The notes under the pieces were generated by a model, which saw only the letters and a program-made list of their open reading frames with translations, searched no databases and had not been told where the DNA came from. A stretch of DNA of 64,000 nucleotides, taken from assembly GCA_963739865.1 (NCBI GenBank), contig CAVUCA010000001.1, positions 16,748-80,747 of the forward strand, in the 5' to 3' direction. This document shows, in pieces, positions 1 through 64,000 of the stretch. Made by a program: the position numbers and the translations under genes. Origin of the DNA: an uncultured Chloroflexia bacterium. GTDB taxonomy: Bacteria; Chloroflexota; Dehalococcoidia; Dehalococcoidales; UBA2162. How positions within the stretch are numbered: the stretch's first letter is position 1; each line of letters starts with the position of its first letter.

Positions 1-1
1 G

Positions 2-307
2 ACTGTTACTACTAAAGGATATGGTAAACTCACTCCCGTAGAAAAATACCGGCTGCAGAAACGGGCGGGACGTGGTACCCGGACTTACCGGCTGAACGAT
101 AAGCGGGGTGAGCTCGCTGCAGCCAGGTTGGTTACGCTGAACCAGCAGGTTATGATAATTTCGGCCGACGGCATAATTATATATACACCGGTAAAGGAAA
201 TTTCTATCCAGGGCCGTACTACCCAGGGTGTCAGGTTGATGGACATAAAAGAGAATGACGGCGTTGTAGCAATTACCAATTTTGAAAAAGTGGAGAAAGC
301 AGCTTAG
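2..307 (+). CDS. gyrA: DNA gyrase subunit A, C-terminal fragment (5'-partial, continues upstream of window)
   Basis: Frame-2 translation ...TTKGYGKLTPVEKYRLQKRAGRGTRTYRLN...ISADGIIIYTPVKEISIQGRTTQGVRLMDIKENDGVVAITNFEKVEKAA* matches the terminal beta-pinwheel blade of GyrA; no start codon inside window; stop TAG 305-307. Confidence 0.8.
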   Translation, partial: TVTTKGYGKLTPVEKYRLQKRAGRGTRTYRLNDKRGELAAARLVTLNQQVMIISADGIIIYTPVKEISIQGRTTQGVRLMDIKENDGVVAITNFEKVEKAA

Positions 308-380
308 TTAACAAATTTTCAAGTATTTAAATCCACTCATAACAGATTTTACATGTTATGGGTGGATTTTTGTTTTGGTG

Positions 381-1295
381 TTATATATTCTTCCCCAGCC
401 CCGCTTCCACCGCTGTTTTGATTTGCGGTAGTGTCCAGGGATTCGCAGGCAGAGTTTTTGCTCCGTACTCGGCCAGGACCTTGATGGCTTCTACATCTAT
501 GGCCACCTGGTCCCTCGAGGCCAATATCACACCTGGATTTGCTAACTGTCCCTTATACGGACCACCTGAGATAAAAGCCTTCCGTCCGTCTGTGATGACT
601 AGATCCGGCTGCCGCCACAGGTTTACCTCGGCCAGTTTTTCTTGTAGTAATTTGCCGTGATAGCTACGCCGTTCCCCCGGATGCACGCAGCCGAAAGCCA
701 ACTTAATGGCGCCTGAAAAGTCGGCCAGACTGTGTGTTTTCAGACAAGGAAGGTATACCAGCTTATCTGCATCGTAGGCTGCCCGGGCGATGGTTACCCA
801 CTTAACATAACGTCCATTTATCTCGATTTTCACCCAATCGTTGCCCTTCTCTTCAAAAGCGATGACGGGCACGCCGAGTTCTTTTCCCAGACGGTATAGT
901 CCGACATGCTCAAAGGTGTTTCTGGTCGGACGCCAGACTGCCCCGGAACTCTCGCCGATGGTAACCTTGGCTCCGGCCTCGCGCAGGATTTCGATCACTG
1001 CCCGTAAAAATGTCTGGTCTGTCGACGCGGGTGGTGGATCGGGGCTGTTATAATTTGGTTTGACCAGGACCCTATCACCCCGGCTGATGATAGTTGATAA
1101 AGGACCTACCTGGGAAAGTGCCTTACCGATATCTTGTTTCAGGTTAGGCCCGGCTTGAAGTCTTGCTACCGGTGATGGTTTCCCTGTTGTCCGGTTGTTT
1201 TCACGCCGGCTTTTAGGGGGGACCGTCGGTGTCCCCTCCGGTACTGTATCAAACAAGTAGTGGTATATTCCCTGGGTCCTGTCGGAAAGTCCCAT
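381..1295 (-). CDS. DUF362 domain-containing protein
   Basis: 304-aa ORF; motifs DRVLVKPNYNSPDPPP...GVPVIAFEE...YLPCLKTHSLADFSGAIKLAFGCVHPGERRSYH typical of DUF362 family; N-terminal ~60 aa low-complexity, start uncertain. Confidence 0.65.
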   Translation of the reverse strand: MGLSDRTQGIYHYLFDTVPEGTPTVPPKSRRENNRTTGKPSPVARLQAGPNLKQDIGKALSQVGPLSTIISRGDRVLVKPNYNSPDPPPASTDQTFLRAVIEILREAGAKVTIGESSGAVWRPTRNTFEHVGLYRLGKELGVPVIAFEEKGNDWVKIEINGRYVKWVTIARAAYDADKLVYLPCLKTHSLADFSGAIKLAFGCVHPGERRSYHGKLLQEKLAEVNLWRQPDLVITDGRKAFISGGPYKGQLANPGVILASRDQVAIDVEAIKVLAEYGAKTLPANPWTLPQIKTAVEAGLGKNI

Positions 1296-1640
1296 TACTT
1301 CTGTCCCAACCCCCGTTTTTACTCTTGTTACCAGCAGATTATGTACTATACCACGTTTATTGTCACGCTAATATTGACCGGTGCTGTAATCTTTATTATA
1401 TAGCTTCGAATCAGGAAAAAACGCCAAATGACGGCGGCATTATCCTCATGATGCAAGTTCGTAACGAAACATTACCCGGCTCTGATATCCGCCCTGGAAT
1501 TTGAGTCTAGCCGCCGAAAGTAATGCTGGTTTCGGAGTTGATTCTCCTGGTGATATACGTTAACATTCATCCCGGCGTAATATTTAAGTTCTAACAACAA
1601 CTGTAAAAATCGATGGTTGAAGTATAAGGAGGTTCGGGAA

Positions 1641-2663
1641 TTGAAAACTGTAAAAGCTGTCATCGTTGAAAAGTACGGACAAGCAGTGCTCAAAGATATC
1701 ACCCTACGGGATTTAGGCCCGGAAGAAATGCTGGTCAAAATATCCTACTGCGGCATCGGTGGTTGCGATCCTTTTATCATCACCGGAGAAGTGGCCCTAC
1801 CTTTGCCCTGGCATATGGGTTACCAGGCATCCGGTATTATTGAAGAGATGGACTCCCGGGCGAAAGCCCGCGGCCTGAAAGTAGGCGACCGCTGCGCTCT
1901 CGACCAACTGCGTTTTTGCGGTGCCTGTTATAACTGTATGCACGGCCGGGAGACTTTCTGTGATAATCGCGAATTCCCCCACGGCTACCTGGATTCTATG
2001 ATGGCCGAATACGCCGTTTTGCATCAGCGGCAGGTCTGGAAGATCCCGGATTCTATCTCCCTGGAGGAAGCTTCACTGACTGAGGTCGTAGGTGCTTCTC
2101 TACCGGCTATCGACCTGGCTCCTTTCAAGATGGGTGACAGCGTCTATATTTCCGGTGCCGGCAGTTGCGGGCTCATTATCTTACAGCTTGCCAAACTACA
2201 GGGGGCGACTAAACTAACCATGGTTGAACCGGTTGAAGCCAAACGAAAGCTGGCCTTGAAACTCGGCGCTGACTATGTGATCGATCCCAAGAACCAGGAT
2301 ATCGTTGCTGAGGCCATGAAAATCACCGACGGCCGTGGCTATGACCGTGTCATCGAGGCTTCCGGCGAAGCCGTGGCCATCGATCCCTGTATTGAGATTG
2401 TCGCCAGGTGCGGCCGCATTGTCTTCTTTGGTATCTACCCCAGTCATTATAAATTTACCGTTGATTTGGATAAACTCTACTTTAAAGAAGCCGGGATACA
2501 GACTGTTTTCGGCCAGTCACACCTCTTTCCCCGTGCGGTCGATATCCTGCCCAAGTTAGATCTGAAATCGATGCTGGGGCCGGTCTTCCCGCTGGAAAAA
2601 TGGCAGGATGCTATCAAAGCCCATCAGACCATGCAGTATGCCAAAGTACTGATAAAGTGTTAG
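1641..2663 (+). CDS. zinc-dependent alcohol dehydrogenase family (MDR; threonine/sorbitol dehydrogenase-like)
   Basis: TTG start at 1641 preceded 8 nt by perfect SD AAGGAGG (1626-1632); protein MKTVKAVIVEKYGQ...CGIGGCD...GDRCALDQLRFCGACYNCMHGRETFCDN (catalytic+structural Zn Cys motifs), Rossmann GAGSCGLIILQLAKLQGA; ORF-track start 1617 is an upstream in-frame TTG without SD. Confidence 0.8.
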   Translation: MKTVKAVIVEKYGQAVLKDITLRDLGPEEMLVKISYCGIGGCDPFIITGEVALPLPWHMGYQASGIIEEMDSRAKARGLKVGDRCALDQLRFCGACYNCMHGRETFCDNREFPHGYLDSMMAEYAVLHQRQVWKIPDSISLEEASLTEVVGASLPAIDLAPFKMGDSVYISGAGSCGLIILQLAKLQGATKLTMVEPVEAKRKLALKLGADYVIDPKNQDIVAEAMKITDGRGYDRVIEASGEAVAIDPCIEIVARCGRIVFFGIYPSHYKFTVDLDKLYFKEAGIQTVFGQSHLFPRAVDILPKLDLKSMLGPVFPLEKWQDAIKAHQTMQYAKVLIKC

Positions 2664-2702
2664 GGTCTACAGCCTAATAAAAACATAAGGAAAATAAAAA
2701 AC

Positions 2703-2729
2703 TCCCGATGTAACCATCGGGAGTTTTTT
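2703..2729. terminator. rho-independent terminator between convergent genes (hairpin CTCCCGATG-TAAC-CATCGGGAG flanked by A-run upstream and T6 downstream; bidirectional)
   Basis: Perfect 9-bp stem 2703-2723, TTTTTT 2724-2729, AAAAAA preceding; lies between stop of + gene (2663) and stop of - gene (2752). Confidence 0.65.
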
Positions 2730-2751
2730 AACCAGGGTTCAATTTTGGGAA

Positions 2752-5114
2752 CTAACTTTTACAGGCCAGGATGGCTCGTTTCACCAGCGTTTTCGCGATC
2801 TGGACCTTGTACTTGCTGTCCACCAGGGCACAAGCTGAGGCTATGGCAGCCTTTCCGGCTTTTTCGGCGGTAGTCTCGTTGATGGCTTTCCCAACCAGGT
2901 ACTCTTCAGCCCCGGTTACCCGGTAGGGCGTGGTGTAAACAGCATTCAAACAGATACGGGCGGACTTTACTTTATTGCCTTCGCTGGTGATGTTTACGGC
3001 ACAGTTCACGATCGGGAAATCTATTGATTTCCGGATGGCAAACTTGATAAAGCTGCCATGAGTTGCACTACCGGTTTTCGGGAATTTCAATATCTGTGAC
3101 GATTTCATCGTCGTCCAATACAGTGCTGCTGTTTCCGGCCACGATGAAAAATTCATCGGCATTGATCCGGCGTTTATTGGTCTTGATCCGGGCATCCAGC
3201 GCCACCAGCGCCGGTGCCATATCCGAGGAATTGACCGCCACACAGCCGCAGTTCAAACACCGCCCGGCTTCTTTCATTGTTGCTTCTGCCGGGAGTCCTC
3301 CGATGTCCTCTACAACCAGGCTCTTCAATCTTTTTTCCATTGCGAGTTCGGGATTTGCTGCCCGTTTGCTCGCGGTCAGGTATTCGCTGTCGAAGGTCAG
3401 CGGTTGTTTTACCGCTATATTGCGGCCGGGGCTGAGCCCTTTTGCGCCCAGGTATCTACTGATGATGTCTGCCGTCCGCCGCCCCGCCGCCATCGCCCCT
3501 GCTACTGTGGACGGCCCGGTAACGAAGTCACCCGCGGCGAATACCTTCGAACCGTCGAGATTGCCATTTTCATCTATTTTTAGTTGCCCCGTCTTATTCA
3601 TAAATATTCGCAGGGATAATAGCCTTGTCCGGCTCTTCGCCTAAAGCTTTCATCACGGCATCGTATTGAGAAGAAAACTCCGAACCGCTTACCGGTACCG
3701 GCCGCGGGCGTCCGCTATCATCTGGCGGCCCGAGTTTCATCCTGGTACAGGTAAGGATGATTTTGCTTCCCTTCTTAACTGCGTTTACCGGTAAGGTCAG
3801 GAACTGGATAGTTATCCCTTCCTCCTCCGCTCGTTCCACCTCTTCGTGTACCGCCGGCATTTCTGCCTTCGTCCGCCGGTATACGATCACCGGGTCTGCC
3901 CCCAACCTCTTCAGGGTCCGGGCAATATCGATGGCGACGTTGCCCCCACCGATCACGGCCACTTTCTTGCCCGGGGTTTTGGCCTTCCCCTGGTTCATTT
4001 CTCTAAGAAAACCGGTCCCGGAGAGAAATAGTTCGTCGCCTTTGATGCCGGACTCCCGTTCCTTCCAGGCGCCGCAGGCCAGGAATACAGCGTCATATTT
4101 TTTCATCAACCCGTTGACCGTTATCTTCTTCCCGATTTCGACCCCGGTCTTGAAAGTTACCCCGGCCGTCTCTAATGCCTTCACTTGTGACCGAACAATA
4201 TCTTTGGGCAAACGGTACGCCGGAATACCATATCTCAGCATGCCGCCTGCTTCGTTTTGCGCTTCGTACACAGTCACCCGGAAACCTTGCTTCATCAGGT
4301 AATAAGCCGCAGCTAATCCCGCCGGGCCCGACCCCACCACCGCTACTTCCTTCCGGTACCGGATATGCGGTGCCTTGATGAATTCGGCAGCGTGTTCCAG
4401 TATATAGTCTCCCACCGTCCGCTCCACCCCGCGGATATTGACTACCTCGTCAAGGTGGCACCGGTTGCAGCTACCCTCGCAGGGGTGCGGGCATACCCGG
4501 CCTGTGATGGCCGGGATGGCGTTATATTGCAACAGATATTCCGCCGCTCCCTTCATATCGCCCTCGCGGAGCTTTCCCAGGTAGGTCGGGATATCGATGT
4601 TTGCCAGACAGTCGCTGATGCACGGGGTGCTTTCCACCCGGGTGCCGCCGAATATCGAATGGTACCGTCCGTCACCGATCGCCGCGTAACATGTCCGCCC
4701 GCCTTTTCTAAGGCAGTGGAACAGGTTATTCGGTACCCAGTAATACCAGCACCGGTTACTCTGGCAGATATTGCCGGCGATGGTGCCCTGCTCCCGTATA
4801 TGAGGGGAGGCAGTTTTGCCGGCAGCTTCGGCCAACAATGGGCAATACTTCTTGATGGTGTCGCTATTAGCGATATCTTCCAGGCGGGTTAAGGCCCCGA
4901 TTTTGATATTCCGGCTTTCGGCTTTAATATAATCGAGCCCGGTTATGTCCTTGATATTGACAACTACCTCGGGTGATTCCGGTAGTATCCCGTCTTTCAT
5001 CTGTCCCAGCAGGTCGGTGCCGCCGGCGATGATCTTTGCCTTTCCACCGGCTTCTTCGAGAACTGAAGCTGCTTCGCTGATTGAAGTTGCGTTTAGATGC
5101 TTAAAATTTTTCAT
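2752..5114 (-). CDS. Mo-hydroxylase FAD-binding subunit (CoxM/XdhB-like) with an inserted GltD-like 2x[4Fe-4S]/FAD/NAD(P)H oxidoreductase domain; reading frame interrupted twice (ORFs 3594-5114, 3068-3601, 2752-3243)
   Basis: N-term MKNFKHLNATSISEAASVLEEAGGKAKIIAGGTDLLGQMK...TIAGNI (FAD-binding PCMH domain) then CPHPCEGSCNRC, VAVVGSGPAGLAAAYYL, KKVAVIGGGNVAIDIARTL, ...VFAAGDFVTG (GltD-like), then SSDMAPALVALDARIKT...EIVTDIEIPE (rest of FAD domain) and ...FAIRKSIDFPIVNCAVNI...AEEYLVGK (CoxM C-terminal domain). Frame switches at ~3598 (T3 run) and ~3075 (T4 run) each break a conserved domain mid-way; out-of-frame N-terminus of ORF 2752-3243 is W/R-rich junk. Confidence 0.6.
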
Positions 5115-5118
5115 TTTC

Positions 5119-7572
5119 TTATGCCTTTCCCAGTGCTTTTAGGACTTTATCCGGTGTCATCGGCATATCGTTCACCCACTTGCCGGTGGCATTGTAGACC
5201 GCCGGTACGATCAGTGTCGGTACTACCGTGGCGACGTCTTCCCCTATCCCCACCAGGCCGTACGGTCCGTAACCCATCCCGCTTTCCACCAGTAAGGTAT
5301 CAATCGGTCCTACATCCAGTATGGTATTTACTTTGTAGTTCAACAGGTTTCCGTTCAACATGATGCCGGTGTTCTTGTCATGGACCACTTCTTCACTTCG
5401 CCCTCGTCCTACCGCCATGTAGGTACCGCCGTACTGCTGGGCTTCGCACCCTTCCCAACTTATCACTTTACCGACGTCATTTACGTTAACCACCCGGGTT
5501 ATTTCCACATCTCCGGTCTCCGGGTCTACTTCCACTTCCATAAAATGAGCCTGGCGGCACAACCGCAACCGGGCTCCCGAATAAGCTCCCCGCTGTATCT
5601 GGAACGAACTGGCAAACATCGGCGGCCGGAAGGGATATCCAGTGATTTTCTCCCCCGCATTCATCGGCTCCCCGTGCGGAGAAAGCAGCGGCCCCATCGC
5701 CCCGGACGGCCCCATGAACTCCGCCATGGTTTTTTGGTTCTTTGGATTAGCCTTTTCATAAATAACACTGTCCTTGATATCCAGGTCTTCCGGCTTTTTA
5801 CCCGGGAAAGCCGGGGGGAAACTGCCGAACTGCGACTGTCCGGTAGGACTGGTCGCTGATTCCAGTATTTTCTGTTTCAATAATCGTGCTGCATTCCGGA
5901 TGGCATAACCGTTGATGGACATGTTGGTTGATGAATCCGGGGTCATTGTGAAAAACCCGGTATCGGCATGCGGCCGGTAGTATACATCCTCAACCTTCAT
6001 TCCAAGTTCGTCGGCGGCTACCTGGCAGTAGGCGGTTTCGGAGTTCACTCCCACGTCCGCCCGGCAGCCCATGATCGTCGCTGTCCCGTCATTTCGTTCG
6101 ATCATGATGGCGATTTCGCCCGACCCCGCTGAGTCTTCCCATTCATGTGTCCAGGTCATGGCAATACCATGCATTTTGCCATTGGCCAATTTTTTCATCC
6201 CCGGTTTATGCCATTTCTTTTGCCAGCCGATCGCCTTTATCCCTTTATCGATGCATTCCTGCAAACTGTCTCTGACTACGAAACCCATCTCGGCTTTACG
6301 CTTATTCAGCCAGGCCATATCATGGCCGTGGGCGCCGTCATTTTTCAGGGCGACTGCCACCGGGTCCATTCCCAGTGCCGCTGCGACCTGGTTAAAAACC
6401 ATGGTCAGGCTGTGGCAGTTGGCATTCTGTTCACAGCGGGTGGGAACGGTCGGCCCTTTATTTACCCGCACCGCCTCCAGTCTCCCGTACACGTTCGGGA
6501 TGCTGGTATTATCAATGAGGTGTTTTACAATGCCGAAAGCCGGCATGTTCTGGTTCACCATCACCCCGCGTTCTTTTACTGCGGTGATCTTGCCGTCTTT
6601 TTTAAAGCCGACCTTGAAATAGTAGACCCCCACATCCATTTCCCCGCCGTAAAAGTCCTCTCTACGGTTAAAGGTCCACTTCACCGGCCGGGCGGTTCGC
6701 TTGGCAATAACGGCGGCACAGTAGTGCCCGCCCATATTCCAGGGCATCTGCGACCAACCGCCGAAGCTGGCCCCCTGGTACAGGGTGTGTATCTGTATTT
6801 TATTCATCGGGATGCCGCCGAACCAGGAGGCGATCGCCCGTTTACAGATATGCGGCCGCTGGTGTTTCAACCAGACTTCAGGGTATTCCCCATTCCACTG
6901 GAAGACGCCGCAAGGACGTTCCGGGCCGATCCAGGTGTTATATCCCTGCTTTAGTTTGAACTCAATGACTTTATCGGCCTCGGCGAATCCTTTTTCCACG
7001 TCGCCGTGCTTTTCAATGGCCATCGCTTCGGCATACAAATTACCATCGGGATAATTCTCCGGGTCAACCAGCGGTGCTCCCGGTTCCAGGGCTAGTTCCG
7101 GGTCGAGGATGAACGGCCGTACTTCCCAGACGACTTCTATCAGCGATAAGGCCTGTTCGGCGATTTCTTCGCTGTCAGCCGCCACGGCCGCACCAACTTC
7201 TTCACCCTGGAAATGGGCAACTCTGGGAATGACCGTTACCGGCGAGGGTTCATGTCCGCCCAGGTCCACGGTTGGCGGAAGCTCTGTATCGTCATATCGC
7301 AGGACCGCCCTGACTCCCGGATAAGCTTCGGCTTTGCTTGTGTTCATACTTTTAATTTCCGCATGGGGATACGGCGAGGTCAGGAACCGCAGGTGCAGCA
7401 TACCGGGTAGTTTTACATCCAGGGTATATTTGGCTTGTCCGGTAGCTTTCTCATAACCATCTATCCGGCGGACCCCCCGCTTCCCCACCTGGCGGTATTC
7501 TTTAAGGGGATATTTGTCGTGCCTGGTATTATCAAATAATTCCTGTATCTTGGCCATCTCATCTTGAGGCAT
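5119..7572 (-). CDS. xanthine dehydrogenase/aldehyde oxidase family molybdopterin-binding large subunit (CoxL-like)
   Basis: 817-aa ORF, ATG 7572 with SD GGAGGAAG; N-terminal a/b hammerhead and Mo-pterin binding regions typical of family; 1-nt gap to upstream 2Fe-2S gene, 4-nt gap to downstream FAD gene. Confidence 0.9.
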   Translation of the reverse strand: MPQDEMAKIQELFDNTRHDKYPLKEYRQVGKRGVRRIDGYEKATGQAKYTLDVKLPGMLHLRFLTSPYPHAEIKSMNTSKAEAYPGVRAVLRYDDTELPPTVDLGGHEPSPVTVIPRVAHFQGEEVGAAVAADSEEIAEQALSLIEVVWEVRPFILDPELALEPGAPLVDPENYPDGNLYAEAMAIEKHGDVEKGFAEADKVIEFKLKQGYNTWIGPERPCGVFQWNGEYPEVWLKHQRPHICKRAIASWFGGIPMNKIQIHTLYQGASFGGWSQMPWNMGGHYCAAVIAKRTARPVKWTFNRREDFYGGEMDVGVYYFKVGFKKDGKITAVKERGVMVNQNMPAFGIVKHLIDNTSIPNVYGRLEAVRVNKGPTVPTRCEQNANCHSLTMVFNQVAAALGMDPVAVALKNDGAHGHDMAWLNKRKAEMGFVVRDSLQECIDKGIKAIGWQKKWHKPGMKKLANGKMHGIAMTWTHEWEDSAGSGEIAIMIERNDGTATIMGCRADVGVNSETAYCQVAADELGMKVEDVYYRPHADTGFFTMTPDSSTNMSINGYAIRNAARLLKQKILESATSPTGQSQFGSFPPAFPGKKPEDLDIKDSVIYEKANPKNQKTMAEFMGPSGAMGPLLSPHGEPMNAGEKITGYPFRPPMFASSFQIQRGAYSGARLRLCRQAHFMEVEVDPETGDVEITRVVNVNDVGKVISWEGCEAQQYGGTYMAVGRGRSEEVVHDKNTGIMLNGNLLNYKVNTILDVGPIDTLLVESGMGYGPYGLVGIGEDVATVVPTLIVPAVYNATGKWVNDMPMTPDKVLKALGKA

Positions 7573-7573
7573 C

Positions 7574-8080
7574 TTACTTCCTCCCCCGCAACAAGCTGGC
7601 GGCTTCTATCACCGCTTTGATATGTTGCGGATAGCTGCCGCAACGGCAGATATTTCCGGCTAAGGCTTGTTTGATCTCTTCCTCGGTCGGGTCCGGATTC
7701 CTGTCCAACAGGGCTTTTGCGGTGACAATGAATCCGGGAGTGCAGTATCCGCACTGCATGCAGCTATATTTTACATAGGTTTCGATCAGCGGATGTTTTG
7801 CCCGGGTGATGCCTTCGATCGTCTCGATTTTCTTACCGTCGCATTCGATCGCCAGTATCATACAGGAGAGCACCGGCCGCCCCTCCATTATCACCGTGCA
7901 AGCCCCGCAGGCTCCTTCATCACAAAAGGCTTTCGTTCCTGTCAGCCCGAGGACATCGTGGAGGACATATTGCAGCGTCCAGGTCGCTTCCACGCCCGCT
8001 TCATATAAGTCCCCGTTCACTTCCAGCTTGATCTTTGCCTCGTTGAGTAACTCTTTCTTCTTAACTGTCGTCATATTCAA
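7574..8080 (-). CDS. (2Fe-2S)-binding small subunit of Mo-hydroxylase (CoxS-like)
   Basis: 168 aa; plant-type ferredoxin Cys cluster CDEGACGACTVIMEGRPVLSC plus second cluster motif CRCGSY; first gene of minus-strand operon. Confidence 0.9.
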   Translation of the reverse strand: MNMTTVKKKELLNEAKIKLEVNGDLYEAGVEATWTLQYVLHDVLGLTGTKAFCDEGACGACTVIMEGRPVLSCMILAIECDGKKIETIEGITRAKHPLIETYVKYSCMQCGYCTPGFIVTAKALLDRNPDPTEEEIKQALAGNICRCGSYPQHIKAVIEAASLLRGRK

Positions 8081-8212
8081 GTCATCTCCTTAGGACAGGC
8101 TTGCATCGTTGAAGGCCAATCCTGCCGTAAATGTAGTGGAAAAAACAATGAAACTTTTTGATTATACATAACACACTTGATTTTGACTAGATTGAAGTTG
8201 GCTATTTCGATA

Positions 8213-8251
8213 CAAAAAACATGAAGCGGGGTGGTACCACCCCGCTTCATG
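8213..8251 (-). terminator. rho-independent terminator of htrA (13-bp stem CATGAAGCGGGGTGG-TACC-CCACCCCGCTTCATG followed on minus strand by TTTTTTG)
   Basis: Perfect GC-rich hairpin 8220-8251 with A6 run 8214-8219 on plus strand = U-tract on minus strand, 46 nt downstream of htrA stop. Confidence 0.65.
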
Positions 8252-8297
8252 TTACACAGGAGTCCAATAAGGAGGAACACAGTATTAAAAAATCACT

Positions 8298-9446
8298 TTA
8301 ACGGTCTCCCCAGGGTAGGACAAAGTCGGGTATGTTCGAGTCCGGTGTAACTGATGAATTAGTTGTCTGGGCTGCCAGGGTGACGTTAATACTGACTGTG
8401 GCACCATCACGTACGATAGTAAGCGTTACCTCATCCCCCACCCGTTTTGTCTTGAGATAACTTTGCAGATCGGTAACTTTGGCGACGGTTTGCCCGTCGA
8501 TTGCGGTGATGATGTCTCCGTCTGAATTCGGAGTACCGTCACGTCCGGTTCCGGCACCTATCAGGCCGGCTTTGTCGGCCGGACTGCCGGAAACGGTTTC
8601 CACTACATATACGCCCTGGTTTACCGTCAGGCCGATTTCTTCTGCAGTACTTTGACTAAGGTCCATACCACTGATGCCCAGCCAAGGTTTGACGATTTTT
8701 TCACCGGCGATCAACTCATCCAGCACTGCTTTGGCTACACTGGAAGGTACCGCGAAACCGATCCCTGTCCCTTCGCCTTCGATTGCCGTATTGATACCGA
8801 TCACTTCACCGTTGGAATTAAGCAGGGGGCCTCCCGAGTTGCCGGGTTGAATCGTGGCATCGGTCTGTATCATCCCGGTTAGTGCACTGCCTTCTACGCT
8901 CCGATTTAAACCGCTGACAATACCGGTGGTAATAGAATTGGTCAACCCGTAAGGGCTGCCGATGGCGATTGCCAACTGGCCTGGTTGGACATTTATTGAA
9001 TCTGCCAGGGTTAGTGGTACGATATTTGCTACCAACGCCGCATCTACTTTGATCAACGCCAGATCATCTTTAGAATCTGTCCCCAGTATTGTTGCCTGTT
9101 CGGTGTTGCCATTGGCAAAGACGACCTGGACATCAGTAGCGTCTTCGACCACGTGGTTATTCGTCAGGATATGGCCTTCCTTATCGACAACAAATCCGGA
9201 ACCTTGTCCTTCCGTGGAAAAAGCACCGAAGCCGGTGGTTTGTGTTTTCACGATGATTTCCACTACAGCCGGGCTGGCAGTATCATAAATACTGGTAATC
9301 GTAGTTTCATTTACCAGCGTTTCATTCGAAGCAGCCGCAGCTTTTTGTAATGGTTCACTCTGATTGTTGGTTATAAGGACGAAAATAGCTGCAGCAACCA
9401 GCAAGACTGATACCGCCGCTGTGAACCGGAGAAGCCATTGCTTCAT
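8298..9446 (-). CDS. htrA: trypsin-like serine protease HtrA/DegP family with C-terminal PDZ domain
   Basis: GSGFVVDKEGHILTNNHVVEDA (His), DLALIKVDA (Asp), GNSGGPLLNSNGEVIGINTA (Ser) catalytic triad motifs; PDZ region; start moved to ATG 9446 (MKQWLLRF...signal/TM) which has strong SD GGAGGAGG; ORF-track start 9500. Confidence 0.85.
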   Translation of the reverse strand: MKQWLLRFTAAVSVLLVAAAIFVLITNNQSEPLQKAAAASNETLVNETTITSIYDTASPAVVEIIVKTQTTGFGAFSTEGQGSGFVVDKEGHILTNNHVVEDATDVQVVFANGNTEQATILGTDSKDDLALIKVDAALVANIVPLTLADSINVQPGQLAIAIGSPYGLTNSITTGIVSGLNRSVEGSALTGMIQTDATIQPGNSGGPLLNSNGEVIGINTAIEGEGTGIGFAVPSSVAKAVLDELIAGEKIVKPWLGISGMDLSQSTAEEIGLTVNQGVYVVETVSGSPADKAGLIGAGTGRDGTPNSDGDIITAIDGQTVAKVTDLQSYLKTKRVGDEVTLTIVRDGATVSINVTLAAQTTNSSVTPDSNIPDFVLPWGDR

Positions 9447-9711
9447 CTCCTTTACCTCCTCCCTTTGATGATTCCGGCAAGCCATCGGCAGCCACTCCAA
9501 TTCCCGTGGAATGGCTGCCGAACCTTGCCACCCCAGGACTCCTTAATATTCGCGTAAAAATGTTTAGGAATTATTAAGAAACTAGAACCGGCATGGTATA
9601 CTGGATTCCTGCCGATTTCACTTGGATAATCGACCATAGTGCACTATTACAACTTCAGTAAATTATTTCGAATTTTAAGAATGGTGTTTATCAATCGGAT
9701 CAAGTAAATAT

Positions 9712-10368
9712 ATGGGCTTGGAAGTTATTACTATTAGGTGGCCGATAGTGAACGGCTATCTTCTGAAGACCGGGCATAGCTTTGTCCTTATCGATTCCGG
9801 GTTTTCCTGGCAGCGCTATATCCTGCGTAGCGCCTTAAAAAAAGCCGGGTGTAATCCGGGTGATCTTAAACTCGTGGTAATAACACATGCTGATTTCGAC
9901 CATACCGGTAATTGTGCCTGGTTGCAAAAAACATATAAGGCCCCCATCGCCCTCCACCCCGCCGAAGCACCGGTGGTTGAAAAGGGATGCATGTTCCTCA
10001 ACCGTAAAAACCAGAGAGGGGCTTTATCCCGGACTGTCATTTATCTGGTCGGCTTGTTGATTTTCAGGCGCTTCAAGCCGGATATTTATCTATCCGAGGG
10101 AGAAGACCTGTCCCGTTTTGATCTGGACGCCAGGGTATATTACCTCCCCGGACATTCCCGTGGTTCGATAGGTATCATGACCGGTGAAGGTCAGTTTTTC
10201 TGTGGCGATTTGCTTACGAATGAGGGCAAGCCCGGAAAAAGTACCCTGGTCGACGATGCTTCTGAAATGGATGCCAGTATTGCAAGACTGAAAGTTTTAA
10301 GTATAAGTATTATCTTCCCGGGACACGGTTTACCTTTCACCATGGCCCAATACATCGACACGAAATAA
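9712..10368 (+). CDS. MBL-fold metallo-hydrolase
   Basis: 218 aa; VVITHADFDHTGN (HxHxDH motif), downstream His/Asp ligands (YLPGHSRGS, FPGHG). Confidence 0.8.
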   Translation: MGLEVITIRWPIVNGYLLKTGHSFVLIDSGFSWQRYILRSALKKAGCNPGDLKLVVITHADFDHTGNCAWLQKTYKAPIALHPAEAPVVEKGCMFLNRKNQRGALSRTVIYLVGLLIFRRFKPDIYLSEGEDLSRFDLDARVYYLPGHSRGSIGIMTGEGQFFCGDLLTNEGKPGKSTLVDDASEMDASIARLKVLSISIIFPGHGLPFTMAQYIDTK

Positions 10369-10490
10369 CTATCACCGGTTAATTCACTTTTTTAGCAAGA
10401 ACGGTCAAGAACCTTATTTCGTTTTCAGTTAAATTGGATACATGAGGTAAAGATACGGAAAACTGGGAAAAGATCAAAGCTGTACAGCGA

Positions 10491-11372
10491 ATGCAGGATT
10501 ATATCGAAAAACATATTACCGAACCGATTACCCTGCTTAATCTAGCCCGGGCTGCCGGTTATTCACCATGGCATTCTGCCCGGATTTTCCGGGACGTGAC
10601 CGGAAAAGCTCCTTTTGAGTATATCCGGGAACTGCGGCTGTCGTGCGCGGCCGTCAGACTCCGTGATGGTGACGACCGGATTATCGATATTGCCTTGGAT
10701 TTTGTCTTCGGCTCGCATGAGGGTTTCACCCGGGCTTTCTCGAAACAGTTCGGCATGAGTCCGCGGGAATACTCCCGGACAAGGCCGCCGATCCGCCTTT
10801 CTATGTTGGACCGGGCCCGTGATTATTACCTCAAATTACAGAAAGGAGAAATTGTTATGACGGAAAAAAAGAAACCGAATACGGTGTTCGTCCAGGTTGT
10901 CGACCGGCCGCTCCGTAAATTGATACTGAAACGCGGTACCAAAGCTACCGGATATTTTGAATACTGCGAAGAACACGGTTGCGATATCGACAGTTTTTTG
11001 GGAACCATCAAAGACGCTCTTAACGAGCCGATGGGCGTCTGGCTGCCCCAAAACCTGCAGCGTCCCGGTACCTCGACTTATGCAATGGGGGTTGAGATGC
11101 CTGCCGATTATACCGGACCGGTCCCCGATGGATATGAGATGATCGACCTTAAGCCGTGTAAAATGATGGTTTTCCAGGGTCCGCCCTTTAAGGATGAAGA
11201 GTTTATGGAAGCCGTCGGTGACCTCTGGGAAGTCATGAAGATCTACGATCCCGGAATATACGGCTTCGCCTGGGCGGATGAAGACGGGCCGCGGTTCCAA
11301 CTATCACCCCAGGGATATCGCGGTTATATCGAAGGCCGGCCTGTCCGCCAGCTCAATATCAGGAAAAAGTAA
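10491..11372 (+). CDS. AraC family transcriptional regulator with C-terminal GyrI-like effector-binding domain
   Basis: N-terminal dual HTH (LARAAGYSPWHSARIFRDVTGKAPFEYIRELRL...GFTRAFSKQFGMSPREY) followed by ~170-aa GyrI-like domain. Confidence 0.85.
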   Translation: MQDYIEKHITEPITLLNLARAAGYSPWHSARIFRDVTGKAPFEYIRELRLSCAAVRLRDGDDRIIDIALDFVFGSHEGFTRAFSKQFGMSPREYSRTRPPIRLSMLDRARDYYLKLQKGEIVMTEKKKPNTVFVQVVDRPLRKLILKRGTKATGYFEYCEEHGCDIDSFLGTIKDALNEPMGVWLPQNLQRPGTSTYAMGVEMPADYTGPVPDGYEMIDLKPCKMMVFQGPPFKDEEFMEAVGDLWEVMKIYDPGIYGFAWADEDGPRFQLSPQGYRGYIEGRPVRQLNIRKK

Positions 11373-11395
11373 AAAAGAGGTAACTCAATGTTATA

Positions 11396-11425
11396 GGAGC
11401 GGTCGCTGGACCGCTCCTTTTTTAT
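11396..11425 (+). terminator. rho-independent terminator after AraC-family gene (GGAGCGGTC-GCTG-GACCGCTCC + TTTTTTAT)
   Basis: 9-bp perfect stem 11396-11417 followed by T-tract 11418-11424. Confidence 0.6.
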
Positions 11426-13303
11426 TTCGTCACGATCTTCGCTTTACAGGCGGGGATGATAGCCTGGAGTCCGCAGGTATTGCACGGCCCGTTCCGGCAG
11501 TCATTGGTCTCTTCCGCCCTCAAAGCCCGCTGGTACTCCTCTTTCAGGAAAGCGGGACTTACACCAATATCAATATGCTCCCAGGGTAAAGGTTCATCTA
11601 GTGAACGTTCCCGGCTGGCATAAGAGTCGGGATCGATACCGCATTCGGTAAACGCTTTTTGCCAGATAGCATAGTTGAAATGCTCGCCCCAGGAATCGAA
11701 CAAAGCTCCTTGTTTCCAGGCTTGATATATCACTTTTCCTATACGCCGGTCGCCGCGTGACATCACGGCCTCTAATTGACTGACTTTCGGGTCGGACCAG
11801 GATAATCTGATCGCTTTACGGCGGACGATCTGGTGGAGGAGTTGTTGTTTAGCGGTTAATGCCTCCTCACTTTCCCGTTTTACCCATTGAAACGGAGTAT
11901 GGGGTTTGGGTATGAATGTGGAAAGGTTAACCCGGATCTGGATAGGCCGGCGGCTGACTTTCTGCCCTTCCGTAAATACTTTATTTACGAGATTGCCGAT
12001 TTCCTCAACATCCTCGTTGGTTTCCCCCGGCAGGCCGAGCATGAAATAAAGCTTGAGCCCGCCCCAGCCTTTGGAGAAAGCCGCCGTGGCTGTGGTCAAT
12101 AAATCGTTTTCTGTCACTCGCTTATTGATAGTGCGGCGCATGCGCTCGCTGCCGGCTTCGGGGGCAAAGGTTAACCCGGTCTTCCGGTGTGACGGTAAGC
12201 ATTCCATCAGGTCAACGGAGAAGCTGCCGATATACAGGCTTGGCAAAGATATCGCCAAATCGGGATATTGCTGCGTCAAACTGGTTACCAGTTTCCTGAT
12301 ATCCGAATAATCACTGCTGCTTAAAGAAACGAGGGAAATCTCATCGTAACCGCAGTTCGAAATCACTTCGCCTACTGCACTTAGTACTTCTTCGACCGGT
12401 CTTTCCCGGACCGGGCGGTAAATCGTTCCTGCCTGGCAGAAACGGCAGCCGTTGCTGCACCCTCTTTGTATCTCCACGGCCCCCCGGTCATGGACCACTT
12501 CAATGAAGGGCATGACCGGTTTGGTAACCGGCGGGGGAAGCTGGGGAATTATTCTCCGCTGGATGCGTTCTTTTGCCTCGGGAAATAAAGGTTTTATACT
12601 TTGAAAAAGTCCGTCTGCTTTATATTCGACTTGATAGAGGCTGGGCACATAGATACCGGCGATTTCAGCAAAATGCTGCAGGATATCCTGTCTTGTTTCT
12701 GTCGGTTTACCACTGTCCTTGCGGATCTACCCTGTCTCGTAGTTGCTCGACGATTTCCAGGATGACTTCTTCGCCGTCACCGATGACGAAGAAATCGATA
12801 AAATCCGCCATCGGCTCTGGATTCAATGCACCGCTCCCGCCGGCGATGATCAGGGGATGAGATGCATCCCGGTCCGACGCCATTAATGGGATTCCCGCCA
12901 GGTCCAGCATATTCAGGATATTGGTGTAGGTAAGTTCATGTCCCAGGGAAAAACCGAGGACGTCGAATTTCCGCAGCGGCGTCCTGGACTCCAAGCTGAA
13001 CAATGGTATCTTAGCTTCCCGCATTGCGGCGGCCATGTCAACCCAGGGCGCGAATACCCTTTCGGCAAGGACATCAGGCTGCCGGTTGCAGATATCATAA
13101 AGGATCGGTACTGCCATATTGGACATCCCGATCTCATAGACATCAGGATAAGCCAGTGCGATCCTGATGGGAGTTGCTTCCCAGTCCTTCTTAATGATAT
13201 TCCATTCCCCGCCGGTATACCGTGCGGGTTTATTCACCTGGTGTAAAATACGGTCGAGGTTTTTCAGTTCATTCACGGTTCGGTTATCCATCCAGTTCTG
13301 CAA
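11422..13303 (-). CDS. radical SAM protein with N-terminal B12-binding-like domain (TIGR03960-like family); frame interrupted once (~12705-12715) between ORFs 12707-13303 and 11422-12648
   Basis: N-part: GGEWNIIKKDW...IALAYPDVYEIGMSNMAVPILYD...FDVLGFSLGHELTYTNILNMLDLAGIPL...IIAGGSGALNPEP; C-part: EVVHDRGAVEIQRGCSNGCRFCQAGTIYRP (CxxxCxxC). Second frame read upstream of its first ATG gives GKPTETRQDILQHFAEIAGIYVPSLYQ, i.e. continuous protein; the two frames are offset by one nt within CCGCAAGGACAGTGG. Confidence 0.7.
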
Positions 13304-14075
13304 AATCGAACTTCATGCCATCTGTGGCCGAGATTACTTTAATTCCGGTGTCCTGGCTCAAACGTTCGGCGATTTCTTTGGGCTTGGCTTGCCACATTGT
13401 CATTCCGAAGTGGGTAAGAATAGCTGTTTTGGGTTTTAATGTTGAGATGATATATGCGGCATCAGGCACGGCAAGGTGTTCGATTGGTAGCCTCCTGTCC
13501 CCGCCGTAAAATCGCGGTTCGGTAAACAGGGTGTTGATTATCAACATCTCTGCTTGATAGTGTTCCACGATTTCTTTGAAAAACAGGGTATCGGCAATAT
13601 ATGCGAATGTATGCCTTGGTGTCCGGAAAACCATCCCGTATGTCTCCACCGGATGGGTATGCCGTACCGGCGTAGTGAATGTGACGTCGCCTATTTGATA
13701 GGATTTTTTTTCTTCCAGGACTTCAATTCCGTCCAGGCTTTTTTTAAGGTAAGAGAATAAGACGGGTTCCGGTCCGAGGGCATCTGCCGGCGCAAAAAAA
13801 TAACCATGCCGGCGGTGTCCGCCATCAGTCATGGCCTCCACCATCACATTTACATCACCGGAATGGTCCAGGTGACGGTGCGAAACAATAATCGCATTCA
13901 GCCGGTCGGCCTTAAGTTGACGCCTCGTGGATTGGACGATACAGCCGGGACCGGGATCCAATAAGATCTCATTCCCGCCCAGATTCATCCATATCCCCCC
14001 CGAAGCCAGGACCTGGCTGATAATCATAAACCGGGCGCCTCCCGTCCCCAGGAAGGTCAACGAATCTCCGGGCAA
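13284..14075 (-). CDS. MBL-fold metallo-hydrolase (beta-lactamase-like), overlaps start of downstream radical SAM gene by 20 nt
   Basis: 263 aa; LTFLGTGGARF...IIVSHRHLDHSGD (HxHxDH), ...ILTHFG; operonic with radical SAM gene. Confidence 0.75.
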   Translation of the reverse strand: MPGDSLTFLGTGGARFMIISQVLASGGIWMNLGGNEILLDPGPGCIVQSTRRQLKADRLNAIIVSHRHLDHSGDVNVMVEAMTDGGHRRHGYFFAPADALGPEPVLFSYLKKSLDGIEVLEEKKSYQIGDVTFTTPVRHTHPVETYGMVFRTPRHTFAYIADTLFFKEIVEHYQAEMLIINTLFTEPRFYGGDRRLPIEHLAVPDAAYIISTLKPKTAILTHFGMTMWQAKPKEIAERLSQDTGIKVISATDGMKFDFAELDG

Positions 14076-14121
14076 TCCGGTTTTTTCTTTATCTTTAATG
14101 TTATTCGTCCTTAACCATGAG

Positions 14122-16835
14122 TTACTTAATGATGATCCTGGCGTCTACTGCCCAGTAACCTTCGCCCTTAGCCCGTACACTGACCGGATTAAGGTCGAGT
14201 TCGGCGATTTCCGGTACGTCTTCTACCATCGCCGAAACCCGCAGCAGAAGCTCCTGTACCGCTTCCGTATCGCTCGGCGGCGCTCCCCGGTAACCGCTGA
14301 ATAATTTGGTCATTTTTAATGAACTGATCATTTCGGCGGCGTCCGAATCGGTGATGGGATGCAGTTTGAAGATAACATCCTTGAGTAATTCGGCGAAGAC
14401 ACCACCCGAACCGAACATGATCAGGGGGCCGAATGACGGGTCCTGCGTGACCCCCACGATGGTCTCGATCCCGCCGGTTACCATCCGCTGTAAGGTAACC
14501 CCGGACATCTCTTTCTCCCGGCCCAGCTTCTTCAGGTTTTTCCGGATCGTCTCGTAGGCTTCTTCTACACCGGCCTCCGAGGTTATGTTCAGGACAACGC
14601 CGCCGACATCCGTCTTGTGCGTGATGGTGGGTGATGCCAGTTTGACGGCGAGCGGGAAGCCGAGTTTTTTCGCCGCGGCCTTCGCTTCGGCAGGAGTAGT
14701 TGGCGGCGGCGATTTTTGCCTGTTGAATGCCGTAGCAATCCAGTAACTCGGCTACCTGACTGGCAGAGAGATGTACCGGCCGTTCGGTACTGTTTTTCAA
14801 TACGGTTTCCACCAATTGGCGGGCATCAGCCTTTCGTATATCTTTGAAAACCGGGATTTTTCCCATTGGTTTGCGCCGAATTTCCGAATATTCAACGGCT
14901 CTTTTGAGCGCCGAAATAGCTTCTTCCGGGAAGGTATACAGAGGGATGAAGTGCCCCTGGGCGCTAAGTTGGGCACTAATACCTTTCTGTCCGATAAAGC
15001 ATCCCAGTAAGGGTTTCTTAGCCCGCCAAAATACCGGCGCCATCCGCCGTAGATGTTTCTTCCATATCTTTTGTTTCCACCACGATCGGCGGCACGAAGA
15101 TGGTCAAAACGGCGTCGATATTGTCATCGGCGGCCAGTACTTTCAGAATTCCTTCGTACTCTTCTGCCGTTGCCCCGGCCGTGGTGTCCATGGGATTGCC
15201 CAGGTTGATATCACGCTTTAACGACGGCTTGATTTTTTCCTTGGTTTCGGCACTCAACTCGGGCACTTCCAGGCCGTTGAGTGAAGCCGCGTCCGCCGCC
15301 ATGATACCCGGGCCGCCGCCGTTGGTTACGATTGCGATTCTTCTTCCCTTGGGCAGCGGTTGGGTGGATAAAAATGTCCCCAGGTTGAAGAGTTCTTCTA
15401 CTGAATTCACCCTGATGATACCGGCATTTTGGAAGAGGACATCCGAAGCCACATTCGATGAAGCCAAAGCTCCGGTATGTGACGAGGCCGCCCGGGCGCC
15501 GGCGGCGGTCATGCCGCCTTTTACCGCAACGATCGGTTTTTTCGCCGATACCCTGCGGGCGATCCGGGTAAACCGGCTGGAATCACCGAACGACTCGATA
15601 TATAACAATATCACCTTCGTCGCCGGGTCCTGTTCCCAATACTGCAGCAGGTCATTGGATGATACATCACCGCGGTTGCCGACGCTGACGAAAGTAGATA
15701 TCCCCATATTCAGGTTCTTGGCGTGTTCCAGGATGGCCAGGCCCATGGCGCCGCTCTGGGATAGGAAAGCGACACTGCCTACCGCCGGGTATACCTGAGA
15801 GAAGGTAGCATTGAGTTTGATCGCGGGGTCGGTATTGATGACCCCCATGCAGTTCGGGCCGATCAGGCGCATCCCGTAACTGAGGATGATGCTCCGGAGT
15901 TCCTCTTCTTTGGCTAGCCCTTCCGCACCACGCTCTCTGAAACCATCCGATATCACGATCAGGGCGCGAACTCCCTTCCGCCCGCATTCGTCAGCAACCT
16001 TGGGCACGATGGCTGCCGGGACCGCGATAATGGCCATATCCACTTTATCGGGAATATCCAGTACCGAGGGATACGATTTTACGGAGAGGACCGAATTGGT
16101 ATTGGGGTTAACCGGATAAACCGTCCCGGAAAAGCCGTTATATAAGATACAGCGCATCAACAGGTTGCCGATCGTGCCGGGATTACGTGCCGCCCCGATG
16201 ATGGCCACCGATTTCGGGTTGAGTATCGGTTGTAACGAAGTGACGATGGCATCACGGTCACGTTCCGCCTGCTTCGCATCGGCTTCCTTGGTTTGTTTGA
16301 TCGGGAAGGTGATATGGAATTCACCGGCTTGCAGTTCGCTGGACATATGGAAGCCATAGTCCAGGAATGCTCCCATCAGATATGTATTCTGGCCTAAGAC
16401 GTAGGCTTCGAAAGTGGAAATATCATTTTTCCGGGCTGTGTCCACCAGGGCATCGATGAGTAAAGTAACCAGGCCGGCATGCTGGTAAGCATCTTCGACG
16501 GCAAAAGCTACTTCCGCCGAACTCTTATTAGGTAAACGGTAATAATGTGCCACAGCGATGATTTTCCGGTCCTGCCGGGTCCCGGTTTCCGCCACGTACG
16601 AAAAAGAGTTCCGGTAATCTACGGTACAATAACGGAGGGCATCGCCTTCGGTCATTTCTTTCTTAATCGTATGAAAACGGAAGTACCTGGTTTTCTCACT
16701 CAACCGTGAAATAAATGACAGCCATAAAGGCACGTCGCTTTTTTCAGTAGCTCGCAATAATACTTTCCGCCCGTCCTTGAGGATCTCTTCGCGGCGGTAC
16801 TTTATCAGGTCTTGGGTGATTTGTGCTTCAACCAT
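14122..16835 (-). CDS. GNAT acetyltransferase fused to ADP-forming acyl-CoA synthetase (Pat/AcuA-like protein lysine acetyltransferase architecture, alpha+beta ATP-grasp); frame interrupted twice (ORFs 15018-16835, 14189-15043, 14122-14508)
   Basis: N-term GNAT (…RYFRFHTIKK…AFAVEDAYQHAGLVTLL), then CoA-binding/ligase-CoA domains (KSVAIIGAAR…GPNCMGVINT…VSVGNRGDVS…), then ATP-grasp region (AAKKLGFPLAVKLASPTITHKTDVGGVVLNI in third frame, …GPLIMFGSGGVFAELLKD…). Shifts near 15040 and near 14700 (GCC repeat / T5 run); out-of-frame tail of ORF 14189-15043 is Arg-rich junk. Confidence 0.65.
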
Positions 16836-17051
16836 TAGGCGCTAACCTCCATGTATAACTTTTATCAGTCTAAAACCGCCTCCATTGAATGTCAACCTAT
16901 CCCGTCTGTTTTGATAATAAACAGGTTCCTTAATTCCTTCCGCAGAATTTTTATATGTCTTCACTGCGGGTCACCTCTAGTATAATGTTTTTGACCTCAT
17001 GCCTGTCCTCAGTTAAAATGTGACCGGTATCTATTCGAGGAGCTTGTATTG

Positions 17052-17531
17052 ATGACAGAACAATTATGGGCGCCCTGGCGGGTCGAATATATCCAGGCAA
17101 AGAAACCCGAAGGCTGTATTCTGTGTGAAAAACCGAAAGAGGAATGTGATGAAGCAAACTATCTCCTGTTCCGGGGAAAGTACAATTATATAATTATGAA
17201 CAGCTTCCCGTACAATCCCGGGCACCTGATGGTAGCGCCATACCGGCATACGGCTACTCCGGAAGATTTAACAACCGAAGAATTACATGAACACACCGAG
17301 TTGTTATGCCGTTGTCTCAAACTGCTTCGTGAAATATACAATCCCAACGGGTTTAATACGGGGATGAATATCGGTAAAATTGCCGGTGCGGGTATTGATG
17401 GGCATATCCATACCCATATCGTCCCACGCTGGCAGGGCGATACCAATTTCATGCCGGTCATCGGTGATACCCGGGTGATTCCGCAGGCGTTAAACGAAAC
17501 TTATAAAAAGTTGAAAGAACACCTGAGGTAA
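17052..17531 (+). CDS. HIT family (histidine triad) hydrolase
   Basis: MTEQLWAPWRVEYI…CILC…NYIIMNSFPYNPGHLMVAPYRH…GIDGHIHTHIVPRWQGD (HxHxHxx); ATG 17052 with SD GAGGAG upstream. Confidence 0.85.
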   Translation: MTEQLWAPWRVEYIQAKKPEGCILCEKPKEECDEANYLLFRGKYNYIIMNSFPYNPGHLMVAPYRHTATPEDLTTEELHEHTELLCRCLKLLREIYNPNGFNTGMNIGKIAGAGIDGHIHTHIVPRWQGDTNFMPVIGDTRVIPQALNETYKKLKEHLR

Positions 17532-17577
17532 ACCCGTTTATAATAAAGCGGCTCAGGTTATTCAGGAGGGGATAAAC

Positions 17578-18039
17578 ATGACCAAAGAGAATTCTATCAG
17601 TTCCTGGAAAGTGACCCAGGTCGGCGTTGTGGTAAAAGATGCGGAAAAAGTAGCGCAAAGATTGACTGAATTAGGGTTCGGCCCTTTCGAAACCATGAAA
17701 CTACCGCCCGACCGGCAGGAGTTATTCCGGGGCAAACCTGCCTTAGCCGATGCCAAAATCATGGGGGCCCCGTTCGGCGGTTTACAGATCGAGCTGGTAC
17801 AGCCGTTAGCGAAAGAGTCGCCCCATCGCGAATACCTTAACAGTAAGGGCGAAGGCATTCAACATGTCCTGATAACCGTTGATGATATCGAAAAAGAGAT
17901 CAAGCGGTTGACTGACAAGGGTTGTACCGTGCTCCTTGATATACGCATGCCCGGAGGACGCCATGGCGCCTATATCGACCTGAATGCCGGAGGGATTATC
18001 CTGGAGATGTTCGAGCAGGGGCCGGGGCCGCAAAAGTAA
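17578..18039 (+). CDS. VOC family protein (glyoxalase/bleomycin-resistance/dioxygenase fold)
   Basis: 153 aa, paired bab bbb modules (VTQVGVVVKDAEKVAQRLTELGF… GIQHVLITVDDIEKEIKRLTDKG); SD CAGGAGGGG upstream. Confidence 0.8.
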   Translation: MTKENSISSWKVTQVGVVVKDAEKVAQRLTELGFGPFETMKLPPDRQELFRGKPALADAKIMGAPFGGLQIELVQPLAKESPHREYLNSKGEGIQHVLITVDDIEKEIKRLTDKGCTVLLDIRMPGGRHGAYIDLNAGGIILEMFEQGPGPQK

Positions 18040-18066
18040 AGCTGTGGTCAGGTTAGTAAGGAAACG

Positions 18067-18822
18067 ATGATGAAACTCGAGGGTAAGGTGGCGTTGATCA
18101 CCGGGGCAGGTACCGGCATCGGCCAGGCCATTGCCGCCCTGTTTGCCAGGGAAGGCGCCGACATTGCGGTTAACGATATCGATATGCCTTCCGCGGAAGC
18201 AACTGCCGCCCGCATCAGGCGCCTGGGACGCAAAGCTATCAGTGTGGTAGCTGATGTTTCCAACGCCGGCCAGGTAGGGGCAATGGTGTCCCGGGTTATT
18301 GAAGAAATGGGCGGCGTTCATATCCTGGTCAATAATGCCGGCGTCCCGGAATACGGTACAATGATCGAGGAACAAACCGCAGAACGCTGGGACCGGGTGA
18401 TCGCCGTCATTTTACGCGGTACTTATTTGTGCAGCCGTCGTGCCGGCCAATGGATGTCCAGCAATGGTGGGGGATGGATCCTCAATATATCTTCCGCCGC
18501 TGGAATTTCCGGCTCATCGCATGTACCCGGGTACAGCGCCGCGAAAGCCGGGGTAATTAATCTCACCCGTTCGCTGGCAGCCGATTGGGGTAAATATAAG
18601 ATCAATGTAAATTGCATTGCCCCGGGTATTATTGACACCCCGACCACCCGGCGGACCATCTCTGCATGGTGGACCCCGGAACAGGTAAACCGGCGGATCC
18701 CCCTGGGCAGGGTGGGAGAAGTTGAAGACGTAGCTAATGCGGCTTTATTCCTGGTGTCCGCTGAGGCCGGTTACATCACGGGAATAACACTGCCGGTGGA
18801 CGGCGGTTGGTTGACTGATTGA
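18067..18822 (+). CDS. SDR family oxidoreductase (FabG-like 3-oxoacyl reductase type)
   Basis: KVALITGAGTGIGQAIA (TGxxxGxG), NNAG, catalytic S…YxxxK (SSAAGISGSSHVPGYSAAKAG), PG motif IAPGIIDTP. Confidence 0.9.
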   Translation: MMKLEGKVALITGAGTGIGQAIAALFAREGADIAVNDIDMPSAEATAARIRRLGRKAISVVADVSNAGQVGAMVSRVIEEMGGVHILVNNAGVPEYGTMIEEQTAERWDRVIAVILRGTYLCSRRAGQWMSSNGGGWILNISSAAGISGSSHVPGYSAAKAGVINLTRSLAADWGKYKINVNCIAPGIIDTPTTRRTISAWWTPEQVNRRIPLGRVGEVEDVANAALFLVSAEAGYITGITLPVDGGWLTD

Positions 18823-18845
18823 AAGAAAGACGAAAGATAAGGATA

Positions 18846-18918
18846 TGCCCCCAATGGAATTCGAATCCATGTCTACACCTTGAAAGGGTGTCGTCCTAGG
18901 CCTCTAGACCATGGGGGC
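18846..18918 (-). tRNA. tRNA-Glu (anticodon UUC), CCA not encoded
   Basis: Minus-strand sequence GCCCCCA-TG-GTCTAGAGGCCTAGGAC-G-ACACC-CTTTCAA-GGTGT-AGAC-ATGGA-TTCGAAT-TCCAT-TGGGGGC-A folds into canonical cloverleaf: 7-bp acceptor, D-arm like E. coli tRNA-Glu, anticodon loop CTTTCAA (TTC), T-loop TTCGAAT. Confidence 0.85.
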
Positions 18919-18940
18919 GCGATTTAGAAGTATAACAAAG

Positions 18941-19564
18941 ATGACAGTACCGGGCAACTCCCAGATGAAAACCTCTCCGGAAAACAATAAGGATACTCCA
19001 AAAAAATCCGGGGTATTGAAGAAGTTTATTGTCCCGGCAATAACCATTTTACTGGTTATCGTGATTTCGGTGGTATTATTTGTCTATCGGCACGAGATCG
19101 AGGGCCTGAAAGAATACGCCTATCTGGGTGTTTTTGTCGTTAGCCTGCTCAGCAGTGCCACCGTCGTTGTTCCCGTACCCGGGGTGGCGGTATTTATCCC
19201 TCTTTTAGCCACGCTTAATCCGGTAATGGTCGGCGTCATCGGTGCCGCCGGCAGTATCATCGGCGAACTTACCGGTTATGCCGCCGGTTACAGCAGCCGG
19301 GACCTGGCGAGTAAAGGCAAGTTTTATCAGCGGGTTGAAAAGTGGATGCAAAAACGCGGCAGCCTGATCATTTTCCTGTTTTCTTTTCTCCCAGTCTTAC
19401 CCCTGGATGTGGCCGGCATCGTTGCCGGGGCGCTGCACTATCCGTTGTGGAAATTCATGCTGATAGCCTGGATCGGCAAGACGTTAAAGTATATTGCCTT
19501 AATGGTCGGGGCAGCCTGGGGCGTACAGTGGCTGATGCCCTGGATAAACCGCTTTATGGGTTAG
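18941..19564 (+). CDS. DedA/VTT (SNARE-associated) family membrane protein
   Basis: Multi-TM protein with DedA signature …FLPVLPLDVAGIVAGALHYPLWKFML…; ORF-track start 18911 would overlap the tRNA, so first ATG clear of tRNA (18941) chosen; 18965 also possible. Confidence 0.7.
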   Translation: MTVPGNSQMKTSPENNKDTPKKSGVLKKFIVPAITILLVIVISVVLFVYRHEIEGLKEYAYLGVFVVSLLSSATVVVPVPGVAVFIPLLATLNPVMVGVIGAAGSIIGELTGYAAGYSSRDLASKGKFYQRVEKWMQKRGSLIIFLFSFLPVLPLDVAGIVAGALHYPLWKFMLIAWIGKTLKYIALMVGAAWGVQWLMPWINRFMG

Positions 19565-19613
19565 CAGGATAATGTCTTCAGTTGACGAAATTCCGTCACC
19601 GCCCCGGCAATCA

Positions 19614-19967
19614 TTACGGGAAATAGACCATATCCAGGAATTCTTTTTCCTCGATGATCTTGTTGAGTTCTTCCCGTTCGCCAGGGTCTGATATCGGTTC
19701 GACTTCCGAATACGTTGCCCCGTCTCTCTCTGCGGTGTGCCAGCCTTTGATATAACCCGGAACCGAGGCATATACCCAATTACCGGCGCCGCAGCAGGAA
19801 TTTTCCAGTACGGCTTTCCCGGTCAGATAGAGTATTTCCCGGCCTTTATAGGGCATCCTGACTTCTTTGAACATCACATAATAACCGGCAATCCCGATCA
19901 GGATTTCCTTCCCCGGTTCCAGGTGCTTAAATTCTACGGTTGTGTTTTGTGCTGTGCCGGACGGCAT
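19614..19967 (-). CDS. hypothetical protein (117 aa, CC-G-A-G-N-W motif), translationally coupled downstream of NifU-like gene
   Basis: ATG 19967 with SD AAGGTGA; 11-nt gap after upstream gene stop; no family recognised. Confidence 0.55.
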   Translation of the reverse strand: MPSGTAQNTTVEFKHLEPGKEILIGIAGYYVMFKEVRMPYKGREILYLTGKAVLENSCCGAGNWVYASVPGYIKGWHTAERDGATYSEVEPISDPGEREELNKIIEEKEFLDMVYFP

Positions 19968-19978
19968 CGGATATCACC

Positions 19979-20218
19979 TTATTCTTCTTCGGAGTCGCTC
20001 ACGGCGACTACTTCCTTGACCTCGGGCAATTCCTGTTTGAGGATTCTTTCGATGCCCATTTTTAAGGTCATGGTAGAAAACGCTCAGTGGCCGCAGGCAC
20101 CGGTCAATTTTACTCTGACCGTACCGCCTTTTACATCGACCAGTTCTACATCGCCGCCGTCGGCTTGCAGCCCGGGCCGGATCTTGTCCAGGACTCCCTG
20201 GATAGTCTCTTTGGTCAT
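19979..20218 (-). CDS. NifU-like (Nfu-type Fe-S scaffold) domain protein with in-frame TGA at the second Cys of the CxxC motif: candidate selenoprotein (79 codons incl. TGA at 20084-20086)
   Basis: Strong SD AGGAGG 7 nt before ATG 20218; translation [44 protein letters not shown][TGA][34 protein letters not shown] aligns to Nfu C-domain …GxCxxCxxSxxTLKxGIE… with TGA replacing second Cys; ORF continues in frame 34 codons after TGA to TAA; not in ORF track because of the TGA. Confidence 0.6.
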
Positions 20219-20305
20219 GAAAACCTCCTTGGGGTTATCACGGTTGGTCTATAAACCGATATTAACATAACAGATTATTGTGGTCAATTTAGACAACAAA
20301 CCGGA

Positions 20306-20779
20306 TTATTTTTCCGGCTGGTTTGGCCGGCAGCCGGCAGGAGAAACCGTCAGCACCGGGATGTGAGAATGACGTACCACTTTTTCCGCCACGCTGCCCA
20401 TGAACCACCGCCCGATGCCGGAACGGCCGTGGGTACTCATGATGATAAGGTCGACCTGATTGTCTTCGGCATATTTCATGATCGTATCCCCCGCCCAGCC
20501 CGTCACCACCTCCGCTTTCACCGGCAGGCCATCCTTCTTCAGGTTTTCGGCGGTCTTGGCGATGTATGTTTTCGCCGCAGCTTCCACGTCCCGCATCAAG
20601 CTGACGGTATCGATGCCGGCTTCAGCATAGGAAGCCATATCGGCGGCATGGATCGGCTCCACTACTCTCAACAGGATAATTTCCGGGACCTGGCATCCCC
20701 GGGCAATCGTCTTCACATGTTCCAGACTGCACTCGGAAAACTCGGACCCGTCCAGCGGTGCTAATATCTTATTATACAT
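20306..20779 (-). CDS. universal stress protein UspA family
   Basis: 157 aa; MYNKILAPLDGSEFSECSLEH…DLIIMSTHGRSGIGRWFMGSVAEKVVRHSHIPVLTV (ATP-binding G-2x-G-9x-G(S/T) motif); SD AAGGAG. Confidence 0.85.
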   Translation of the reverse strand: MYNKILAPLDGSEFSECSLEHVKTIARGCQVPEIILLRVVEPIHAADMASYAEAGIDTVSLMRDVEAAAKTYIAKTAENLKKDGLPVKAEVVTGWAGDTIMKYAEDNQVDLIIMSTHGRSGIGRWFMGSVAEKVVRHSHIPVLTVSPAGCRPNQPEK

Positions 20780-20811
20780 ACGTGCTCCTTTTTATAATAA
20801 ATGATTCTATT

Positions 20812-21123
20812 TTACCTGGATATTTTAAGTTGCAGGCTTCTCAATTCGCCGGCGGACTTGATATTTACCCCTTTCAAGGGGGAGACCATGCCAAAGAAGG
20901 TGCTTTTCATTATTTTCCGGACGAATGTGTTGACAACGACGGCTTCACCATTCAGTATGATGCGGATGTCATCCCCATCAAGGGTTAGATCCAGGTCCTT
21001 GACCGGCCCGGTGCCGTCCAGCGATGCCAGCATGCCGCACACCGTGTGTTCAATAAAAGAATCGACAAACCGTTCGAAGTTGATATCTATCCCATTTACC
21101 TGCAGACAAATCCGGCTGGCCAT
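20812..21123 (-). CDS. hypothetical protein (103 aa)
   Basis: ORF with SD GCGGAGAAAAG; balanced composition, no recognised family; opposite-strand ORF 20801-21301 is S/P/R-rich and rejected. Confidence 0.45.
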   Translation of the reverse strand: MASRICLQVNGIDINFERFVDSFIEHTVCGMLASLDGTGPVKDLDLTLDGDDIRIILNGEAVVVNTFVRKIMKSTFFGMVSPLKGVNIKSAGELRSLQLKISR

Positions 21124-21263
21124 CAGTGCTTTTCTCCGCTTGATTCCTACACGTATTGTTATTATACACGAATATCCCCGGGGATGGGCCGGTTATTGTG
21201 AAAGCGGAAAACCTGAAGATGATGGCCGGTTTCACCTGGGAACACGGGTGTTGCCGTTAATCA

Positions 21264-21297
21264 CAAAGGGCTCCCCGAATCACCGGGAAGCCCTTTG
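21264..21297 (-). terminator. hairpin downstream of lipoprotein gene (CAAAGGGCTCCC-CGAATCACC-GGGAAGCCCTTTG), weak U-tract
   Basis: 12-bp near-perfect stem 24 nt after stop of 21322-22179 gene; followed by TTGTT on plus / TGTGATT on minus strand. Confidence 0.4.
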
Positions 21298-21321
21298 TTA
21301 AAAACCCCGTGTTTGGTTAAT

Positions 21322-22179
21322 TTACTCTGTTAAAGACTGTTCGGCGGCATTTGCCGCTTCCGGCGGGAGAACGATGGTTACCGGTTGATTGTAGCCGGAG
21401 TACTTGACGGTCATGACCATATCGATAATCATCTGCTCATAACCTTCGGTACTGCTGCCGAAGTCTTCCTCGTTCATTTCCATGAGGATGGTCATTTCCA
21501 TCTTGGCCGGAAGATAAGTATCCACGGCCAGCCACTCGGTGATGGACATCGACTTAAACACTTTGGATAAGTCAACATCTGCCAGGGCGTCAGCCCCGGT
21601 TTGAGCGCCTAGTTGAGAACCGATAAAGTCGGTCAATGCGGCCATGTCCGGCGTGATTTCCAGCATATAGCATTCGATGCCGTCGACGTTCCCCTTTCCC
21701 AGGGACGTGGTCTTGACGGCGGTTTTCAACAACTGTATCTGCTGCTCGAGTTGGTTCTGCTGCGTCCACATGCTGTCGTCCAGCCTGGACTTGATCCATT
21801 GTTCGGCAAGTCCGGCCATGCCTATTTTCATGTACATCCAGTCATCGACAATGTACATATCAGTTGATATATTCTGAGCCCCCAGTTCCGGGATATCCAT
21901 GTCCAAAGTTATCGCCATCGCCATTTCGGTTTCCGGGATGTTCACCAAGCCGTTAGCCTTCATATTCATCTGGTAGCTGACGGGTTCTTCGCCGCCCACC
22001 GCGTCCAGGTCCATGGTCATATCCATGTCCATTTTAACCGTGGTTATAGCGTCGTAAGCGCCAAGCGCATTAGCAACGATCTGTTCTTCACTAAGGGAAG
22101 CAGTACTGCTGCAGCCCATCACGGTGACGAACAGGACCAGAGACAGGGATACCTTCAAGATTTGCCTGATAAAAGCCAT
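21322..22179 (-). CDS. putative lipoprotein (signal peptide + lipobox LVLFVTVMGCSS)
   Basis: 285 aa; N-terminal MAFIRQILKVSLSLVLFVTVMGCSSTAS; Met/Asp-rich mature domain, no family recognised. Confidence 0.7.
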   Translation of the reverse strand: MAFIRQILKVSLSLVLFVTVMGCSSTASLSEEQIVANALGAYDAITTVKMDMDMTMDLDAVGGEEPVSYQMNMKANGLVNIPETEMAMAITLDMDIPELGAQNISTDMYIVDDWMYMKIGMAGLAEQWIKSRLDDSMWTQQNQLEQQIQLLKTAVKTTSLGKGNVDGIECYMLEITPDMAALTDFIGSQLGAQTGADALADVDLSKVFKSMSITEWLAVDTYLPAKMEMTILMEMNEEDFGSSTEGYEQMIIDMVMTVKYSGYNQPVTIVLPPEAANAAEQSLTE

Positions 22180-22291
22180 TAAACCTCCTTAAACCATAAA
22201 GACAAGTAAATTCAGAATAGAAGACTTGAAAGCCCTCATATTTTCGATTCTATCTATGTGATATAATCCGGTCAATCACCAGAACGTACCT

Positions 22292-23146
22292 TTGACATCA
22301 CGGACGGTAGTGGGTATAGTGGCTTTTGTGTTCAAATTAAGACGAATCCCGGCCTTTCTGATAGTACTAACGTTTATCCTGATTTCCTGTACCGGCGCCC
22401 CGCCCGGCACCACCACGGCCGCTCCGCAAGCGGCGGCAGAATATGAGTACCAGGTGGTCAAATCCTACCCCCACGACCCGGCGGCTTTCACCCAGGGCCT
22501 GGTTTTTACAGCGGGTCAGCTTTATGAAGGGACGGGCCTGGTGGGGCGGTCATCAATACGGCGGGTGGAACTGGAAACGGGAGCAGTTTCGCAGGCCTAT
22601 GACTTGCCGTCGCCTTATTTTGGGGAGGGCGTTACGGTTCTTGACAGCCGGCTTTACCAGTTGACATGGCAGTCGTATACCGGTTTCGTATATGATCCGG
22701 CAACCCTGAAAAAGTTAAGCGAGTTCACTTACAAGACGGAGGGCTGGGGGTTGACCCATGACGGCAAACACCTGATCATGAGCGACGGGACGTTGACCCT
22801 GTATTACCTGGATCCGGATACCCTGCAGGTTAACCGCCGCCTGGAGGTGCAAAATGTCCCGCAGCATCTCGGTACCGTCAAACTCAACGAACTGGAATAT
22901 ATCGAGGGCAGGATATACGCTAATGTCTGGCCGTCGTCTTATCTCGTCATCATCGATGCCGGAACCGGCCGTGTCACCGGCTGGGCCGACCTGTCGGGAT
23001 TAATCCCGGAGGTCCCGGCAGGTACTTCGATAGATGTCCTCAACGGCATCGCTTACGACACCGAAGGCAAGCGGCTGTTCGTCACCGGCAAGTTATGGCC
23101 GCGGCTGTATGAGATCGAACTTATTCCGGTTTCAGTAGTTAAATAG
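22292..23146 (+). CDS. glutaminyl-peptide cyclotransferase (plant/bacterial beta-propeller type glutamine cyclotransferase)
   Basis: Y…VVKSYPHDPAAFTQGLVF…LYEGTGLVGRSSIR…SPYFGEGVTV…LYQLTWQSYTGFVYD…WGLTHDGKHLIMSDGT…LNELEYIEGRIYANVW propeller-blade motifs of the QC family; N-terminal signal/lipobox LISCTG. Confidence 0.8.
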   Translation: MTSRTVVGIVAFVFKLRRIPAFLIVLTFILISCTGAPPGTTTAAPQAAAEYEYQVVKSYPHDPAAFTQGLVFTAGQLYEGTGLVGRSSIRRVELETGAVSQAYDLPSPYFGEGVTVLDSRLYQLTWQSYTGFVYDPATLKKLSEFTYKTEGWGLTHDGKHLIMSDGTLTLYYLDPDTLQVNRRLEVQNVPQHLGTVKLNELEYIEGRIYANVWPSSYLVIIDAGTGRVTGWADLSGLIPEVPAGTSIDVLNGIAYDTEGKRLFVTGKLWPRLYEIELIPVSVVK

Positions 23147-23187
23147 CGAGATTATCTTATAATGGGAATAGCGAGAGAACGGCACAT

Positions 23188-24231
23188 ATGGAAACAGTAC
23201 TGCTGGGACTGAATACGGAAGAGCTTAGCCAGCTGGCTCAGGAAGAGGGGGCACCGGGGTACCGCGGCCGGCAATTGGCCGAATGGATATACCACCGGCA
23301 CGCCCACGCCTTTGAGGAGATGACTGATTTGCCGGCGGAGCTGCGGTCGCGGCTGGCAGGAAAGTACCGGGTCGGCCGAGCCGGCCTGGTGACGGCCCGC
23401 CGGAGCCGGGACGGAACGGTCAAACTGCTCCTGAAAATGGGTGATGGGGCGCAGGTGGAAACGGTGGGGCTGCCGTATGAAGCCCGGTTTAGCTGCTGTG
23501 TTTCGACCCAGGTCGGCTGCGTGGTCGGCTGCCCTTTCTGTGCTACCGGATTAGGCGGCTTCATCCGCAACCTGACGGCCGGGGAAATTGTGGGGCAGGT
23601 ACTGGCAGTGGAGGAGGCGACCCGGGACGGGCAGTCAAGCCGCGAACGCATCGACCATGTGACCTTCATGGGGATGGGCGAGCCGTTGTTCAATTACGAA
23701 GCCGTCCTTAAAGCCCTGCATCTGCTCAATGTGGAAAAGGGCATCGGAGCCCGGAACCTGACCGTAAGTACGTCCGGTTATATCCCCGGCATCCTTAATC
23801 TGGCGCAGGAAAATCTACAAATCACGCTGGCTATTTCCCTGCACGCAGCCACTGACGAACTCCGCCGCCGGCTGGTTCCCGGCATGGCTAAGTGGACGGT
23901 CGGAGAACTCATCGACGCCGCCCGGGAGTATGTCCGCCGGACCGGCCGTAGGATCACCTTTGAATACTGCCTGCTGGCCGGGGAAAATGACAGCCTGGAG
24001 CAAGCCCGGCGGTTGGCCCATTTACTGCACGGATTGAACTGCCACGTGAACCTCATCCCTTATAACCGGGTGTCCGAACTCGGCTTACAAGCTTCGCCGG
24101 ACCAACAGGTCCGGGCATTCCGCGAGTTGCTGGCGGCGGCCGGCATCCAGGTCACCCAACGGCAGGAAAAAGGGGTGGATATCGAGGCAGCCTGCGGCCA
24201 ACTGCGCCGCCGTACCGGTAATCACCCGTAA
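23188..24231 (+). CDS. rlmN: 23S rRNA (adenine2503-C2)-methyltransferase RlmN (radical SAM)
   Basis: 347 aa; …CCVSTQVGCVVGCPFCATG (CxxxCxxC), MGMGEPLFNYEAV, C-terminal conserved …AACGQL. Confidence 0.9.
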   Translation: METVLLGLNTEELSQLAQEEGAPGYRGRQLAEWIYHRHAHAFEEMTDLPAELRSRLAGKYRVGRAGLVTARRSRDGTVKLLLKMGDGAQVETVGLPYEARFSCCVSTQVGCVVGCPFCATGLGGFIRNLTAGEIVGQVLAVEEATRDGQSSRERIDHVTFMGMGEPLFNYEAVLKALHLLNVEKGIGARNLTVSTSGYIPGILNLAQENLQITLAISLHAATDELRRRLVPGMAKWTVGELIDAAREYVRRTGRRITFEYCLLAGENDSLEQARRLAHLLHGLNCHVNLIPYNRVSELGLQASPDQQVRAFRELLAAAGIQVTQRQEKGVDIEAACGQLRRRTGNHP

Positions 24232-24375
24232 CCATCAGATGCCCCCCGGCTCATCCCGCCCCGCCTCCCTGTCATTGTGAGGTACGAGCGCAGCACTCTG
24301 AACTTGTTTCAGAATCCAGTCGGTACCGTCATGAAAGAGGTTAGCTCCTTAGTAATCCGTACTGCCTAAATGATT

Positions 24376-25023
24376 TTAAGGTTGGGCTTGACCGGAATAA
24401 TCATTAGTGCACCGCTCAAACCATCCGGACACCATGCAGATGCTATTTTCCTGTTGCGCCTGGGATTCCCGGCGGGCGGCTGCCCAGGCCCGGATATCTG
24501 CATCCGGTACGGCAAGCTGTTGTGCGACTTCGATGGTACGTTCGGTGACGATGCGGCCGTGGAAATCAAAATGGTCGACCATCGCCTCCACCCCCCGGGC
24601 GATCGCTTCCATACGGCCGGCTGCAGGCGGGACTTGCAGTGCGCCCGGCCGGGGATTTTCTTTCAGTACCGCCTCCACCCGGCGGCAGACATCCTCGATG
24701 GTAAAAGGTTTCACCAGGTAGTCGGCGGCCCCTTTTTTCATCGCCCGCACCACGGTCGCGGCATCGTTGAGGGCAGAAACTATAATGACCGGCAGATTGA
24801 GCCGGGATACTTTTATGATATCGAGCATCTCCAGGCCGGACATCCCGGGCAGCATGATATCCAGCAATACCAGGTCAAAGGAATACCGGGACAACAACTC
24901 CAGGGCCCGGCCGGTATTCACGGCGGTGACACAGGAGCAGTCCCTGGGCGCTAAAATATCGCCCAGGACCTTGCCGACAAGCGGTTCGTCATCGATAATC
25001 AAGACCCTGGTATTCTCAGTCAT
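24376..25023 (-). CDS. response regulator (REC domain + ~95-aa C-terminal region of unknown type), immediately downstream of giant surface-protein gene
   Basis: RVLIIDDEP…DLVLLDIMLPGMSGLEML…PVIIVSAL…DYLVKPF; SD AAGGAG; 63-nt gap to upstream gene. Confidence 0.8.
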   Translation of the reverse strand: MTENTRVLIIDDEPLVGKVLGDILAPRDCSCVTAVNTGRALELLSRYSFDLVLLDIMLPGMSGLEMLDIIKVSRLNLPVIIVSALNDAATVVRAMKKGAADYLVKPFTIEDVCRRVEAVLKENPRPGALQVPPAAGRMEAIARGVEAMVDHFDFHGRIVTERTIEVAQQLAVPDADIRAWAAARRESQAQQENSICMVSGWFERCTNDYSGQAQP

Positions 25024-25086
25024 CAGCCTTTTCTCCTTAACCGGGCCGGAATTTTGCTACGGTATTACTACTAAAGCGATTAATCT

Positions 25087-28000
25087 TTAAGCTTTCGATG
25101 CCTGTCTCCGTTTCCTTAACAGTAAGATGATAAGAATGATCACAACCAGGACGATTCCTATGGCTGCAGTAAGTAACCAGTTGATCCTTCCGCTGGTATT
25201 ACCGGAGATAGTAAAGCTGCCAGCCAGGCTGCCGGCCGCTACTTGATAAATACCCGGTTCGTCCCGGACAACGGTAAAAACGACCGTCCGGTTTTCTCCG
25301 GCAGCCAGGTCAACGGCCTTTTCCTCTACAGGTACGCCGTTTATCCGGAGAGCCAGGATATAACTACCCGGGGTACCACCGGTATTTGCCAGCGTAACCG
25401 ACACCTTGATAGTAGAACCGGGGTGGCTTTCCGGTACATCGATAGTTAAGTTCGTGACGGAAAATGCCGCCGGGGCCGGGGCTTGCGGAGCGGTAACGGT
25501 AAAGATTCCGGCCAGGCCGTCGATATCGACATGATATTCACCGGGGATTTCCCGGGTGACGGTGAAGACCACCGTACGGCGTTCGCCCGCAGCCAGGTCT
25601 AGCGGTATTTCAGTTGTTTTCACACCGTTGATCACCAGGATAGAGGTATGACGGCCGGCTGAACTACCGTTGTTGACAACGGCTGCAGTGATGGTAACCG
25701 CTTGTCCGGGGGCAACTGCAGCCGGGGAAACTGATAAAGAGGAAGAAGTAAAAACCGCCGGCGGGATTGAAAGCACCGCAAAAGTAGTGAAGTGGGCGAT
25801 TTCTGCAGTAATGGTATGCCGGGTAGTATCCAAGGTGCAGTCCAGATACATCCAGACCCCGGTAGCCTCATCATAATAAGCCCAAACCAGGGCTTCATCG
25901 GAAATCACGGCAGGGAGGGTATCGTTTGTGTAATCATATTCCAGGACAGCATAAGGACTAAAAACAGCACCGGTAGGCCCGAAGTTATAAGCCGTCCCGA
26001 TGATAGAGGCGCCGGTAGGGGTGGCGGGTGGACTATCGTTTACGGTGCCGGTTAACGAGGCGAGGGGCAGGCCTTTATGATCTCTGGCTTGAGCCCCAGC
26101 CGGGATGGAGAGGGACAAGCGTCCGTCGGCAGACACTAACTTGATGTCGGAAACGGCCTTGCCGTTTAGATCGAGACTATAGAAAGTCCGGGTACCACAG
26201 AAGTCGGCCTGGAGATAATTTACCACCGGCACGGCCGGAAGTGGGGCAGGGAGCAACGACGTAGTGGAGGCGACGTACACCGACATATGGTCGAGCAACA
26301 GGCCGATGGTATACATCTCCCCGGCCAGGCCCAGCACGGTGCCGCCCGGTTCGTAGGCGGTGCCGTCGACCGTTCCTGATTTCCCGGCCAGTTCATAATG
26401 TCCGGTTAGCTTATTCCGGTAATAGATATAAGGCCGGCTGCCGGCGGCTACTGTTACTACGGCGGTGAAGTCCTGGGAGAAACTGACCTGCTGTTCCGGG
26501 TTGCCCATCTCGATCACCACCGCCGTTGGCGGCAGGGTACTTTGCATTTCGGTATCTGGTTTCACTATCCGCGGCGGGTAAATTACACCGCCATAAATCT
26601 GGCCGGCAGCGTCCGTTAAGGCTGTCCCCGGCGGGATAACCACCTCTACCGCCGCTTCCATCCCGGAATCCGGTACGGCCCCGGCCGCAGTGGTCAACGT
26701 CACCTGCACCGGGATAGTGCCTCCCGCCCCCGGTTCGATGATGCCGGCGGTGCTGATCTCCTGTCCTCCTTCAAGCCCGGCCGGCTCCGGGGCCATCACC
26801 GTGTATTTGACGGTGCTAACCGTGTTCGTACCTGCAGCCGTGGTCACCTGTACGTCGTAAGTGCCTTCCGTCAGGGCAGGAAAATCGGCGGTGATGAAAG
26901 TGCTGCTATTAACCGTGAAGCCGGCAGCGGTATGGCCGCTCAAAGCAACCGCGGCAGCCCCGGCGAAATTCGCACCATATAAGCGCACTCCGGCTTGCGG
27001 GTGGCCGCTGACGGCAATGCCGGGTATCAAATTGGTCACCACCGGCAGGGGCTCTGGCAGGGCATGCACGGTGTACGCTGCCGTGCTCAGGAGAGATGTC
27101 CCGTAAGCGTTACTGATACGGACGTAATAACTCCCTGGCGGCGTCCCCGTTGCCACCGTGGCCGTGATTTCGCTGTCGCTGATGACGTTTACGTCTGCCA
27201 GTGACAACACGTTTTCCCGGCCGACCAGACATACTACCGCGGCTCCCCCGGCTGCAAAATTACACCCCGTCGATATGAGGGTCCGGTCCCGGCCGTTGTC
27301 CCCGTCCGGCGGGTTAAGGCCGGTCACCAACGGTACACGAGCGGTAGTGGCCAGGCTGACCACGTTGCTGACAGGCGAGGTGTTCGGTATCTCGTCCTGA
27401 ACTTTGATGGCGAAGTAGTAAAGGGTGCCTGGTTTCAGGCGGCCGACGGTGAACGATTCCGTTTCTCCACCCGCTGCCGGCGATAATTTATTATGTACTG
27501 TGTCGGCGGCAGCGAAGTTGCCGTCATCAATGGGAGAGGTAGACTGTTTGATGATATATTTGCGGGCAAAGCCGGTGTCCCCATCATCTCCGGTGGCGGT
27601 CCAGGTCAATAACACACTGGAAGACGCAGGGTCACCGGCCGAAACAGCCAGACTAGTGACGGCCGCCGGGGCAGTGTGATCGGGCGCATTGGTACTCAAC
27701 GTCGACGCTTCGAGATAACTGATGCCCGACCGCAGTTCGCCGTCGACTACACTCAGCCCGAAATAATATTTCGTCCCCGGCTGCAATCCTTTCACCAGCA
27801 TCTGCTGAGCCGTATTTTCCGGGACCGGTTCACCGGACATACATTTCGCTTTCGTCCAGGTTGCCGGGGTATCCAGGGGCGAGGTGTCATAACGGAAGTC
27901 GTACCGGTCGCCCTTCCAGATACCGCCCCCCGTCCATGCCAATACCACCGCATCACAGGCCGCCTGGCCGGCCGAAGGTGCGGTTGGTGCCTTCAGGTGC

Positions 28001-30333
28001 CACGGGTCATTAACTATATCGCCGCGGCACTGCCCGGCTATTTCAGCTTGATTTACCGTGCCCCACCAGTTGCCGGTAGCATCTACCGTGATACCATCCA
28101 GATTGTTCTCCATGCCCCCCGCAAGGTTGCCGCTGACAGCGGCGTAGTGGACGCTGATCCCGGATGGCACGGTGTTTTGCTTGTCGAGTTGGCCGAAACG
28201 GATACCCACCCGGTTCCCGGTAAAAGTCCCGCCCTTGATGGTTACCCCGGCCAGCGTTGCCGGCCGGCTGCTATAGCTGGCGACGTCCATTCCGGTCCCC
28301 CGTGCTTTCACCGCCAGTCCGGTGCCGTTGTCCGAGCCCACCCCGTTGCCGGTGACAGTCAGGTCATTGAAAGTAAGGTTGGCGTAATCGCCGTACTTCA
28401 GGTTGATATCGATGCCGGCGTTAACGGGATCGGCCCAATCAGGCGACAGGGAGGTATCACCGTTGTCGGTGACGGTAACCTCGTTAAATACGGCGTCGGA
28501 TAATTTTTCAGCATAAAAACCCTTGATGGAGTTGCGGTTGAAAGTGGAACGGTTGATTTCGATATCACGGGCGTTGGTCCCGGTATTGCTGTTATTGAAG
28601 AAGATGATGCCGTAAGCCATGTTTTCGAAGACGGAATCGTTGATGATTACATGTTCGAGGCTGGAAAAATCGTCCAGGAGGACGCCCGACTCGGTGGTAC
28701 CGGAGGAGCGGGTGCCGCAAATGCGGACGTTATCCAGTTCCAGCCAGGAAATCTGTATCCCGGGGCGGGGCAGGATGCCGGGTAATTGTGCCCCGGTAAC
28801 ATTGTCCTGGTGCGTTCGTATCAGCAGTCCTTTCAGCACGATAGGGGAGTCTTCGACGCCCGAAGTGCTGATGACGACAACCGGTTTATAACTGTAAGGC
28901 GAGCCTTTTATCAAGGCTGGCGCAGCCGTGTTCTGCAGGATAGTGCCGGTGATATCATCATGCCCGGCCCCCTGGAGAGTAAGGCGGCGGTTGATATCGA
29001 TATTCTCGTCATAAATGCCAGCCGCGATGGTGATCGTATCGCCGTCGGCAGCGGTCTCAATCGCTTCCTGGATGGAATCGTTAGTATACCAGTCCCAGGC
29101 TCCCGTATGAGCATCGGCAACATAATCGGCCCCCCACCACGGGGAATGGTCTACCCCGGCACTGACGGTAGCGGCAATCTCAGAGCTAATGTTGGTGCCG
29201 AACCAGTTGCCGGTACAATCGAGGACTCCCGTGGCGCCAGCCGGCAGGTAGACATTCAGGTTGGAATTCAGGCTGAAATGATTTCTATTAACGTGTATGA
29301 AATCATGGGTGAAATTGCCCCTGTCATCAGCCACGGCAAGGGCGTTCCAGCAAGAAGTAATGGTATTCCCGGTGACATTCACCGGCCCGGTAAAATCACT
29401 GGCCCACAAAGCAATGCCGCCCTCACCGGAATTATGAGCGGTATTGGCATTGGTGATGCGGTTTTGTGAGATTATGACATCACTGGACGGACTGGCCAGG
29501 TTGATGCCTTTCTTCACGATATTGGTCAGCGTGTTGCCCGAACAAAGAAAATTATCAACGCGGTCCAGATCGATCCCGCCGCAGGTATTCAGCAAGACGT
29601 TCCCGGAAACGGCGCTGTTGGTTATGGAACCAACCTGCATGGCGGCCGCGTCACTGAAATTTTCGAAGCGGTTGTTCCTGATCTGCCAGCCGGAACTACG
29701 CAGGAAGGCATTGCCGCTGGTCTTATAGATGCCCATGGACTTCACACCGTTAGCAAAACCGGTGAAGATATTGTTCTCGATGACCACATTGTTGGTGGTA
29801 ACCGGTGTTCCCTTGGATTTTTCCTGAGCTTGAACGATACCAGCCGTGTTTGTGACATCAGGACGGCCGGTAAAACTAAACCCCTTAATCGTAATATCGT
29901 AGATAACCGGCCCGCCGTCAAAACTCAGGGATATGGTCCGCAGCGGCCAGGAACCGGAATTGTCCGACTGCCAGACAGCCTCGGGATAGCGCAGGCTGGT
30001 GTTGGGGTCAATGTCAACGTTCGGCCCCAGCAGCGTAACCGGTTTGGTGAGGATGATATTTTCGTGATATGTCCCGGCGGCCACGTTGATGGTGGCGCCG
30101 GCCGCCGCCAAATCAGCGGCATGTTTGATGGTAAGCCAGGGGCCGGTGTCTCCGAGGCTCCAATCTGTACTGTTATCAGAATCGGCCCATATCTGAGAAC
30201 CATTGCCGAATTCATTGCTGCCGGCGGGAGAAACGTAACATACATCAGGTACCCAGGCTGAGGCCGGCAGCGGGTTGAGCCAGCCGGTGCATATAATCAG
30301 GGCAAACAAGATTATCAGAAATTTCTGTTTCAT
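25087..30333 (-). CDS. giant secreted cell-surface protein (~1748 aa): signal peptide, right-handed parallel beta-helix repeats, 2x Fn3-like, 2x IPT/TIG, 2x CARDB, C-terminal TM anchor + KRRQ
   Basis: ATG 30333 (MKQKFLIILFALIICTGWLNPLPASA) with SD GGAGGA 7 nt upstream (ORF-track GTG 30348); NNVVIENNIFTGF…QIRNNRFENF beta-helix repeats; CARDB modules (…VTITAAVVNNGSSAGRHTSILVINGVKTTEIPLDLAAGERRTVVFTV…; …VSVTLANTGGTPGSYILALRINGVPVEEKAVDLAAGENRTVVFTV…); C-term WLLTAAIGIVLVVIILIILLLRKRRQASKA. Confidence 0.85.
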   Translation of the reverse strand: MKQKFLIILFALIICTGWLNPLPASAWVPDVCYVSPAGSNEFGNGSQIWADSDNSTDWSLGDTGPWLTIKHAADLAAAGATINVAAGTYHENIILTKPVTLLGPNVDIDPNTSLRYPEAVWQSDNSGSWPLRTISLSFDGGPVIYDITIKGFSFTGRPDVTNTAGIVQAQEKSKGTPVTTNNVVIENNIFTGFANGVKSMGIYKTSGNAFLRSSGWQIRNNRFENFSDAAAMQVGSITNSAVSGNVLLNTCGGIDLDRVDNFLCSGNTLTNIVKKGINLASPSSDVIISQNRITNANTAHNSGEGGIALWASDFTGPVNVTGNTITSCWNALAVADDRGNFTHDFIHVNRNHFSLNSNLNVYLPAGATGVLDCTGNWFGTNISSEIAATVSAGVDHSPWWGADYVADAHTGAWDWYTNDSIQEAIETAADGDTITIAAGIYDENIDINRRLTLQGAGHDDITGTILQNTAAPALIKGSPYSYKPVVVISTSGVEDSPIVLKGLLIRTHQDNVTGAQLPGILPRPGIQISWLELDNVRICGTRSSGTTESGVLLDDFSSLEHVIINDSVFENMAYGIIFFNNSNTGTNARDIEINRSTFNRNSIKGFYAEKLSDAVFNEVTVTDNGDTSLSPDWADPVNAGIDINLKYGDYANLTFNDLTVTGNGVGSDNGTGLAVKARGTGMDVASYSSRPATLAGVTIKGGTFTGNRVGIRFGQLDKQNTVPSGISVHYAAVSGNLAGGMENNLDGITVDATGNWWGTVNQAEIAGQCRGDIVNDPWHLKAPTAPSAGQAACDAVVLAWTGGGIWKGDRYDFRYDTSPLDTPATWTKAKCMSGEPVPENTAQQMLVKGLQPGTKYYFGLSVVDGELRSGISYLEASTLSTNAPDHTAPAAVTSLAVSAGDPASSSVLLTWTATGDDGDTGFARKYIIKQSTSPIDDGNFAAADTVHNKLSPAAGGETESFTVGRLKPGTLYYFAIKVQDEIPNTSPVSNVVSLATTARVPLVTGLNPPDGDNGRDRTLISTGCNFAAGGAAVVCLVGRENVLSLADVNVISDSEITATVATGTPPGSYYVRISNAYGTSLLSTAAYTVHALPEPLPVVTNLIPGIAVSGHPQAGVRLYGANFAGAAAVALSGHTAAGFTVNSSTFITADFPALTEGTYDVQVTTAAGTNTVSTVKYTVMAPEPAGLEGGQEISTAGIIEPGAGGTIPVQVTLTTAAGAVPDSGMEAAVEVVIPPGTALTDAAGQIYGGVIYPPRIVKPDTEMQSTLPPTAVVIEMGNPEQQVSFSQDFTAVVTVAAGSRPYIYYRNKLTGHYELAGKSGTVDGTAYEPGGTVLGLAGEMYTIGLLLDHMSVYVASTTSLLPAPLPAVPVVNYLQADFCGTRTFYSLDLNGKAVSDIKLVSADGRLSLSIPAGAQARDHKGLPLASLTGTVNDSPPATPTGASIIGTAYNFGPTGAVFSPYAVLEYDYTNDTLPAVISDEALVWAYYDEATGVWMYLDCTLDTTRHTITAEIAHFTTFAVLSIPPAVFTSSSLSVSPAAVAPGQAVTITAAVVNNGSSAGRHTSILVINGVKTTEIPLDLAAGERRTVVFTVTREIPGEYHVDIDGLAGIFTVTAPQAPAPAAFSVTNLTIDVPESHPGSTIKVSVTLANTGGTPGSYILALRINGVPVEEKAVDLAAGENRTVVFTVVRDEPGIYQVAAGSLAGSFTISGNTSGRINWLLTAAIGIVLVVIILIILLLRKRRQASKA

Positions 30334-30661
30334 AGATTTATCCTCCACAGACCAGCCTACGGAACGTAAGTCAAACCTGGCTGGGAGGATTCTACAACTG
30401 TAATGATGAACAATCTCTTAACTTCGTACCGGAAAATCTGAACATTGTCTGAATATTTTTAATCACCCTCTCCAGTAATCTGGAGAAGGAACTCTATCCT
30501 CGATGTAGACTGGAAAATTCATGGTAAGGCAGGTGTCCCGTCGGACGAAATCCAGCTATATCTACCCCCGGATCAAGTCCGGGGCAAACTTTTGGAAAAA
30601 GAAGAGGAACCCACGAAACAACCTGAAGCTAGTTTACAAGGTTTGTTGAAACAACCTCAGA

Positions 30662-30733
30662 CACGATTTGAGGCTAAATTCTATTTCCCCCTCACTTGCG
30701 TCTCTTGCCGCGAGGGGCGAGAGCAGAACGAGG
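30662..30733. repeat. conserved leader element (copy A) CACGATTTGA…CTCT..CC-loop-GAGGGGCGAGAG…; homologous to 62184-62246 and 56781-56820
   Basis: Direct alignment of 30662-30733 with 62184-62246 (~75% identity over ~70 nt) incl. imperfect inverted repeat CTCTTGCC/GGGGCGAGAG with compensatory differences relative to TCTCTCCC/GGGGCGAGAGA. Confidence 0.6.
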
Positions 30734-30835
30734 TATTTTTCCTTTTCTAAGGGTAGGCGCGGGGATCTGTCCCTACAAACTAAAAACTGAAATATCAATA
30801 ACAAATCAGTAATAGAAGAAATGTTCGAATAATTA

Positions 30836-30871
30836 TCATGTATAGTACCAGTGTTCTAAGGGTTTGTCAAT
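30836..30871 (-). promoter_or_regulatory. putative sigma-70 promoter + conserved operator-like motif for giant surface-protein gene (minus strand: TTGACA-AACCCTTAGAACACTGG-TACTAT)
   Basis: -35 TTGACA (30870-30865), 17-nt spacer, -10 TACTAT; 26-nt block TTGACAAAYCCTTAGAACACYGG is repeated at 62486-62461 upstream of MATE gene; implies ~500-nt 5' leader. Confidence 0.4.
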
Positions 30872-31064
30872 ACCCCTTTTTAAAAAATACTTAAAAACGG
30901 AGAGGGAACACGGACAATCCCCTGTTGTCCATGAATCACCGCTACCGGTGAGGCGATGCCATTAGCTTATCCGACGCCGCGCTAACAGGGGTGGCAGGTT
31001 TCTTTCCGGAGGGGTGGTACAGTTTAATCCGGAAAACGCACACGGCCGCACCAGTCATACTAAG

Positions 31065-32936
31065 CTACTTCTTCTCCTCGGTTTTAGGGGCGTTTTGCGA
31101 TATCATTTGAGACATCCAGGCGTTGAATAAGTTGCCGCTCATGCTCCCTTCCCCACCGCTAACCAGCGTTTGTGGGACAATCTGAATCTTACCGGCGGCT
31201 ATTTCCTGGATTAGTTTGATTATCGCCACGTTCTGCTGACCAATTGCGTCCTTCTGAGAATTGTAGGCTGCAGCGATGCCTTCACCTTCAATCCTACTCC
31301 GGTAGGAATTACCGTCAGCCACCAGTATAGTGGATTCTTTCGTACCCTGAGCTCTGAGAATCACAGAACGTCTTTCCCCGTCCGCTTCCCTGACTTTGGC
31401 TTCAGCTCTATCATTATTGATATCAATCGAAAGCTTGGCGTCAATAACATCCTTCTGTTTATCACCCCTCGAAGCCTTCTCCATGACCGCAATCCGCTTT
31501 TCCTGCGCAAGAGCCTCCTGGTCATATTGAGCCTGTTGCTGATTGGCGATCTCTTTCTTGGTTTGGGTGTCGAGCAACTCTTTGGGGATATCAATATAGG
31601 CAATTAGTAGATTCTGCGCTTCGACGTTGTATTCGGAGAACTTCTCCTTTGCATGCGCGAGTGCTTCCGTCTGTAAGTCCGTTCTACTCTGGAAGAAGTC
31701 AATCGCTTTCTTTTCACCAGCTTTGTTCCTGAATGAGGAGTCAATTAGCGGATGTACGATTTGGTCGATGAGATTCACGACCGACCCGAATCGTGCGATG
31801 ATGTACGCCGCATTAGCCGGTTGAATTCGAATGACCATTCTTACATTTACTTCCAGTTGAAAGCCATCTTTGGACGTGACCTTCAAGGGGTCGAACTTGT
31901 ATAGAACGCCTTCGTCTGCAAGGCCAGGTTGTCGGGCACCTTTTACTTCGGTCCCGATTCGCCCCTCGGTAGCCCAGTCGATGGTAACAGCCGAGGTAGG
32001 GACAGGGTAAGCAGTGAAAGCGATAGTATTCAGGTTGTATTTACCCGGAGCTATTGGCTCTCTCCATATCCCCCGGGTGAGTTTGTCGGTAGTTAAAATC
32101 TTCTCGACATCCTCGTGAATCGGCCCACCGAACCTTCCCTCCGTAGTAGAAGGCTCCGGCCCTTCGATCGCTCTCTCCAATTCCATCCCCACATTGGACC
32201 TGATTACAGCAACGTATCCAGGTGGTACCTCCGCTACGTTTTCAGCCCGGATACCAAAGAGGAGAGGGTTAATGTAATATTTGCCCGGTTGTAATGTATC
32301 CAATTGCGGACCTCGATATCCATTACCCTCTATGAAAAGTTGCCCATTTTGATAGAATTTATGGTCCACCTCAGTACCGTCGTCATTTCTGGCCTTCGGA
32401 GCGATGATAAATCCCGGCGGTAAGGGAATACCATCGATCGCTACTGCAATACCAACCGTATTCTCGGCTATCGCAACCGCATTAGCTATCGTGACCGAGA
32501 ACAACCTGGTGTTAATCCTGTAAGTTCCCGGGCGCAGAATCCCGACCTGCGGGCCTTTCTTACCATGATTAACGAGAAACATAGTGGCGTCTTGAAACTG
32601 ATTGCACTCAACTTCGTCACCCAGAACTCTGCCTTTAGGTAAGGGTTCTCCATCAATAGCTTCGATCAGTCCGACACTCGCCACATCAATTGCAATGACA
32701 GGGACTTTGGCGATCGACCAGACGATCGGTAATCTCCAGTAGAGGCCGGGCATCAACGTCCTGGCTAGAATTCCTATTTCCCCACGGCGGGCGATAATCT
32801 GTCCTTCAGGCATACTATTACCAAGCATCTTCCTGGTAACAATACCGACTTGATTAGGGCCAATCAAACAAAAACCGGGAAGGACAAAAACCAGGAAAAG
32901 TAAAATGACGATACCTAAGATAACCCATCCCAACAT
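31065..32936 (-). CDS. SPFH/band-7 domain protein, flotillin-like (N-terminal TM, SPFH domain, long C-terminal coiled coil)
   Basis: ATG 32936 (MLGWVILGIVILLFLVFVLPG…) with SD AGGAGGA; ORF-track start 32969; C-terminal QQQAQYDQEALAQEKRIAVMEKA coiled-coil as in YqiK/flotillins; no adjacent NfeD gene. Confidence 0.8.
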   Translation of the reverse strand: MLGWVILGIVILLFLVFVLPGFCLIGPNQVGIVTRKMLGNSMPEGQIIARRGEIGILARTLMPGLYWRLPIVWSIAKVPVIAIDVASVGLIEAIDGEPLPKGRVLGDEVECNQFQDATMFLVNHGKKGPQVGILRPGTYRINTRLFSVTIANAVAIAENTVGIAVAIDGIPLPPGFIIAPKARNDDGTEVDHKFYQNGQLFIEGNGYRGPQLDTLQPGKYYINPLLFGIRAENVAEVPPGYVAVIRSNVGMELERAIEGPEPSTTEGRFGGPIHEDVEKILTTDKLTRGIWREPIAPGKYNLNTIAFTAYPVPTSAVTIDWATEGRIGTEVKGARQPGLADEGVLYKFDPLKVTSKDGFQLEVNVRMVIRIQPANAAYIIARFGSVVNLIDQIVHPLIDSSFRNKAGEKKAIDFFQSRTDLQTEALAHAKEKFSEYNVEAQNLLIAYIDIPKELLDTQTKKEIANQQQAQYDQEALAQEKRIAVMEKASRGDKQKDVIDAKLSIDINNDRAEAKVREADGERRSVILRAQGTKESTILVADGNSYRSRIEGEGIAAAYNSQKDAIGQQNVAIIKLIQEIAAGKIQIVPQTLVSGGEGSMSGNLFNAWMSQMISQNAPKTEEKK

Positions 32937-33537
32937 CTTCTTCTCCTCCTTTAAAGACCGATCGTTCACCCCGAGGATTAAAGACTACAGCGGGGACCTT
33001 TTACCCGGCAGCGATGATACCACAAAGACATTCCATATCACAAGAAATAGGCATCGGAACGTTTAATATCTGAACAAAACATCGTTTTGTGACTTTATAA
33101 TCGATTTCAAACTACACACTACCGTTTCTTAAGTTAATACCCCTCAGAAAAATGGAATACTACGTCTTTAGTGCCGATACCGACTGGATTCTGAAACAAT
33201 TTCAGAATGACATTTGACGGTGTTTGCGGACAACCTCATATGAGACTTCTCATAATGACAGGGGGCAAAGGCGGGAGACTCTGGGCTACAGATACAAAAC
33301 TTTAGTATCTTTTATTTTCATTCTCGCCAGGTAAGCACAACTTCATATCATATCGGATATATTGATACTAAAGACTCACAATGATGGGACTTCCGTCTAC
33401 CAACAATAGGACGTTTTTAGCTTATTTTAGAATCCGGTTCCAAGCCACAATAAAGGTAACCATAACTGACCGGTTTCACCGTTAGTATTTCAAGAAAGGC
33501 ACCGAAGCAGGGTTGCGGATATAGGGGAAAATTCACT

Positions 33538-35640
33538 GTGCCGTTAAGCAAGAAAATCTTAATTATCGTCGTCTCTTTGATCTTTCTATCGTTTCTCTTT
33601 ATTGGTTTGATAACCATCTTTATAATGAACAACAATTACCTTTCCCTGGAAAAACAAAGTGTGGAACGTAATGTCAGCCAGGTGATAAATTCCATCGATA
33701 CCATCAAGAACGACCTGGCGGTTAGTACCCCGGATTGGGCGCATTGGGACGATACCTATGAATTTGCCAGGGGCACCAATCCTACTTATATTGAGCGTAA
33801 TATCACGGAATCAACCTTCGAAAGCAACCAGATCAACCTCATTGTAATCCTTGACCGCGAACAAAATATCCTTTTCGAAAGAGCCTATGACTATCATGAA
33901 GAGACTGACGTAGTTATCTCTCCGGAATTGCAGGCTCTAATAACGGACCCTCTGGTAGCAATTCATAACGATGCGTCGCCAGGTACCACCGGCTTGTTAC
34001 AAACATCAGCAAATTTTCCCCTATTGGTTTCCGCCTATCCTATCCTTGACAGCCTGGGGCAAGGGCCCAACAGCGGCACCTTGATATTCGGCGTATTTCT
34101 GGATACCGCGGCCATCAATGAAATTGCCGACCTGACCATATCGGACGTCTCGCTTTACCTGGTGAATGATCCGGCATCGTCCGAAGAAATTTTGGTCGTC
34201 AAAGATTCGCTTACCACGGAAGAGCTTGTGGTTACCAGGCCCATCGACCGAAATAGTGTGGCCGGATATACGGTGATTAAAGATATTTTTAACCATCCTG
34301 CCATGATTTTAAAGGTAACCAGAAGCCGAGCTATTTACCAACAGGGACAAGCCACTTTCTTAGTATTCGGCTTGACCATGGCTGTTTCCAGTATTATTTT
34401 TGGTGTCCTGGAATTGTATATTTTAAGAAAGACCATTATGTCCCGTTTCAATATGATTTCCAGGGGGGTGAACTTTATCGGAGAGACGGGTGATATCTCG
34501 AAGCGTATCTCCATCGGCGGGACCGATGAACTACGCCACCTGGCAGATAACATCAATCATATGCTGGAAAAGATCACTGAAACGGAAAGTCAGCTCCGTT
34601 TTCAGAAGAAAAGATTCGACCGAATCCTCGAATTCAATCCTGCGGTGATTCTGATATTCGATGCGAATACGGTACTGCTTTCGGTGAACAAGGCATTTTG
34701 CACTCTTTACGATGTGAGGGAACATGATGCCGTGGGGAAAAATATAGCGGACTTTATACCTCAAGAAATAATAACCGGGATATCTCCTCTAGTTACTGAT
34801 GTCGAAGGCTCCGTATTCGACACGGAAATAAAACTACAAACCGGCGGCAAGGAAAGACTATTTAGCGTCACTATTATTACGCTATTTGCCGGGGAATATC
34901 TCCTCCTGGCCTGGGATATCACACAGCAGCGCCAGGACATGGACCGGATGTACCTGACCGACCGCTTAGCGACCATCGGCGAACTGACCTCCGGTATCGC
35001 TCATGAACTGAATAATCCGTTAACCAGCGTGATCGGGCTCTCCGGCTTAATGCTGGAAGCGGAATTACCAGTTGACATAAAAGAGGATTTACAAACAATA
35101 TACCAGGAAGCGAAACGTACTTCAGATATTGTGAAAAACATGCTGGCCTTCGCCCGTAATCACCCGGCGGCCAAGCAATCTATCGATGTGAATACCACAC
35201 TAATCAACACCCTGAATATGCGTACCTACGAACAGAATCTAAACAAGATCCAGGTAGTCAGGCAATTGGCGGAGAACTTACCACAAGTCAAGGCGGATGC
35301 TTTCCAGTTACAGCAAGTATTCCTGAATCTAGTAGTAAACGCAGAGTATTTTATGAGAGAAGCACACGGCGGCGGTTGTTTGATCGTAACAACCGAACAA
35401 GCAGCGAGTAATATCAAAATATCATTCCGTAATGACGGCCCGGAGATACCAGTAGAGATACAAAAGCATATTTTTGACCCCTTCTTTACCACGAAACCGG
35501 TGGGTAAAGGAACAGGTTTAGGATTGAGCATCAGTTACGGCATTATAACCGCACACAACGGCCGGATGTACGTAGAGAATCTACCGGGGAAAGGGGTTGT
35601 CTTTACCATCGAACTGCCAACAAACGGCAAGATGCACTAA
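33538..35640 (+). CDS. sensor histidine kinase (TM – large extracytoplasmic sensor domain – TM – HAMP – PAS – HisKA – HATPase_c)
   Basis: GTG start (weak SD); two TM segments flanking ~230-aa periplasmic region; HAMP (…RISIGGTDELRHLADNINHMLEKI); H-box ELTSGIAHELNNPLTSV; N/G boxes NLVVNAEYFM…DNGPEIP…FDPFFTTKPVGKGTGLGLSISYGII. Confidence 0.8.
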   Translation: MPLSKKILIIVVSLIFLSFLFIGLITIFIMNNNYLSLEKQSVERNVSQVINSIDTIKNDLAVSTPDWAHWDDTYEFARGTNPTYIERNITESTFESNQINLIVILDREQNILFERAYDYHEETDVVISPELQALITDPLVAIHNDASPGTTGLLQTSANFPLLVSAYPILDSLGQGPNSGTLIFGVFLDTAAINEIADLTISDVSLYLVNDPASSEEILVVKDSLTTEELVVTRPIDRNSVAGYTVIKDIFNHPAMILKVTRSRAIYQQGQATFLVFGLTMAVSSIIFGVLELYILRKTIMSRFNMISRGVNFIGETGDISKRISIGGTDELRHLADNINHMLEKITETESQLRFQKKRFDRILEFNPAVILIFDANTVLLSVNKAFCTLYDVREHDAVGKNIADFIPQEIITGISPLVTDVEGSVFDTEIKLQTGGKERLFSVTIITLFAGEYLLLAWDITQQRQDMDRMYLTDRLATIGELTSGIAHELNNPLTSVIGLSGLMLEAELPVDIKEDLQTIYQEAKRTSDIVKNMLAFARNHPAAKQSIDVNTTLINTLNMRTYEQNLNKIQVVRQLAENLPQVKADAFQLQQVFLNLVVNAEYFMREAHGGGCLIVTTEQAASNIKISFRNDGPEIPVEIQKHIFDPFFTTKPVGKGTGLGLSISYGIITAHNGRMYVENLPGKGVVFTIELPTNGKMH

Positions 35641-35646
35641 CCATGT

Positions 35647-36090
35647 TCAAGAAGCTGTCACCAGGCTATTAAGCTTGTGCAGCATATGTTTCAGATGGGT
35701 TTGCGACCGGGGACGGCGTATCAGCCCGGCGATCTGCCCGAGAATCCCGTAAGGCAACTTGATATGCTCCGTAATCGTGACTAAGGTCCCCGCCGGAGTG
35801 GGTTCCAGGGTATACCTTTGCTCATAACCTTGCACAAAATTTCCGGAGGTCATTTTAATGGCAACACTTTCATGCGGCACCCATTCGGTGACCACGAAGT
35901 GTAATTTCAGGAGAATCCCGCCAGCCTTTTCTTCGAAATAGAAAGAAGTCCCTAAACCACTATGCTGCGGGCTGGTATAGCGAAGGTTATTGATAGTAAG
36001 GCACCACTGCTGCATCTGCTCCAGGCTGACCAGGAAAGGCCAGACCTGCTCCGGTGATGCGGCTATTACAGTCGAACGATGGATTTTCAT
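35647..36090 (-). CDS. SRPBCC family protein (polyketide cyclase/Bet v1-like fold)
   Basis: 147 aa; MKIHRSTVIAASPEQVWPFLVSLEQMQQW… typical START/Bet v1 N-terminus. Confidence 0.7.
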   Translation of the reverse strand: MKIHRSTVIAASPEQVWPFLVSLEQMQQWCLTINNLRYTSPQHSGLGTSFYFEEKAGGILLKLHFVVTEWVPHESVAIKMTSGNFVQGYEQRYTLEPTPAGTLVTITEHIKLPYGILGQIAGLIRRPRSQTHLKHMLHKLNSLVTAS

Positions 36091-36295
36091 GATTAGTGTT
36101 ATTCTATCAGTTTCCGGAAGAAATGGAGAAAAATACAGCGTTTCTTTCCGGAAGTGCTACTTTAAACCATCCGGATGACCGCAGAAACGACCCTCTGCTT
36201 CAAGATAACCCTGACGATATCAGTAGTCGGTAATTTGACATTTTTCCGCTGCCGTGCAAAACTCTGGCCAGAATATTTTAGAGGAGTGAACTGCG

Positions 36296-36742
36296 ATCAA
36301 CCGGCAGCAATTCCTGGAATACGCCGACCATTTCAACAACAAACGGTGGGACAAAGTCGTCAGTTACTTCTGTCCGGATGTCACCGTGGAATATCCGGAC
36401 AATTTTCAGGGGGCGCAGATCCCCGGCCTGACCGGCAGAACGCTGCACGGACCGGCGGAGTTCATCGCCAACTACGAAACGATCACCGCTGATGTGCGTG
36501 AGGTGTTGAACGTGGGCGTTTTTCTTTCCCGGGGCCGGCATTTCTGTGTCGAACTGATCACCGAGTTCCACGTATTCCGGGATCCACCGGCAGGTTCGCC
36601 CCGGCAATGGAAGAAGGGTGATATCCTCATCCTGAACCAGAATGTCCTTTACGACCTGGATGAGCAAGGGAAGTTCAAGCGCATCCGCATCTTTCATCAC
36701 CGCCACCTCGACCCGGCGATACTCAAACAAAAAGCAAAATAA
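36296..36742 (+). CDS. SnoaL-like/NTF2-like domain protein (start codon uncertain)
   Basis: In-frame from stop at 36287: (TA)INRQQFLEYADHFNNKRWDKVVSYFCPDVTVEYPDNFQG…; SD GAGGAG at 36281-36286 but no ATG/GTG/TTG within 30 codons (ORF-track GTG 36386 would truncate the conserved N-terminus); possible start-region error; antisense ORF 36278-36748 rejected. Confidence 0.5.
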   Translation: MNRQQFLEYADHFNNKRWDKVVSYFCPDVTVEYPDNFQGAQIPGLTGRTLHGPAEFIANYETITADVREVLNVGVFLSRGRHFCVELITEFHVFRDPPAGSPRQWKKGDILILNQNVLYDLDEQGKFKRIRIFHHRHLDPAILKQKAK

Positions 36743-36994
36743 ACGCAAGTTTTACCGACTACTTTGGTGAGGCGTCGTTATTAGCTTCAACTTTACTAAA
36801 ACTTCTTTAGTATATCCTTCGGGTCAATCTATATCTTCTGCGCCGGTAGTTGTCGTGGGGCAGGAAATAACCGTTATCCCGATACACATGGGTATCCAGC
36901 GTCATCATCCATCCGGATTCAGCCGACAGCGGCCAACCAACACGATATTGGAGATCGTAGCCGGGAGTAGATACTGTGGAAACGGATCCCGCAG

Positions 36995-39139
36995 CTACGC
37001 CCGGGATGACATTTCAGGAATAGGCCTGATGTCATTCCGGACTAATATTGAAAAAGGCACTTTTATATCCGGATGATAGGATGGACCATTTTGGCATCCG
37101 GCCAGGAGCCGTAGTATTTCATCATATCTTCCGGCGGCTTTTTTTGCAGCCATGCTTTTTCGAATTCGGCGTAAGGCTGCGCTCGCGCTGAAACGGTCTT
37201 TACGTTCCGCCTGCCGCAGGGCTGCCGTCGGCTCTTCATCGGCCGTCCAGGTGGCGGCATCGTAAGCTACGTGGTATACATTTCGCGCTGCCCAATCCGA
37301 GATAATCTCATCCCGGATATCGTTAACGACCGCCTGCGGTTCCCGTTCCAGGACATCGCCGTAACCATAGCCGCCGGCCTGCGACCCGCCGCCCACCAGC
37401 GCCCCCTCATATAGCAATCCCTGGTTGCCTTCGGCGGGGAATTCTTGGATCACGTCCCGCTTGAGGACTTCCTCCGGGGTGGTGGGGATGTTCTTTTCGC
37501 CTTTGGCCATTAGTTCGAGGAGGTTGCTGCGGTTGATGCCAGCGCCCGGGGTGGGATATCCGGGATATCCGCCGAAAAGGCCCTGCCCCACGAGCATTCT
37601 GGCATGGTCTCCCCTACGTTCGACGTTGCCTTTGACATAAGGAACGCCGTAGACGACGCTGGCCATGTACCCGGAGGCGCCGCCGCGGAATTTGCCATGG
37701 CCGCAGCTATCTTTGCGGTGTTTCTGCCAGAGGTGGAAGACCGGTTCGTTGACTTCGGTCTCTTCGCCGTCGGTACCCGGGGCATGTACGGCGGAGCGGA
37801 AGACGGCGCTGTTCATGCCGTCCGAGTCCACTCGGCCGCCCTGCCCACCCGTGTTACGCGTCCATCCGCCGCCCCCGCTGACGAAGGGGACCCCCCACTG
37901 GTTGATGCCCGAGCCGATGCCGCCGCCACCCCCACCACCGCCCCCGGAAATGCCGTTGATGGGCGCAGCAATCTCATATTTATCATCACTGGAGAACATC
38001 ATAGAAGCGAATATCTTGGGCAGCAGTTCGTTATTCAGTTCGCCCACGGGCGGGGCCAGCGAGATGGCCGCATCCCAGTTCGGGCTGATGATAGTGCCGT
38101 CCGGGATCTTGAAATCCACGGGAACCAAGGTCCCGGAACATACCGGCAGGTCCCAGAAGCCGTGGGAATACATGTGCAGGGCAGCGTAGCAGACAATGAC
38201 CCAGGGCATGCAGTTCCAGGCGGTATCGGTTTCGGGAGAAGTGCCGGTATAATCGAACAAGATATGGTCGCCTTTTTTATAAGCGGTACAATATATGCGC
38301 CACAATCCCGGGTACGGCCCTACCCCGCCGTTGAAACAGATATTACGGTAGATGCCGTCATGCCAGCGGCTGATCCTTAGTTTAGCGCCTTCCTCAGACA
38401 CGATAAGGATGCGGCGCAGCAAACCGAGGATGAAGCCGCCGCCCTTTTCATCGGCTAACTGCTGGATGCGCGTACGCAGCCGGTCGGCGGCGGTAACTCT
38501 CCCCTTCAGGTCCAGTAATTGCTGCCGGGGGGCGCGGGAAATGAAATTCACCATCATCTCCACGAGGTCATCCTTGAGGATATAGTTTTCGGCGATCTTG
38601 ATGGGAGTCAAGCTCATCCCTTCGTCATAGCGGCTCTTTGCACCGGGAATCATACCGCCGGGCATGGTACCGCCGGTTTCAGCGATATGCGTACCGGCGG
38701 AGGCCCAGGCGATGAGTTCCCCTTTATGGAAGATGGGCATCAACGCCAGTTGGTCGCAGTTATGTATGCCGCCGTAGGTAGCTTCGCTAGCATAAAAGAT
38801 GTCGCCTTCGTGGACGCCGACGCCGGGATTATTTTTGAAATTACGCATGATCCATTTGATGGGGTTCTGGGCTGTGACGCTGTGGATAAAAGTGCCCAGG
38901 CAAGCACCCACGAGATCGCCCTGGGCGGTATGCAGCCCGACGATGAGGTCGCCGCCGATGATCCAGTCCGAATTACCCACTTTCATGAATACTTCCTTGC
39001 ATTCGGCGAGGATCATGGTCAACCGCTGGCTGCAGATCTCATAATCGCCAGGTTGCAGCAGCTTAAGGCCTTCTGCTTCCTCATTGGTGATGGGATCGGG
39101 TTTCAGAAATGCCATGACTTCATTTTTTGACGGCCGCAT
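36995..39139 (-). CDS. hydantoinase B/oxoprolinase family protein (HyuB-like; acetone/acetophenone carboxylase catalytic-subunit type) with Gly-rich insertion
   Basis: 714 aa; family-typical motifs (…DPITNEEAEGLKLL…NSDWIIGGDL…HGFWDLPVCSGT…); unusual insertion ISGGGGGGGGGIGSGINQWGVPFVSGGGGWTRNTGGQGG. Confidence 0.85.
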   Translation of the reverse strand: MRPSKNEVMAFLKPDPITNEEAEGLKLLQPGDYEICSQRLTMILAECKEVFMKVGNSDWIIGGDLIVGLHTAQGDLVGACLGTFIHSVTAQNPIKWIMRNFKNNPGVGVHEGDIFYASEATYGGIHNCDQLALMPIFHKGELIAWASAGTHIAETGGTMPGGMIPGAKSRYDEGMSLTPIKIAENYILKDDLVEMMVNFISRAPRQQLLDLKGRVTAADRLRTRIQQLADEKGGGFILGLLRRILIVSEEGAKLRISRWHDGIYRNICFNGGVGPYPGLWRIYCTAYKKGDHILFDYTGTSPETDTAWNCMPWVIVCYAALHMYSHGFWDLPVCSGTLVPVDFKIPDGTIISPNWDAAISLAPPVGELNNELLPKIFASMMFSSDDKYEIAAPINGISGGGGGGGGGIGSGINQWGVPFVSGGGGWTRNTGGQGGRVDSDGMNSAVFRSAVHAPGTDGEETEVNEPVFHLWQKHRKDSCGHGKFRGGASGYMASVVYGVPYVKGNVERRGDHARMLVGQGLFGGYPGYPTPGAGINRSNLLELMAKGEKNIPTTPEEVLKRDVIQEFPAEGNQGLLYEGALVGGGSQAGGYGYGDVLEREPQAVVNDIRDEIISDWAARNVYHVAYDAATWTADEEPTAALRQAERKDRFSASAALRRIRKSMAAKKAAGRYDEILRLLAGCQNGPSYHPDIKVPFSILVRNDIRPIPEMSSRA

Positions 39140-39201
39140 ATTTTCCCTGCCTTTCGGTTATTTCCAGGAGACTTAATTTCCTGGAAATATGCCCATTTTT
39201 C

Positions 39202-41376
39202 CTATTCGATGATGCCGCTGCGGTATTCATTCATCCGGAATGTCCGGCCCGGGGGGATGACGGTATTGGTATCCGGGGATTCGATGATGACGGGCCCTTC
39301 CAGGACATTGCCCGGTTCGAGCAGGTCCTGTTCGTAAAGGGGGGTGGGTTGATACCGCCCTGTTTCCTCCCAGAAAGCTTCCCGCTGCCCTTTATAAGCG
39401 GCAGCCGGGGGTTTAGCACTTTTAAGTGTCAACCTGGGAATTTCGAATTTCGGTGTCACGTAGCAGGACTTGAGGATAAATGAAGAAATATCGACACCGC
39501 CCTGGGGATATACTGCCAGGGGGCTGTAGGCTTCGCTGTATTCTTTTTCGAACTGCCGGTAGACTGCCTGAGCATCGTCCAGGTTTTTCATGAATAGGCG
39601 GGGCGAGGAGACCCGTTTCATATTCAATTGCCCGCCGTAACGCATTTCCAGTTCCAGGGTAAAAATGGCCTTTTCGGCGGAAATGCCCTGGCCGACCAGG
39701 TCGCGCACGGCCCGTTTTTGCAATTCCAGGACGACTTCGTTAAAGCTTTCGAAATCAGCGGCATATTCCAGCGAACCCGGTTTAATCAAGGGCAGGTGCC
39801 GGGACATTTCGTAAAACTGCACCATGTCCATCACGGCCGAGCCCAGGGCACAGAAAACCGGGGAATTAGGGAAGGTGACGACGCGGGGGACACCGGTGCC
39901 GAAGGAATAGCCGCAGCAGTGGGTAGGCCCACCCCCGCCGAAAGCGAAGACGACAAACTCTTTGGGATCGTAACCCCGAAGGACGGTCTCCTTAAAAATC
40001 TCGCCGCCCATATTGCCGTCGACTACTTTTTTGATCAGCCGGGCAGCCTGTTCGACATCGACACCGAGCGGCCGGGCGATTTTCTCTTTGATGGCATTGA
40101 TGGCTTTCTCACGGTCAAGTTTGATCTTACCACCGTGGAAATAGTCCGGGTTAAGGTAACCCAGAACCACATCGGCATCGGTGACGGTCGGTTCCGTTCC
40201 GCCCAGGTCGTAACAAGCCGGCCCGGGCATGGAACCGGCACTTTGCGGCCCAACCTCCAGTTGATTCCCCAGGATAGGATTGATGCGGGCGATGGAACCG
40301 CCGCCCGCCCCGATGGAGCGGGACTCGAGCATGGTGATCTCGACGCCCCAGCGGTCGATCACCGGCCGGAACTGGTAGAAGTTAGGGCTGCCGTTCACGA
40401 CCAGGCCCAGGTCGAAACTGGTGCCGCCGACGTCGGTGGCAACGATATTCCGATATCCTTGCATTTTACCGAGATAGCCGGCCCCGATAATACCGGCGAC
40501 CGGCCCGCCGTTATATGTATTCAAAGCCGTGGTGCGGAATACTTCCGCCATGCCGCCGCTGTTATGTACCATCATCATGGCCCGTTTATATCCCGAACTC
40601 CGCAGCTCATCGCTCATGCCCTTCAATTCATCGGACATGGAACGCTGAAGATAGGCGCTGAGCATGGTGGCGACCATACGGGGGTATTCCCGCCAGCGCG
40701 GCAGTACTTCACTGGAGAGAACGACCAGCATACTGCCCAGGTAACATTCGGGATACTGCCGCCGCACCAGGTCGCGGATCTGCTGTTCATGCAGCGGATT
40801 AGCATAGCTGTTGATGAGGCAAATCACAAAACCCTGGGCGCCCTGGTTTACCAGGTAACGGAGTTTTGCCAGGGTATCTTCTTCATCCAGCGGCCGGATA
40901 ACCTTGCCGTTGGCGGCGACCCTTTCTTTCACGCCCACGATCATATGGCGGGGGATGACGGGCACCGGTTTGTTCATACGGGGCAGGTTACGCATCTCGC
41001 TGATGGGAATGCCGTCGCCCCACGAACCACCCCGGCCGGCTGACAGGGTATCCTCGAAACCCTCCGTGGTAAACAGGCCGAGGCGCGGCCCTTTCCGTTC
41101 GATGAGCCGGTTGATGGCCATGGTAGTGGAATAGAGGATCATTTCCGTGGAATCCAGGAGTTCCTCCAGGGGAATATCAAGCAAAGCCACGGTTTCCCGC
41201 AGGGCCTGCATGAAACCTTTCGACAGGTCGTAGCCGGTGGTAGGGGCTTTTCCCGAAACGATTTTGTCGTTATAAATAATAACGCAATCGGTAAAAGTGC
41301 CCCCGATATCCACGTTGATGCTGGCGCGCTGTTTTACCATGTTCGTACTATCTGTTTGTTGCCTGGACTGGGTCAT
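39202..41376 (-). CDS. hydantoinase A/oxoprolinase family protein (HyuA-like; N-terminal ASKHA ATPase fold)
   Basis: 724 aa; INVDIGGTFTDCVII…ATDVGGTSFDLGLVVNG… (two ATPase nucleotide-binding motifs); SD GAGGAGGG. Confidence 0.85.
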   Translation of the reverse strand: MTQSRQQTDSTNMVKQRASINVDIGGTFTDCVIIYNDKIVSGKAPTTGYDLSKGFMQALRETVALLDIPLEELLDSTEMILYSTTMAINRLIERKGPRLGLFTTEGFEDTLSAGRGGSWGDGIPISEMRNLPRMNKPVPVIPRHMIVGVKERVAANGKVIRPLDEEDTLAKLRYLVNQGAQGFVICLINSYANPLHEQQIRDLVRRQYPECYLGSMLVVLSSEVLPRWREYPRMVATMLSAYLQRSMSDELKGMSDELRSSGYKRAMMMVHNSGGMAEVFRTTALNTYNGGPVAGIIGAGYLGKMQGYRNIVATDVGGTSFDLGLVVNGSPNFYQFRPVIDRWGVEITMLESRSIGAGGGSIARINPILGNQLEVGPQSAGSMPGPACYDLGGTEPTVTDADVVLGYLNPDYFHGGKIKLDREKAINAIKEKIARPLGVDVEQAARLIKKVVDGNMGGEIFKETVLRGYDPKEFVVFAFGGGGPTHCCGYSFGTGVPRVVTFPNSPVFCALGSAVMDMVQFYEMSRHLPLIKPGSLEYAADFESFNEVVLELQKRAVRDLVGQGISAEKAIFTLELEMRYGGQLNMKRVSSPRLFMKNLDDAQAVYRQFEKEYSEAYSPLAVYPQGGVDISSFILKSCYVTPKFEIPRLTLKSAKPPAAAYKGQREAFWEETGRYQPTPLYEQDLLEPGNVLEGPVIIESPDTNTVIPPGRTFRMNEYRSGIIE

Positions 41377-41426
41377 GTTCCCTCCTCATCCCAAACGGTC
41401 AAATTAGATTCCGTGGGGCAGGTGGT

Positions 41427-41759
41427 TTATTCGGCCGCATATTTCGCTTTCAGCTTGTCTACATCCAGTTCAATGTCATAGGTAACAGGGTGCCCGGGCG
41501 GCAAAACTTCATTTTCCACCATGACGGCGCAAACCGGGCAATAGAATTCGATGATGCGGCAGAGTTCCGGGTCGGGGGCAAAGCTGTTGTCGGGTAGGAC
41601 GGGGTTATAGACGGTGCGGGGGTCCCGGTCGTAGACCAGGCAGCCTTTCTTATAATTCTCCCGGGCAGAAATTAACTCACGGCCGCAGCGGTTGCAGCAC
41701 CATTTTTCGGTGTCCAGGTCGATGTCCAGGTATTCCGTAATCCGTATTTTTCGTCCCAT
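41427..41759 (-). CDS. acetone-carboxylase gamma-subunit-like small zinc-ribbon protein
   Basis: 110 aa with CCNRCGRE…CPVCAV (CxxC…CxxC), size and position between two HyuA-like genes as in apcB/acxC. Confidence 0.65.
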   Translation of the reverse strand: MGRKIRITEYLDIDLDTEKWCCNRCGRELISARENYKKGCLVYDRDPRTVYNPVLPDNSFAPDPELCRIIEFYCPVCAVMVENEVLPPGHPVTYDIELDVDKLKAKYAAE

Positions 41760-41762
41760 GGC

Positions 41763-43808
41763 TTACTCCAATTCCATCAATCCGTTGAGATATTTATCCA
41801 CGGTATATCTACTACCGGGCGGCACAATGATGGTGGTATGAGGGCTTTCGATAAAAGCCGGCCCCTTAATCACATTACCGCACGCCAGCTTGCCTTCGTC
41901 ATAGAGTGGGGTGGATTGGGGTTCCCCGTGGAAATATGCCGTCCGCCGGCCTTTTAGTGCTGGTCCCGGGTTTTCCCCCGCCTCAGCGTACACGGTGAAT
42001 TCGGGATCCGCCAGGTGGCAGGATGCCTTAAGGCGGAATTCCCGTACCGTGATTTTATGGTTTTTTTCACATGCAGTTGCCCGGTCCCGGTAAAGGTCCA
42101 ACAGGCCTGTAACATCAGCGTTATCCCGGAGCTGCAGCAGTGGCCATCTAACCGGGGTTAAGGCTGGTACACCTTCCGAAATCATCATTAATTCCAGGAC
42201 AAGCGAGACCCTGGTTTTCTCGAAGCCTTCCCCTTCCATGTCGAAATAAGCATCCGCCTGTATCTGCCGGACAATTTTGTTAAACTCCTCGCGCACCGCT
42301 TCCCCGGTTCCGGTCAATTCCAGGTTGGCGACAGTACTGTAATTATGTAGAATGTCGGTACACGAAGAGCCGAAGGCACAGAACTGGGCACCGAAGCGGA
42401 AAAAGCGGATTTTACCGATCCCGGCGGCCCGGGCGATACCCGGACACAACAGGCCGCCGCTACCGCCGAAAGCAAACATTTCCAGTTTTTCAGGATCGAT
42501 AGCTTTCTCGGTGGTGAATTTAGTTACCAGGCCGGCACAATTCCGGGTGATAACATCAAGTGCCATTTCAGCGGCTTTAGCCTCGGTAGTTTTAAGAGGG
42601 TCAGCCAGGCGACGTTTTACGGCCGCCCGAGCTTTCGCCGTATCCAGTTTGCGGCGGCCGCCCAGGAAATAGTCGGGGTCGATATAACCAAGGGTAACCC
42701 AGGCGTCAGTAGTACAGGCATTAGTGCCGCCCAGGCCGAAACAAGCCGGCCCGGGGATGCCGCCCATACTTTCCGGCCCGGCGGTCAATTTTCCGTCGCG
42801 GCCTACTTTCATCACTGAGGAACCGCCGCCTCCGATAGAGACGGTCTCGATGGCTGATTCTCTCACGGGAACACCGCCCAGGTCTTTTTCGCGGGTGTAA
42901 GCCGGTTCTCCACGGGCGATGATACCCACATCCGTACTGGTGCCCCCGATATCGACGGTAACCACGTTTTCAAGGCCGTATTTCCGGGCCAGGAAAGCGG
43001 CGCCGAAAAGCCCGGCGGCCGGTCCGGAATCACAGGTGTCGATAGCTTTGGTCTTAGCGACACGGCACACGCCGCCGGTGGCATGGACAATCAGCAGGGG
43101 CCATTTGAAGCGGTTGTTCCTGAGATCATCATCGGCTTTGTAAAGATAATGTGCCATATCCTGGTGGATATAGGCGTCGATGAGGGCGGCGTTGGTGCGA
43201 TAAAAGTCATCGATCTCGGTGCTGATCTCGGTGGAGAGTAATAAAGGCACAGTGCCCAGGTAATGGGCCGGGTAGTTGGCGAGGACAATTTCCCGGACCA
43301 ATTTTTCATGAGCCGGATTCAGCGGCGAGCGGGCGAGACTCACCACGATGCGGCGGGCGCCCCTTTCCAACAAATCCTTCACGGCCGCCAAAACTTCAGT
43401 GCTTGAAGGCGGTTTGACCGGGACGCCGTGTTCGTCCATCTCTTCAGCGATGCCGACCACCATGTCTTTGGGAACCAGGAAATCAACGGCCGGATTAGTC
43501 GCTTCCGGCGGGGCATAAGCATTGATGCCAATTCCCCCGGTTACCAACAGGCCTAACTTGGGGCCGGACTTGTTGATGAGGGCATTGGTACCGATGGTTG
43601 TGGAAAGGCGTACCGTGTCCGTGTGCGGTAGTAAACGGCTGGCAGATTCATAGCCTAATTTTTTTGCCGCTTCCTGGATACATTCCATGAAACACAGGGT
43701 CAGGTCGTGAGGTGTAGTCGGTACTTTTACCAGTTCGATTTTTCCGTTGCCGTGTACAAAACCGTCGGTAAAAGTCCCCCCGGTGTCGATATCGATGCTG
43801 TATCCCAT
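41763..43808 (-). CDS. hydantoinase A/oxoprolinase family protein (second HyuA-like paralogue)
   Basis: 681 aa; MGYSIDIDTGGTFTDGFV…VTVDIGGTSTDVGIIARG…; SD GAGGGGGG. Confidence 0.85.
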   Translation of the reverse strand: MGYSIDIDTGGTFTDGFVHGNGKIELVKVPTTPHDLTLCFMECIQEAAKKLGYESASRLLPHTDTVRLSTTIGTNALINKSGPKLGLLVTGGIGINAYAPPEATNPAVDFLVPKDMVVGIAEEMDEHGVPVKPPSSTEVLAAVKDLLERGARRIVVSLARSPLNPAHEKLVREIVLANYPAHYLGTVPLLLSTEISTEIDDFYRTNAALIDAYIHQDMAHYLYKADDDLRNNRFKWPLLIVHATGGVCRVAKTKAIDTCDSGPAAGLFGAAFLARKYGLENVVTVDIGGTSTDVGIIARGEPAYTREKDLGGVPVRESAIETVSIGGGGSSVMKVGRDGKLTAGPESMGGIPGPACFGLGGTNACTTDAWVTLGYIDPDYFLGGRRKLDTAKARAAVKRRLADPLKTTEAKAAEMALDVITRNCAGLVTKFTTEKAIDPEKLEMFAFGGSGGLLCPGIARAAGIGKIRFFRFGAQFCAFGSSCTDILHNYSTVANLELTGTGEAVREEFNKIVRQIQADAYFDMEGEGFEKTRVSLVLELMMISEGVPALTPVRWPLLQLRDNADVTGLLDLYRDRATACEKNHKITVREFRLKASCHLADPEFTVYAEAGENPGPALKGRRTAYFHGEPQSTPLYDEGKLACGNVIKGPAFIESPHTTIIVPPGSRYTVDKYLNGLMELE

Positions 43809-43860
43809 GTTCCCCCCTCATTGGATATGCCGGATAAACACCTGAAACCTGTTAATATAT

Positions 43861-44865
43861 TTAACTTGAGTTAATTAACCTGGCTATTTCCTGTATGGTT
43901 TCCACACCGGCAGTATAAGGTATTTCACCATCCGTAGTAATAAACCAGCCCCGCCGGTTATCCGACATCGGAATATCAGCGAGGGTTACGGCATCAGCCG
44001 GTTTATCAAGTACTGCTGTGGGGATGTTAAGGCCGCAGCAAATCTTACGGCCAGCAGCGGCCTGCTGCACAGCAGCACCGTCCACATCAGTACCCAATGA
44101 TACGCCGTCAGACTGCAAATCGATGACCGGGCGGATATTGTCCGGAGTACAACCCGGAGTCAGCAGCAGCGACCGCACATTATAAAAGCGGACGACATTC
44201 CAGATACTCTTCAACGGGGCGGCGGCGGACGTGAGGCTGGATGCATCCAGAGAACCCAACATTCCGTCGTTGATTACGACCACATCTGCCCCGAGTTCAC
44301 AGTAGGTGCGGCACAATTTAAGGCCGATGCTGCCGGCGGCGGCAATAACCTTGATGGCCTCAGCTTTGCCCTGCCGTAAATCTACCGCCAGATTTTCACC
44401 ATATAAGTGCCGGGCCAGGGTAAACGGCCCGGTAACCATACCGAGCAAGGCTATCTGTTTACCTCTCAGGATGTTGATCCTTTTGAAAGCCTCGATACAA
44501 ACGGGCAGCCGGCCTCGCTTTTCCAGGCCGGGAATATCTATCTTTTCCATACCGGTACCGCCAGGAAAAGGATGACTGACTACCTGTGGTAAAGCATCCC
44601 CGTTGTCCGGCCAGGAAACCTCACAGCCGCAAGCTTCGGCTTCCAGGCTGGGATCAAAAACGACGGTGATAGCGTCGTAGCTGAACAACTCCTGGGCGTT
44701 TAATAGAGCAGTGGATAGTAAACCGGGTTCTGATAGCATGTCCACAACGGGAAACTGTTCCAGTTTGGCGGCAAAGGTGCATACCCAGGGAAGGAAAGGA
44801 AGGCGGGGCAGGTCTTTCAACAGGAAAAGGTCTTTGACCAGCGCTTTTGAAGATATATCAGTCAT
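43861..44865 (-). CDS. uroporphyrinogen decarboxylase (URO-D) family protein (MtaA/CmuA-like methyltransferase/decarboxylase fold)
   Basis: 334 aa; overall match to PF01208-type architecture (…VTGPFTLARHLYG…GADVVVINDGMLG…); first gene of the minus-strand cluster. Confidence 0.75.
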   Translation of the reverse strand: MTDISSKALVKDLFLLKDLPRLPFLPWVCTFAAKLEQFPVVDMLSEPGLLSTALLNAQELFSYDAITVVFDPSLEAEACGCEVSWPDNGDALPQVVSHPFPGGTGMEKIDIPGLEKRGRLPVCIEAFKRINILRGKQIALLGMVTGPFTLARHLYGENLAVDLRQGKAEAIKVIAAAGSIGLKLCRTYCELGADVVVINDGMLGSLDASSLTSAAAPLKSIWNVVRFYNVRSLLLTPGCTPDNIRPVIDLQSDGVSLGTDVDGAAVQQAAAGRKICCGLNIPTAVLDKPADAVTLADIPMSDNRRGWFITTDGEIPYTAGVETIQEIARLINSS

Positions 44866-45081
44866 GGTGCCGTTATATTAACGCTTCATTGATTCCGATT
44901 CAAGCGATGCGGCAAGGGGTGCAGCTTGATTTGATACCCACATCGGGGGCAGCCCCGGTATTTTACCCGGTGGCCGGTAAGCCGTATAATCCCGTTAGCT
45001 TAAACAATTATCCTCAACATGGCAGCATTATTTACTACTGACAACGATGTTGCGAAGTACTTTAGTTAGAGGAGGACAATC

Positions 45082-45937
45082 ATGGTGGCAAGTGAAACGA
45101 AAGTAATCATGGACGGGTTGATTTTCCCGGAATGTGCCGCGCTGGCATGATGGCCGGCTCTGGTTTTCCGACATGCTGGACCGCAAGGTGATCGTCATCA
45201 ATCCCGACGGTAAGCCTGAGGTAGTGGCCGAGGTACCGGGGCAGCCGGGGGGCCTGGGGTGGCTGCCGGACGGCCGGCTGCTGATCGTCTCGATGTTCGA
45301 CCAGCGCCTGCTGCGGCTGGAGGCTGGTAGCCTGACAACGGCGGCCGACCTGAGCAAAATAGCGAGAGGGAACCTCAATGATATGGTGGTGGATGTGCGG
45401 GGCCGGGCGTATATCGGGGATTGGGGCTTTGTGGGGGCACGCCCGAAGGACCACGTGACCACGGGAGATGTGATGCTGGTAACCCCCGAGGGGAAAGCCC
45501 GGGTCGTTTCGGATCAATTACAGTTCCCGAACGGGGCGGTAATCACGGCAGATAACAAGACTTTGATCGTTGCCGATTCTTATGGTTATAACCTGTCGGC
45601 ATTCGATATCCGGAGTGACGGGACACTGACGAATTACCGTGTCTGGGCGGACATGGGAAAAACGGTGATCCCGGATGGGATCTGCCTGGATGCCGAAGGA
45701 GCGGTTTGGGTGACCAATTCGGCCGGCAATGACGTAATCCGGGTAAAAGAAGGCGGCGAGGTTTTGGGCAGGGTCACGGTTACCTCCCGGGCTTATGCCT
45801 GTATGCTGGGCGGCCCGGATAGAAACCTGCTGTACCTGACGACGGCAGCACCGGGCATGTTCGCCGACCTGAAAGACAAACGCAGCGGGCGCATCGAAGT
45901 GATTCCGGTAGAGGTACCGGGCGCCGGGCTGCCGTAA
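45082..45937 (+). CDS. SMP-30/gluconolactonase/LRE family protein; frame interrupted once at ~45136
   Basis: ATG 45082 with SD GAGGAGG; MVASETKVIMDGLIFPEC|PRWHDGRLWFSDMLDRKVIVINPDG… restores the canonical …F.PE.PRW…G.L.FSD motif if the extra G at ~45136 is removed; ORF track shows only the downstream part (45134-45937). Confidence 0.7.
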
Positions 45938-45983
45938 AGAATCCGGGTTAAATATTTTAATTACAGGACTTCAGGGGAGGGCT

Positions 45984-47333
45984 ATGTTTACCAGGGAATT
46001 AGTTAAATTCATCCATAAGACGGAATATAAAGACTTACCGGTTGAGGTGGTCAAGGCGGCCAAACCGGCGATACTCGACCTGCTCGGAGTGGCGATCGCG
46101 GGCAGTCAAGAACCGTCCGGGAAAATAATTGGTGAGATGGTCAAACAAACGAAGTCTATCCCGGAGGCGACCGTTATCGGGGGTGGGTTCAAGGCTAGCT
46201 GCAGCGCGGCCGCCCTGGCCAATGCCACCGCCGGCCATGTGCTGGACTGGGACGACTGCCTGGACTTCCCGGACGTGGGGCTGGCGCATCCCACGACCAG
46301 TATCATCCCGGCCGTCCTGGCACTAGGCGAAAAATTACATATTTCCGGGAAAGACCTGATTACGGCATATGTCCTGGGATTGGAAGTCTATGCTAAGATC
46401 GGGCTGCTGCGGCGGAAAGCCTACCATTCCGGCTCCGGGTGGGAGTGGACGGGGGTGCTGGGGGTGATGGGGTCGGCGGCTGCAGTATCGAAAATACTGA
46501 AACTGGATGAGAAAAAGACGGAGATGGCGCTGGGTATCGCCGCTTCCTCCGCGGGCGGACTGACGCGGAATTTCGGCACCATGGCCGGGCATCTGCACTC
46601 CGGTAATGCCGCCCGCAACGGCATCGAAGCGGCGGTCCTGGCTGACATGGGCTACAACGGGGTGGAAAACGTCATCGAAGTACCTTCCGGATTTTATAAC
46701 CTTTTCGCCGGCACTGACGTCCCGCTGACGGACGAAGTGATGCGGGAAAACATCAATGCCCTGGGCAATCCCTGGAATATCATCGAGCCCGGGTTGATGT
46801 TCAAAGCTTTCCCCATCGCCCATATCAGCCATTTCGGGGTCGAGGCGGCTTTACAATTGAGAGAGAAATACCCGTTCGACTGGCAAAAAATCGAGGAGAT
46901 CGAATTCCGCATCCCTCCCTTCATCCAGCGGGCGGTCTGGTATAAGGACCCGCAAACGGGGATACAGGGCAAATTCGGCCTGGGCTATTGCCTGTGCCGC
47001 GCCCTGGTGCAGGGGAAGATCAATATCACCGATTTTACCGATACGGCGGTAAACGACCCGGCCATCCGGCAGTTGATGAGCAAGATCAAATGGGCCGGCC
47101 TTGAACAGGATGCCGGGGTGGGGCCGTTCGGCTGCCAGGAAATAGTACTGAAAATGAAGGACGGCAATACCTGCAACTGTAAGGTCGAACACCCGCGCGG
47201 CGAGCCGCAAAACCCGTTGACCCATGAACAATCAGAGGCCAAGTTCCGGGACTGTGCCCGACATGCCCATTACGAGGAAAAAAGAACCGCACAGATCCTG
47301 GAACTGGTGATGAACCTGGAGAAAGATGGATGA
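45984..47333 (+). CDS. MmgE/PrpD family protein (2-methylcitrate dehydratase-like)
   Basis: 449 aa with family-typical N-terminus MFTRELVKFIHKTEYKDLPVEVVKAAKPAILDLLGVAIAGS. Confidence 0.85.
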   Translation: MFTRELVKFIHKTEYKDLPVEVVKAAKPAILDLLGVAIAGSQEPSGKIIGEMVKQTKSIPEATVIGGGFKASCSAAALANATAGHVLDWDDCLDFPDVGLAHPTTSIIPAVLALGEKLHISGKDLITAYVLGLEVYAKIGLLRRKAYHSGSGWEWTGVLGVMGSAAAVSKILKLDEKKTEMALGIAASSAGGLTRNFGTMAGHLHSGNAARNGIEAAVLADMGYNGVENVIEVPSGFYNLFAGTDVPLTDEVMRENINALGNPWNIIEPGLMFKAFPIAHISHFGVEAALQLREKYPFDWQKIEEIEFRIPPFIQRAVWYKDPQTGIQGKFGLGYCLCRALVQGKINITDFTDTAVNDPAIRQLMSKIKWAGLEQDAGVGPFGCQEIVLKMKDGNTCNCKVEHPRGEPQNPLTHEQSEAKFRDCARHAHYEEKRTAQILELVMNLEKDG

Positions 47334-47523
47334 TATCGCCCGGCTGGCGGTGCTGTTATAAACTTTTAAACCACTTATAATTAAGGTATAAATAGTGAAA
47401 GATAGCAATCCCGGGCCTGCTGGAGAGGCTGCCGGACTTTTTAAATGTCCGGGGGCTTTAGGCCGGGGGGATGCTGTACGGTCGAAGTCCTTTTACCGGG
47501 TAAATTATGCAAAGGGGGGGCAA

Positions 47524-49362
47524 ATGTCAACATTCAGAAACCGTATTCTAAAGGTCGATCTTTCCACTTCTACATTCTCGGAAGAATCCTTCGACGAAAG
47601 GGTGGTACATGACTATCTAGGAGGCCGCGGCTTCGGGGCGAAGATGCTTTATGACCGCCTGCAACCCGGCACCGACCCGCTGGGAGAAGACAACCTCCTG
47701 ATATTCGTCGCCGGGCCGCTGGCGGGGACGCATGCGCAGTCTTTCTCGCGGACGAAGGTATTCTTCAAATCACCACTCACCGGCGGTTATTTCAAGAGTG
47801 CTGCCGGCGGCTTCTGGGCGCCGGAACTCAAGTATGCGGGTTTCGACGCCATCATTGTCCGCGGCATCGCCGAAAAACCGGTCTATCTCTGGGTGCACGA
47901 TGGGAAATATGAGCTGCGTGATGCCGGTTACTTGTGGGGGCTGGATTGTGATGACACGCATACTTTAATACGTGAGGAATTGCACGATCCCAGGGTCCGC
48001 CTGGCCTGTATCGGCCCGGCGGGAGAGAACGGGGTGCGCTACGCCGGGATATTTACCGACCGCCGGGCAGCAGGGCGCGGGGGTGGCGGCATGGTGATGG
48101 GGGCGAAGAAACTGAAGGCCATTGCCTGCCGCGGCGAACAACCGGTGGAAGCAGCGGACAAGGAAGCCTTCGCCAGTGCCATCAAGGAACAACTGGCCGC
48201 GTACCGGGCGAACCCGGCCTGCGTTAATTTCGCTAAGACGGGGACCCAGATCGCTGAATTTACCAATCTCCTGGGAATGTATCCGGTACGGAATTTCCGG
48301 GAAGGGGTTCTACCTAACTGGCAGGCGATCGAGGGCGATGCCTATGCGAAGTTAAGAGCCCGTAAGGAAGGTTGCTATGCCTGTTCCGTGCATTGCGGCA
48401 ACCTGACCCGGGTTTATACCGGAGAATATGCCGGAGCCTGGACGGAAGGCCCGGAATATGAATCAACCTGGGCTTTTACCGGGCCGATGGGTAAAGCGGA
48501 CATCGGGTTGACCATCGCCGCCGACAAACTTTGCGATGACATGGGAATGGATACCATCACCGCCGGGTCGACGATCGGCTTTGCTTATGAACTGTTCGAG
48601 AAAGGCCTTATCACCAAGAAGGATACCGGCGGCATCACCCTGAAATACGGCGACAACCGCCACGTGATGGACCTGCTCCGGCAGATCGCTTATAGAAAGG
48701 GATTTGGCAACCTCCTGGCGGAAGGGTCCATCCGGGCAGCCCGCCAGCTTGGACATGAGGCGGAAAAGTACGCCATCCAGGTAAAAGGGTTGGAACTACC
48801 GGCATACGACCCGCGCGGCGCCAAAGCCCACGGCCTTAACCTGATGACCTCCAATATCGGAGCCGACCATAACTCCGGTTACGGCGGCCAGGAAGTGTTC
48901 GGTTCACCGGTCCCATTCCCCGTGGACCGTTTTGAAGTCAAGCGGAAAGGGGAACTGACGAAGTGGAACCAGGACCAGACGGCGATGTTGGAGACGGGCA
49001 TCATCTGCAGCTTCGTGCCCTCCTGGGGCGGCATCACCGAGGAAGTATTCGGTAAACTGATGGCGGCCGGCACCGGCACGGCGGATTTTGCAGACGTGAA
49101 GTACCTGTGGACGGTTGGCGAGCGCATCTATAACCTGGAGCGGATGTTCAATGTCCGCGAAGGTTTCGGCAGTAAAGATGATGTGATGCCGGAACGCTTT
49201 TCTACGGAGACGCTGCCGGAGGGGCCGTCGAAAGGCCATATCTTCGAGCAAAATGAACTGCGCCGGGACTATTACCTGGCACGGGGTTGGGATGTAGATA
49301 CCGGGATCCCCGGCAGAGTGAAACTAGAGGAATTAGGCCTGGCTTATACGATCGGGAAATAA
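47524..49362 (+). CDS. aldehyde:ferredoxin oxidoreductase (tungsten-containing AOR family), paralogue 1
   Basis: ATG 47524 with SD GGGGGGG (ORF-track start 47395 lies upstream without SD); MSTFRNRILKVDLSTSTFSEE…; [4Fe-4S] ligands EGCYACSVHC; C-terminal AOR domains. Confidence 0.9.
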   Translation: MSTFRNRILKVDLSTSTFSEESFDERVVHDYLGGRGFGAKMLYDRLQPGTDPLGEDNLLIFVAGPLAGTHAQSFSRTKVFFKSPLTGGYFKSAAGGFWAPELKYAGFDAIIVRGIAEKPVYLWVHDGKYELRDAGYLWGLDCDDTHTLIREELHDPRVRLACIGPAGENGVRYAGIFTDRRAAGRGGGGMVMGAKKLKAIACRGEQPVEAADKEAFASAIKEQLAAYRANPACVNFAKTGTQIAEFTNLLGMYPVRNFREGVLPNWQAIEGDAYAKLRARKEGCYACSVHCGNLTRVYTGEYAGAWTEGPEYESTWAFTGPMGKADIGLTIAADKLCDDMGMDTITAGSTIGFAYELFEKGLITKKDTGGITLKYGDNRHVMDLLRQIAYRKGFGNLLAEGSIRAARQLGHEAEKYAIQVKGLELPAYDPRGAKAHGLNLMTSNIGADHNSGYGGQEVFGSPVPFPVDRFEVKRKGELTKWNQDQTAMLETGIICSFVPSWGGITEEVFGKLMAAGTGTADFADVKYLWTVGERIYNLERMFNVREGFGSKDDVMPERFSTETLPEGPSKGHIFEQNELRRDYYLARGWDVDTGIPGRVKLEELGLAYTIGK

Positions 49363-49366
49363 GACG

Positions 49367-49636
49367 TTGAAGATCGAAGTATTATTCTTCGGGCGCGCCC
49401 GTACCATTACGGGCGCCGCCCGGAAAACGGTAAACATCAGTGAAGGGGTGAAGTTAGCGGACCTGTTCCGGCTGCTGGACTGCCGCTATGACAACAAATT
49501 CAGCGGTGAATTTAAGGATTTTAAAGGGCTGATGGTTATGATAAACGGCCGTCATTACAACTCGGTCGGCGGCCCGGATGCCCCGCTGAACGATAAAGAT
49601 ACGGTGGCTATCATGCCGGCGGTGGTGGGGGGGTAA
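49367..49636 (+). CDS. MoaD/ThiS family sulfur-carrier protein (C-terminal Gly-Gly)
   Basis: 89 aa, MKIEVLFFGRARTITGA…DTVAIMPAVVGG*; 4 nt after AOR stop. Confidence 0.8.
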   Translation: MKIEVLFFGRARTITGAARKTVNISEGVKLADLFRLLDCRYDNKFSGEFKDFKGLMVMINGRHYNSVGGPDAPLNDKDTVAIMPAVVGG

Positions 49637-49931
49637 ATTTCCGGCCGTGCTTGACCACCACCGTCGGCTGGTCGCGCCGGTAGACGGAAAATACCCCCGG
49701 TGAGGTCTCGATCACCCGGGTGTGGTAGCCGTGTTTGTGGTATTTAAGGGCTTCTTTATTGGCGGCATTTTTGTTGTCACAGGTGTGTTTGAGCAGGAAA
49801 AGGCGGCCGTTGAAAAATTTCTGCGCCGGGGTACCGGTAGCCCCGGTAATCGCAGGGATGCCGGTACGGCCGATGTCCCGGGTTTGTTGCTCGAAAGCCC
49901 TCGCTTTGATTTCTTTTTCGTCATCGAACAT
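49611..49931 (-). CDS. hypothetical protein (106 aa; C-terminal PPPPPA)
   Basis: ATG 49931 (MFDDEKEIKARAFEQ…) with SD GAGGAGGG 8 nt upstream; ORF-track start 49955; 3' end overlaps MoaD gene convergently by 26 nt. Confidence 0.45.
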   Translation of the reverse strand: MFDDEKEIKARAFEQQTRDIGRTGIPAITGATGTPAQKFFNGRLFLLKHTCDNKNAANKEALKYHKHGYHTRVIETSPGVFSVYRRDQPTVVVKHGRKFTPPPPPA

Positions 49932-50102
49932 CGAGGCGACCCTCCTCTTCACCACATAGGTAATAGTTGACGGAATACTATCTTATAACATCATCAAGGC
50001 ATTTATTAACAGTATTACCGATGAACCGGATAAATTCATTATAATAAAAATACGGGGATGTTTCTTAACAACGTAAGGGAAAAACACCATGATCAAGTCC
50101 GA

Positions 50103-50131
50103 TTGACAAATTGACGGATAGTATATAGAAT
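50103..50131 (+). promoter_or_regulatory. putative sigma-70 promoter of AOR paralogue 2 (TTGACA-17 nt-TAGAAT)
   Basis: TTGACA 50103-50108, 17-nt spacer, TAGAAT 50126-50131; leaves ~160-nt structured 5' leader before ATG 50298. Confidence 0.45.
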
Positions 50132-50297
50132 GCCGTACAATGATGGTCACATAGGACTGGACTTGCTGTCACCTAACGGGCAAGTGACATCCCCTTTCCG
50201 GGCACTTCATAAGTAGGTAATCAGGATACTAATAAGGAAAGAAGTGGGCTGGAGAAACACTTATTACCTTAAGTTTTATGCAGGAGGGAGTAATACA

Positions 50298-52268
50298 ATG
50301 GCAGAAATCAACCGACCCGATGATAATAAAAGCGGTCCCGGAAGGCCGGGCGGCCCTGGTGGGCCGGGAGGACCTCCGGGAGGCCCCGGCGGCCCTCCCG
50401 GTTTCCCCCCCATGCCTTCTTTCCCTGAAGTAGCCGGCGGCTATAACGGCAAGTTATTAAGAGTTAATCTCACGGCCGGTTCCGCAGTTACGGAAAAATT
50501 GAGTTACGATTTTTGCCGTAAATATATGGGCGGGGCCGGATTCGTCACTTATTTCCTGTGGAAAGAATTGAAAGCCGGCATTGATCCGCTTGGTCCGGAG
50601 AATAAACTCATCTTCGCCCTGGGGCCGGTATCCGGTTTACAGCTTCCCGGGGCTGCCAGGTTCTGCATCGGCACCAAATCCCCGTTAACGGGTACGATCG
50701 CCAAATCCGAATCCGGCGGTTTTATAATGGCCGAATTAAAACGGGCCGGGTTCGATGCGATTATTATCGAAGGTAAAGCGGCCAAGCCGGTATACCTCTG
50801 GGTCCAGGATGGCAAGGCGGAGATCAAAGACGCCGCTAATCTATGGGGCAAAGAGACCAAGGAGACCCGGGATATCATCAGGACCGAGTTAGGCGACGAC
50901 CACATCCAGGTAGCTTCGATCGGCATCGGCGGGGAGAATCTGGTACGGTACGCCTGTATCATGGGCAGCCTGTATGATGCCGCGGGGCGGGGTGGCACCG
51001 GGGCGGTGATGGGTTCGAAAAACCTGAAAGCGATCGCTATCCGGGGACATCAGCAGCCCGCCGTGGCCAACGACGAAGCGATCAAGGCGATCCGGCAGCA
51101 GATGATGGCCCGTCCGTCGCCCATGTCACAACTGGGGACCGGCGGCCCGGACATGGTGATGGGCATGAACTCGGGCAACCTGCCGGTGCGTAATTTCCGT
51201 GACGGCATGTTCCCCGATGTGGAAAAGATCCATGCCGGAGTCATCAAAGATACTATCCGCGTCAAGATGGAAGGCTGTTATGCCTGCCCGGTACGCTGCA
51301 AGAAAGTCGTCAAGTTCGAAGAGCCGTACCCCTGCGACCCCGAATACGGCGGGCCGGAATATGAGACGCTGGCGGCATTGGGTTCCAACTGCGGGGTGAA
51401 CGACCTGAAAGCTATTTGCAAGGGCAACGAACGATGTAATGCCTATTCCATGGACACTATCTCGACTGGAGCGACCATTGCTTTTGCCATGGAATGTTTC
51501 GAAAAAGGGCTGATCACCAAAAAAGATACCAACGGCCTCGAACTGCGGTTCGGCAATGCCGAAGCGATGCTGCAAGCCATCGAACTGATCGCCCGGCGGG
51601 AAGATTTCGGCGGCCTGCTGGCGGAAGGGACCAAGCGCATGTCCGAGAAGATCGGCAAAGGTTCGGCGGACTTTGCCATGCATACGAAGGGCCTGGAACC
51701 CGGGATGCATGACCCGCGGGCGAAGCAGTTGCCGGGGCTGGGCATCGGTTATACCCTCAACCCGCACGGTGCCGATCACTGTTTCAGCATGGGCGGCGGC
51801 ACCGGGCCCATGGGCCTGGACCAGATGCACCAGTACGGCATCCTGCACCCGGTCCCGGATGATTATGGACCCAGCCGTATGGCAGTCTATAAATTGACCC
51901 ACAGCCTGGGAGCGGTTAAGGACTGCCTGGCCACCTGTATGTTCGCTTCGCCCAATGATACCGGTACCGTGGAGCTGGTCAAAGCGGTTACCGGATGGGA
52001 TACCGGGAGCGTAGAATTGATGAAGATCGGCGAGCGGGTGCTGACCCTGATGCGCTTGTTCAATGTGCGTGAGGGCTTCACCGCAGCCGATGACACTTTA
52101 CCGAAACGTTTCTACGGCCCCAAGACTGATGGGCCGTTAGCCGAGCAGTCGAAAGGTTTTGATAAAGAAAAGATGGATAAAGCCCGGGGTTATTATTACT
52201 TTTTCATGGGCTGGGATGCTGCCGGCGTACCCACTAAAGAAAAGGTCGCCGAACTGGGTATCGAATAA
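50298..52268 (+). CDS. aldehyde:ferredoxin oxidoreductase (AOR family), paralogue 2, with ~45-aa Pro/Gly-rich N-terminal extension
   Basis: ATG 50298 with SD CAGGAGGGAG; MAEINRPDDNKSGPGRPGGPGGPGGPPGGPGGPPGFPPMPSFPEVAGGYNGKLLRVNLTAG… then canonical AOR; [4Fe-4S] ligands EGCYACPVRC. Confidence 0.9.
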   Translation: MAEINRPDDNKSGPGRPGGPGGPGGPPGGPGGPPGFPPMPSFPEVAGGYNGKLLRVNLTAGSAVTEKLSYDFCRKYMGGAGFVTYFLWKELKAGIDPLGPENKLIFALGPVSGLQLPGAARFCIGTKSPLTGTIAKSESGGFIMAELKRAGFDAIIIEGKAAKPVYLWVQDGKAEIKDAANLWGKETKETRDIIRTELGDDHIQVASIGIGGENLVRYACIMGSLYDAAGRGGTGAVMGSKNLKAIAIRGHQQPAVANDEAIKAIRQQMMARPSPMSQLGTGGPDMVMGMNSGNLPVRNFRDGMFPDVEKIHAGVIKDTIRVKMEGCYACPVRCKKVVKFEEPYPCDPEYGGPEYETLAALGSNCGVNDLKAICKGNERCNAYSMDTISTGATIAFAMECFEKGLITKKDTNGLELRFGNAEAMLQAIELIARREDFGGLLAEGTKRMSEKIGKGSADFAMHTKGLEPGMHDPRAKQLPGLGIGYTLNPHGADHCFSMGGGTGPMGLDQMHQYGILHPVPDDYGPSRMAVYKLTHSLGAVKDCLATCMFASPNDTGTVELVKAVTGWDTGSVELMKIGERVLTLMRLFNVREGFTAADDTLPKRFYGPKTDGPLAEQSKGFDKEKMDKARGYYYFFMGWDAAGVPTKEKVAELGIE

Positions 52269-52398
52269 TATCACATCGCCGGGAGAGGTTGTACGGGCAA
52301 CAACTTTTCCCGGCTGAAATACTGGTAAGTGTGTATGCAGCCTGGAAAAGGGACGTTATACAGGTGTTACCAGGCAATGCTGTGCAAGGGAGGGTACG

Positions 52399-54251
52399 AT
52401 GTCACTGACTGGAGGTTACACCGGGAAAATTTTAAGGGTTGATCTCAGTACCGGCAAAATCACGACGGATACCCCGGACGAGGAGACCTACCGCAAGTTC
52501 CTGGGCGGAAACGGCCTGGGGTCAAAATACCTGTACGATGAGATTCCACGAGGTACGGAGTGGTCCGACCCGGATAATCTGCTTATGTTCATGGGAGGGC
52601 CGCTGTCCGGTACCCGGGTAAGCGGCTCCGGTACCTTCTCACTGGTCACCAAAGGTCCGATGACCAACATGGCCGGGCTATCGCAAGCCAACGGTTTTTT
52701 CGGGGCCTTTATGAAGTTTGCCGGCTTTGACGGCATCATCGTTAAGGGTAAAGCCGAACACTGGTCTTATCTTTATGTTCATGACGGCACCGCTGAAATT
52801 CGCGATGCCCGGCACCTGGCGGGGAAAGATACCTGGGAAACCGAAGATGCCGTAAAACAGGAAATCGGGAACCAGTGCAGCGTCTACACCATCGGCCCGG
52901 CGGGGGAGCACCTGGTGCGGTTTGCTGCGGTGATCGGGGACCACGGCCATGCTGCCGGACATAACGGCACGGGGGCGGTGATGGGCGTGAAAAAGCTGAA
53001 AGCCATCGTGGCCGAACGCGGCAAAGGGACGGTGAAAGTAGCCAATCCGGAACTTTTGGCAGAAAAAGCGACGGCCTTGATCGAAAATGCCATCAAACTG
53101 GACCCTATGCTGGAAAAGTGGGGCACCGCTTTTATTTTCCCGCGTATCTACCGGGGCGGGGCATTGCCGGTGAAAAATTACACGACTAATATCTTCCCGG
53201 AGCCGGAGCGGTTCGGCGGCGATGTTATCCGGACCAAGTTCAAAGTCACGACCACGACCTGCTGGGCGTGCCGCATGAGCCACTGCCGGATGACGGAAGT
53301 GACCGAAGGTCCGTATAAGGGGTTTGTCGGTGAAGAACCGGAATACGAAGGCCTGGCGGCGATGAGTTCGGTCATCGGCCAGGAAGACCCCGGGGCGGCC
53401 ATCATGTTAGCCAATCAGGTAGACCGCCTGGGCATGGACATCAACGAAAGCGGTTACCTGATCGGCTGGATCATGGAATGTTACGAGAAGGGCTGCTGAA
53501 GCAAAGCGACCTCGACGGCATGGAGATGAAGTGGGGCGATGCCGAGGCCACGCTCAAGATGCTGAAGAAGATCGCCAACCGGGAAGGCTGCGGCGATTTG
53601 TTCGGGGAGGGCGTGAAACGGGCGGCGGAGAAGGTGGGGGGAGAAGCCCTGGATTGTGCGATATTCACCAAAAAAGGGGCTTCGCCGCGCGGGCACGACC
53701 ACCGGGCGCGCTGGTCCGAACTTATCGATACCTGTTTATCCAATACCGGTACCGTGGAACTCAGCGGCGGCTTCCCGCACCCGGAGCAAGTCGGGCTGAC
53801 GCCCCTGCCGATGCAGGACCAGTTCAATGCTGTGGCGGTAGCGGTGATGAATGCCAAACTCAATGGGCGGCGGCAGTTCGAAGATTCTCTGGGCATCTGT
53901 TTCCTGGGGGCCCAGGACCTGCAGTTGCTTATCGATACCCTGAATGCTGCCACGGGATGGAATTTCGATATCCGTGAAGCCCTGGATGCCGGCCTGCGCA
54001 TCATAAATCAACTCCGGGTTTTTAATTTCCGGCACGGACTGAGTAAAGACCTGGAAGCACCTTCGGCCCGCTACGGTTCGGTCCCGGTCGACGGCCCGGC
54101 GCAGGGGAAAAATATCATGCCCTACTGGGAGGAGTTACGCAGTAAATACTACGCCCAGATGGGCTGGGACGCGGACACCGGCAAGCCGACCCGGGAAACC
54201 CTGGAAAAGTACGGCTTGGGGCATACTTTCTCAGAATTGAAAATACAATAA
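52399..54251 (+). CDS. aldehyde:ferredoxin oxidoreductase (AOR family), paralogue 3; frame interrupted once at ~53493
   Basis: ORFs 52399-53499 and 53478-54251 are N- and C-halves of one AOR: …IMECYEKG|LLKQSDLDGMEMKWGDAEA… is continuous if one C is restored in GGC(C)TGCTG; Cys motif TTTCWACRMSHC. Confidence 0.75.
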
Positions 54252-54364
54252 AACATTTTTACGGTATTTATTCTAACTGGTGAGGAGTTCTGATACGAGG
54301 CGGCTCCTTATTGAACCATTTGGCGTATGTTGTCAATCACGCTAGAGTCATGGGATAATCTTAT

Positions 54365-54802
54365 ATGACCAGACGCTCTATAAAGAAAAGAAAACTCAGA
54401 ACAAAAGCCCATCAAGTTTACGGTGGAGCCGGAGCTACTGGTAAAAATAACCCGCCAACAACTGCTGAGCAAACAGGCGACAATCCCCTGGATGTAAGTC
54501 ACCAAAAACTTGAAGTCACGAATATTGGCCTGGCACCTGAAGCGGGACAAACACCGCAGGGGATTGAACACGTTGAGCCTGAACAAGGATCACCGCCGTT
54601 GATCAAGGCATCGGACTTATTTACCTTCACGAAACGTACCTTGTCTGCTGAGGCGCGGGAAATACTTGCCAGGGTTGACGAAGGCGGCATACCCTTGATA
54701 GTAACACAGAATCTCGAGAGAATCGCTAAAGAGCACGGTATCGAGATCAGTAGAAAAATGACTCCGAATGATATAATCAGGCGGTTGCGCAATTTAGCCT
54801 GA
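54365..54802 (+). CDS. hypothetical protein with C-terminal Rho-N/HeH-like motif
   Basis: 145 aa; basic N-terminus, C-terminal …LERIAKEHGIEISRKMTPNDIIRRLRNLA resembling Rho termination factor N-terminal (HeH) motif. Confidence 0.45.
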   Translation: MTRRSIKKRKLRTKAHQVYGGAGATGKNNPPTTAEQTGDNPLDVSHQKLEVTNIGLAPEAGQTPQGIEHVEPEQGSPPLIKASDLFTFTKRTLSAEAREILARVDEGGIPLIVTQNLERIAKEHGIEISRKMTPNDIIRRLRNLA

Positions 54803-54859
54803 ATGAGTTGTACAACAGGGCAACCGATATTGCGATACCTGCCTGTTAAAGGAGCCAAC

Positions 54860-55042
54860 ATGGTGAAAGGTGTGGAATTTATTATTGATGATGTGGGACA
54901 GAAAAAGGCCGTTCTAATTGACCTTAAGCAACATAGAGAGATTTGGGAAGACTTCTATGACACCCTCCTGGTGAAAGAGAGAGAATCTGAGCCGCGAGAA
55001 TCTCTCAAAGAAGTCAAAAAGAAACTCCTTGGCCGGCCTTAA
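54860..55042 (+). CDS. type II antitoxin (Phd/YefM- or RelB-like small protein) – intact
   Basis: ATG 54860 with SD AAAGGAG (ORF-track start 54803); MVKGVEFIIDDVGQKKAVLIDLKQHREIWEDFYDTLLVKERESEP…; stop TAA abuts GTG of toxin ORF. Confidence 0.65.
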   Translation: MVKGVEFIIDDVGQKKAVLIDLKQHREIWEDFYDTLLVKERESEPRESLKEVKKKLLGRP

Positions 55043-55303
55043 GTGTCCCAATATTAAATAGTTTTCGCCCGCTCGGCTCGAAAGGAACTTCAAGCTATTT
55101 CTAGTAATGTTGCGGGACGTATCCTGGAGAAAGTTGAGTTACTTTCGTCAAACCCCAGGCCTTTCGGCTGTAAGAAATTTCGCGGACATTCCAGTCTTTG
55201 GTGAATACGGATTGGTGAATACCGCGTAATTTACAGCATTGACGATGATAAGCATGTTATCGATATATCAGTTGTCCGGCATAGAAGTGAAGCATATCGG
55301 TAA
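55043..55303 (+). pseudogene. RelE/ParE-family toxin inactivated by two in-frame nonsense substitutions (TAA at 55055-55057, TGA at 55202-55204)
   Basis: Single frame reads VSQY*IVFARSARKELQAISSNVAGRILEKVELLSSNPRPFGCKKFRGHSSLW*IRIGEYRVIYSIDDDKHVIDISVVRHRSEAYR*; matches RelE/ParE consensus (…F..A.KEL.KL…NP…G.K.L.G…LWRIRIGDYRIIY.ID…V.IL.V.HR); stops sit where K (AAA) and R (CGA) are expected. Confidence 0.65.
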
Positions 55304-55419
55304 TAACTTCAACGCAACAAAATCTCCCGCCTTGATTGACATAAATCCCGGGTAAATCTAGAATGGGTGCCATGTTAAGGGTTAAATAATTGCGAATAAA
55401 CCGCAAGGAGTGTGGCGAC

Positions 55420-56736
55420 ATGGCAGAAGCCCGGAAGATTTCCAAAGAAGACCAACAACTGAAAGACGCTATTCAGAAGAAGCACGGCAAGAGCGTCGAA
55501 GAGCTGCGCAAGGAGCGCGAAAAGCGGCTCTGGGATGCCCTGGAGTTGAAAGTACCGGACCGGGTACCGGTGATCTTCGGGGGCACTTTCTTTGCCTGTA
55601 AATTGGCCGGGATACCGTACTCGGCGGCTTATTACGATACCGCGGCCTGGAAGATGGCCTTCAAGAAGATGATCGTGGAAATAGACCCGGACTCGTACGG
55701 CTGGGAGCCGCGGGAGTCGGGGGTAGCTTTGGAAGCCCTGGCCACGAACTACACCCGTTGGCCGGGCGGCACCCTTCCCCCCGACGTGCCCTTCCAGATC
55801 GCCGAGAAAGAATACATGAAGGAAGAGGAATACGATATCTTCCTGACCGACCCCACCGACTACATGATACGTTACCTGCTGCCCCGGGTGTACGGGTCCC
55901 TGCAGCCGCTAGCCAAATTACCGCCCCTGATGGGTTTCGGGGCAAACGTCGAGCCGATCGCCCGCATACTAGCCTCGCCGGAATTCGTACCGGTGGTCAA
56001 GGCGATGCAGAAGGCCGGTAAGGCCGAAGCCAAACGGGAAAAGACCATCAGCACGATGATACAGGAAATGGCGGACCTGGGCTTCGCTGAACCCTTCCCC
56101 GCCCGCGGCGGCATCATGCCCCCCTTCTCCGGTTTCTCCAATACCTTCCGCACCTTCAACGGCGTGGTAAAAGACATGTACCGCCGCCCGGAAAAACTCA
56201 AAGCGGCGCTGCAGTTGATGCTCGATTTCCGCATCGCCCGCGCCACCCCGGCCGTCAAGCAAAAAGGGCGCCCGGCGATCGGCAGTTCGGGCGAAGCCCA
56301 CCGCGTTTCCGATGAATTCTTCTCCAACAAGCAGTTTGAGGAATTTGTCTGGCCTTACTGGAAGCAGGCTATGGATAAGACTTTTGAACTGGGTTACGAT
56401 ATCGTTTCCATGTTCTTCGAGGGGAGACGGGACAAGCAACTGCATTATTTCACCCAGTATCCCAAGCGCAGCATGCTGATCCGTTTCGCCGAATCCGATA
56501 TCTTCCGCGCCAAGGAGATGCTGGGCGACAAGGCCTGCATCATGGGCAACGTACCCATCGCCATGCTCCAGGTGGCCTCGCCTTCCGTAGTAGAGGAATA
56601 TTGCAAGAAGCTCATCGAAAAGGTGGGCAAGAACGGCGGCTTCATCCTGCGCTGCTCGACCGATTTTACCCAGGATGCCCGGCCGGAGAACGTCAAGGCC
56701 ATGATCAACTCGGTGGAGAAGTACGGGAGATACTAA
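55420..56736 (+). CDS. uroporphyrinogen decarboxylase (URO-D) family protein (second paralogue, ~438 aa)
   Basis: ATG 55420 with SD AAGGAG 9 nt upstream; C-terminal …CIMGNVPIAMLQVASPSVVEEYCKKLIEKVGKNGGFIL typical of URO-D/MtaA family. Confidence 0.7.
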   Translation: MAEARKISKEDQQLKDAIQKKHGKSVEELRKEREKRLWDALELKVPDRVPVIFGGTFFACKLAGIPYSAAYYDTAAWKMAFKKMIVEIDPDSYGWEPRESGVALEALATNYTRWPGGTLPPDVPFQIAEKEYMKEEEYDIFLTDPTDYMIRYLLPRVYGSLQPLAKLPPLMGFGANVEPIARILASPEFVPVVKAMQKAGKAEAKREKTISTMIQEMADLGFAEPFPARGGIMPPFSGFSNTFRTFNGVVKDMYRRPEKLKAALQLMLDFRIARATPAVKQKGRPAIGSSGEAHRVSDEFFSNKQFEEFVWPYWKQAMDKTFELGYDIVSMFFEGRRDKQLHYFTQYPKRSMLIRFAESDIFRAKEMLGDKACIMGNVPIAMLQVASPSVVEEYCKKLIEKVGKNGGFILRCSTDFTQDARPENVKAMINSVEKYGRY

Positions 56737-56780
56737 TACAGAAACACTAAATATCTAAATCCAAAAAAAATCGAAATACC

Positions 56781-56941
56781 TCTCACTCTAACTCTCTCCC
56801 GTAAGGGGCGAAAGGACTAACGATTCGGGTTCGCTCCTTCTCCCTTTGATGGGAGTCCCGACTCATCCTATTCGTACGGGATGCCATATAAATGGGTCGA
56901 CTCGCAGTCGAAGGAATCGGCAAAGGCCGGGATGAGGGTGA
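56781..56941. repeat. copy B of conserved hairpin-module element, interrupted by ~62-nt internal insertion
   Basis: 56781-56866 aligns with 62203-62280 (CTCTCCC…GGGGCGA.AG…CCTTCTCCCTTTGATGGGAG) and 56922-56941 (AAGGCCGGGATGAGGGTGA) aligns with 62280-62298; 62 nt between have no counterpart; lies between convergent gene ends. Confidence 0.55.
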
Positions 56942-56945
56942 TTCG

Positions 56946-57425
56946 TTATACCTGGTTGAGTTTTTCGATAACAGCTTGACAGAATGTCTGGCCTTCTTCA
57001 AGCGTGGTTCCACCGGGGCTGCCTTTGATCAGTAAACCGGGTTCGACCACCTTCATTTTGAGCGTGTTTTTCAAGGTATTAGTGATGAACCCGACCCCTT
57101 CCCCACTACCGCTCCACCCGTAAGAACCGAACGCTGCGCCAAGTATTTTCGATAGATCTACCTTTCCTCCCATGTTTGCCCGCCCCATGTCGGTGAGGAA
57201 ATCCTGGACCGGAGTCATGATGCGGCTGTAGTGCGTCGGGGAGCCGATAATGACTGCATCAACGCCGCCCAATACCCTGATCAGGTCGAAGTGGTCTTCA
57301 TTTGCTTTCGAAATACGCTTGAAGACAACGTCGAAGCCGGCAGTTTTTAACCGGGAATCGATGATTTTCGCGAGCGCCTCGGTATTCCCGGTCTGAGTTT
57401 CGTAAACGAGCAATACCTTTTTCAT
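56946..57425 (-). CDS. flavodoxin
   Basis: MKKVLLVYETQTGNTEALAKII (FMN phosphate-binding loop T/SxTGxT), 159 aa; SD GGGGGAGGG. Confidence 0.85.
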   Translation of the reverse strand: MKKVLLVYETQTGNTEALAKIIDSRLKTAGFDVVFKRISKANEDHFDLIRVLGGVDAVIIGSPTHYSRIMTPVQDFLTDMGRANMGGKVDLSKILGAAFGSYGWSGSGEGVGFITNTLKNTLKMKVVEPGLLIKGSPGGTTLEEGQTFCQAVIEKLNQV

Positions 57426-57450
57426 ATATACCCTCCCCCTGAGATATCTT

Positions 57451-57789
57451 TTATAGCACCTGGGTCGCTTCTTTGGGCTTGGGCACTTTCACCACCAGGA
57501 AGCGAAGTACCCGGCTGCCCTGGTTGTACCAGCAGTGGACGATTTTGGCCGGGCTCTTGACCAGGTGGTCGGGGCCGACTTCCTGTTTTTCATCACCGAT
57601 TTCTACGATTCCCGTGCCTTCCAGGACATAGAAAAATACATCCACCGGGGTGATATGCCGTTTCAGTTTTTCCCCCGGCTGCAGGGTAATCAGGTTTACC
57701 ATGGCATTATCGGTATCATACAGTTTGCTGACATGCACTTTATGCGGGTTGTCGATAGCAGGCGCGGTTTTGGCATTCACGATTTCCAT
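57451..57789 (-). CDS. cupin domain protein
   Basis: 112 aa; …PGEKLKRHITPVDVFFYVLEGTGIVEIGDE… two-His cupin motif region. Confidence 0.7.
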   Translation of the reverse strand: MEIVNAKTAPAIDNPHKVHVSKLYDTDNAMVNLITLQPGEKLKRHITPVDVFFYVLEGTGIVEIGDEKQEVGPDHLVKSPAKIVHCWYNQGSRVLRFLVVKVPKPKEATQVL

Positions 57790-57805
57790 TTTTGAACTCC
57801 TTTGA

Positions 57806-58144
57806 TTATTTCTCCCAGGTTTGCATTACTTCGTATTCATTGCGCCACTTGATTTCGAAAGGCAATTTCCCCTGCCACTTTTCGTTCATTTCGGCTAAAG
57901 CATCAGCAACTTCGGAGCTCTTGACGAACCCTGCCATGGCGGCCTGGTCTTTAAATTCAAAAATCGTGAGGTATCCTTTTTGCCCGTTGGTGCTGGTTTG
58001 CACCCGGCAGCGGGTGGCTTTCATTAAGCCGGGGTATTTCATGGCCATGGGGATATGGACGTTAAAATACCAGTCATTGAATTCCGCTTCCTTTTCCGGG
58101 TTGCATTCCTGCGAGATGACGACGATAGCCTTATTTTCCAGCAT
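57806..58144 (-). CDS. hypothetical protein (possible ABM/Dabb-like stress-responsive alpha-beta barrel)
   Basis: 112 aa; weak resemblance only. Confidence 0.45.
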   Translation of the reverse strand: MLENKAIVVISQECNPEKEAEFNDWYFNVHIPMAMKYPGLMKATRCRVQTSTNGQKGYLTIFEFKDQAAMAGFVKSSEVADALAEMNEKWQGKLPFEIKWRNEYEVMQTWEK

Positions 58145-58189
58145 AGCTGCTACTCCTATAATGGATAATGCTAATAAAATACGATGATA

Positions 58190-58234
58190 ACAGACGAAGA
58201 ACCCTGGTATCCGGGTTTGTTGCCCGGATACCAG
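58190..58234 (-). terminator. rho-independent terminator of hcp (CCTGGTATCCGGG-TTTGTTG-CCCGGATACCAGG)
   Basis: Perfect 13-bp inverted repeat 58202-58234, 10 nt after hcp stop, followed on minus strand by TTCTTCGTCTGTT. Confidence 0.55.
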
Positions 58235-58243
58235 GTTGATTAT

Positions 58244-59810
58244 TTACCCGCCGAGGATAGCCTTCATATCTGCTTCCGGTGTAGAAATCGGTTTGATATT
58301 GAATTTCTCCACCAGGACCTTTAGGACGTTGGGCGAGATGAAGGCCGGCAGTGAAGGCCCCAGGTAGATATTCTTGATGCCCAGCGAAAGCAGGGTCAGC
58401 AGGATAGCCACGGCTTTCTGCTCATACCAGGAAAGGACCAGGGTCAGCGGCAGGTCGTTGACGCCGCACTTGAAAGCACCGGCCAGAGCCAGGGCGACCT
58501 GGATGGCCGAGTAAGCATCGTTGCACTGACCCATATCCATGATACGGGGCAGGCCGCCGATCTCACCGATATTCAGGTCGTTAAAGCGGTACTTGCCGCA
58601 GGCCAGGGTCAGTACCACGGTATCGGCCGGGGTTTTCTTGACGAAATCGGTATAGTAATTGCGACCGGGTTTGGCGCCGTCACAGCCGCCCACCAGGAAG
58701 AAGTGCTTGATGGCGCCGGATTTCACGGCGTCAATGACTTTATCGGCCACGCCCATGACGGTATTGCGGGCGAAGCCGGTGGTAACCTCGGTGCCGCCGT
58801 TGATGCCGGTGAATTGCTTGTCTTCCGGCCAGCCCCCAGCTCCAGGGCTTTCTTGATGACCGGGGAGAAGTCCTTCTTCCCGTTCTTTTCCGGGATATGC
58901 TGTACACCGGGATAGCCCACCACTGAGGTGGTAAAGATGCTATCGATATAGGATTTCCCGCGGCATCATGATGCAGTTGGTGGTAAAGAGGATCGGAGCA
59001 GGCAGATTGGCAGAATTCCTTCTGCTGGTTCTGCCAGGCGGTGCCGAAGTTGCCCTTGAGGTGGGGGTATTTCTTCAGTTCGGGATAGGCGTGGGCGGGC
59101 AGCATTTCGCCGTGGGTATAGATATTGATGCCTTTCCCTTTGCTCTGTTCCAGCAGCTCTTTCAGGTCGAGTAAATCATGGCCGGTGACGACGATGAAAG
59201 GCCCTTTTTCGACCTTCAAAGTGACTTTGGTAGGGACGGGATGCCCATAGGTGGAGGTATTGGCTTCATCCAGCAGGGCCATGCATTTCAGGTTGACCTG
59301 GCCGAATTCCATGATCAGGGACAACCACTCATCCACACTGTGATTCTCACCCACCGCCAGCAACCCCTTGTAGAACCAGCCCGAGACCTCAGGATCGTCT
59401 TTACCGAGGACATGGGCGTGCAAGGCATATGCCGCCATGCCTTTCAGGCCGAAGATGAGCGCCGAACGGAGCGAGGTCGTATCCGTCTCGCCGTGATACA
59501 GGGCTTCGGTGTCATAGTCGGCGCTGCCGCCGAGTTTCGCCTTCTCTTTGGCTACGGCCTCGCGGTATTCATCGATGCGGGCGGGGTCGAAGTCCACATT
59601 CGTCAGGGTGGCGAAGAGGGCCTCCATCACCAGGACATCGACTGCTTTCCCGGGTGATCTACCTTTGGCAGCCCGGGCCAGGCCGATCAGGGCCGCTACC
59701 AGTTGGTCTTGTTTATGGGCGACTTCCGGTTTCTTACTGCAGACACCGACCTTGGTACAACCGGTGCCCCCGGCAGTTTGTTCGCATTGAAAACAGAACA
59801 TTTCAGCCAT
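58244..59810 (-). CDS. hcp: hybrid-cluster protein / hydroxylamine reductase Hcp; frame interrupted twice (~58985 and ~58840; ORFs 58740-59810, 58723-58923, 58244-58756)
   Basis: [29 protein letters not shown] (N-terminal cubane Cys cluster), …[14 protein letters not shown] | …[30 protein letters not shown] | …[35 protein letters not shown]…; second shift lies in a C5 run (GGCCAGCCCCCAGC). Confidence 0.8.
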
Positions 59811-59882
59811 TGTTATCCCTCCATATTTTCGCGGTTACTTTGTTATTTGCTACTAATATAATAGAATGACTTAGAGAAAGCG

Positions 59883-59896
59883 GTAACGTACGTTAC
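59883..59896. promoter_or_regulatory. perfect 14-bp palindrome GTAACGTACGTTAC in hcp–hcpR divergent intergenic region (candidate Crp/Fnr-type HcpR operator)
   Basis: GTAAC-N4-GTTAC dyad, 21 nt upstream of hcpR ATG and ~75 nt upstream of hcp ATG. Confidence 0.5.
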
Positions 59897-59917
59897 TAAA
59901 GATCCGGAGGATGAAAA

Positions 59918-60610
59918 ATGTACCGGGAATGGCTGAAAGCACTGCGCCAGGCACCCCTGTTCCGAGGAATCGAAGATGAAGCTCTGAATGCCATGCTGGA
60001 CTGTATGAAGCCCCGGGTATATCAGTATAAACAAAGAGAAATCGTTGCCTTTCACGGCCAGCCGTTCCAGGGCATCGGCATTATCGCCAGCGGGAGAGTA
60101 TCCCTGAATAAAGAAACGGTGTCCGGCAACCGTATCATCCTGAATATGCTGGATGCCGGCGACATTTTCGGCGAGATGGTGGCATTTTCCGATACCAAAG
60201 CCTGGCCGGTGACGGTTATTTCGCAGGATGATTCCTGTTTACTATTCTTACCTCCGGAAAAGGTCCTGGGGAATTGTGCCAATATCTGTGCTTCACACAG
60301 TACGCTCATTATGAATACCCTGAAGATACTTTCCAACCGTGCCTTGATGTTAAATCAGCGGATCGAACATTTGTCGGCGCGCAGCATCCGGGGTAAAGTC
60401 AGCCGCTACCTGGTGGACTTGTATACCCAGGCCGGCGGTAATACGTTGACGGTACCTATGAAAAGGCATGAACTGGCCGATTACCTGAATATCCCCCGGC
60501 CGTCGTTATCCAGGGAGATGAGCGGCCTGCGTGACGAGGGTGTGATCGATTTTAGCGGTTCTGAGATCATAGTGAAAAAGCTGCCGGTGCTGGAATCATA
60601 CCTCGAATAA
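59918..60610 (+). CDS. Crp/Fnr family transcriptional regulator (HcpR-like, divergent from hcp)
   Basis: cNMP-binding-like beta-roll (…LFRGIEDEALNAMLDCMKPRVYQYKQ…GDIFGEMV…) and C-terminal HTH …ELADYLNIPRPSLSREMSGLRDEGVI; SD GGAGG. Confidence 0.85.
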   Translation: MYREWLKALRQAPLFRGIEDEALNAMLDCMKPRVYQYKQREIVAFHGQPFQGIGIIASGRVSLNKETVSGNRIILNMLDAGDIFGEMVAFSDTKAWPVTVISQDDSCLLFLPPEKVLGNCANICASHSTLIMNTLKILSNRALMLNQRIEHLSARSIRGKVSRYLVDLYTQAGGNTLTVPMKRHELADYLNIPRPSLSREMSGLRDEGVIDFSGSEIIVKKLPVLESYLE

Positions 60611-60613
60611 AAC

Positions 60614-61999
60614 CTAAAGGCGTTTTTTCATCCAGCGGCCGGTGAAGAAGTAGGCCGTATATGCGGCCGTACTGATCAAAGCACTGATGATCATCGCCCA
60701 GCGGATGCCGTAGATCTCCAGCCCGGTGTGTTGTGACAACCAGAAAGCCAGGGGAAGCTGCACGGCCCACATAGTGACGATGCTGACGATCATATTCGGC
60801 CAGGTATCGCCGGCCCCGGCGATGCAGTTTTGCAGTATCATGGCGAAACCGGAGATCAGGTAACCGGCGGCGGCGATGCGCAGGAAGGCAGCCCCCAGGG
60901 ATATCAGGCCGGCCTCGCTGGAAAAGATGCCGATGATACTTTCCGCCCACAGCAGGATCACGGCGGCACAGACGGCCATGAAGATTTCTACTAAGGCGAC
61001 GGCCAGCCAGGCGCTTTTCTTCGCCCGGGCAGGTTGTCCGGCCCCGAGGTTCTGTCCGATGAGGACGCCGGCCCCGGTACCAAGGCCCATACCGGGGACG
61101 AAGAGGAACATTTCCACCCGGCCGGCCAGGCTGTGCGCAGCCAGGGCCAGGGTCCCGAAGGGGATGATCAGCCGCATCAGGAGCATGCTGCCGAAAGCCC
61201 CCTGGATATTCATGGCCACGGCGGGGAGGCCGATCTTGAAGATGCGCCAGATGATGTTCCAGTTGATACGCAAGTCCTGCGGGATAAGGCGGATGCGGGT
61301 GCGGCCACGGAACATGACCCAGATGATGGCGATAGCACCCAGTACCTGGGCCAGCACATTACTCAAGGCAGCCCCGCCGACCCCCATGCGGGGGAATACC
61401 CAGAGGCCGAGGACGAGGAAGGGGCAAAGTGTCACATGAATAACCCGAATGCCCGCTTCGATGATCATGGGGGTGACAGTATCACCGGCAGCCTGAACGG
61501 CGTACAGACTCATCATCAGCAGTTCCATGCCTACCCAGCCGGTCAACATCACCCGCAGATAAGCCGTCCCCTGGGCGACCACCGCCGGTTCAGTACCGAA
61601 TAGGCCTAATACTTTTTCCGCCAGCAGCAGGCCGATAACCGTGATGGCGGTGCCGAAACATGCCCCGAGTATGAGGGCCTGTCCGGCCACACGGGCAGCC
61701 TCCTGCGGGTTGCCGGCGCCGATATAACGGGCGATCATCGCCCGCACCCCGGTGAGGATACCCATATCCAGCGAGAAGACCATCATGACGATGATGTTGG
61801 CAAGGCCGACACCGGCGATAGCGTCCGAACCCAGCTTCCCGATCCAGATCATATCGACGATCTGGCCGGCCGTCCACAGCCCTTCCATGAGCACCATTGG
61901 CCACGAAAGTAAAAGTAAGTTACTGATGACGGAACCTTTGGTCCAGTCTTTCTGGCGAAGACTGGTTTTGGGGGCTGGGGCGGTGGTTTTCGACGCCAT
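60614..61999 (-). CDS. MATE family efflux transporter
   Basis: 461 aa, 12 predicted TM helices, N-terminal MATE signature region (…ISNLLLLSWPMVLMEGLWTAGQIVDMIWIGKLGSDAIAGV…). Confidence 0.85.
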   Translation of the reverse strand: MASKTTAPAPKTSLRQKDWTKGSVISNLLLLSWPMVLMEGLWTAGQIVDMIWIGKLGSDAIAGVGLANIIVMMVFSLDMGILTGVRAMIARYIGAGNPQEAARVAGQALILGACFGTAITVIGLLLAEKVLGLFGTEPAVVAQGTAYLRVMLTGWVGMELLMMSLYAVQAAGDTVTPMIIEAGIRVIHVTLCPFLVLGLWVFPRMGVGGAALSNVLAQVLGAIAIIWVMFRGRTRIRLIPQDLRINWNIIWRIFKIGLPAVAMNIQGAFGSMLLMRLIIPFGTLALAAHSLAGRVEMFLFVPGMGLGTGAGVLIGQNLGAGQPARAKKSAWLAVALVEIFMAVCAAVILLWAESIIGIFSSEAGLISLGAAFLRIAAAGYLISGFAMILQNCIAGAGDTWPNMIVSIVTMWAVQLPLAFWLSQHTGLEIYGIRWAMIISALISTAAYTAYFFTGRWMKKRL

Positions 62000-62183
62000 G
62001 ATTTGCAGTATCCTTTTTTTCAGGTGCGTTAATGGTAGCAGATAGGAGGAAAAAGATAAATGGGAGATAAAAACTCAAAGAAATAAGCGCAAAATTCAAA
62101 GCAAGTACCAGATACCAGGGGAAAAATGATCCTCTGTTATGACTGGCGGGACCCCGGTCAGCCCTTGAAATAACAATCTCAGG

Positions 62184-62405
62184 CACGATTTGAATCTGAT
62201 TCCCCTCTCTCTGACTCTCTCCCACAGAGGGGCGAGAGAACTAGCGTTCAAGGTTAGCCCCTTCTCCTTTTAATGGGAGAAGGCCGGGATGAGGGTGACT
62301 AATAATCCACAATTACTACCTCTCTCCCGCACTAGAGCTAGAAGACCATCAATCTCGTGGTTAGCCCCTTCTCCCTTTGATGGGAGAAGGTTGGGATGAG
62401 GGTGA
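62184..62405. repeat. conserved leader element copy C: core (62184-62246) plus two tandem hairpin modules TTAGCCCCTTCTCC(C)TTT(G/T)A(A)TGGGAGAAGG..GGGATGAGGGTGA (62254-62298, 62361-62405)
   Basis: Direct sequence comparison with 30662-30733 and 56781-56941; modules contain perfect 9-bp inverted repeat CCTTCTCCC/GGGAGAAGG. Confidence 0.6.
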
Positions 62406-62451
62406 AAACCTGGAATTAATACTTATTATTTTATAAACTAACTCGGGTTCT

Positions 62452-62486
62452 TATATGATAGCGCCGGTGTTCTAAGGATTTGTCAA
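62452..62486 (-). promoter_or_regulatory. second copy of promoter/operator-like motif (minus strand TTGACA-AATCCTTAGAACACCGG-CGCTATCAT), upstream of MATE gene; overlaps last codons of histidine-kinase gene
   Basis: 24/26 identity with 30871-30846 block; -10 candidates CGCTAT (17-nt spacer) or TATCAT (19 nt). Confidence 0.35.
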
Positions 62487-63884
62487 GACTGACTGACGGC
62501 CTTACCCGGCAGATAAACCGTGAACGTGCTGCCCTTGCCGGACTTACTTTTCACCTCGATGCGGCCGCCGTGGAGTTCGGCGATGCGCTTGCAGATGGCC
62601 AGCCCCAGCCCCGCCCCCCCGTCTTTCTCCATTCCCTCCTGCTCCACCCGGTAGAACCGTTCGAAGATATGGGGCGAGGTGCTTTGCCGGGATGCCGATG
62701 CCGGTATCGCTGACGGCTGCCAGGAAAAAGCCGTCCTCCTGCGATAACGACAGCGTGACCGTGCCCCCGGTGGGGGTATAACGCACGGCGTTGCCGGCCA
62801 AGTTGAGGAAGCACTCCCGCAGGCGGGTCTGGTCGCCCCGGATACGGAAATTCCCGGCCATTTCCGGGATATCGGTGTGGAAGATGATGCCCTTTTCGGC
62901 GCACAGCCCGGCAACCCCCGCCGCGATATCTTCCAACAATTCCTTAAGGTCGAATGCTTCTTTGATAATACCGCTGCCGTTTTCCGAGCGGGCCAGGAAT
63001 AAGAGCCGGTTGGCCATCGCCGAAACATGGGTGATTTCACGGGATACCGTTTCCAGTGCTTTCTGGTACTCCTTTCCGCTTCTACCTTTAGTTAAAGCCA
63101 GGCTGGCTTCCGCCTGGGCGATCGCCAGTGGTGTCCGCAGTTCATGAGAAATGTCGGCCGTGATCTGGCGTTCGGCATCAAAGGCATTCTCCACCCGGTC
63201 GAACATCTGGTTCATAGAAGTTGCTAATGCCCCTAATTCATCTTGACGGCCCACGTCGAACCGTCCTTTCAAGTCTTTCACCGTCATTTCCCGGGCGGCC
63301 CGGGTGATCGCCTGCAGCGGCTGCAGCATGCGCCAAACCAGGAAGAAGCCCAATATGCCGGCTGCCAGTAAGGTAATGCCGGCAGCGATGATAGTCGTAC
63401 GGCGGAAGATACCGGTAAGCGATGCCTGGCCGGTATCGGATTGAGTAGCGACTACCAGTTTCCGGTCGGCGGGGTCGTTTTTCGAGATGAAAAGGTAAAG
63501 CCACATCCCCTCCCCGTCCGTATTACCGGGGCCGGTGAGGAGATTCCGGTCAACCAGGATCGGCTTCCCGCCGAAAACTTCTATCTTCACCGTAAGGTTG
63601 TCCGCTGCCGACTCCAGTAAACGGAAAACCGGGATCTGCATCCCGGTGTATCCGGTATCTACTCCCATCTGGCCGGTAATGCTGGTAAAACCGTTGATGC
63701 GGCCGCTGCCATCCGCTAAAAAGGCGATATCGGCGATGCGCATATCATACGGTGTGACGATGTTCCGGGATAAACCTTCGACTAAAAAGAAGTAGCTGGA
63801 GATACCGAATAAGGCTACCAGCACCGTCACGATGAAAAGGTACCAGGCGGTAAGCCGGAATTTGATATTGTTAAAAATTTTCAT
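62483..63884 (-). CDS. sensor histidine kinase (2 TM, periplasmic domain, HAMP, HisKA, HATPase_c); frame interrupted once at ~62700
   Basis: ATG 63884 ([23 protein letters not shown]…) with SD AGGAAAG; H-box [13 protein letters not shown]; N-box [11 protein letters not shown]; G-boxes …[13 protein letters not shown]|[39 protein letters not shown] continuous if one C is removed from CTCGCCCCAT run; ORFs 62544-63929 + 62483-63040. Confidence 0.75.
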
Positions 63885-63921
63885 CTTTCCTGAGGTTGTC
63901 AGAAAACTAAAATTAACCCCC

Positions 63922-63992
63922 ATTCCCACGGAGGTGGGAATCCAGAGTCAGGCACAAAATCAAGCATCTGGACTCCCGATCGAGTCGGGAGT
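63922..63992. repeat. pair of short GC-stem hairpins (ATTCCCAC-GGAG-GTGGGAAT and ACTCCCGA-TCGAG-TCGGGAGT) plus third GTGGGAAT at window end
   Basis: Perfect 8-bp inverted repeats at 63922-63941 and 63972-63992; motif GTGGGAAT recurs 63993-64000. Confidence 0.4.
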
Positions 63993-64000
63993 GGGAATAC

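Follow-up and report, generated by a model that had tools for sequence, protein, structure and literature searches.

In xanthine-oxidase-family molybdenum hydroxylases, electrons leave at the enzyme's FAD when NAD+ is the acceptor; the alternative acceptors are O2 and, via the extra cluster of PaoB- and HcrB-type enzymes, ferredoxin. In the 64-kb stretch of DNA analyzed here (the window), an operon for an enzyme of this kind encodes an FAD subunit that holds a second, glutamate-synthase-like flavoprotein within its FAD-binding domain. This raises the questions of whether the gene encodes one intact protein, how exactly the two parts are joined and which electron partner such an enzyme would use.

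Gene organization and reading frame

The locus consists of a coxS-like gene (8080..7574), a coxL-like gene (7572..5119) and a third gene for the fused FAD subunit (5114..2752), arranged on the minus strand as a single transcription unit. The coxS-like gene encodes a small subunit of 168 aa with two [2Fe-2S] domains (Pfam Fer2_2, 6e-27, and Fer2), for which the best NCBIfam matches, the gamma subunits of glyceraldehyde dehydrogenase and of 4-hydroxybenzoyl-CoA reductase (4-HBCR), both stayed under cut-off. The coxL-like molybdopterin subunit comprises 817 aa and was assigned by the Pfam families Ald_Xan_dh_C, MoCoBD_1 and MoCoBD_2. Upstream of coxS lies a promoter-like site recognized by consensus match only (TAGTCA-17-TATAAT, 10/12 positions; 8161..8189, minus strand), and a terminator-like hairpin, with a stem of 16 bp and a T tract behind it, is found directly 3' of the fused gene (2695..2730, minus strand). 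The order coxS, coxL, fused coxM was observed in all fused loci with upstream DNA to inspect.

In the assembly the fused gene falls into three ORFs, each in a different frame (5114..3594, 3601..3068 and 3243..2752). The first-pass annotation had treated these as one gene; its coordinates and all of its quoted motifs proved right when ORFs and motifs were re-checked. Each break corresponds to one added base in a homopolymer: an extra T in a T-run (ATTT|ATG, position 3602, minus strand), where the homologues are in frame and of the same length, and an extra A in an A-run (GAAAAC, position 3076, minus strand). After removal of both bases a protein of 786 aa was obtained, which aligned without gaps to P0271, an intact metagenomic single-ORF protein of 786 aa (90% identity), and to P0002, likewise a single ORF (75% identity), whose gene neighborhood also matched; the reading of the three ORFs as a single gene was thereby borne out. 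Identity to P0271 was undiminished downstream of both frameshifts, and at least five further frameshifts occur in other genes of the window, near positions 12720, 14650, 15040, 53490 and 58750. We therefore regard the two frameshifts as most likely assembly errors, so that the 786-aa protein is probably produced intact in the organism.

That the locus is a pseudogene in the source organism, or encodes three truly separate small proteins, would fit the three frames and the overlap of the second ORF's ATG with the stop codon of the first. We nevertheless consider it extremely improbable, since the breaks fall within a Rossmann fold and within the FAD_binding_5 domain, where no protein border is seen in the ungapped orthologues, and since the same gene is broken in three other MAGs (L020, L021 and L023) at other positions along its length. 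Programmed frameshifting was discarded, as both sites are read in frame in the orthologues, and a mis-assembly chimera was discarded because the identical domain order recurs on hundreds of independent contigs.

Domain architecture and insertion borders

Along the corrected gene, the Pfam order is FAD_binding_5, Fer4_20, Pyr_redox_2, FAD_binding_5 and CO_deh_flav_C. The first FAD_binding_5 stretch covers profile positions 2-115 (residues 3-120) and the second one profile positions 112-169, so that PF00941 is split by the insert; in between, Fer4_20 matched residues 162-241 and Pyr_redox_2 residues 256-455, continuing into the next ORF over its first 40 residues. The first-pass annotation had described a complete GltD-like module inside the FAD-binding domain of a CoxM/XdhB-type FAD subunit, and this split order displays it directly.

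Four segments can be delimited on the minus strand. Residues 1-159 (4638..5114) form the N-terminal part of the CoxM FAD-binding domain, with C122, C134 and C142 of a PaoB-type loop, as seen in the profile match and in alignments to 5y6q_B, PaoB (5g5g_B) and HcrB (1rm6_B). Residues 160-623 (3245..4637) are the inserted NfnL/GltD-like module, identified by Fer4_20, Pyr_redox_2 and PDB matches. Residues 624-679 (3077..3244) are the remainder of the FAD-binding domain, followed by the CoxM C-terminal domain in residues 680-786 plus stop (2752..3075; CO_deh_flav_C, 3.8e-17), in the order originally proposed. The borders of the insert were set by uninserted relatives, which are 55-62% identical on both flanks; the insert accordingly measures 464 aa rather than the roughly 400 aa first estimated.

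The protein contains both PF00941 and PF03450 and is co-encoded with coxS and coxL partners, as expected of a FAD subunit of the xanthine oxidase family. Its FAD-contact motifs, AGGTDL at residues 30-35 for the family pattern AGGT(D/S)L and TIAGNI at residues 111-116 for T(I/L/V)(A/G)GN, include the invariant residues G31, G32, D34, G114 and N115. In 41 homologues all 11 Cys, E231, both dinucleotide motifs and the YRR motif were invariant. Chance is excluded as the origin of the fused pattern as a whole.

The cluster loop of the host

Four Cys follow the GGN motif of the host domain, C122, C134, C142 and C624, and align with the loop Cys of 5y6q_B and PaoB. By alignment, the host thus belongs with the PaoB/HcrB-like FAD subunits of the CoxM type and has a predicted [4Fe-4S] loop. 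The loop is not the compact one of about 40 residues seen in PaoB and HcrB, as 464 residues separate its third and fourth Cys. In the alignment the Cys spacing is that of PaoB and not of HcrB: the HcrB pattern C122-x15-C138-x7-C146-x8-C155 is not matched, HcrB C146 being replaced by Tyr here and C134 of the present protein by Trp in HcrB. With the insert removed, the best PDB match of the FAD subunit was 5y6q_B (2.7e-40). A comparable place had been proposed for the much smaller insertion of 4-HBCR. The site is indeed the same; more exactly, the module is nested in the host's own [4Fe-4S] loop, one residue ahead of its last Cys.

The nearest characterized enzymes with this loop are E. coli PaoABC (periplasmic aldehyde oxidoreductase, 5G5G) and the Methylobacillus aldehyde oxidase (5Y6Q), which are likewise heterotrimeric members of the xanthine oxidase family with matching loop Cys spacing. 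They differ in having a continuous loop without NADPH module and in their distant Mo subunit; PaoABC is moreover exported via a Tat signal on PaoA, whereas none is evident here. In 4-HBCR of Thauera aromatica (HcrCAB, 1RM6/1SB3), which provides the best PDB match of the Mo subunit, the [4Fe-4S] loop lies at the same site, but its third Cys ligand is located elsewhere, ferredoxin is used and a GltD-like module is lacking.

The NfnL/GltD-like module and its predicted clusters

The inserted module carries the GltD/NfnL signature, namely Fer4_20 and Pyr_redox_2 with GxGxxG (FAD) and GxGxxA (NADPH) motifs. Its elements comprise C165, C169, C208, C212, C216 and E231, followed by GSGPAG for FAD, GGGNVA and YRR413-414 for NADPH, AAGD, and a tail made of a variable linker and RC619LNC622. 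The best PDB matches were 9n5u_A (3e-101), 9bov_A, 4ylf_B (1.5e-88), 8oh5_C and 5jca_L (4.8e-82), with NfnL-type entries ranging from 1e-101 to 1e-74. The earlier term GltD-like is correct and can be narrowed, since the closest proteins are of the NfnL/StnC type (E 1e-101 to 1e-82), with RCxxC after the module instead of N-terminal. The usual N-terminal EAxRCxxC of GltD is missing, Fer4_20 being matched only from profile position 29, and a motif of this type stands 3' of the module, at residues 615-622.

The same displaced arrangement is common to StnC/Bfu-NfnA and to PorD-like stand-alone proteins. StnC of StnABC (8OH5) and NfnA of Bfu-type NfnABC (9BOV, 9N5U) are 38-40% identical to the module (E 1e-83 to 1e-101) and resemble it in being nested in another Fe-S protein, without N-terminal RCxxC and followed by EAxRCxxCGC. 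Their host is NuoG/Fdh-like instead of CoxM, the module lying between an N-terminal domain and the NuoG/Fdh-like one, their proximal cluster has a Lys where E231 is found here, and they work with HydBC-like bifurcating subunits, none of which was found near the present genes in the Pfam-annotated neighborhoods. PorD-like NAD(P)-binding Fe-S flavoproteins (PRK12771/PRK12814 type, for example P0124) are the closest non-CoxM relatives of the module, with 48-55% identity according to the alignment used; NF009410 and NF009454 were the top NCBIfam matches (420 bits). They have RCxxC after the module, as here, but continue into a 2x[4Fe-4S] ferredoxin domain and have no molybdenum enzyme context. NfnAB/NfnSL and GltD share the fold, the Glu(Cys)3 proximal cluster and the FAD and NADPH motifs; in contrast to the present module, their RCxxC is N-terminal and they are free-standing subunits paired with NfnS or GltB.

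A split counterpart may exist in the E. coli ygfK-ssnA-ygfM-xdhD cluster, where genes for a Mo/Fe-S subunit and a CoxM-like FAD subunit accompany that for a GltD-like Fe-S flavoprotein (PMC2276186). The first-pass annotation had ygfK and ygfM as separate neighboring genes; separate they are, but ssnA lies between them. YgfK also differs by its 1032-aa architecture, and a complex of these proteins is only putative. The module is no YgfK orthologue, as P0002 reached 304.6 bits against the YgfK model TIGR03315, over the module region only, with a cut-off of 835.3.

The set C169/C208/C212/E231 aligns with Cys108/147/151/Lys170 of Csac NfnA, which bind its FAD-adjacent cluster (PMC11829005). E231 itself aligns with the Glu of NfnB, NfnL and GltD, and Lys occurs at this site only in StnC and Bfu-NfnA. 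Counting of ligands gives five Cys and one Glu from the module, the other two coming from RCxxC, and this is equally so in stand-alone P0124. C619 and C622 would thus complete the distal [4Fe-4S] cluster of the module, and C624 would provide the loop cluster of the host with its fourth ligand. The junction motif C619-x2-C622-x-C624 (3242..3259, minus strand), defined by alignments and by this comparison with P0124, has all three Cys invariant.

The AF2 model, made from a 41-sequence alignment, was of only moderate quality, with a pLDDT of 71.9, a pTM of 0.53 and all Fe-S loops below 50. Because these loops are poorly predicted, cluster geometry, inter-cluster distances and domain packing lie beyond the model. 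In Foldseek searches with it, only relatives of the module were retrieved, at target-normalized TM-scores of 0.71-0.74 against NfnL, NfnB and GltD.

Predicted electron transfer

In PaoABC and 4-HBCR, the loop cluster is taken as the contact for the external electron partner, which is ferredoxin in 4-HBCR. Since a module of the NfnL/GltD type, with FAD, NADPH site and two [4Fe-4S] clusters, is spliced into this partner-facing loop, the enzyme would carry its own pyridine-nucleotide partner. We consider it moderately probable that the module stands in for ferredoxin as an internal NADP(H) partner and that the complex is an NADP+-reducing oxidoreductase with a linear wire, possibly acting on aldehydes. 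Electrons would be exchanged between the substrate at the Moco, the two [2Fe-2S] clusters of CoxS and the FAD of CoxM. From there the path would lead to the loop [4Fe-4S] (C122/C134/C142/C624), the distal [4Fe-4S] (C165/C216/C619/C622), the proximal [4Fe-4S] (C169/C208/C212/E231), the module FAD and finally NADP(H). The predicted content of one protomer would then be about 16 Fe, in three [4Fe-4S] and two [2Fe-2S] clusters, with 2 FAD and 1 Mo. The direction is most likely oxidative, in which case substrate, H2O and NADP+ would be converted to oxidized product and NADPH. GltD-like modules are known to relay electrons from NAD(P)H via low-potential [4Fe-4S] clusters to a partner domain (PMC8097209).

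The homology of the module to bifurcating NfnL and NfnB (the matches 5jca_L and 4ylf_B), its retained Glu-ligated proximal cluster and the strictly anaerobic hosts also call to mind flavin-based bifurcation or confurcation. The NfnL-like FAD, or both flavins as a pair, would then split or merge electron pairs, with the Mo site, NADP(H) and, for instance, ferredoxin as the three partners. Aldehyde/acid couples, in addition, have a potential low enough for ferredoxin reduction. We judge it very unlikely. Non-bifurcating GltD also has Glu at the position of E231, which is hence not diagnostic and was dropped as a bifurcation marker; no NfnS/NfnA-type (PyrK-like FAD/[2Fe-2S]) partner gene was present among the Pfam-annotated neighbors in seven contexts, nor were HydBC-like genes; and the predicted chain is linear, without visible branch. 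In StnC and Bfu-NfnA, furthermore, the nested module of the same type is a simple, non-bifurcating NADPH entry point (PMC10482914, PMC11829005). That the fused subunit represents a hitherto undescribed class of Mo enzymes that bifurcate or confurcate electrons is decidedly unlikely as well. If it did, electron pairs from NADPH would be split at the NfnL-derived FAD, sending a very-low-potential electron through the three-[4Fe-4S]/FAD/[2Fe-2S] wire to Mo to drive a 4-HBCR-like reduction beyond the reach of NADPH alone, with the other electron going to a high-potential acceptor; in reverse, low-potential aldehyde oxidation could reduce both ferredoxin and NADP+.

Mo subunit, gene neighborhood and candidate substrates

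The best PDB match of the coxL-like protein was HcrA (1rm6_A, 3.6e-54), and the Glu of its C-terminal GIGE motif aligns with that of ASEG in HcrA. Because this best, though weak, match is to the reductive 4-HBCR, a reductive direction is also conceivable: the enzyme would be driven by NADPH, with electrons running inward to Mo and the module replacing reduced ferredoxin, for example in aromatic acyl-CoA dehydroxylation. The 4hydrxCoA_A model was likewise among the top matches of the Mo subunit. The hosts of the family include Syntrophorhabdaceae, Sporobacter and Papillibacter, lineages with known aromatic metabolism, and genes for CoA-transferase, enoyl-CoA hydratase and HGD-D flank some of the loci. 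The FAD subunit would also have the extra [4Fe-4S] cluster that accompanies inverted electron flow in 4-HBCR, according to the citation of Unciuleac 2004 in PMC3958847. All three subunits, however, are far under the cut-offs of the NCBIfam 4-HBCR equivalogs (TIGR03194/03195/03193), with 299 versus 994.55 bits for 4hydrxCoA_A, 155.8 versus 404.55 and 154.5 versus 257.8. NADPH, at about −320 mV, is a far weaker reductant than the ferredoxin of 4-HBCR, and no energy-coupling partner was seen. The PaoB-like and not HcrB-like Cys spacing also speaks against it, and PaoABC and the 5y6q enzyme, with the same loop, are oxidative aldehyde oxidoreductases. We accordingly regard the reductive enzyme as unlikely and retain NADP+ reduction as the favored function.

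As for the substrate, the Mo subunit reached no curated family in clade A, in clade B or in one uninserted relative. Next to the operon, in convergent orientation, lies a gene of the Zn-dependent alcohol dehydrogenase family (1617..2663, plus strand; NCBIfam, Pfam), a possible functional partner, which recurs in L001 and on the P0271 contig. Unrelated Zn-dependent alcohol dehydrogenases or SDRs are found within or adjoining the operon at L065, L067, L066 and L062, and none was found at L064 or at the Sporobacter loci, which have Rnf-like and ABC transporter genes close by that are uninformative on the substrate. Because alcohol dehydrogenases of three families recur beside the operon, an aldehyde is the leading guess, based on neighborhood association. 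The Mo partner of the clade B fused subunit is only 28-31% identical to that of the window, and the family as a whole probably does not have one common substrate.

Distribution and evolution of the fused family

More than 120 homologous clusters of intact single-ORF proteins of 781-801 aa were found, which aligned to the corrected protein without gaps and with 57-76% identity. In total, single-ORF homologues with the same domain order number in the hundreds and occur in Chloroflexota, Actinomycetes, Syntrophorhabdaceae, Leptospirales and Oscillospiraceae. Among anaerobes in metagenomes of the subsurface, sludge, soil and the termite gut, such proteins are abundant. The architecture had been called unusual. 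It is uncharacterized, appearing in databases under generic names such as 'FAD-dependent oxidoreductase' or 'glutamate synthase beta chain', but with hundreds of clusters in several phyla it is not rare. A full-text literature search, with most subscription journals outside its reach, returned no paper on the fusion.

The family would represent a fourth solution to electron transfer in xanthine-oxidase-type hydroxylases, in which the loop that faces ferredoxin has taken up a complete NADPH:Fe-S flavoprotein. Its characterization would give a function to hundreds of misnamed genes and clarify the link between the NADP(H) pool and low-potential Mo chemistry in anaerobes. It is also a clean natural case of a domain inserted at the ligand of a metal cluster, where the Cys of the C-x2-C-x-C junction would be shared between two clusters.

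NJ trees of flanks and of modules disagree and are near saturation, compatible with one or several insertions. Forms with and without the insert are intermixed in the flank tree, and modules of clade A are more distant from those of clade B than from a stand-alone protein. For these reasons insertion into CoxM perhaps occurred more than once, and at least three unrelated scaffolds (CoxM, NuoG-like and PorD-like) may independently have received the NfnL-like module, as a portable NADPH cassette, in their Fe-S loops. Sporobacter termitidis DSM 10068 is a cultured carrier with two copies of the fused gene, which makes experiments feasible.

The operon and its frameshifted third gene

ORF calling at the fused-gene locus gave five consecutive ORFs on the minus strand: a coxS-like subunit of 168 aa (8080..7574; two [2Fe-2S] domains by Pfam), a coxL-like molybdopterin subunit of 817 aa (7572..5119, Pfam) and, in three different frames, ORFs of 506 aa (5114..3594), 177 aa (3601..3068) and 163 aa (3243..2752). 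Together the coxS-like, coxL-like and fused genes appear to form one unit, bracketed by a promoter-like site upstream of coxS (8189..8161, minus strand) and by terminator-like hairpins, both strong, at 8253..8218 and 2730..2695. Over the last three ORFs the Pfam domains followed each other in the order FAD_binding_5 (profile 2-115), Fer4_20, Pyr_redox_2, FAD_binding_5 (profile 112-169) and CO_deh_flav_C, the Pyr_redox_2 match spanning the boundary between the first and second ORF. This order bears out the first-pass annotation, in which a GltD-like module splits the molybdopterin-dehydrogenase FAD domain of a single gene.

The frame changes consist of two single extra bases, both in homopolymers: a T at 3602 (ATTT/ATG) and, at the second shift, an A at 3076 (GAAAAC). 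Their removal resulted in a protein of 786 aa that aligned without gaps to two intact single-ORF homologues, the metagenomic P0271 (786 aa, 90% identity) and P0002 from a Dehalococcoidales-type MAG (75%), supporting the view that the three ORFs are one gene. P0002 also shares the neighbourhood of the window (HtrA, coxS, coxL, fused gene, convergent Zn-ADH, DUF362). Identity did not collapse downstream of either frameshift. Unrelated genes of the window are split likewise: a radical-SAM gene (11422..13303), a GNAT/NDP-forming acyl-CoA synthetase gene (14125..16835, probably shifted twice), one of three AOR paralogues (52399..54251) and an Hcp/prismane gene (58244..59810), truncated and probably frameshifted too. 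In other MAGs (L020, L021, L023) the fused gene is broken at other positions. The several split genes suggest an assembly with frequent indel errors, for example from long reads only. Since intact orthologues align gap-free, identity is conserved past the shifts, and other genes and other MAGs show comparable breaks, we read the shifts in the fused gene as assembly indel errors, which the reads alone could prove. The gap-free match to P0271 and the similarly broken window genes led us to reject three separate genes, and the intact orthologues, in frame at both sites, to reject programmed frameshifting. That the two shifts mark a pseudogene in this organism is very improbable, given the identity kept past both, the other broken window genes and the different break sites in MAGs.

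Borders of the insert and the host FAD subunit

A scan of species-representative genomes for relatives of the FAD subunit yielded full-length fused forms (~780-800 aa) and uninserted forms of 316-350 aa. The latter matched residues 1-159 and 624-786 of the corrected protein with 55-62% identity and had just 1-4 residues between these flanks, which places the insert at residues 160-623; the insertion as first annotated thus stands, with a size of 464 instead of ~400 aa. With the insert taken out, the flanks match best the FAD subunit of Methylobacillus aldehyde oxidase (5y6q_B); they also align to PaoB of E. coli and HcrB of T. aromatica, and all three of these subunits bear a [4Fe-4S] cluster. 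The loop cysteines C122, C134, C142 and C624 are spaced as in PaoB, not HcrB, and the module enters one residue ahead of the fourth.

The inserted module and its predicted cluster ligands

Among PDB chains, the module matched 9n5u_A (E 3e-101), 9bov_A (3e-98), T. maritima NfnB (4ylf_B, 1.5e-88), StnC (8oh5_C, 9e-83) and P. furiosus NfnL (5jca_L, 5e-82), and its predicted fold also matches NfnL-type proteins. Relative to the canonical Fe-S domain of GltD it begins with the third cysteine, and Fer4_20 is matched only from profile position 29 on; the EAxRCxxC motif absent from its start stands after it, as EAGRC619LNC622GC624. In Csac NfnA the FAD-proximal cluster is ligated by Cys108, Cys147, Cys151 and Lys170 (PMC11829005), which align to C169, C208, C212 and E231. 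By count, the module holds five Cys and one Glu, and RC619xxC622 supplies the two further ligands needed for two [4Fe-4S] clusters; C624 is probably the last ligand of the loop cluster in the host subunit. This count also fits P0124, a stand-alone PorD-like relative, in which RCxxC is directly followed by a 2x[4Fe-4S] ferredoxin domain. This assignment of cysteines to clusters we infer from homology; the AF2 model was too poor in these loops to check it. Across 41 fused homologues there is little or no variation in any of the eleven cysteines, in E213 and E231, or in GSGPAG, GGGNVA, YRR413-414 and the AAGD region.

Other Fe-S proteins hold the module too: PorD-like proteins of 540-600 aa, a few of them PorG fusions, have it nested near residue 45, and StnC/NfnA-type proteins of 1100-1200 aa near residue 100. 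In P0124, P0129 and P0134 an NfnL-like module lies between a 'GxWR..P' N-terminal stretch and a 2x[4Fe-4S] domain. In these contexts it resembles a general-purpose NADPH cassette of Fe-S proteins.

None of the parts of the fused protein is new: subunits of the xanthine-oxidase family, the loop cluster of PaoB/HcrB and the NfnL/GltD module, also in its nested form with RCxxC behind it, have all been described. No description of a CoxM-type subunit with a nested NfnL/GltD module was found in the literature searched, and comparison with PDB and NCBIfam found neither a solved structure nor a curated family covering this architecture. The E. coli genes ygfK and ygfM, with which the fusion had been compared, are at best a split analogue: ssnA lies between them (ygfK-ssnA-ygfM-xdhD), and the E. 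coli GltD-like protein is a different one.

Distribution of the fused form

Once described as unusual, the architecture proved common, with more than 120 clusters (90% identity clustering) that share 57-76% identity with the window protein, over 120 others around the Sporobacter termitidis protein, and about 17 fused-type members in the top 150 representatives at the 50% level. Carriers include Dehalococcoidales, Chloroflexia, Actinomycetes, Syntrophorhabdaceae, Leptospirales and many genomes of Oscillospiraceae, Papillibacter and Sporobacter; two copies are present in S. termitidis DSM 10068, a cultured strain. Databases list the proteins under generic names ('NADPH-dependent glutamate synthase beta chain', 'FAD-dependent oxidoreductase' or a JGI double COG name). 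The family is widespread, uncharacterised and open to experiment, and would gain in interest if the enzyme bifurcates or the module is a recurrently inserted cassette.

The order coxS-coxL-fused-coxM is kept in every fused locus with upstream DNA covered. These loci form at least two clades: in clade A, to which the window belongs, most Mo subunits share 66-94% identity with that of the window, even between phyla (outliers L003 and L066, 50-52%), and in clade B only 28-31%. None of the Mo subunits compared in either clade reached a curated equivalog family. Modules from a Leptospirales MAG (L006) and Sporobacter (L009, Firmicutes) share 75% identity, and clade A Mo subunits of Chloroflexota and Actinomycetes mostly 66-85%; these values point to probable horizontal transfer of the whole operon. 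Uninserted PaoB-type FAD subunits occur in four or more paralogous operons in single Acidobacteriota MAGs (L037-L040, OY761556.1; L028/L031/L044/L045). At L031, a separate, apparently frameshifted GltD-like gene (12784..14704) lies ~4.5 kb downstream of an uninserted CoxM-like gene and may represent a split version of the partnership.

Proposed electron path and substrate

In PaoB/HcrB-type subunits the extra cluster is regarded as an outward-facing redox contact. A module seated on this loop would give a continuous chain, Moco - 2x[2Fe-2S] - FAD - [4Fe-4S] - 2x[4Fe-4S] - FAD - NADP(H). Low-potential [4Fe-4S] clusters are the route by which GltD-like modules deliver electrons from NAD(P)H to a partner (PMC8097209), and the nested module of StnC and Bfu-NfnA simply admits NADPH electrons where a chain of clusters ends (PMC10482914, PMC11829005). 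Electron flow in the oxidative direction, to NADP+, seems to us the most likely. The extra cluster of 4-HBCR is reportedly (work of Unciuleac, 2004) associated with inverted, ferredoxin-driven electron flow; an analogous NADPH-driven reduction is unlikely here, as tests for membership of that family were negative and the thermodynamics unfavourable. Flavin-based bifurcation seems somewhat less likely still: the chain shows no branch and no partner, and a Glu ligand does not mark an enzyme as bifurcating.

For oxidation by clade A, an aldehyde is the leading guess, because the closest structurally characterised FAD subunits are those of aldehyde oxidoreductases and because, as evidence from gene neighbourhood only, three unrelated families of alcohol dehydrogenase turn up repeatedly within the operon or next to it: a Zn-ADH beside it in the window, in L001 and on the P0271 contig, another kind of Zn-ADH within it in L065 and L067, SDR genes in or beside it in L066 and L062, and an Fe-ADH in L062. 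Directly 3' of the fused gene in L067 lies a MocA-like nucleotidyltransferase gene (NTP_transf_3, 9412..9978), as would suit a molybdenum cofactor in the cytidine-dinucleotide form.

Elsewhere in the window, three tungsten-type aldehyde:ferredoxin oxidoreductase paralogues (AFOR_N + AFOR_C) stand in tandem (47395..54251, plus strand; the third frameshifted), which would represent a heavy investment in aldehyde oxidation. A group of three hydantoinase/oxoprolinase genes, one of B type and two of A type (36995..43808, minus strand), resembles an acetone/acetophenone carboxylase and is followed by a URO-D-like gene (43861..44865); a second is found at 55390..56736. Finally, an ORF of 1753 aa (25087..30348, minus strand) with beta-helix, fn3 and CARDB domains presumably encodes a giant surface protein.

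Follow-up and report, generated by a model that had tools for sequence, protein, structure and literature searches.

A small gene on the minus strand of the window, by which we mean the whole 64-kb stretch of DNA analysed here, encodes an Nfu-type Fe-S carrier in which the codon for the second cluster-ligand Cys is an in-frame TGA. The reading that we favour, with a probability of roughly 0.8, is SelB/SECIS-dependent insertion of selenocysteine (Sec) at residue 45, so that the motif of the Nfu carrier becomes C-G-H-U. Genes of this kind, here called Sec-Nfu, probably form an undescribed selenoprotein family with the classical pattern of Cys/Sec exchange and SECIS element, and with an atypical SECIS variant in the lineage to which the window belongs.

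The Sec-Nfu coding sequence (19979..20218, minus strand) consists of 79 codons including the one in-frame TGA, followed by TAA, and encodes a single NifU-like (Nfu) domain. It begins with ATG at 20218-20216 and stops with TAA at 19981-19979, with 44 sense codons before the TGA (the last ones being GGT GCC TGC GGC CAC) and 34 after it. In the list of open reading frames the gene appears as a 44-aa stump and a 30-aa downstream ORF in one frame. Upstream of the ATG, at a distance of 5 nt, lies the sequence of a Shine-Dalgarno (SD) element, AGGAGG (20224..20229, minus), which is kept in the relatives L062 and L001. A further site (20259..20287, minus) is promoter-like by consensus match, with a -35 element TTGACC, a 17-nt spacer and an extended -10 element TG-TAATAT; the block TTGACC...CTGTTATGTTAATATCG is kept in L001 and L062, in surrounding intergenic sequence that has diverged.

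With Cys put at the TGA, the 79-aa product matches PF01106 with a score of 103.3 bits (cut-off 27; E = 7e-30), and the match from residue 6 to 71 spans the whole profile (positions 1-67 of 67). The nearest PDB relatives (phmmer) are all Nfu scaffolds, namely 2z51 (Arabidopsis CnfU), 2jnv (rice), 1xhj, 2m5o (human NFU1) and 1veh. There are further profile matches to PF01883 (Pfam, weak) and to TIGR02000, TIGR03341 and NF008392 (NCBIfam), and the Pfam and NCBIfam scans gave no match to the HesB/IscA-type profile with the UxGP motif (TIGR01911). A complete Nfu domain is encoded only if the TGA is read through. The first-pass annotation of this DNA had described a minus-strand Nfu gene with an AGGAGG SD, and 34 open codons between the TGA and a TAA that would make a 79-residue domain out of a 44-residue stump; the SD at 20229-20224, the end-to-end PF01106 match and a re-reading of the frame confirm this description.

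The TGA itself (20084..20086, minus), the proposed Sec codon for residue 45, takes the second ligand position of the C42-G-H-U45 motif, and the codon for C42, counterpart of the first Cys of the CxxC, is at 20093..20095 (minus). In alignments with 21 close homologues and with the structures 2z51 and 2jnv, the TGA column corresponds to the second Cys of G-A-C-G-x-C. This Cys is invariant in the 21 homologues, and in solved Nfu relatives it is the second Cys of GACGSCPSS. Among metagenomic relatives with a recognisable motif, Cys is found at this column in 71 of 73, the other two having one TGA and one TAC. The wider feature of a CxxC followed by (S)xxTLKxGIE has its C42 present and its TLK-GIE part intact, and is complete only if the TGA stands for Sec or Cys. 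Ordinary full-length ORFs in the window stop at TAA (39/53), TGA (7/53) or TAG (7/53), and since TGA ends seven of them the genome uses the standard code and is not recoded. Both the placement of the TGA precisely at the second ligand Cys and the absence of genome-wide recoding had been proposed at first pass, and the alignments with homologues and PDB structures, together with the stop codon counts, agree with them. A mechanical search for other in-frame-TGA genes in the window gave 49 candidates, none of which was convincing except nfu.

The TGA is neither an error nor a one-off lesion. At least 24 contigs, which come from at least 10 independent samples, carry the identical 44-aa stump, and all share one synteny (Usp, Nfu, a 117-aa ORF and a VTT-domain gene). 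Wetland sediments such as JGI 3300003541, 3300003432 and 3300004078 are among the samples with this population. Eight contigs of the same population were fetched, all of them independent short-read assemblies from JGI and SRA/Logan samples; their identity to the window is 98.6-99.6%, and each has the TGA with an unbroken downstream frame. Other relatives were searched for using the protein with X at the Sec position as the query. The TGA, followed by 28-34 open codons, is also found in L062 of the assembly CAZSHH01, a syntenic orthologue from a different Dehalococcoidales species (83-87% nt identity), in L092, the best metagenomic relative (95% protein identity), in L180-L186, which are further stump variants from other samples, and in L021, a more distant TGA-bearing orthologue from Chloroflexota. 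The TGA is therefore common to several species-level lineages (83-89% nt identity) plus L021. The window, L062 and L021 also have a tRNA-Glu in synteny downstream. L001, which belongs to the same sub-clade, has TGT at this codon, a one-base Sec/Cys switch that is typical of selenoprotein families, and relatives further off than L001 have TGC or TGT. The window protein is 92-94% identical to a Cys-form orthologue.

Selection on the sequence downstream of the TGA points the same way. In a comparison of the window with L021, pS is 0.87 and pN 0.12 over the 28 codons that follow the TGA (pN/pS ~0.14, which may partly cover Cys-form ancestry if Sec arose separately in both lineages), and the upstream part has a pS of 0.68 and a pN of 0.21, the downstream part being equally constrained. 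Within the sub-clade the downstream replacements are all conservative (R/K, Q/K, L/V, E/Q, S/A), and there are not enough substitutions for a strong pN/pS test. Across at least six haplotypes and at least 24 contigs, the 34 codons are free of frameshifts and of a second stop. The family motif [AP][FM]ST is preserved in the four codons that lie between the TGA and the ATG after it (AFST, PMST or PGAT in divergent TGA forms), which argues against re-initiation. By these patterns of substitution, the downstream part is translated and under purifying selection.

Genes with a TGA at the same codon extend well outside the Dehalococcoidales. A degenerate DNA pattern, G-x-C-x-x-TGA-x5-T-L-K-x-G-I-E (~40 bits by our own estimate, with ~1 chance match expected in a 596-Gb collection), gave one match in the window, where none was expected, and matched 90 stretches in a collection of species-representative genomes. 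In total, 91 Nfu genes with TGA at this codon were found besides that of the window, in ~90 reference genomes, and each of the 92 TGA forms encodes a complete Nfu domain, the frame staying open for 28-34 codons past the TGA. Most come from Bacillota of the Desulfotomaculia, Peptococcaceae, Pelotomaculum or Syntrophomonadaceae type, cultured strains among them, and the cultured carriers of the family include Desulforamulus, Desulfofundulus, Pelotomaculum, Desulfoscipio and Sporotomaculum, for instance Desulforamulus putei DSM 12395, Desulfofundulus australicus DSM 11792 and Pelotomaculum propionicicum. Five are in Chloroflexota/Dehalococcoidales MAGs, and there are single matches labelled Chitinophagales, Deltaproteobacteria and Armatimonadota. 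At 17 Bacillota (Desulfotomaculia) loci the Sec gene is preceded in tandem, at 300-700 nt, by a Cys-type Nfu paralogue, an arrangement which suggests selenium-dependent isoform switching. The 73-74-aa 'NifU family protein' records of NCBI on Sec-Nfu contigs, which might be taken for RefSeq selenoprotein annotations, are actually Cys paralogues.

Most TGA forms have a hairpin in the coding sequence, hairpin A, made of a 6-bp stem (UUGAGC/GCUCAA) and a loop of GGUC, GGGU, GGUU, GGAU or AGGU. It lies at nt 34-49 counted from the U of the UGA and covers the codons I-E-R/Q-x-L-K. A perfect hairpin A is found in 86/92 TGA forms versus 4/73 Cys forms of nearly the same peptide, and in none of the 17 tandem Cys paralogues from the same loci, which are the strictest control. 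Third-codon-position entropy in the 85 unique TGA sequences is zero at codons +6 (ACC) and +11 to +15, compared with 1.5-1.9 bits at neighbouring codons and 1.0-1.8 bits at the same sites in Cys forms. The three counts (86/92, 4/73 and 0/17) argue for a constraint at the RNA level that is specific to the TGA genes, and by this comparison hairpin A is the SECIS of the family. The SECIS elements of Escherichia coli fdhF and Moorella thermoacetica fdhA are hairpins with a GGUC-type apical loop that is bound by SelB. Hairpin A resembles such canonical bacterial elements in having a short stem and a GGU-type loop and in lying in the coding sequence downstream of the UGA; its loop, 37 nt past the UGA codon, is at the upper limit of the spacing that is usually quoted.

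Hairpin A is absent from the window gene, where 3/6 of its pairs can form, and likewise from L062, L092 and L021, which along with the window have 2-3 of the 6 pairs. The clade of the window differs here from the canonical bacterial SECIS, having instead a 54-nt three-stem hairpin, structure B (20017..20070, minus), which begins 13 nt after the TGA and is a candidate SECIS of this lineage. It is composed of a 7-bp bottom stem (20070-20064/20023-20017), a middle stem GGGCA/UGCCC (20057-20053/20028-20024), an inner stem UCCU/AGGA (20043-20040/20034-20031) and an apical loop CAAAC (20039-20035), all on the minus strand. The two inner stems and the lack of a G in the apical loop had been noticed at first pass, and both are present. 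In the window, structure B is the minimum free energy (MFE) and centroid fold (-15.9 kcal/mol, z = -2.81, 3/200 shuffles). A first fold of 81 nt around and after the TGA had given z = -0.51, which was misleading, as the flanks diluted the signal of the delimited 54-nt element.

Structure B is common to the window, L062, L092 and L021, and it is also the MFE and centroid fold in L062 (z = -4.05) and L021 (z = -1.96); it is missing from the closest Cys forms (L001, z = -0.23; L093, z = -0.07; L103, z = -1.47). TGA forms have 15-16 of the 16 pairs of structure B versus 8-15 in 73 Cys forms, a high baseline that is due to the shared peptide. Despite saturated synonymous divergence, L021 has two double compensatory changes in the structure, and 97.5% of cells are paired versus 23-53% in slid controls, with 20/500 shuffles reaching the observed covariation. 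The support comes from about two independent lineages, and the haplotype L180 breaks one pair of the inner stem. The apical loops in the clade are CAAAC, GAAAA and GAAGA, and the CAAAC of the window has neither a G nor the G/GU of hairpin A. Characterised bacterial SECIS elements typically have a G or GU in the apical loop, and the bSECISearch model allows 16-37 nt from the UGA; the loop of structure B, ~44 nt after the UGA, is beyond this range. At gathering thresholds, an Rfam scan of the whole window matched a tRNA-Glu only and no SECIS, and at relaxed E-values the interval 19900-20130 gave chance-level matches to unrelated families and again no SECIS. Taken together, the two lineages, the shared-peptide baseline, L180, the distant loop without G and the lack of an Rfam match leave structure B as a plausible, rather than proven, SECIS of the clade. 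Another hairpin past the stop codon (UGCC-GUCC-GGCA, ~120 nt from the UGA) was considered by eye and set aside as too far away and too weak.

Several other explanations of the TGA have to be weighed against Sec insertion, and the first-pass annotation had itself named observations that would count against a selenoprotein: reads with TGC or TGT at the codon, and orthologues that all end here with no SECIS-like structure. The eight independent assemblies all have TGA with the frame intact, other species keep both the TGA and a selected frame, hairpin A is present in most of the TGA forms, and the hairpin of the window's clade beats shuffled sequence. A sequencing or assembly error at 20084, which the several frameshift-type gene disruptions in the window might bring to mind, has next to no probability and is effectively refuted by the TGA being present in other species and in eight contigs of the same population that were assembled independently. 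It is unlikely that the gene is a nonsense pseudogene, in which TGY became TGA in an ancestor of the sub-clade, translation yields just the 44-residue stump and decay has yet to reach the downstream frame. The window's clade does lack the hairpin A of the other TGA forms, the closest Cys form is one base away, other genes in the window are broken (AFOR, prismane and YgiQ), and the sub-clade offers few downstream substitutions on which to judge selection. A lesion, however, would have to be shared by several species-level lineages and by L021, and to have been followed by 34 codons free of frameshifts and second stops in at least six haplotypes or at least 24 contigs, with conservative replacements and a pN/pS of ~0.14 against L021. 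It would also have to coincide with a stable hairpin that is common to TGA forms and missing from Cys forms, and to fall at the codon that is TGA in 91 other genes with an evident SECIS.

A split gene, with a stop at the TGA, re-initiation at the ATG five codons on (20071) and reassembly of 44-aa and 30-aa peptides into an Nfu-like fold without the second ligand, would also fit the purifying selection downstream; the 30-aa in-frame ORF (20071-19979) does start with ATG, and some gene callers give a weak PF01106 match. But there is no SD ahead of the ATG at 20071, this ATG encodes the conserved Met of STMTLK which is found in Cys forms as well, the four codons between TGA and ATG keep the family motif in divergent TGA forms, and the product would miss an essential cluster ligand, all of which makes such a split very improbable. 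Insertion of some residue other than Sec at a read-through UGA, either Cys brought by a tRNA-Cys resembling tRNA-Sec, or Trp or Cys by near-cognate decoding of a leaky UGA, is improbable too. It could draw on the missing canonical SECIS loop in the clade and on a GCA tRNA near the Sec-Nfu gene of Desulfoscipio geothermicus, from which it follows that unusual Sec/Cys decoding parts exist in carriers. Yet a GCA anticodon reads UGY and not UGA, that tRNA comes from a different phylum, and other TGAs of the window act as ordinary stops. A downstream structure specific to TGA forms is what SelB-type recoding predicts, and a metal-ligand CxxC in which Sec corresponds to Cys follows the classical pattern of selenoproteins. 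The initial proposal of a candidate Sec taking the place of the second ligand Cys in an Nfu scaffold is in this way supported by TGA conservation, by selection and by the family hairpin.

If Sec is inserted, the UGA at 20086-20084 would be recoded by Sec-tRNA(Sec) that SelB delivers while anchored on an mRNA hairpin, which is located in the coding sequence past the UGA. The product would be the 79-residue protein and not the 44-residue stump, a single-domain Nfu-type Fe-S carrier in which Sec replaces the second cluster-ligand Cys of the CxxC (CGHU). In most members (Desulfotomaculia and some Chloroflexota) the recoding hairpin would be hairpin A, 34 nt from the U of the UGA, and in the Dehalococcoidales sub-clade of the window it would have been replaced by the longer three-stem hairpin at 20070-20017. 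Proteins of the Nfu family bind Fe-S clusters transiently and transfer them through their CxxC pair. By analogy with the Cys-Nfu proteins, the window protein presumably binds and transfers such clusters as well, as a dimer that would hold a [4Fe-4S] (or [2Fe-2S]) cluster between its subunits through two thiolate and two selenolate ligands. Selenolate, being softer, more acidic and more nucleophilic, may alter the lability of the cluster, its rate of transfer or its redox robustness. We infer, then, that Sec is the residue inserted, that SelB binds structure B and that Fe-S chemistry is affected.

Compared with known proteins, Sec-Nfu of the window shares its fold with Cys Nfu, NfuA, NFU1 and CnfU (PF01106) over its whole length, as well as the motif G-A-C-G-x-[C/U]-x-x-S-T-x-T-L-K-x-G-I-E, and differs from them in that the second ligand is a TGA (Sec) and that a candidate recoding hairpin lies inside the coding sequence. 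A precedent is the HesB-like (IscA-type) selenoprotein, TIGR01911 (PMC13188914, Table 1), also a small Fe-S biogenesis or carrier protein of anaerobes with Sec in place of a cluster-ligand Cys, although its fold is unrelated (A-type carrier versus Nfu domain) and its motif is UxGP, that of Sec-Nfu being CxxU. The same table contains other CxxU selenoproteins, HdrA, GrdA, SelW-like, AhpD-like, DUF1858 and others (PMC13188914). As in Sec-Nfu, Sec is the C-terminal residue of their CxxC-derived motif, Cys homologues are common and the genes are often mis-annotated as truncated; they are nevertheless separate families, mostly of thiol-redox function, whereas the CxxC of Nfu is a metal-cluster ligand pair.

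In GenBank and UniProt the Desulfotomaculia genes appear as stumps of 44-46 aa named 'NifU-like domain-containing protein' (e.g. SHF07090.1, SHK97902.1, CCO09300.1, TEB11189.1 and SHF38771.1), and IMG names the Dehalococcoidales stumps 'NfuA'. Exact look-up in the protein collection found no full-length X-form of Sec-Nfu, and NCBIfam release 20 has no model dedicated to it. With its genes recorded as stumps, Sec-Nfu escapes both annotation pipelines and catalogues of selenoproteomes. The May 2026 catalogue of prokaryotic selenoprotein families has no NifU, Nfu or PF01106 entry, the HesB-like protein being the nearest and unrelated (PMC13188914, Table 1), which agrees with the remark made at first pass that NifU-like proteins are not a standard selenoprotein family. 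An Nfu selenoprotein is likewise unmentioned in a 2022 review, in deep-Sep and its supplements and in BSepDB. The literature consulted gave nothing relevant on NifU or Nfu as a selenoprotein; Haft & Tolstoy (2025) is outside this scope, and an earlier description there is possible.

If confirmed, Nfu would be the second Fe-S-cluster biogenesis factor to exist as a selenoprotein, after the HesB-like protein, and the first with Sec in a CxxC pair that bridges a transferable [4Fe-4S] cluster. Sec-Nfu would offer a natural system for studying how a selenolate ligand affects cluster lability, transfer kinetics and oxidative robustness, and as several carriers are cultured the idea of an isoform switch is directly testable. 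The invariant GGU-loop hairpin of the family and the structure found in the window's clade, set in the same protein background, also constitute a natural experiment on SECIS evolution. A bolder combined reading, which we regard as tentative and rather doubtful as a whole, is that Sec-Nfu is an unrecognised selenoprotein family whose selenolate ligates a transferable cluster and that the Dehalococcoidales sub-clade uses a new type of bacterial SECIS, namely a three-stem hairpin of 54 nt whose apical loop is A-rich, has no G and lies ~44 nt after the UGA. Were structure B such a new type, its recognition by SelB would be unlike that of the GGU-loop hairpin used by the same family elsewhere.

The first-pass annotation had also counted an absence of Sec machinery genes from the genome as evidence against a selenoprotein. 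No selA, selB, selD or tRNA-Sec gene lies within the 64-kb window, the part of the genome covered here; a tRNA-Sec search of the window and 17 related loci found none, and a Pfam scan of 40 window ORFs gave no Sec machinery and no known selenoenzymes. Neither of the two 461-aa ORFs of the window is SelA; one is a MatE transporter and the other a histidine kinase. Support for Sec machinery at the level of the class comes from the 46-49 selenoprotein genes in each of several Dehalococcoidia MAGs, which places them among the bacteria richest in selenoproteins (BSepDB, PMC13326102). The disrupted genes elsewhere in the window include split AFOR, prismane and YgiQ genes, with disruptions of the frameshift type.

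Upstream of nfu, its syntenic neighbour is a universal stress protein gene, Usp (PF00582; 20306..20779, minus), with a terminator-like hairpin at 20319-20299. Downstream is the 117-aa ORF (19614..19967, minus), which has an SCCGAG motif and no Pfam or NCBIfam family match; it starts 11 nt after the nfu stop and is for this reason probably co-transcribed. In Chloroflexota, the 117-aa ORF follows Nfu genes of the TGA type (the window's clade, L030 and L042) as well as of the Cys type (L093, L098, L103 and L124), which makes it a partner of Nfu that is not specific to Sec. Among the Bacillota carriers, a tRNA with the shape of tRNA-Sec and a Cys (GCA) anticodon is located 2.9 kb from the Sec-Nfu gene of Desulfoscipio geothermicus.

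The sixth codon after the UGA, which encodes threonine, is ACC in all 85 unique Sec forms of nfu that carry hairpin A, the 6-bp stem with a GGU-type loop found 34 nt from the U of the UGA (e.g. loci L002 and L058). In Cys forms the third position of this codon varies, with an entropy of 1.76 bits, whereas in Sec forms it is fixed. Two pairings are available to the codon, as a small second hairpin could form between ACCCU, which includes codon +6, and an AGGGU lying immediately 5' of hairpin A, and the GGU in the loop of hairpin A is complementary to the ACC itself. The invariant ACC may be an additional determinant of the SECIS element. The equivalent codon in the window lies at 20068-20066.

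Two further TGA-form Nfu genes lack a perfectly paired hairpin A in its standard register, one in a Chitinophagales MAG (L043, ~161) and the other in a Clostridia MAG (L046, ~5010). By eye, the clostridial gene has a hairpin displaced by 3 nt (GAGCG-GGCGAUU-CGCUC), the loop of which starts with GG. The Chitinophagales gene shows nothing more than a bulged stem capped by a UAU loop.

Sec-Nfu genes can also occur alongside a second Nfu copy. A Cys-type paralogue is found 300-700 nt upstream on the same strand in 17 Bacillota loci (L002, L006, L018, L024, L028, L034, L041, L047, L048, L055, L059, L076, L078-L081 and L084), and L015 and L052 each have two Sec-Nfu copies in tandem. This gene arrangement suggests isoform switching that would be dependent on selenium.

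In Desulfoscipio geothermicus DSM 3669 (L056; NZ_FOYM01000004.1) the Sec-Nfu gene has a 93-nt tRNA (442-534, minus strand) at a distance of 2.9 kb. Although ARAGORN assigns this tRNA as tRNA-Cys (GCA), the Rfam tRNA-Sec model RF01852 covers it end to end (40.4 bits, gathering score 47, E = 1.4e-6), and so it is a tRNA shaped like tRNA-Sec with a Cys anticodon. It resembles the Sec-like tRNA-Cys species reportedly described by Mukai and colleagues.

In one Logan gene call of a Sec-Nfu (protein P0147) the TGA is translated as Trp, giving CGGW, and therefore a code table with TGA as Trp was used. The 44-aa stump recorded for the window shares a 90% cluster with two unrelated 385-aa membrane proteins (P0144 and P0145), which is apparently a clustering artefact.

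Within the window, a 117-aa ORF (19614-19967, minus strand) starts 11 nt past nfu. It contains an SCCGAG motif and has no family match in Pfam or NCBIfam. Because it is conserved beside both Sec-type and Cys-type Nfu genes in Chloroflexota, it is an uncharacterised partner protein of Nfu.

Elsewhere in the window, catabolic genes of anaerobe type are dense (36995-43808 and 3594-8080, minus strand; 47395-54251, plus strand). Among them are hydantoinase/acetone-carboxylase-like subunits, one of which is an Acetone_carb_G protein, along with three genes for aldehyde:ferredoxin oxidoreductase and a molybdoenzyme of the xanthine-dehydrogenase family that is accompanied by its FAD and 2Fe-2S subunits. 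Three window genes appear to be broken by frameshifts, and may be true pseudogenes or the result of assembly indel errors: an aldehyde:ferredoxin oxidoreductase (52399-54251, plus strand; AFOR_C 5-146 and 144-385 on two ORFs), a prismane/hybrid-cluster protein (58244-59810, minus strand; profile 1-271 and 346-513 in two parts), and a YgiQ-type radical-SAM protein (11422-13303, minus strand; Radical_SAM_N2 and Radical_SAM on separate ORFs). Across the whole window, 53 long ORFs end in TAA (39), TAG (7) or TGA (7), a strong bias towards TAA at 53% GC.

Follow-up and report, generated by a model that had tools for sequence, protein, structure and literature searches.

What does it mean that a giant surface-protein gene and a MATE efflux transporter gene, in one stretch of Chloroflexota chromosome, are preceded by the same short promoter-like sequence? 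The Dehalococcoidia are abundant, mostly uncultured subsurface bacteria in which few promoters or operators have been characterized. The stretch analyzed here, 64,000 nt long (hereafter, the window), is ordinary chromosome with 53% G+C; it encodes acetone-carboxylase-like subunits, three aldehyde:ferredoxin oxidoreductases, a hybrid-cluster protein, and several two-component systems, and homologues of its MATE and Band-7 proteins are found mostly in Dehalococcoidia/Chloroflexota MAGs. A first-pass annotation, made from the sequence, proposed that identical promoters with long conserved leaders co-regulate the surface-protein and MATE genes. The analyses below ask how much of that proposal the two sites can bear.

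Results

Two copies of a promoter-like block

The motif TTGACAAAYCCTTAGAACACYGG (in search-string form, TTGACAAAYCCYTAGAACACYGG) was found twice in the 64-kb window, both times on the minus strand. At 30870-30848 (site A) the core reads TTGACAAACCCTTAGAACACTGG and runs on into TACTAT as far as 30842; at 62486-62464 (site B) it reads TTGACAAATCCTTAGAACACCGG and runs on into CGCTAT as far as 62458. These are the sole matches in 64 kb to the degenerate 23-mer at up to three mismatches, and 100 dinucleotide shuffles gave none: the repeat is real and non-random. The identity of 24/26 initially reported for the two copies is roughly right, the measured values being 21/23 for the core and, once the -10 hexamers TACTAT and CGCTAT are counted in, 25/29; the spacers differ by two transitions. 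A repeat search aligned the two sites at 84% over 32 nt, in direct orientation and 31,616 bp apart. The flanking genes are non-homologous, with a Band-7 gene and the surface-protein gene at site A and a histidine kinase gene and the MATE gene at site B (Table 1).

Table 1. Features at and around sites A and B, in window coordinates
Feature	Position	Strand	Remarks
Surface-protein gene, 1748 aa	25087..30333	-	Signal peptide, beta-helix, fn3 and CARDB domains, C-terminal membrane anchor
Predicted RBS hairpin	30340..30390	-	AUCCUCC pairs with the Shine-Dalgarno GGAGGAU of the surface-protein gene
Block 3, site A	30650..30671	-	TCAAATCGTGTCTGAGGTTGTT; second sequence common to both leaders
REP-like hairpin, site A leader	30687..30723	-	CTCTCGCCCCTCGCGGCAAGAGACGCAAGTGAGGGGG; family dispersed in related genomes
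Box 2, site A	30814..30827	-	CGAACATTTCTTCT; 7/8 of core; about +8 to +21 from predicted start
Predicted transcription start, site A	near 30835	-	From promoter anatomy
Promoter block, site A	30842..30870	-	-35 TTGACA 30870-30865; 17-nt spacer; TGn 30850-30848; -10 TACTAT 30847-30842
Box 1, site A	30844..30857	-	AGAACACTGGTACT; 7/8 of GAAC-N4-GTTC core; overlaps -10
Band-7 gene terminator-like hairpin and A/T-rich UP-like tract	30871..30923	-	Hairpin 30923-30903, then T run; tract TTTTTAAGTATTTTTTAAAAAGGGG directly upstream of -35
MATE efflux transporter gene, 461 aa	60614..61999	-	From domain and homologue searches
MATE upstream region	62000..62100	-	Conserved in motif-less relatives; e.g., ATCTGCTACCATTAACSCACCTG plus AAGGATAC
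Block 3, site B	62172..62193	-	TCAAATCGTGCCTGAGATTGTT; counterpart of site A block 3
REP-like hairpins, site B leader	62202..62405	-	Two ACCCTCATCCC..GGAGAAGGGGCTAACC (62405-62359, 62298-62252), one TCTCGCCCCTCTGTGGGAGAGAGTCAGAGAGAGGGG (62237-62202)
Box 2, site B	62438..62451	-	AGAACCCGAGTTAG; 7/8 of core
Block, site B	62458..62486	-	-35 TTGACA 62486-62481; degraded -10 CGCTAT 62463-62458
Box 1, site B	62460..62473	-	AGAACACCGGCGCT; 6/8 of core
HAMP/HisKA/HATPase histidine kinase gene	62483..63929	-	Frameshifted by one extra C: CACCTCGCCCC in the window, CACCTGCCCC in L003

Site A is, by prediction, a near-consensus sigma-70-type promoter. The promoter scan calls TTGACA-17-TACTAT with a TG upstream at 10/12, which ties for the top score among the listed promoter-like sites of the window, and it is the only one of them in which a perfect -35 and an upstream TG go with a spacer of 17 nt. 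The A/T-rich tract before its -35 resembles an UP element, judged against the E. coli consensus. In strain variants of the site (L012-L015), a single substitution gives CCCCTAG in place of CCCTTAG, and 4 nt inserted ahead of the -35 shift the register of the UP-like tract. Canonical promoters of this type appear to be used by the host organism, since the window has further near-consensus TTGACA-17-TAnAAT sites, placed 20–110 nt upstream of genes.

Site A itself lies much farther out. Measured from where the -35 hexamer begins to the first base of the start codon, the distance is 537 nt at site A (ATG 30333) and 487 nt at site B (ATG 61999), or about 500 and 450 nt from the predicted starts near 30835 and 62451, in agreement with the ~450–500 nt first estimated. 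A leader of ~500 nt is atypical for an organism whose other promoters stand 20–110 nt from their genes, so site A could drive something other than the large gene. Nevertheless, no intrinsic terminator was found in either leader, and the scan detects no promoter-like site of at least 9/12 nearer to the surface-protein gene; site A is therefore the only credible promoter for the 1748-aa gene.

Site B and the MATE gene

Both copies have the perfect TTGACA that had been ascribed to them. The accompanying claim of a plausible -10 at 17–19 nt holds for site A (TACTAT at 17 nt, with TG) and fails for site B, where the CGCTAT at 17 nt is without the critical -12T and -11A, the promoter scan makes no call, and a TATCAT farther along would require a 20-nt spacer. 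With its -10 degraded in the window, site B is probably weak or inactive there. The same TA-to-CG change harms the right half-site of an operator-like box (box 1, below) along with the -10. Site B also borders closely on the upstream gene: the kinase stop codon, TGA at 62485-62483, sits inside its -35. An OmpR-type partner of this kinase is encoded upstream of it, outside the window. The kinase frameshift is at 62677; it, and the irregularities near 53480 (aldehyde:ferredoxin oxidoreductase) and near 58750 (hybrid-cluster protein), may reflect either genuine pseudogenes or indels of the assembly.

Comparison with relatives bears directly on what drives the MATE gene. Two contigs with MATE relatives of ~80% identity (L007 and L009) have no copy of the motif, yet the ~100 nt that directly precede the MATE start, ATCTGCTACCATTAACSCACCTG among them, are conserved; this region probably holds the gene's own proximal control signals. 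Because these motif-less relatives retain the proximal region, expression of the MATE gene is probably independent of site B, and the proposal that site B drives it is doubtful; because no terminator was found, transcription from the kinase operon may extend into the gene as well. Shared control of the surface-protein and MATE genes is possible, though doubtful for MATE in the source genome. More distant MATE homologues (L019-L021) have no copy of the motif and occur in other gene contexts.

Operator-like boxes in and below the block

Each site carries two boxes that resemble the inverted repeat GAAC-N4-GTTC (Table 1), and so does L003, a JGI metagenome contig with a third copy of the block. 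Read on the opposite strand, box 1 of site A (AGTACCAGTGTTCT, the reverse complement) is an exact fit to RGTACNNNDGTWCB; box 1 of L003 matches 7/8 of the GAAC-N4-GTTC core and also fits RGTACNNNDGTWCB exactly, and box 2 of L003 (AGAACTTATGTTTT) has the same offset as box 2 of site B. Two boxes of at least 7/8 within 86 nt have a shuffle P of ~1.5e-4 at site A and 5e-5 in L003, and site A holds the window's only pair of such boxes within 50 nt; single boxes of this quality arise about once per window by chance. The offset of box 2 differs (30 nt in site A vs 22 nt in site B and L003), a perfect GAAC-N4-GTTC core occurs in 0/6 boxes, and the box idea was post hoc.

In Firmicutes and Actinobacteria the LexA motif is GAAC-N4-GTTC, variants of which are reported from Chloroflexi and Cyanobacteria (PMC4951493), and RGTACNNNDGTWCB is the LexA motif of the cyanobacterium Nostoc (PMC3091678). 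The resemblance to these Firmicutes/Chloroflexi and cyanobacterial motifs makes a LexA-type repressor the leading candidate for a protein that would read the boxes. The box scores use the LexA motifs of other groups, which may not be that of this lineage; no box of at least 7/8 is present in the uvrA upstream region of a distant relative (L020), and none of the window's ORFs scanned is lexA, recA, or uvrA. Given a post hoc idea, imperfect cores, the chance frequency of single boxes, and a lineage motif that is uncalibrated, our estimates are modest: an operator in the block is close to an even proposition, if slightly short of one, and LexA as the reader of this putative operator is unlikely, a lead only.

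Conservation of the block in relatives

The block of L003 stands at the end of a homologous kinase gene, with a core identical at 23/23 positions and followed by TACTAT. In DNA, the 5' two-thirds of this kinase gene is only ~50% identical to that of the window, and the last ~390 nt are ~90% identical; the kinase genes of L007 and L009 follow the same pattern. With the N-terminal part at ~50%, the block has been conserved across real distance, and, since the flanks on both sides (the kinase tail and the A/T-rich DNA downstream) are diverged or carry indels between site B and L003, it forms an island of conservation. At the same kinase-stop position, L007 has a promoter-like TTTACA-17-GATATT and L009 has no promoter-like site. 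We infer that the clade has long had a promoter at the kinase stop codon.

The substitutions within the block are also informative. Among the TACTAT copies (site A, its L012-L015 variant, and L003), they fall at motif positions 9, 12, and 21 only, all of them outside the -35, the -10, and the AGAAC-N4-GTACT half-sites, a pattern that is thin in that it rests on four distinct copies (A, the A variant, B, and L003). The suggestion of the first-pass annotation that conservation reaches beyond the needs of sigma-70 is borne out to this extent: the substitutions spare the hexamers and AGAAC-N4-GTACT, as would fit an operator overlapping the promoter.

The surface-protein gene, for its part, looks recently acquired. 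Homologues in the databases searched number three, the best at 47% identity and from another phylum, and Band-7 orthologues of 90–97% identity do not have the gene downstream. Both observations fit site A as the derived copy.

It is about an even chance, in our judgment, that the two blocks are paralogous copies of a lineage-specific sigma-70-type promoter module with an operator-like spacer. The best-surviving alternative is plain common descent, in which a single copying event (duplication, gene conversion, or promoter capture) duplicated a short promoter segment; the spacers would then be alike because the copy is young and not because they hold a binding site, and the two genes would not be co-regulated. 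Two copies in the window that differ by two transitions in 23 nt are consistent with such an event, as is a second colinear segment in the leaders (below), which suggests that a longer piece was originally copied; the -10 of site B has decayed as expected without selection, and no transcription factor can be assigned to the motif. However, L003 keeps the 23/23 core despite its diverged kinase 5' part and unalignable flanks, which argues for purifying selection on the spacer; the DNA between the blocks shared by A and B can no longer be aligned, which means that the copying is not very recent; and the substitutions avoid the half-sites, with independent second boxes present besides. Common descent of this plain kind seems to us unlikely.

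Leaders and their possible transcripts

The "long conserved leaders" of the original proposal turn out to be REP-invaded spacers, alike only in one ~75-nt segment beyond the promoter block. Two families of REP-like hairpins, dispersed and tandemly arrayed in relatives, fill both leaders. The shared colinear segment comprises a REP-like hairpin and TCAAATCGTGYCTGAGRTTGTT (20/22), and its score of 26 exceeds the highest reached by shuffles, 18; the sequence between the shared blocks cannot be aligned between A and B. In an Rfam search of the window, a tRNA at 18846-18918 was the sole match at gathering score, and the leaders gave only noise at E values up to 10. Block 3 had no match in the viral contigs of IMG/VR. 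Hidden small genes were considered and set aside: the leaders contain short ORFs only, and a likeness of the form KSCLRL.FQ stems from the shared DNA and the REP hairpins.

The proximal end of the site A leader has a different character. The surface-protein gene starts at ATG 30333, with GGAGG 8 nt upstream, and the strain variant shows no difference over the ~96 nt before the start and the first ~35 coding bases (131 aligned columns in all), while the remaining spacer differs by ~4–5%. The predicted hairpin over the ribosome-binding site falls within the stretch that is identical in this variant (L012).

These observations bear on a further alternative, that the promoters drive small non-coding or REP-array transcripts and that the surface-protein and MATE genes have proximal promoters of their own. 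The short promoter-to-gene distances elsewhere in the window, the MATE-proximal conservation in relatives that have no motif, and the identity of the last ~96 nt before the surface-protein start are all in keeping with it. Against it, neither leader matches an Rfam family, the DNA just past the promoter is A/T-rich and poorly conserved between site B and L003, no terminator-like site intervenes between promoter and gene, and the surface-protein gene has no nearer promoter at the 9/12 threshold. We consider this arrangement distinctly improbable.

Dispersed repeats and mobile elements

A motif with many unrelated intergenic copies would point to a dispersed repeat, and the search for one proposed in the first-pass annotation found none in the data searched. 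No further copy occurs in the window at up to 5 mismatches, and ~102 kb of related contigs hold none beyond the orthologous positions. A collection of 185,579 species-representative genomes (one per species) together with JGI metagenomes returned only chance matches plus L003. The two matches in IMG/VR seem to be due to chance, their surroundings bearing no relation to either site. The JGI collection includes contigs of the source species.

With these results, it is very unlikely that the block belongs to a dispersed repeat or mobile element (a MITE, an IS remnant, or a REP-associated unit), as its end or as a promoter inside it, with more copies elsewhere and only an incidental position before these two genes. 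Such an element would account for leaders crowded with REP-like hairpins of a sort scattered through related genomes, and for two blocks shared in the same order, and a larger family of copies could exist in the source genome, outside the searched data. Yet beyond L003 the window, the related contigs, and the public collections supply no further copy. A MITE or transposon end was suggested by block 3, which seemed to be an inverted block 1 (TTGAAACAACCTCAGACAC vs TTGACAAACCCTTAGAACAC), and was rejected when the score of this match proved no better than shuffles; the best inverted match in each leader is likewise at shuffle level, the repeat search reported no terminal inverted repeats, and the 48 ORF translations scanned (most of the larger ORFs) include no transposase or integrase. 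The direct orientation and 31,616-bp separation of the repeats could also recall attachment-site scars around a 31.6-kb integrated island, a reading that is hardly credible and is rejected because in the motif-less L007 and L009 the genes kinase-MATE-Crp-prismane-DUF4286-cupin-URO-D-AOR continue in order across site B and no integrase lies between the repeats, nor any tRNA gene at them.

Discussion

The paralogous-module reading builds on features that are legible in the sequence: the repeat, the promoter anatomy, the positional conservation, the damaged -10 of site B, and the pattern of boxes. The module would consist of the -35, a constrained 17-nt spacer, and the -10. Site B would be the older copy, standing at the kinase stop as it does in relatives (TTGACA-17-TACTAT in L003, TTTACA-17-GATATT in L007), and site A, we infer, would have been copied from it. 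Intact at site A, the module would drive the surface-protein gene through a ~500-nt leader full of REP-like hairpins, which ends in a hairpin that may sequester the ribosome-binding site. At site B the -10 would have been mutated from TA to CG in the window, leaving a weak or inactive promoter, and MATE would rely on its conserved proximal region, on read-through from the kinase operon, or on both. The operator would be made up of the AGAAC-N4-GTACT box over the -10 and a second, GAAC-N4-GTTC-like box 22–30 nt downstream; a dimeric repressor bound to these boxes would be expected to block RNA polymerase, with a LexA-type (SOS) protein as the leading candidate.

Site A has parallels among sigma-70 promoters with LexA boxes over the -10 or the start: near-consensus hexamers, a 17-nt spacer, and a TGn. 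As at SOS promoters, one 14-bp pseudo-palindrome extends over the -10 and another follows just downstream. Unlike those promoters, the sites have imperfect GAAC-N4-GTTC cores and leaders of ~450–500 nt, and one copy has no functional-looking -10. Tandem LexA boxes have been described elsewhere, Verrucomicrobia being one example (PMC4951493).

It is conceivable, though unlikely, that a LexA-type or other GAAC-N4-GTWC repressor shuts a very strong promoter module that was copied before an acquired surface-protein gene, such that surface remodelling and an originally DinF-like MATE pump would be induced together by DNA damage or a related stress. In E. coli, the SOS regulon includes a MATE pump, DinF; no large surface protein is known among SOS targets. 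If the scenario were true, it would add an unexpected kind of member to SOS-type regulons, in a phylum whose regulation is almost unstudied.

Two other known systems offer partial analogies. Putative mobile promoters, as defined by Matus-Garcia et al. (2012), span at least 50 nt at 80% identity or more and lie in the zone from -150 to -50 (PMC3488235). Our sites resemble them in placing similar non-coding DNA before two non-homologous genes, one apparently recently acquired, and differ in extending over 29–32 nt at 84–86%, 487–537 nt from the start codons; the block thus falls outside that definition, being too short and too distant. REP/REPIN-like hairpins, which occupy both leaders, also occur dispersed in related genomes; unlike them, the promoter block is not a hairpin, forms no part of the REP units, and is not dispersed in the available data.

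The significance of the block depends on which reading holds. A strong promoter with a candidate operator, copied before an acquired gene, would illustrate regulatory rewiring by promoter copying, and the block would offer a concrete sequence with which to find its regulator. If it is merely a duplicated promoter with one decaying copy, it amounts to a routine annotation detail. Overall, we regard the block as a fairly ordinary regulatory feature.

Regulators other than LexA fit the block less readily. The regulator at 24376-25023, initially put forward as a possible binder, has a receiver domain, and a DNA-binding domain was not detected in it. Comparison by eye gave no convincing fit to MerR-type sites (a 19–20-nt spacer plus dyad), OmpR/PhoB direct repeats, CIRCE, Rex, Fur, or ECF sigma sites. 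A gene for a Crp-like regulator adjoins the MATE gene and is divergent from the hybrid-cluster-protein gene, a layout that we take to be an HcpR-type arrangement. HcpR was considered as a regulator of the block and rejected, the boxes matching GTAAC-N4-GTTAC at only 5–7/10 positions when compared by hand. Between the Crp-like and hybrid-cluster-protein genes themselves, at 59883-59896, lies a perfect GTAAC-N4-GTTAC, GTAACGTACGTTAC, which is kept in L007 and L009.

Repeats and conserved blocks in the leaders

The leaders of the surface-protein and MATE efflux genes share a second block, TCAAATCGTGYCTGAGRTTGTT (20/22), lying ~200 nt downstream of the promoter block at site A (ahead of the surface-protein gene) and ~290 nt downstream of that at site B (ahead of the MATE gene). 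This block is retained in strain variants L012–L014 of site A (21/22). Within the site A region, ACCCTTAGAA occurs twice, once inside the promoter motif and again 109 nt downstream, a two-fold occurrence whose score was matched in 4 of 500 shuffles; in L012, both copies are altered, to CCCCTAGAA and GCCTTTAGAA. The final ~96 nt ahead of the surface-protein start codon are identical between L012 and the window, and the remaining spacer is ~4–5% different. Near the start codon, a hairpin is predicted that involves the ribosome-binding site.

Intergenic regions in this clade carry scattered REP-like hairpins of two families, ACCCTCATCCCGGCCTTCTCCCATCAAGGGAGAAGGGGCTAACC and TCTCGCCCCTYTGTGGGAGAGAGTCAGAGTGAGGGG. 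Units of both families alternate in L007, a relative with the same kinase–MATE gene order, where they make up a tandem array with a period of ~104 nt.

Features located in the window and in related contigs
Feature	Contig	Position	Strand	Remarks
REP-like hairpins	window	62252-62405; 56828-56941; 30687-30723
REP-like hairpins	L007	7463-7915
REP-like hairpins	L009	134-178; 534-622; 3890-3985; 7180-7770
TCAAATCGTGYCTGAGRTTGTT	window	30650-30671; 62172-62193	-	site A and site B leaders
ACCCTTAGAA	window	30854-30863; 30745-30754	-	site A region
Predicted hairpin	window	30340-30390	-	AUCCUCC paired with GGAGGAU of large surface-protein gene
Perfect GAAC-N4-GTTC core, TGAACGCTAGTTCT	window	62237-62250	-	site B leader, junction of two REP hairpins
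Perfect palindrome AGAACCGGTGTTCA	L011	9440-9453		~120 nt upstream of BON-GroES-GroEL-HSP20 cluster
Perfect palindrome GTAAC-N4-GTTAC	window	59883-59896	+	between Crp-like regulator gene and divergent hybrid-cluster-protein gene
Histidine kinase gene	window	62483-63929	-	two overlapping ORFs; break near 62677
Aldehyde:ferredoxin oxidoreductase gene	window	52399-54251	+	apparent frameshift; AFOR_C split at ~profile position 145
Hybrid-cluster (prismane) protein gene	window	58244-59810	-	apparent frameshift; 356 + 170 aa
Radical_SAM_N2 and Radical_SAM core domains	window	11422-13303	-	neighbouring ORFs, 58 nt apart

Operator-like palindromes

Relatives carry CAAGTTGCTAGTTCT or CTTGATTTCTAGTTCT in place of the perfect GAAC-N4-GTTC core TGAACGCTAGTTCT, which may thus have arisen by chance as the REP hairpins varied. 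The AGAACCGGTGTTCA palindrome on the contig of a close relative, L011 (97% Band-7 identity), could be an operator responding to stress and belonging to this GAAC-N4-GTTC type. The GTAAC-N4-GTTAC palindrome, kept in two relatives (L009 near 4733–4746 and L007 near 12105–12118), resembles an HcpR-type operator.

Kinase divergence and split genes

At its 3′ end the kinase gene has ~390 nt, encoding the HATPase domain, that share 86–93% DNA identity between the window (62512–62870, minus strand) and L003, L007, and L009, whereas the 5′ parts in these three contigs reach only ~50–65%. So abrupt a shift points to recombination or gene conversion between paralogous kinases. One additional C breaks the gene, which reads CACCTCGCCCC in the window and CACCTGCCCC in L003, a metagenome contig carrying the promoter motif at the kinase end, and the gene is a pseudogene unless the extra base is an indel introduced in assembly. 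The hybrid-cluster protein, divided in the window, is an unbroken 521 aa in L009. At least three split genes within 64 kb suggest indel errors or widespread gene decay, and the Radical_SAM_N2 and Radical_SAM core ORFs may be a further split gene.

Follow-up and report, generated by a model that had tools for sequence, protein, structure and literature searches.

A five-gene cluster on the minus strand

The window (the whole stretch of 64,000 nucleotides that was analysed) contains a cluster of five ORFs, all on the minus strand in the ORF list, and each encodes a conserved homologue of a subunit of the acetophenone carboxylase Apc. The first gene encodes an epsilon-like protein, an ApcE homologue with a TIM barrel of the URO-D/MtaA fold (43861..44865, 334 aa). 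It is followed by the gene for an alpha'-like protein in the ApcA position, a second ASKHA kinase-type subunit with the Hydant_A_N, Hydantoinase_A and Hydant_A_C domains (41763..43808, 681 aa), by that for a small gamma-like Zn-ribbon protein homologous to ApcB (41427..41759, 110 aa; Pfam Acetone_carb_G, 112 bits), and by that for an alpha-like, HyuA-type homologue of ApcC, the proposed ketone-phosphorylating subunit (39202..41376, 724 aa). The last gene encodes a beta-like Hydantoinase_B protein homologous to ApcD (37063..39139; the ORF as called, of 714 aa, runs to 36995). The intergenic gaps, in the 5' to 3' order of the operon, are 52, 3, 50 and 62 nt. An earlier note on this DNA had read the row HyuA-gamma-HyuA-HyuB as a mirror of apcA-apcB-apcC-apcD, and the best NCBIfam matches bear this out, being ApcA, ApcB, ApcC and ApcD in that order; with the first gene matching ApcE, the operon order is E-A-B-C-D.

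The presumed promoter region (44866..45133) lies between the epsilon gene and the neighboring, divergent SGL-PrpD-AOR row. Sigma-70-like matches were found there at 45056..45027 (minus strand) and 44962..44990 (plus strand), but such matches were no commoner in 44866..45133 than in shuffled sequence. Promoter and terminator scans gave nothing exceeding shuffle expectation, and an Rfam search of positions 35000-46000 returned zero families.

Gene neighborhood

Beyond the 3' end of the cluster, both small proteins expected from the earlier note are present, the SRPBCC gene on the minus strand as confirmed here (36090..35647) but the SnoaL-like gene on the opposite strand (about 36296..36742, plus). 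The latter is convergent with the cluster, cuts the SRPBCC gene off from the operon and lacks a canonical start. On SnoaL_2 its score is 24 bits, under the gathering score of 27, and its homologue in locus L040 (63% identity) reaches 35 bits. A 156-aa minus-strand ORF at that place was a second candidate for this gene; searches of Pfam and the PDB with it gave no matches, and it was judged spurious in favor of the plus-strand gene.

On the other side, the SMP-30 (SGL) gene, the PrpD gene and three AOR genes were confirmed, all on the divergent plus strand and with the third AOR broken into two ORFs. The proposal that these genes form a catabolic island with the cluster is weakly supported: the AOR/PrpD/SMP-30 row is divergent, is common only to the closest relative (L005) and is absent from the clade members L001, L006, L012 and L014. 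Genes to process a beta-keto acid (CoA ligase, CoA transferase, thiolase) are absent from the window. Any of these was present in only 6 of the 68 other loci, and the only downstream pathway gene in the clade of the window is a ligase in L014 and L015.

Subunits and family placement

The best solved relatives of the large subunits are the chains of 5L9W, with 785 bits for alpha, 416 for beta and 394-411 for alpha'; the scores for acetone carboxylase, caprolactamase and N-methylhydantoinase are lower by a factor of 2-6. Together with the NCBIfam Apc models, which are also the best matches, these chains support the view that the cluster is of the Apc type (alpha alpha' beta gamma) and not a two-gene hydantoinase. 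The alpha protein matches ApcC both in NCBIfam (826 bits) and in the PDB (5l9w_B, 785 bits), against 350 bits for the Acx chain. Its ASKHA motifs read DIGGTFTD, DVGGT and GSMPGP, and the K/RER fingerprint is present as KERVAANG. The proposed pocket residues of ApcC (L81, F281, N282, P285, I333, Q344, T345) correspond to I, Y, N, P, I, E and S, three of seven being identical; we rejected them as a clue to the substrate, as the pattern x-[FY]-N-P-I-[EQD]-[TS] varies family-wide and is not diagnostic.

The alpha' protein is less clear-cut, matching ApcA above ApcC in NCBIfam (475 and 438 bits) and ApcC above ApcA among the solved chains of 5L9W (411 and 394 bits). Its PHOSPHATE1, PHOSPHATE2 and ADENOSINE motifs are DTGGTFTD, DIGGT and GGIPGP, and the protein lacks the K/RER fingerprint found in alpha, with AEEMDEHG at its position. 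In the alignment, E248, D274 and K281 of ApcA correspond to D260, D286 and D293; the D274 position is thus kept, and an Asp replaces Lys281 of the proposed bicarbonate site. Nearly all Apc-like alpha' proteins have an Asp at this position, K281 being limited to the Aromatoleum-type subclade. The gamma protein scores 159.7 bits on the NCBIfam ApcB model (128 model positions for 110 aa), carries four Cys in two CxxC motifs (C22 and C25, C74 and C77) and is 76-88% identical to its counterparts in related clusters.

The beta protein, which contains the Gly-rich segments, matches ApcD with 432 bits in NCBIfam and 5l9w_A with 416 bits in the PDB, against 134 bits for AcxA and merely 70-100 bits for CapB, 6yra_B and N-methylhydantoinase; its identity is 35.7% to ApcD and 27% to AcxA. 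The phylogeny that had been recommended for the HyuB-like subunit (an NJ tree only, rooted on AcxA, without bootstrap and without Hyd sequences) groups beta with ApcD, not with AcxA. In this tree, the clade of the window forms the sister group of the remaining Apc-like sequences sampled, ApcD included. Neither outcome that the earlier note named as refuting its reading, a place of the HyuB-like subunit with 5-oxoprolinase/hydantoinase or a gamma-like ORF not conserved in orthologous clusters, was observed.

The Apc type has been distinguished by a gamma subunit that is about 50 aa shorter than that of Acx and has four Cys, by a length of about 670-690 aa for the HyuB-type subunit, and by ASKHA motifs that alpha and alpha' both carry, with the R/KERiDsxG motif in alpha only (PMC5214803). 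The window agrees with that description in gene set and order, the presence of epsilon, subunit lengths (gamma of 110 aa, beta of about 691 aa once its frameshift is repaired), motifs and the placement of beta. The proteins probably fall outside acetophenone carboxylase proper: against the equivalog models for that enzyme (NCBIfam NF042960 and NF042974-NF042977), the scores for ApcA to ApcE are 475, 159.7, 826, 432 and 48.6 bits, far under the cutoffs of 1250, 250, 1500, 1500 and 450 bits, and the site residues differ. Nor do they belong with acetone carboxylase (AcxABC), the Acx scores being lower and the five genes including alpha' and epsilon. The clade of the window probably represents an uncharacterised, anaerobic ketone-activating enzyme of Dehalococcoidales MAGs, and acetophenone is probably not its substrate.

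The URO-D protein is an ApcE homologue and the probable epsilon subunit

The protein encoded first carries a Pfam URO-D domain (78.6 bits) and matches the NCBIfam ApcE model NF042977 (E 6.7e-13) as well as MtaA-family models; no HemE model was among its NCBIfam matches. Sequence searches of the PDB retrieved both ApcE (9fou_A, E 2.9e-9) and MtaA (4ay7, E 8.8e-13). The AlphaFold (AF2) model of the protein (pLDDT 92.6) superposes with 9FOU, MtaA and UroD, and Foldseek recovered 4ay7 (TM 0.85), 9fou (E 4e-15) and UroD (TM about 0.8). The apcE-like subunit that had been listed as missing is therefore the URO-D protein itself, as the ApcE model, 9FOU and the fold all indicate.

A fragment of genuine ApcE was used as a query against 5214 ORFs, and its 42 matches were all epsilon ORFs adjoining Apc-like clusters, that of the window included. 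A 206-residue ApcE fragment, taken from an alignment, gave no match to Pfam URO-D even at E<=1, so the link between ApcE and URO-D depends on the fold and on sequences intermediate between them. Epsilon proteins encoded at the canonical position exceed the Pfam URO-D gathering score and likewise match both MtaA and ApcE models. Our literature search found no paper tying acetophenone carboxylase to URO-D and none describing 9FOU.

The subunit was considered sporadic in 2017, with close orthologues in just two further genomes (PMC5214803). We sampled 79 Apc-like loci, fetched via the beta subunit, of which 62 were classifiable. An epsilon-like ORF was present in 50 of these 62 beta-anchored loci and stood immediately 3' of beta in 43 of the 50; the operon linkage extends over Chloroflexota, Bacillaceae, deltaproteobacteria and Actinomycetota. 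The position directly 5' of alpha' was seen only in the Dehalococcoidales clade of the window, where L001, L005, L006 and L012 share it. Homologues were also observed apart from any Apc cluster (L086) and beside a lone HyuA gene (L084). A second URO-D-domain protein (448 aa) was tried as an epsilon paralogue and rejected (pairwise BLASTP E 0.56).

The association with URO-D, unfamiliar to the earlier note, is in fact normal, a URO-D-family gene being the usual fifth gene of Apc-like operons. The gene studied here is this known epsilon gene, standing first rather than last, and the cluster is a largely ordinary Apc-type operon of known kind, its epsilon-first order being confined in our sample to the clade of the window. 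For annotation, URO-D-family genes beside HyuA, HyuB and gamma genes are to be read as Apc epsilon, not as uroporphyrinogen decarboxylase or methyltransferase; a profile built from the URO-D-like proteins places the epsilon gene in about 80% of the sampled Apc-like loci, in several phyla.

In the clade of the window and in most Apc-like operons, epsilon has an invariant polar cluster (D71, E75, E77, W85, R119, E125, R129, G146-P147, D194, N223), and its core (D71 to R129) suggests a candidate ligand-binding site. The zinc site of MtaA, which we take to be His-x-Cys...Cys, is not kept: the 'LHIC' motif aligns with 'TPGC' of the window protein, with Pro237 at the His position, and position 239 (Cys239 in the window) varies across the family (C, P, R, F, A, S, T). 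The scores on MtaA-family NCBIfam models are about 70 bits, the cutoffs being 235-600 bits (235-244 for the subfamily). The protein is hence very probably not an MT2/MtaA corrinoid methyltransferase: it lacks the zinc motif, stays under the cutoffs, and no B12-binding domain protein was seen among the annotated window ORFs. The conserved epsilon variants supply concrete residues for mutation, towards the role of epsilon in this enzyme class.

Predicted activity

We consider it likely that the five genes together specify an ATP-dependent carboxylase of the Apc type that needs no biotin and has five subunits, from a deep-branching clade of Dehalococcoidales/Chloroflexota MAGs. The carboxylase activity, the subunit roles and the stoichiometry are predicted by homology with Apc of A. 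aromaticum (PMC5214803). The alpha subunit would use ATP to phosphorylate a ketone substrate in its enol form, and alpha' would activate bicarbonate or carry out another ATP-dependent step. Two beta subunits would form a dimeric core, with gamma as a structural subunit binding zinc by its four Cys. Epsilon would be a dissociable but essential subunit, and once it has docked on the closed core the coupled reaction to a beta-keto acid could proceed. The Apc branch has a single characterised member (PMC5214803), so Apc-type activity of the window enzyme is an extrapolation. The scores low relative to the cutoffs, the 35.7% identity of beta, the Asp in place of Lys281, the frameshift and the missing pathway genes all count against the carboxylase reading.

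The current proposal for epsilon is that of a trigger or channel-forming accessory. The UroD/MtaA-type barrel is well preserved in the clade of the window and in most Apc-like operons, and the invariant polar cluster is partly lost in Aromatoleum ApcE, the sole epsilon that has been characterised. One might speculate, though we would not favor it, that epsilon is the actual site of C-C bond formation, a barrel of the decarboxylase type that works in the reverse direction on enol-phosphate and CO2. If true, the clade of the window carboxylates a substrate other than acetophenone.

A different activity altogether is unlikely. The complex could be an Apc-like, ATP-dependent enzyme that does not carboxylate, whether a kinase/hydrolase, a lactamase-type enzyme or one phosphorylating at two positions, with epsilon as an accessory barrel. 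This would fit an alpha' subunit whose active-site motif is alpha-like (DIGGTSTD), which lacks Lys281 and which scores higher against solved ApcC than against ApcA, and it would also fit the sister position of the clade, the absence of nearby genes for beta-keto-acid processing and the single precedent in the branch. The hydrolases of the family, however, consist of alpha and beta only, gamma, alpha' and epsilon being known from carboxylases alone (PMC5214803), and Asp at position 281 is near-universal in Apc-like alpha' proteins, hence not specific to this clade.

We think it very unlikely that the cluster is a decaying pseudogene locus, non-functional in its host, even though beta is frameshifted. 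A tblastn search with the homologue P0085 and a DNA comparison with L005 both place a 1-nt frameshift near 37187. Residues 1-651 of beta are 93% identical to P0085, and the conserved C-terminus (ARAQPYAEFEKAW...YYGSWPDAKMVHPIIRI), near-invariant among homologues, lies in another frame ending about 37063. The length of 714 aa given for the HyuB-like protein in the earlier note is thus a frameshift artefact, the intact protein being of about 691 aa. Decay would also agree with the further split genes of the window (those for the third AOR, for the hybrid-cluster protein and perhaps for a radical SAM protein). Against it, the frameshift is a single additional base relative to L005 in conserved flanking sequence, none of the other four genes is truncated, their identity to the L005 genes being 71-92%, and three to four unrelated split genes within 64 kb of a 711-kb contig are likelier assembly indel errors.

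That the URO-D protein is instead an independent MtaA-type methyltransferase or UroD-type decarboxylase acting before or after the carboxylase, the separate enzyme that the earlier note implied, is very unlikely: MtaA gives its strongest sequence and fold matches, its polar core is invariant and the homologues of L086 and L084 stand outside complete clusters, but its specific homology is to ApcE, which has been proven to be an essential subunit (PMC5214803), and it is operon-linked to Apc-like genes in several phyla, does not keep the MtaA zinc ligands, stays far under the MtaA-family cutoffs and has no corrinoid-protein or B12-binding domain beside it among the scanned window ORFs.

Comparison with known systems

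The ATP-dependent hydantoinases, 5-oxoprolinases and caprolactamases (6YRA, 7HK5) share homologous HyuA-type and HyuB-type subunits with the window; as two-subunit enzymes they lack gamma, alpha' and epsilon. The window enzyme and the acetone carboxylase AcxABC (5SVB, 5M45) belong to one superfamily, the ATP-dependent ketone carboxylases, and their alpha, beta and gamma subunits are homologous, but AcxABC consists of three subunits without alpha' or epsilon, and its gamma and catalytic subunits are longer. MtaA/MT2, the methylcobalamin:coenzyme M methyltransferase (4AY7), and UroD (PF01208) have the TIM-barrel fold in common with epsilon of the window. The His-x-Cys zinc motif of MtaA is P-G-C in the window protein, which reaches no HemE or MtaA equivalog model and whose gene is Apc-linked, with no corrinoid partner found.

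The closest system is the acetophenone carboxylase ApcABCDE of Aromatoleum aromaticum EbN1 (core 5L9W, epsilon 9FOU; PMC5214803), which comprises the same five protein families, with alpha', gamma, alpha and beta in the same A-B-C-D order. In both, gamma has four Cys, the ASKHA motifs are present, alpha alone shows the K/RER fingerprint, beta is Gly-rich and epsilon has the URO-D fold. They differ in residues, with E248 and K281 of ApcA against D260 and D293 of alpha', four of the seven proposed pocket residues of ApcC changed in alpha, and D71, C79, C81 and W85 of epsilon aligned with P, V, V and Q of the ApcE fragment. The window epsilon passes Pfam URO-D, which the ApcE fragment does not match, and the window has no bal-type ligase gene nearby. 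The only architectural difference is that the epsilon gene, last in ApcABCDE, comes first in the window (E-A-B-C-D).

Identity of the Core Subunits

The operon is made up of five minus-strand ORFs, separated in operon order by intergenic gaps of 52, 3, 50, and 62 nt and named here after the acetophenone carboxylase (Apc) subunits ApcE, ApcA, ApcB, ApcC, and ApcD, respectively: an epsilon-like gene (44865..43861; 334 aa; Pfam URO-D), an alpha'-like gene (43808..41763; 681 aa), a gamma-like gene (41759..41427; 110 aa; Acetone_carb_G), an alpha-like gene (41376..39202; 724 aa), and a beta-like gene (39139..36995; 714 aa as called; Hydantoinase_B). The alpha'- and alpha-like proteins both carry Hydant_A_N/Hydantoinase_A/Hydant_A_C. 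As the Pfam domains fit all five ORFs, the cluster described in the earlier note does exist. A scan of the operon region found no Rfam element, and promoter and terminator signals did not rise above chance.

The best NCBIfam matches of the 681-, 110-, 724-, and 714-aa proteins were ApcA (475 bits), ApcB (160 bits), ApcC (826 bits), and ApcD (432 bits), in each case the Apc subunit predicted by operon position. The closest solved structures were chains of 5L9W, the Apc core complex, with 416 bits for beta (acetone carboxylase 134, N-methylhydantoinase 82, caprolactamase 70), 785 bits for alpha (acetone carboxylase, Acx, ~350), and 394-411 bits for alpha'. The family signatures set out by Weidenweber et al. 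2017 (PMC5214803) are represented. Gamma has its four cysteines (C22, C25, C74, and C77), each HyuA-like protein has the ASKHA PHOSPHATE1/2 and ADENOSINE motifs, and beta has the Gly-rich segments; the K/RER fingerprint is present in alpha (KERVAANG) and absent from alpha' (AEEMDEHG). The gamma ORF, on whose conservation the earlier reading had been staked, is retained in relatives at 76-88% identity.

The URO-D-Family Protein as Probable Epsilon Subunit

The earlier note had seen no explanation for the URO-D gene and had counted apcE among the missing genes, but our results indicate that the two are one gene. In NCBIfam, the 334-aa protein matches ApcE (NF042977, E 6.7e-13) as well as MtaA-family models, and in the PDB it matches both the acetophenone carboxylase epsilon subunit (9fou_A, E 2.9e-9, residues 20-239) and the corrinoid methyltransferase MtaA (4ay7, E 8.8e-13). 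An AlphaFold2 model built with 34 homologues as input (pLDDT 92.6) was compared by Foldseek with known structures, retrieving MtaA (TM 0.85) and ApcE 9FOU (released on 2025-12-24; E 4e-15, TM 0.78 on target), followed by many UroD structures at TM ~0.8. When the ORFs of the window and 83 further loci, 5214 in all, were searched by phmmer with a genuine ApcE fragment, all 42 matches were URO-D-like ORFs beside Apc-like clusters, that of the window included. By sequence and by modelled fold, the 334-aa protein is thus a homologue of the Apc epsilon subunit. The ApcE fragment itself gave no Pfam URO-D match, so the link is easily missed.

A function of the protein as an MT2-type zinc methyltransferase, which the MtaA matches could have suggested, was rejected because the MtaA zinc motif is not kept: LHIC, the residues of this motif in MtaA, aligns with TPGC in the window protein, and that Cys is variable. 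Within the well-conserved epsilon group, D71, E75, E77, W85, R119, E125, R129, G146, P147, D194, and N223 vary little or not at all, and Cys79, Cys81, and Cys189 are conserved in Chloroflexota and deltaproteobacteria only. In the HMMER alignment, the ApcE fragment has P, V, V, Q, and A at the positions of D71, C79, C81, W85, and C189. The invariant cluster may form a catalytic site or an interface, and the well-conserved epsilon variants offer residues for probing the role of epsilon.

A second URO-D-superfamily protein (55390-56736, plus strand, 448 aa), whose C-terminal half holds the URO-D domain, shows no relationship to epsilon in pairwise comparison (BLASTP E 0.56). Its homologues are found near Apc-like clusters of the same clade, all on the minus strand: L008 (~6072; 37% identity, adjoining an alpha-beta-beta cluster on the opposite strand), L014 (~1330), and L015 (~1171), the last two at 27% identity.

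Distribution of Epsilon in Apc-Like Loci

A locus sample neutral for or against epsilon was obtained by scanning one genome per species with a beta alignment. This yielded 79 loci from Dehalococcoidales/Chloroflexota, Bacillaceae, deltaproteobacteria, Solirubrobacterales, other Actinomycetota, and other groups, which were searched with a profile from 81 URO-D-like homologues. An epsilon-like ORF directly followed beta in 43 loci (30 strong, 13 weak), directly preceded alpha' in 3, and lay on a second Apc-like cluster or overlapped the beta end in 4; epsilon was absent from 12 loci, all complete and mostly from Solirubrobacterales, and 17 could not be classified. The epsilon-first order was seen only in L005, L006, and L012, to which L001, retrieved by way of epsilon, can be added; these four are all members of the clade of the window. 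Canonically placed epsilon proteins also pass the Pfam URO-D gathering score (L016 68, L019 69, L062 113, L014 93, and L050 31 bits) and show the same double match to the MtaA and ApcE models of NCBIfam. These counts and matches indicate that the URO-D association is the rule for Apc-like operons.

Viewed from the epsilon side, linkage is mostly, not always, to complete clusters. The order is A-B-C-D-E-ligase-thiolase in L002 and L062 and A-B-C-D-CoA-transferase-thiolase-E in L085; the epsilon gene of L084 has only a lone HyuA as neighbor, and within 9 kb of the L086 gene there is no Apc gene at all. The family is small, with 68 members at E<=1e-30 and 362 at E<=1e-10 out of 1.84 billion cluster representatives. 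In 2017, epsilon was described as missing from some operons and far less conserved than its partner subunits, with Nevskia and Rubrobacter alone having close orthologues, and no fold was given (PMC5214803). The epsilon subunits are URO-D-family barrels and are far more widespread than stated then.

Frameshift in Beta and Other Split Genes

Both tblastn with P0085, a homologue of the window beta protein, and DNA comparison with L005 revealed that the 714-aa beta ORF is frameshifted. P0085 is 93% identical to the window beta, with residues 1-651 aligning in a single frame as far as ~37187 and the last 41 residues (ARAQPYAEFEKAW...YYGSWPDAKMVHPIIRI) in another, ending near 37063; this C-terminus is near-invariant across the family. 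The window gene has one extra base relative to L005, and the protein without the frameshift would be ~691 aa. Further genes look split by frameshifts or stops: the third AOR (overlapping plus-strand ORFs in different frames, 52399-53499 and 53478-54251), the hybrid-cluster (Prismane) protein (minus strand; 58740-59810, profile positions 1-271, and 58244-58756, positions 346-513), and possibly a radical SAM protein with N-terminal and core domains on separate adjacent minus-strand ORFs (11422-13303). This suggests either assembly indel errors or widespread pseudogenes, and the splitting of several unrelated genes within 64 kb points to assembly error.

A CoxM-like flavoprotein (2752-5114, minus strand) also seems interrupted. 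Here, a 506-aa ORF joins FAD_binding_5 profile positions 2-115 to a GltD-like Fer4_20/Pyr_redox_2 module, and the remainder (FAD_binding_5 positions 112-169 and CO_deh_flav_C) forms two further downstream ORFs. A xanthine-dehydrogenase-type Mo subunit and a 2Fe-2S subunit (5119-8080) adjoin it.

Gene Neighborhood

Of the two small genes placed downstream of the operon in the earlier note, the SRPBCC gene (36090..35647, minus strand; Pfam) is real; the SnoaL-like gene lies on the plus strand (~36296-36742), convergent with the operon, and parts SRPBCC from it. The SnoaL-like gene is 63% identical to an ORF of the related locus L040 (1164-1607); the L040 ORF scores 35 bits on SnoaL_2, the window copy 24 (cutoff 27). 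Past the upstream stop, ATG, GTG, and TTG are all lacking where the L040 homologue begins, and its first canonical start comes 30 codons in, which suggests a rare start codon or a further sequence error. A 156-aa minus-strand ORF at the same spot was rejected, having no matches and no conservation. L005, the closest syntenic relative, has a 685-aa ORF with no function assigned (12149-14206, minus strand) between beta and the SRPBCC gene, where the window has the SnoaL-like gene, so this spot is a variable insertion point.

Beyond epsilon, a divergent plus-strand row of SGL/SMP-30, PrpD, AOR, ThiS-like, AOR, and split AOR genes was confirmed. The row is common only to L005, which is syntenic throughout the region, and is not found in L001, L006, L012, or L014; the idea of a catabolic island therefore finds comparative backing in a single close relative only. 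A search of the window for CoA ligase, CoA transferase, and thiolase genes gave none. A 1753-aa protein with beta-helix, fibronectin-III, and CARDB domains (25087-30348, minus strand), 58% identical to an L005 segment, is probably a large surface protein.

Phylogenetic Placement and Relation to Known Carboxylases

A neighbor-joining tree was built from 85 beta sequences and ApcD (5l9w_A) and rooted with Xanthobacter AcxA (5svb_A). The window beta fell in the Apc branch, in agreement with the proposal of a ketone carboxylase rather than a hydantoinase. The window, L001, and L005-L014 formed a long-stemmed monophyletic group, to which the remaining Apc-like sequences of the sample, including genuine ApcD, are collectively sister. 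Identity to the window beta was 88% for L005, 66% for L001, ~41% for other clades, 35.7% for ApcD, and 27% for AcxA. By its sequence, the operon is assigned to a deep, uncharacterised Dehalococcoidales clade.

Tandem beta (HyuB-type) gene pairs occur in many relatives (L007, L008, L009, L010, and L014; also L026, L032, and L064). L008, with 7.7 kb of upstream sequence, has an alpha-beta-beta cluster without alpha', gamma, or epsilon genes, which may represent another subunit architecture in the clade of the window; L007 and L009 are uninformative on these three genes because their sequence starts inside the alpha gene. Two Apc-like clusters within 10-12 kb were seen in L050, L051, L061, L044, and L043 (Desulfomonilaceae, Syntrophaceae, and other deltaproteobacterial MAGs). 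In L050, L051, and L061, the second cluster comes nearer than any other in the sample to genuine Aromatoleum Apc: its beta is 58% identical to ApcD, its alpha' keeps E248/K281, and its epsilon is the best ApcE match.

In the window alpha' protein, ApcA E248 and K281 are replaced by D260 and D293, K281 being limited to the Aromatoleum-type subclade. Four of the seven proposed pocket residues of alpha differ from those of ApcC (I, Y, N, P, I, E, S versus L, F, N, P, I, Q, T), a pattern that varies family-wide and is not diagnostic. An orthologue of acetophenone carboxylase was rejected, all five Apc scores being far under the NCBIfam equivalog cutoffs. The operon is predicted to encode an Apc-type five-subunit carboxylase, which differs from the Apc of Aromatoleum in that the epsilon gene has moved to the front.
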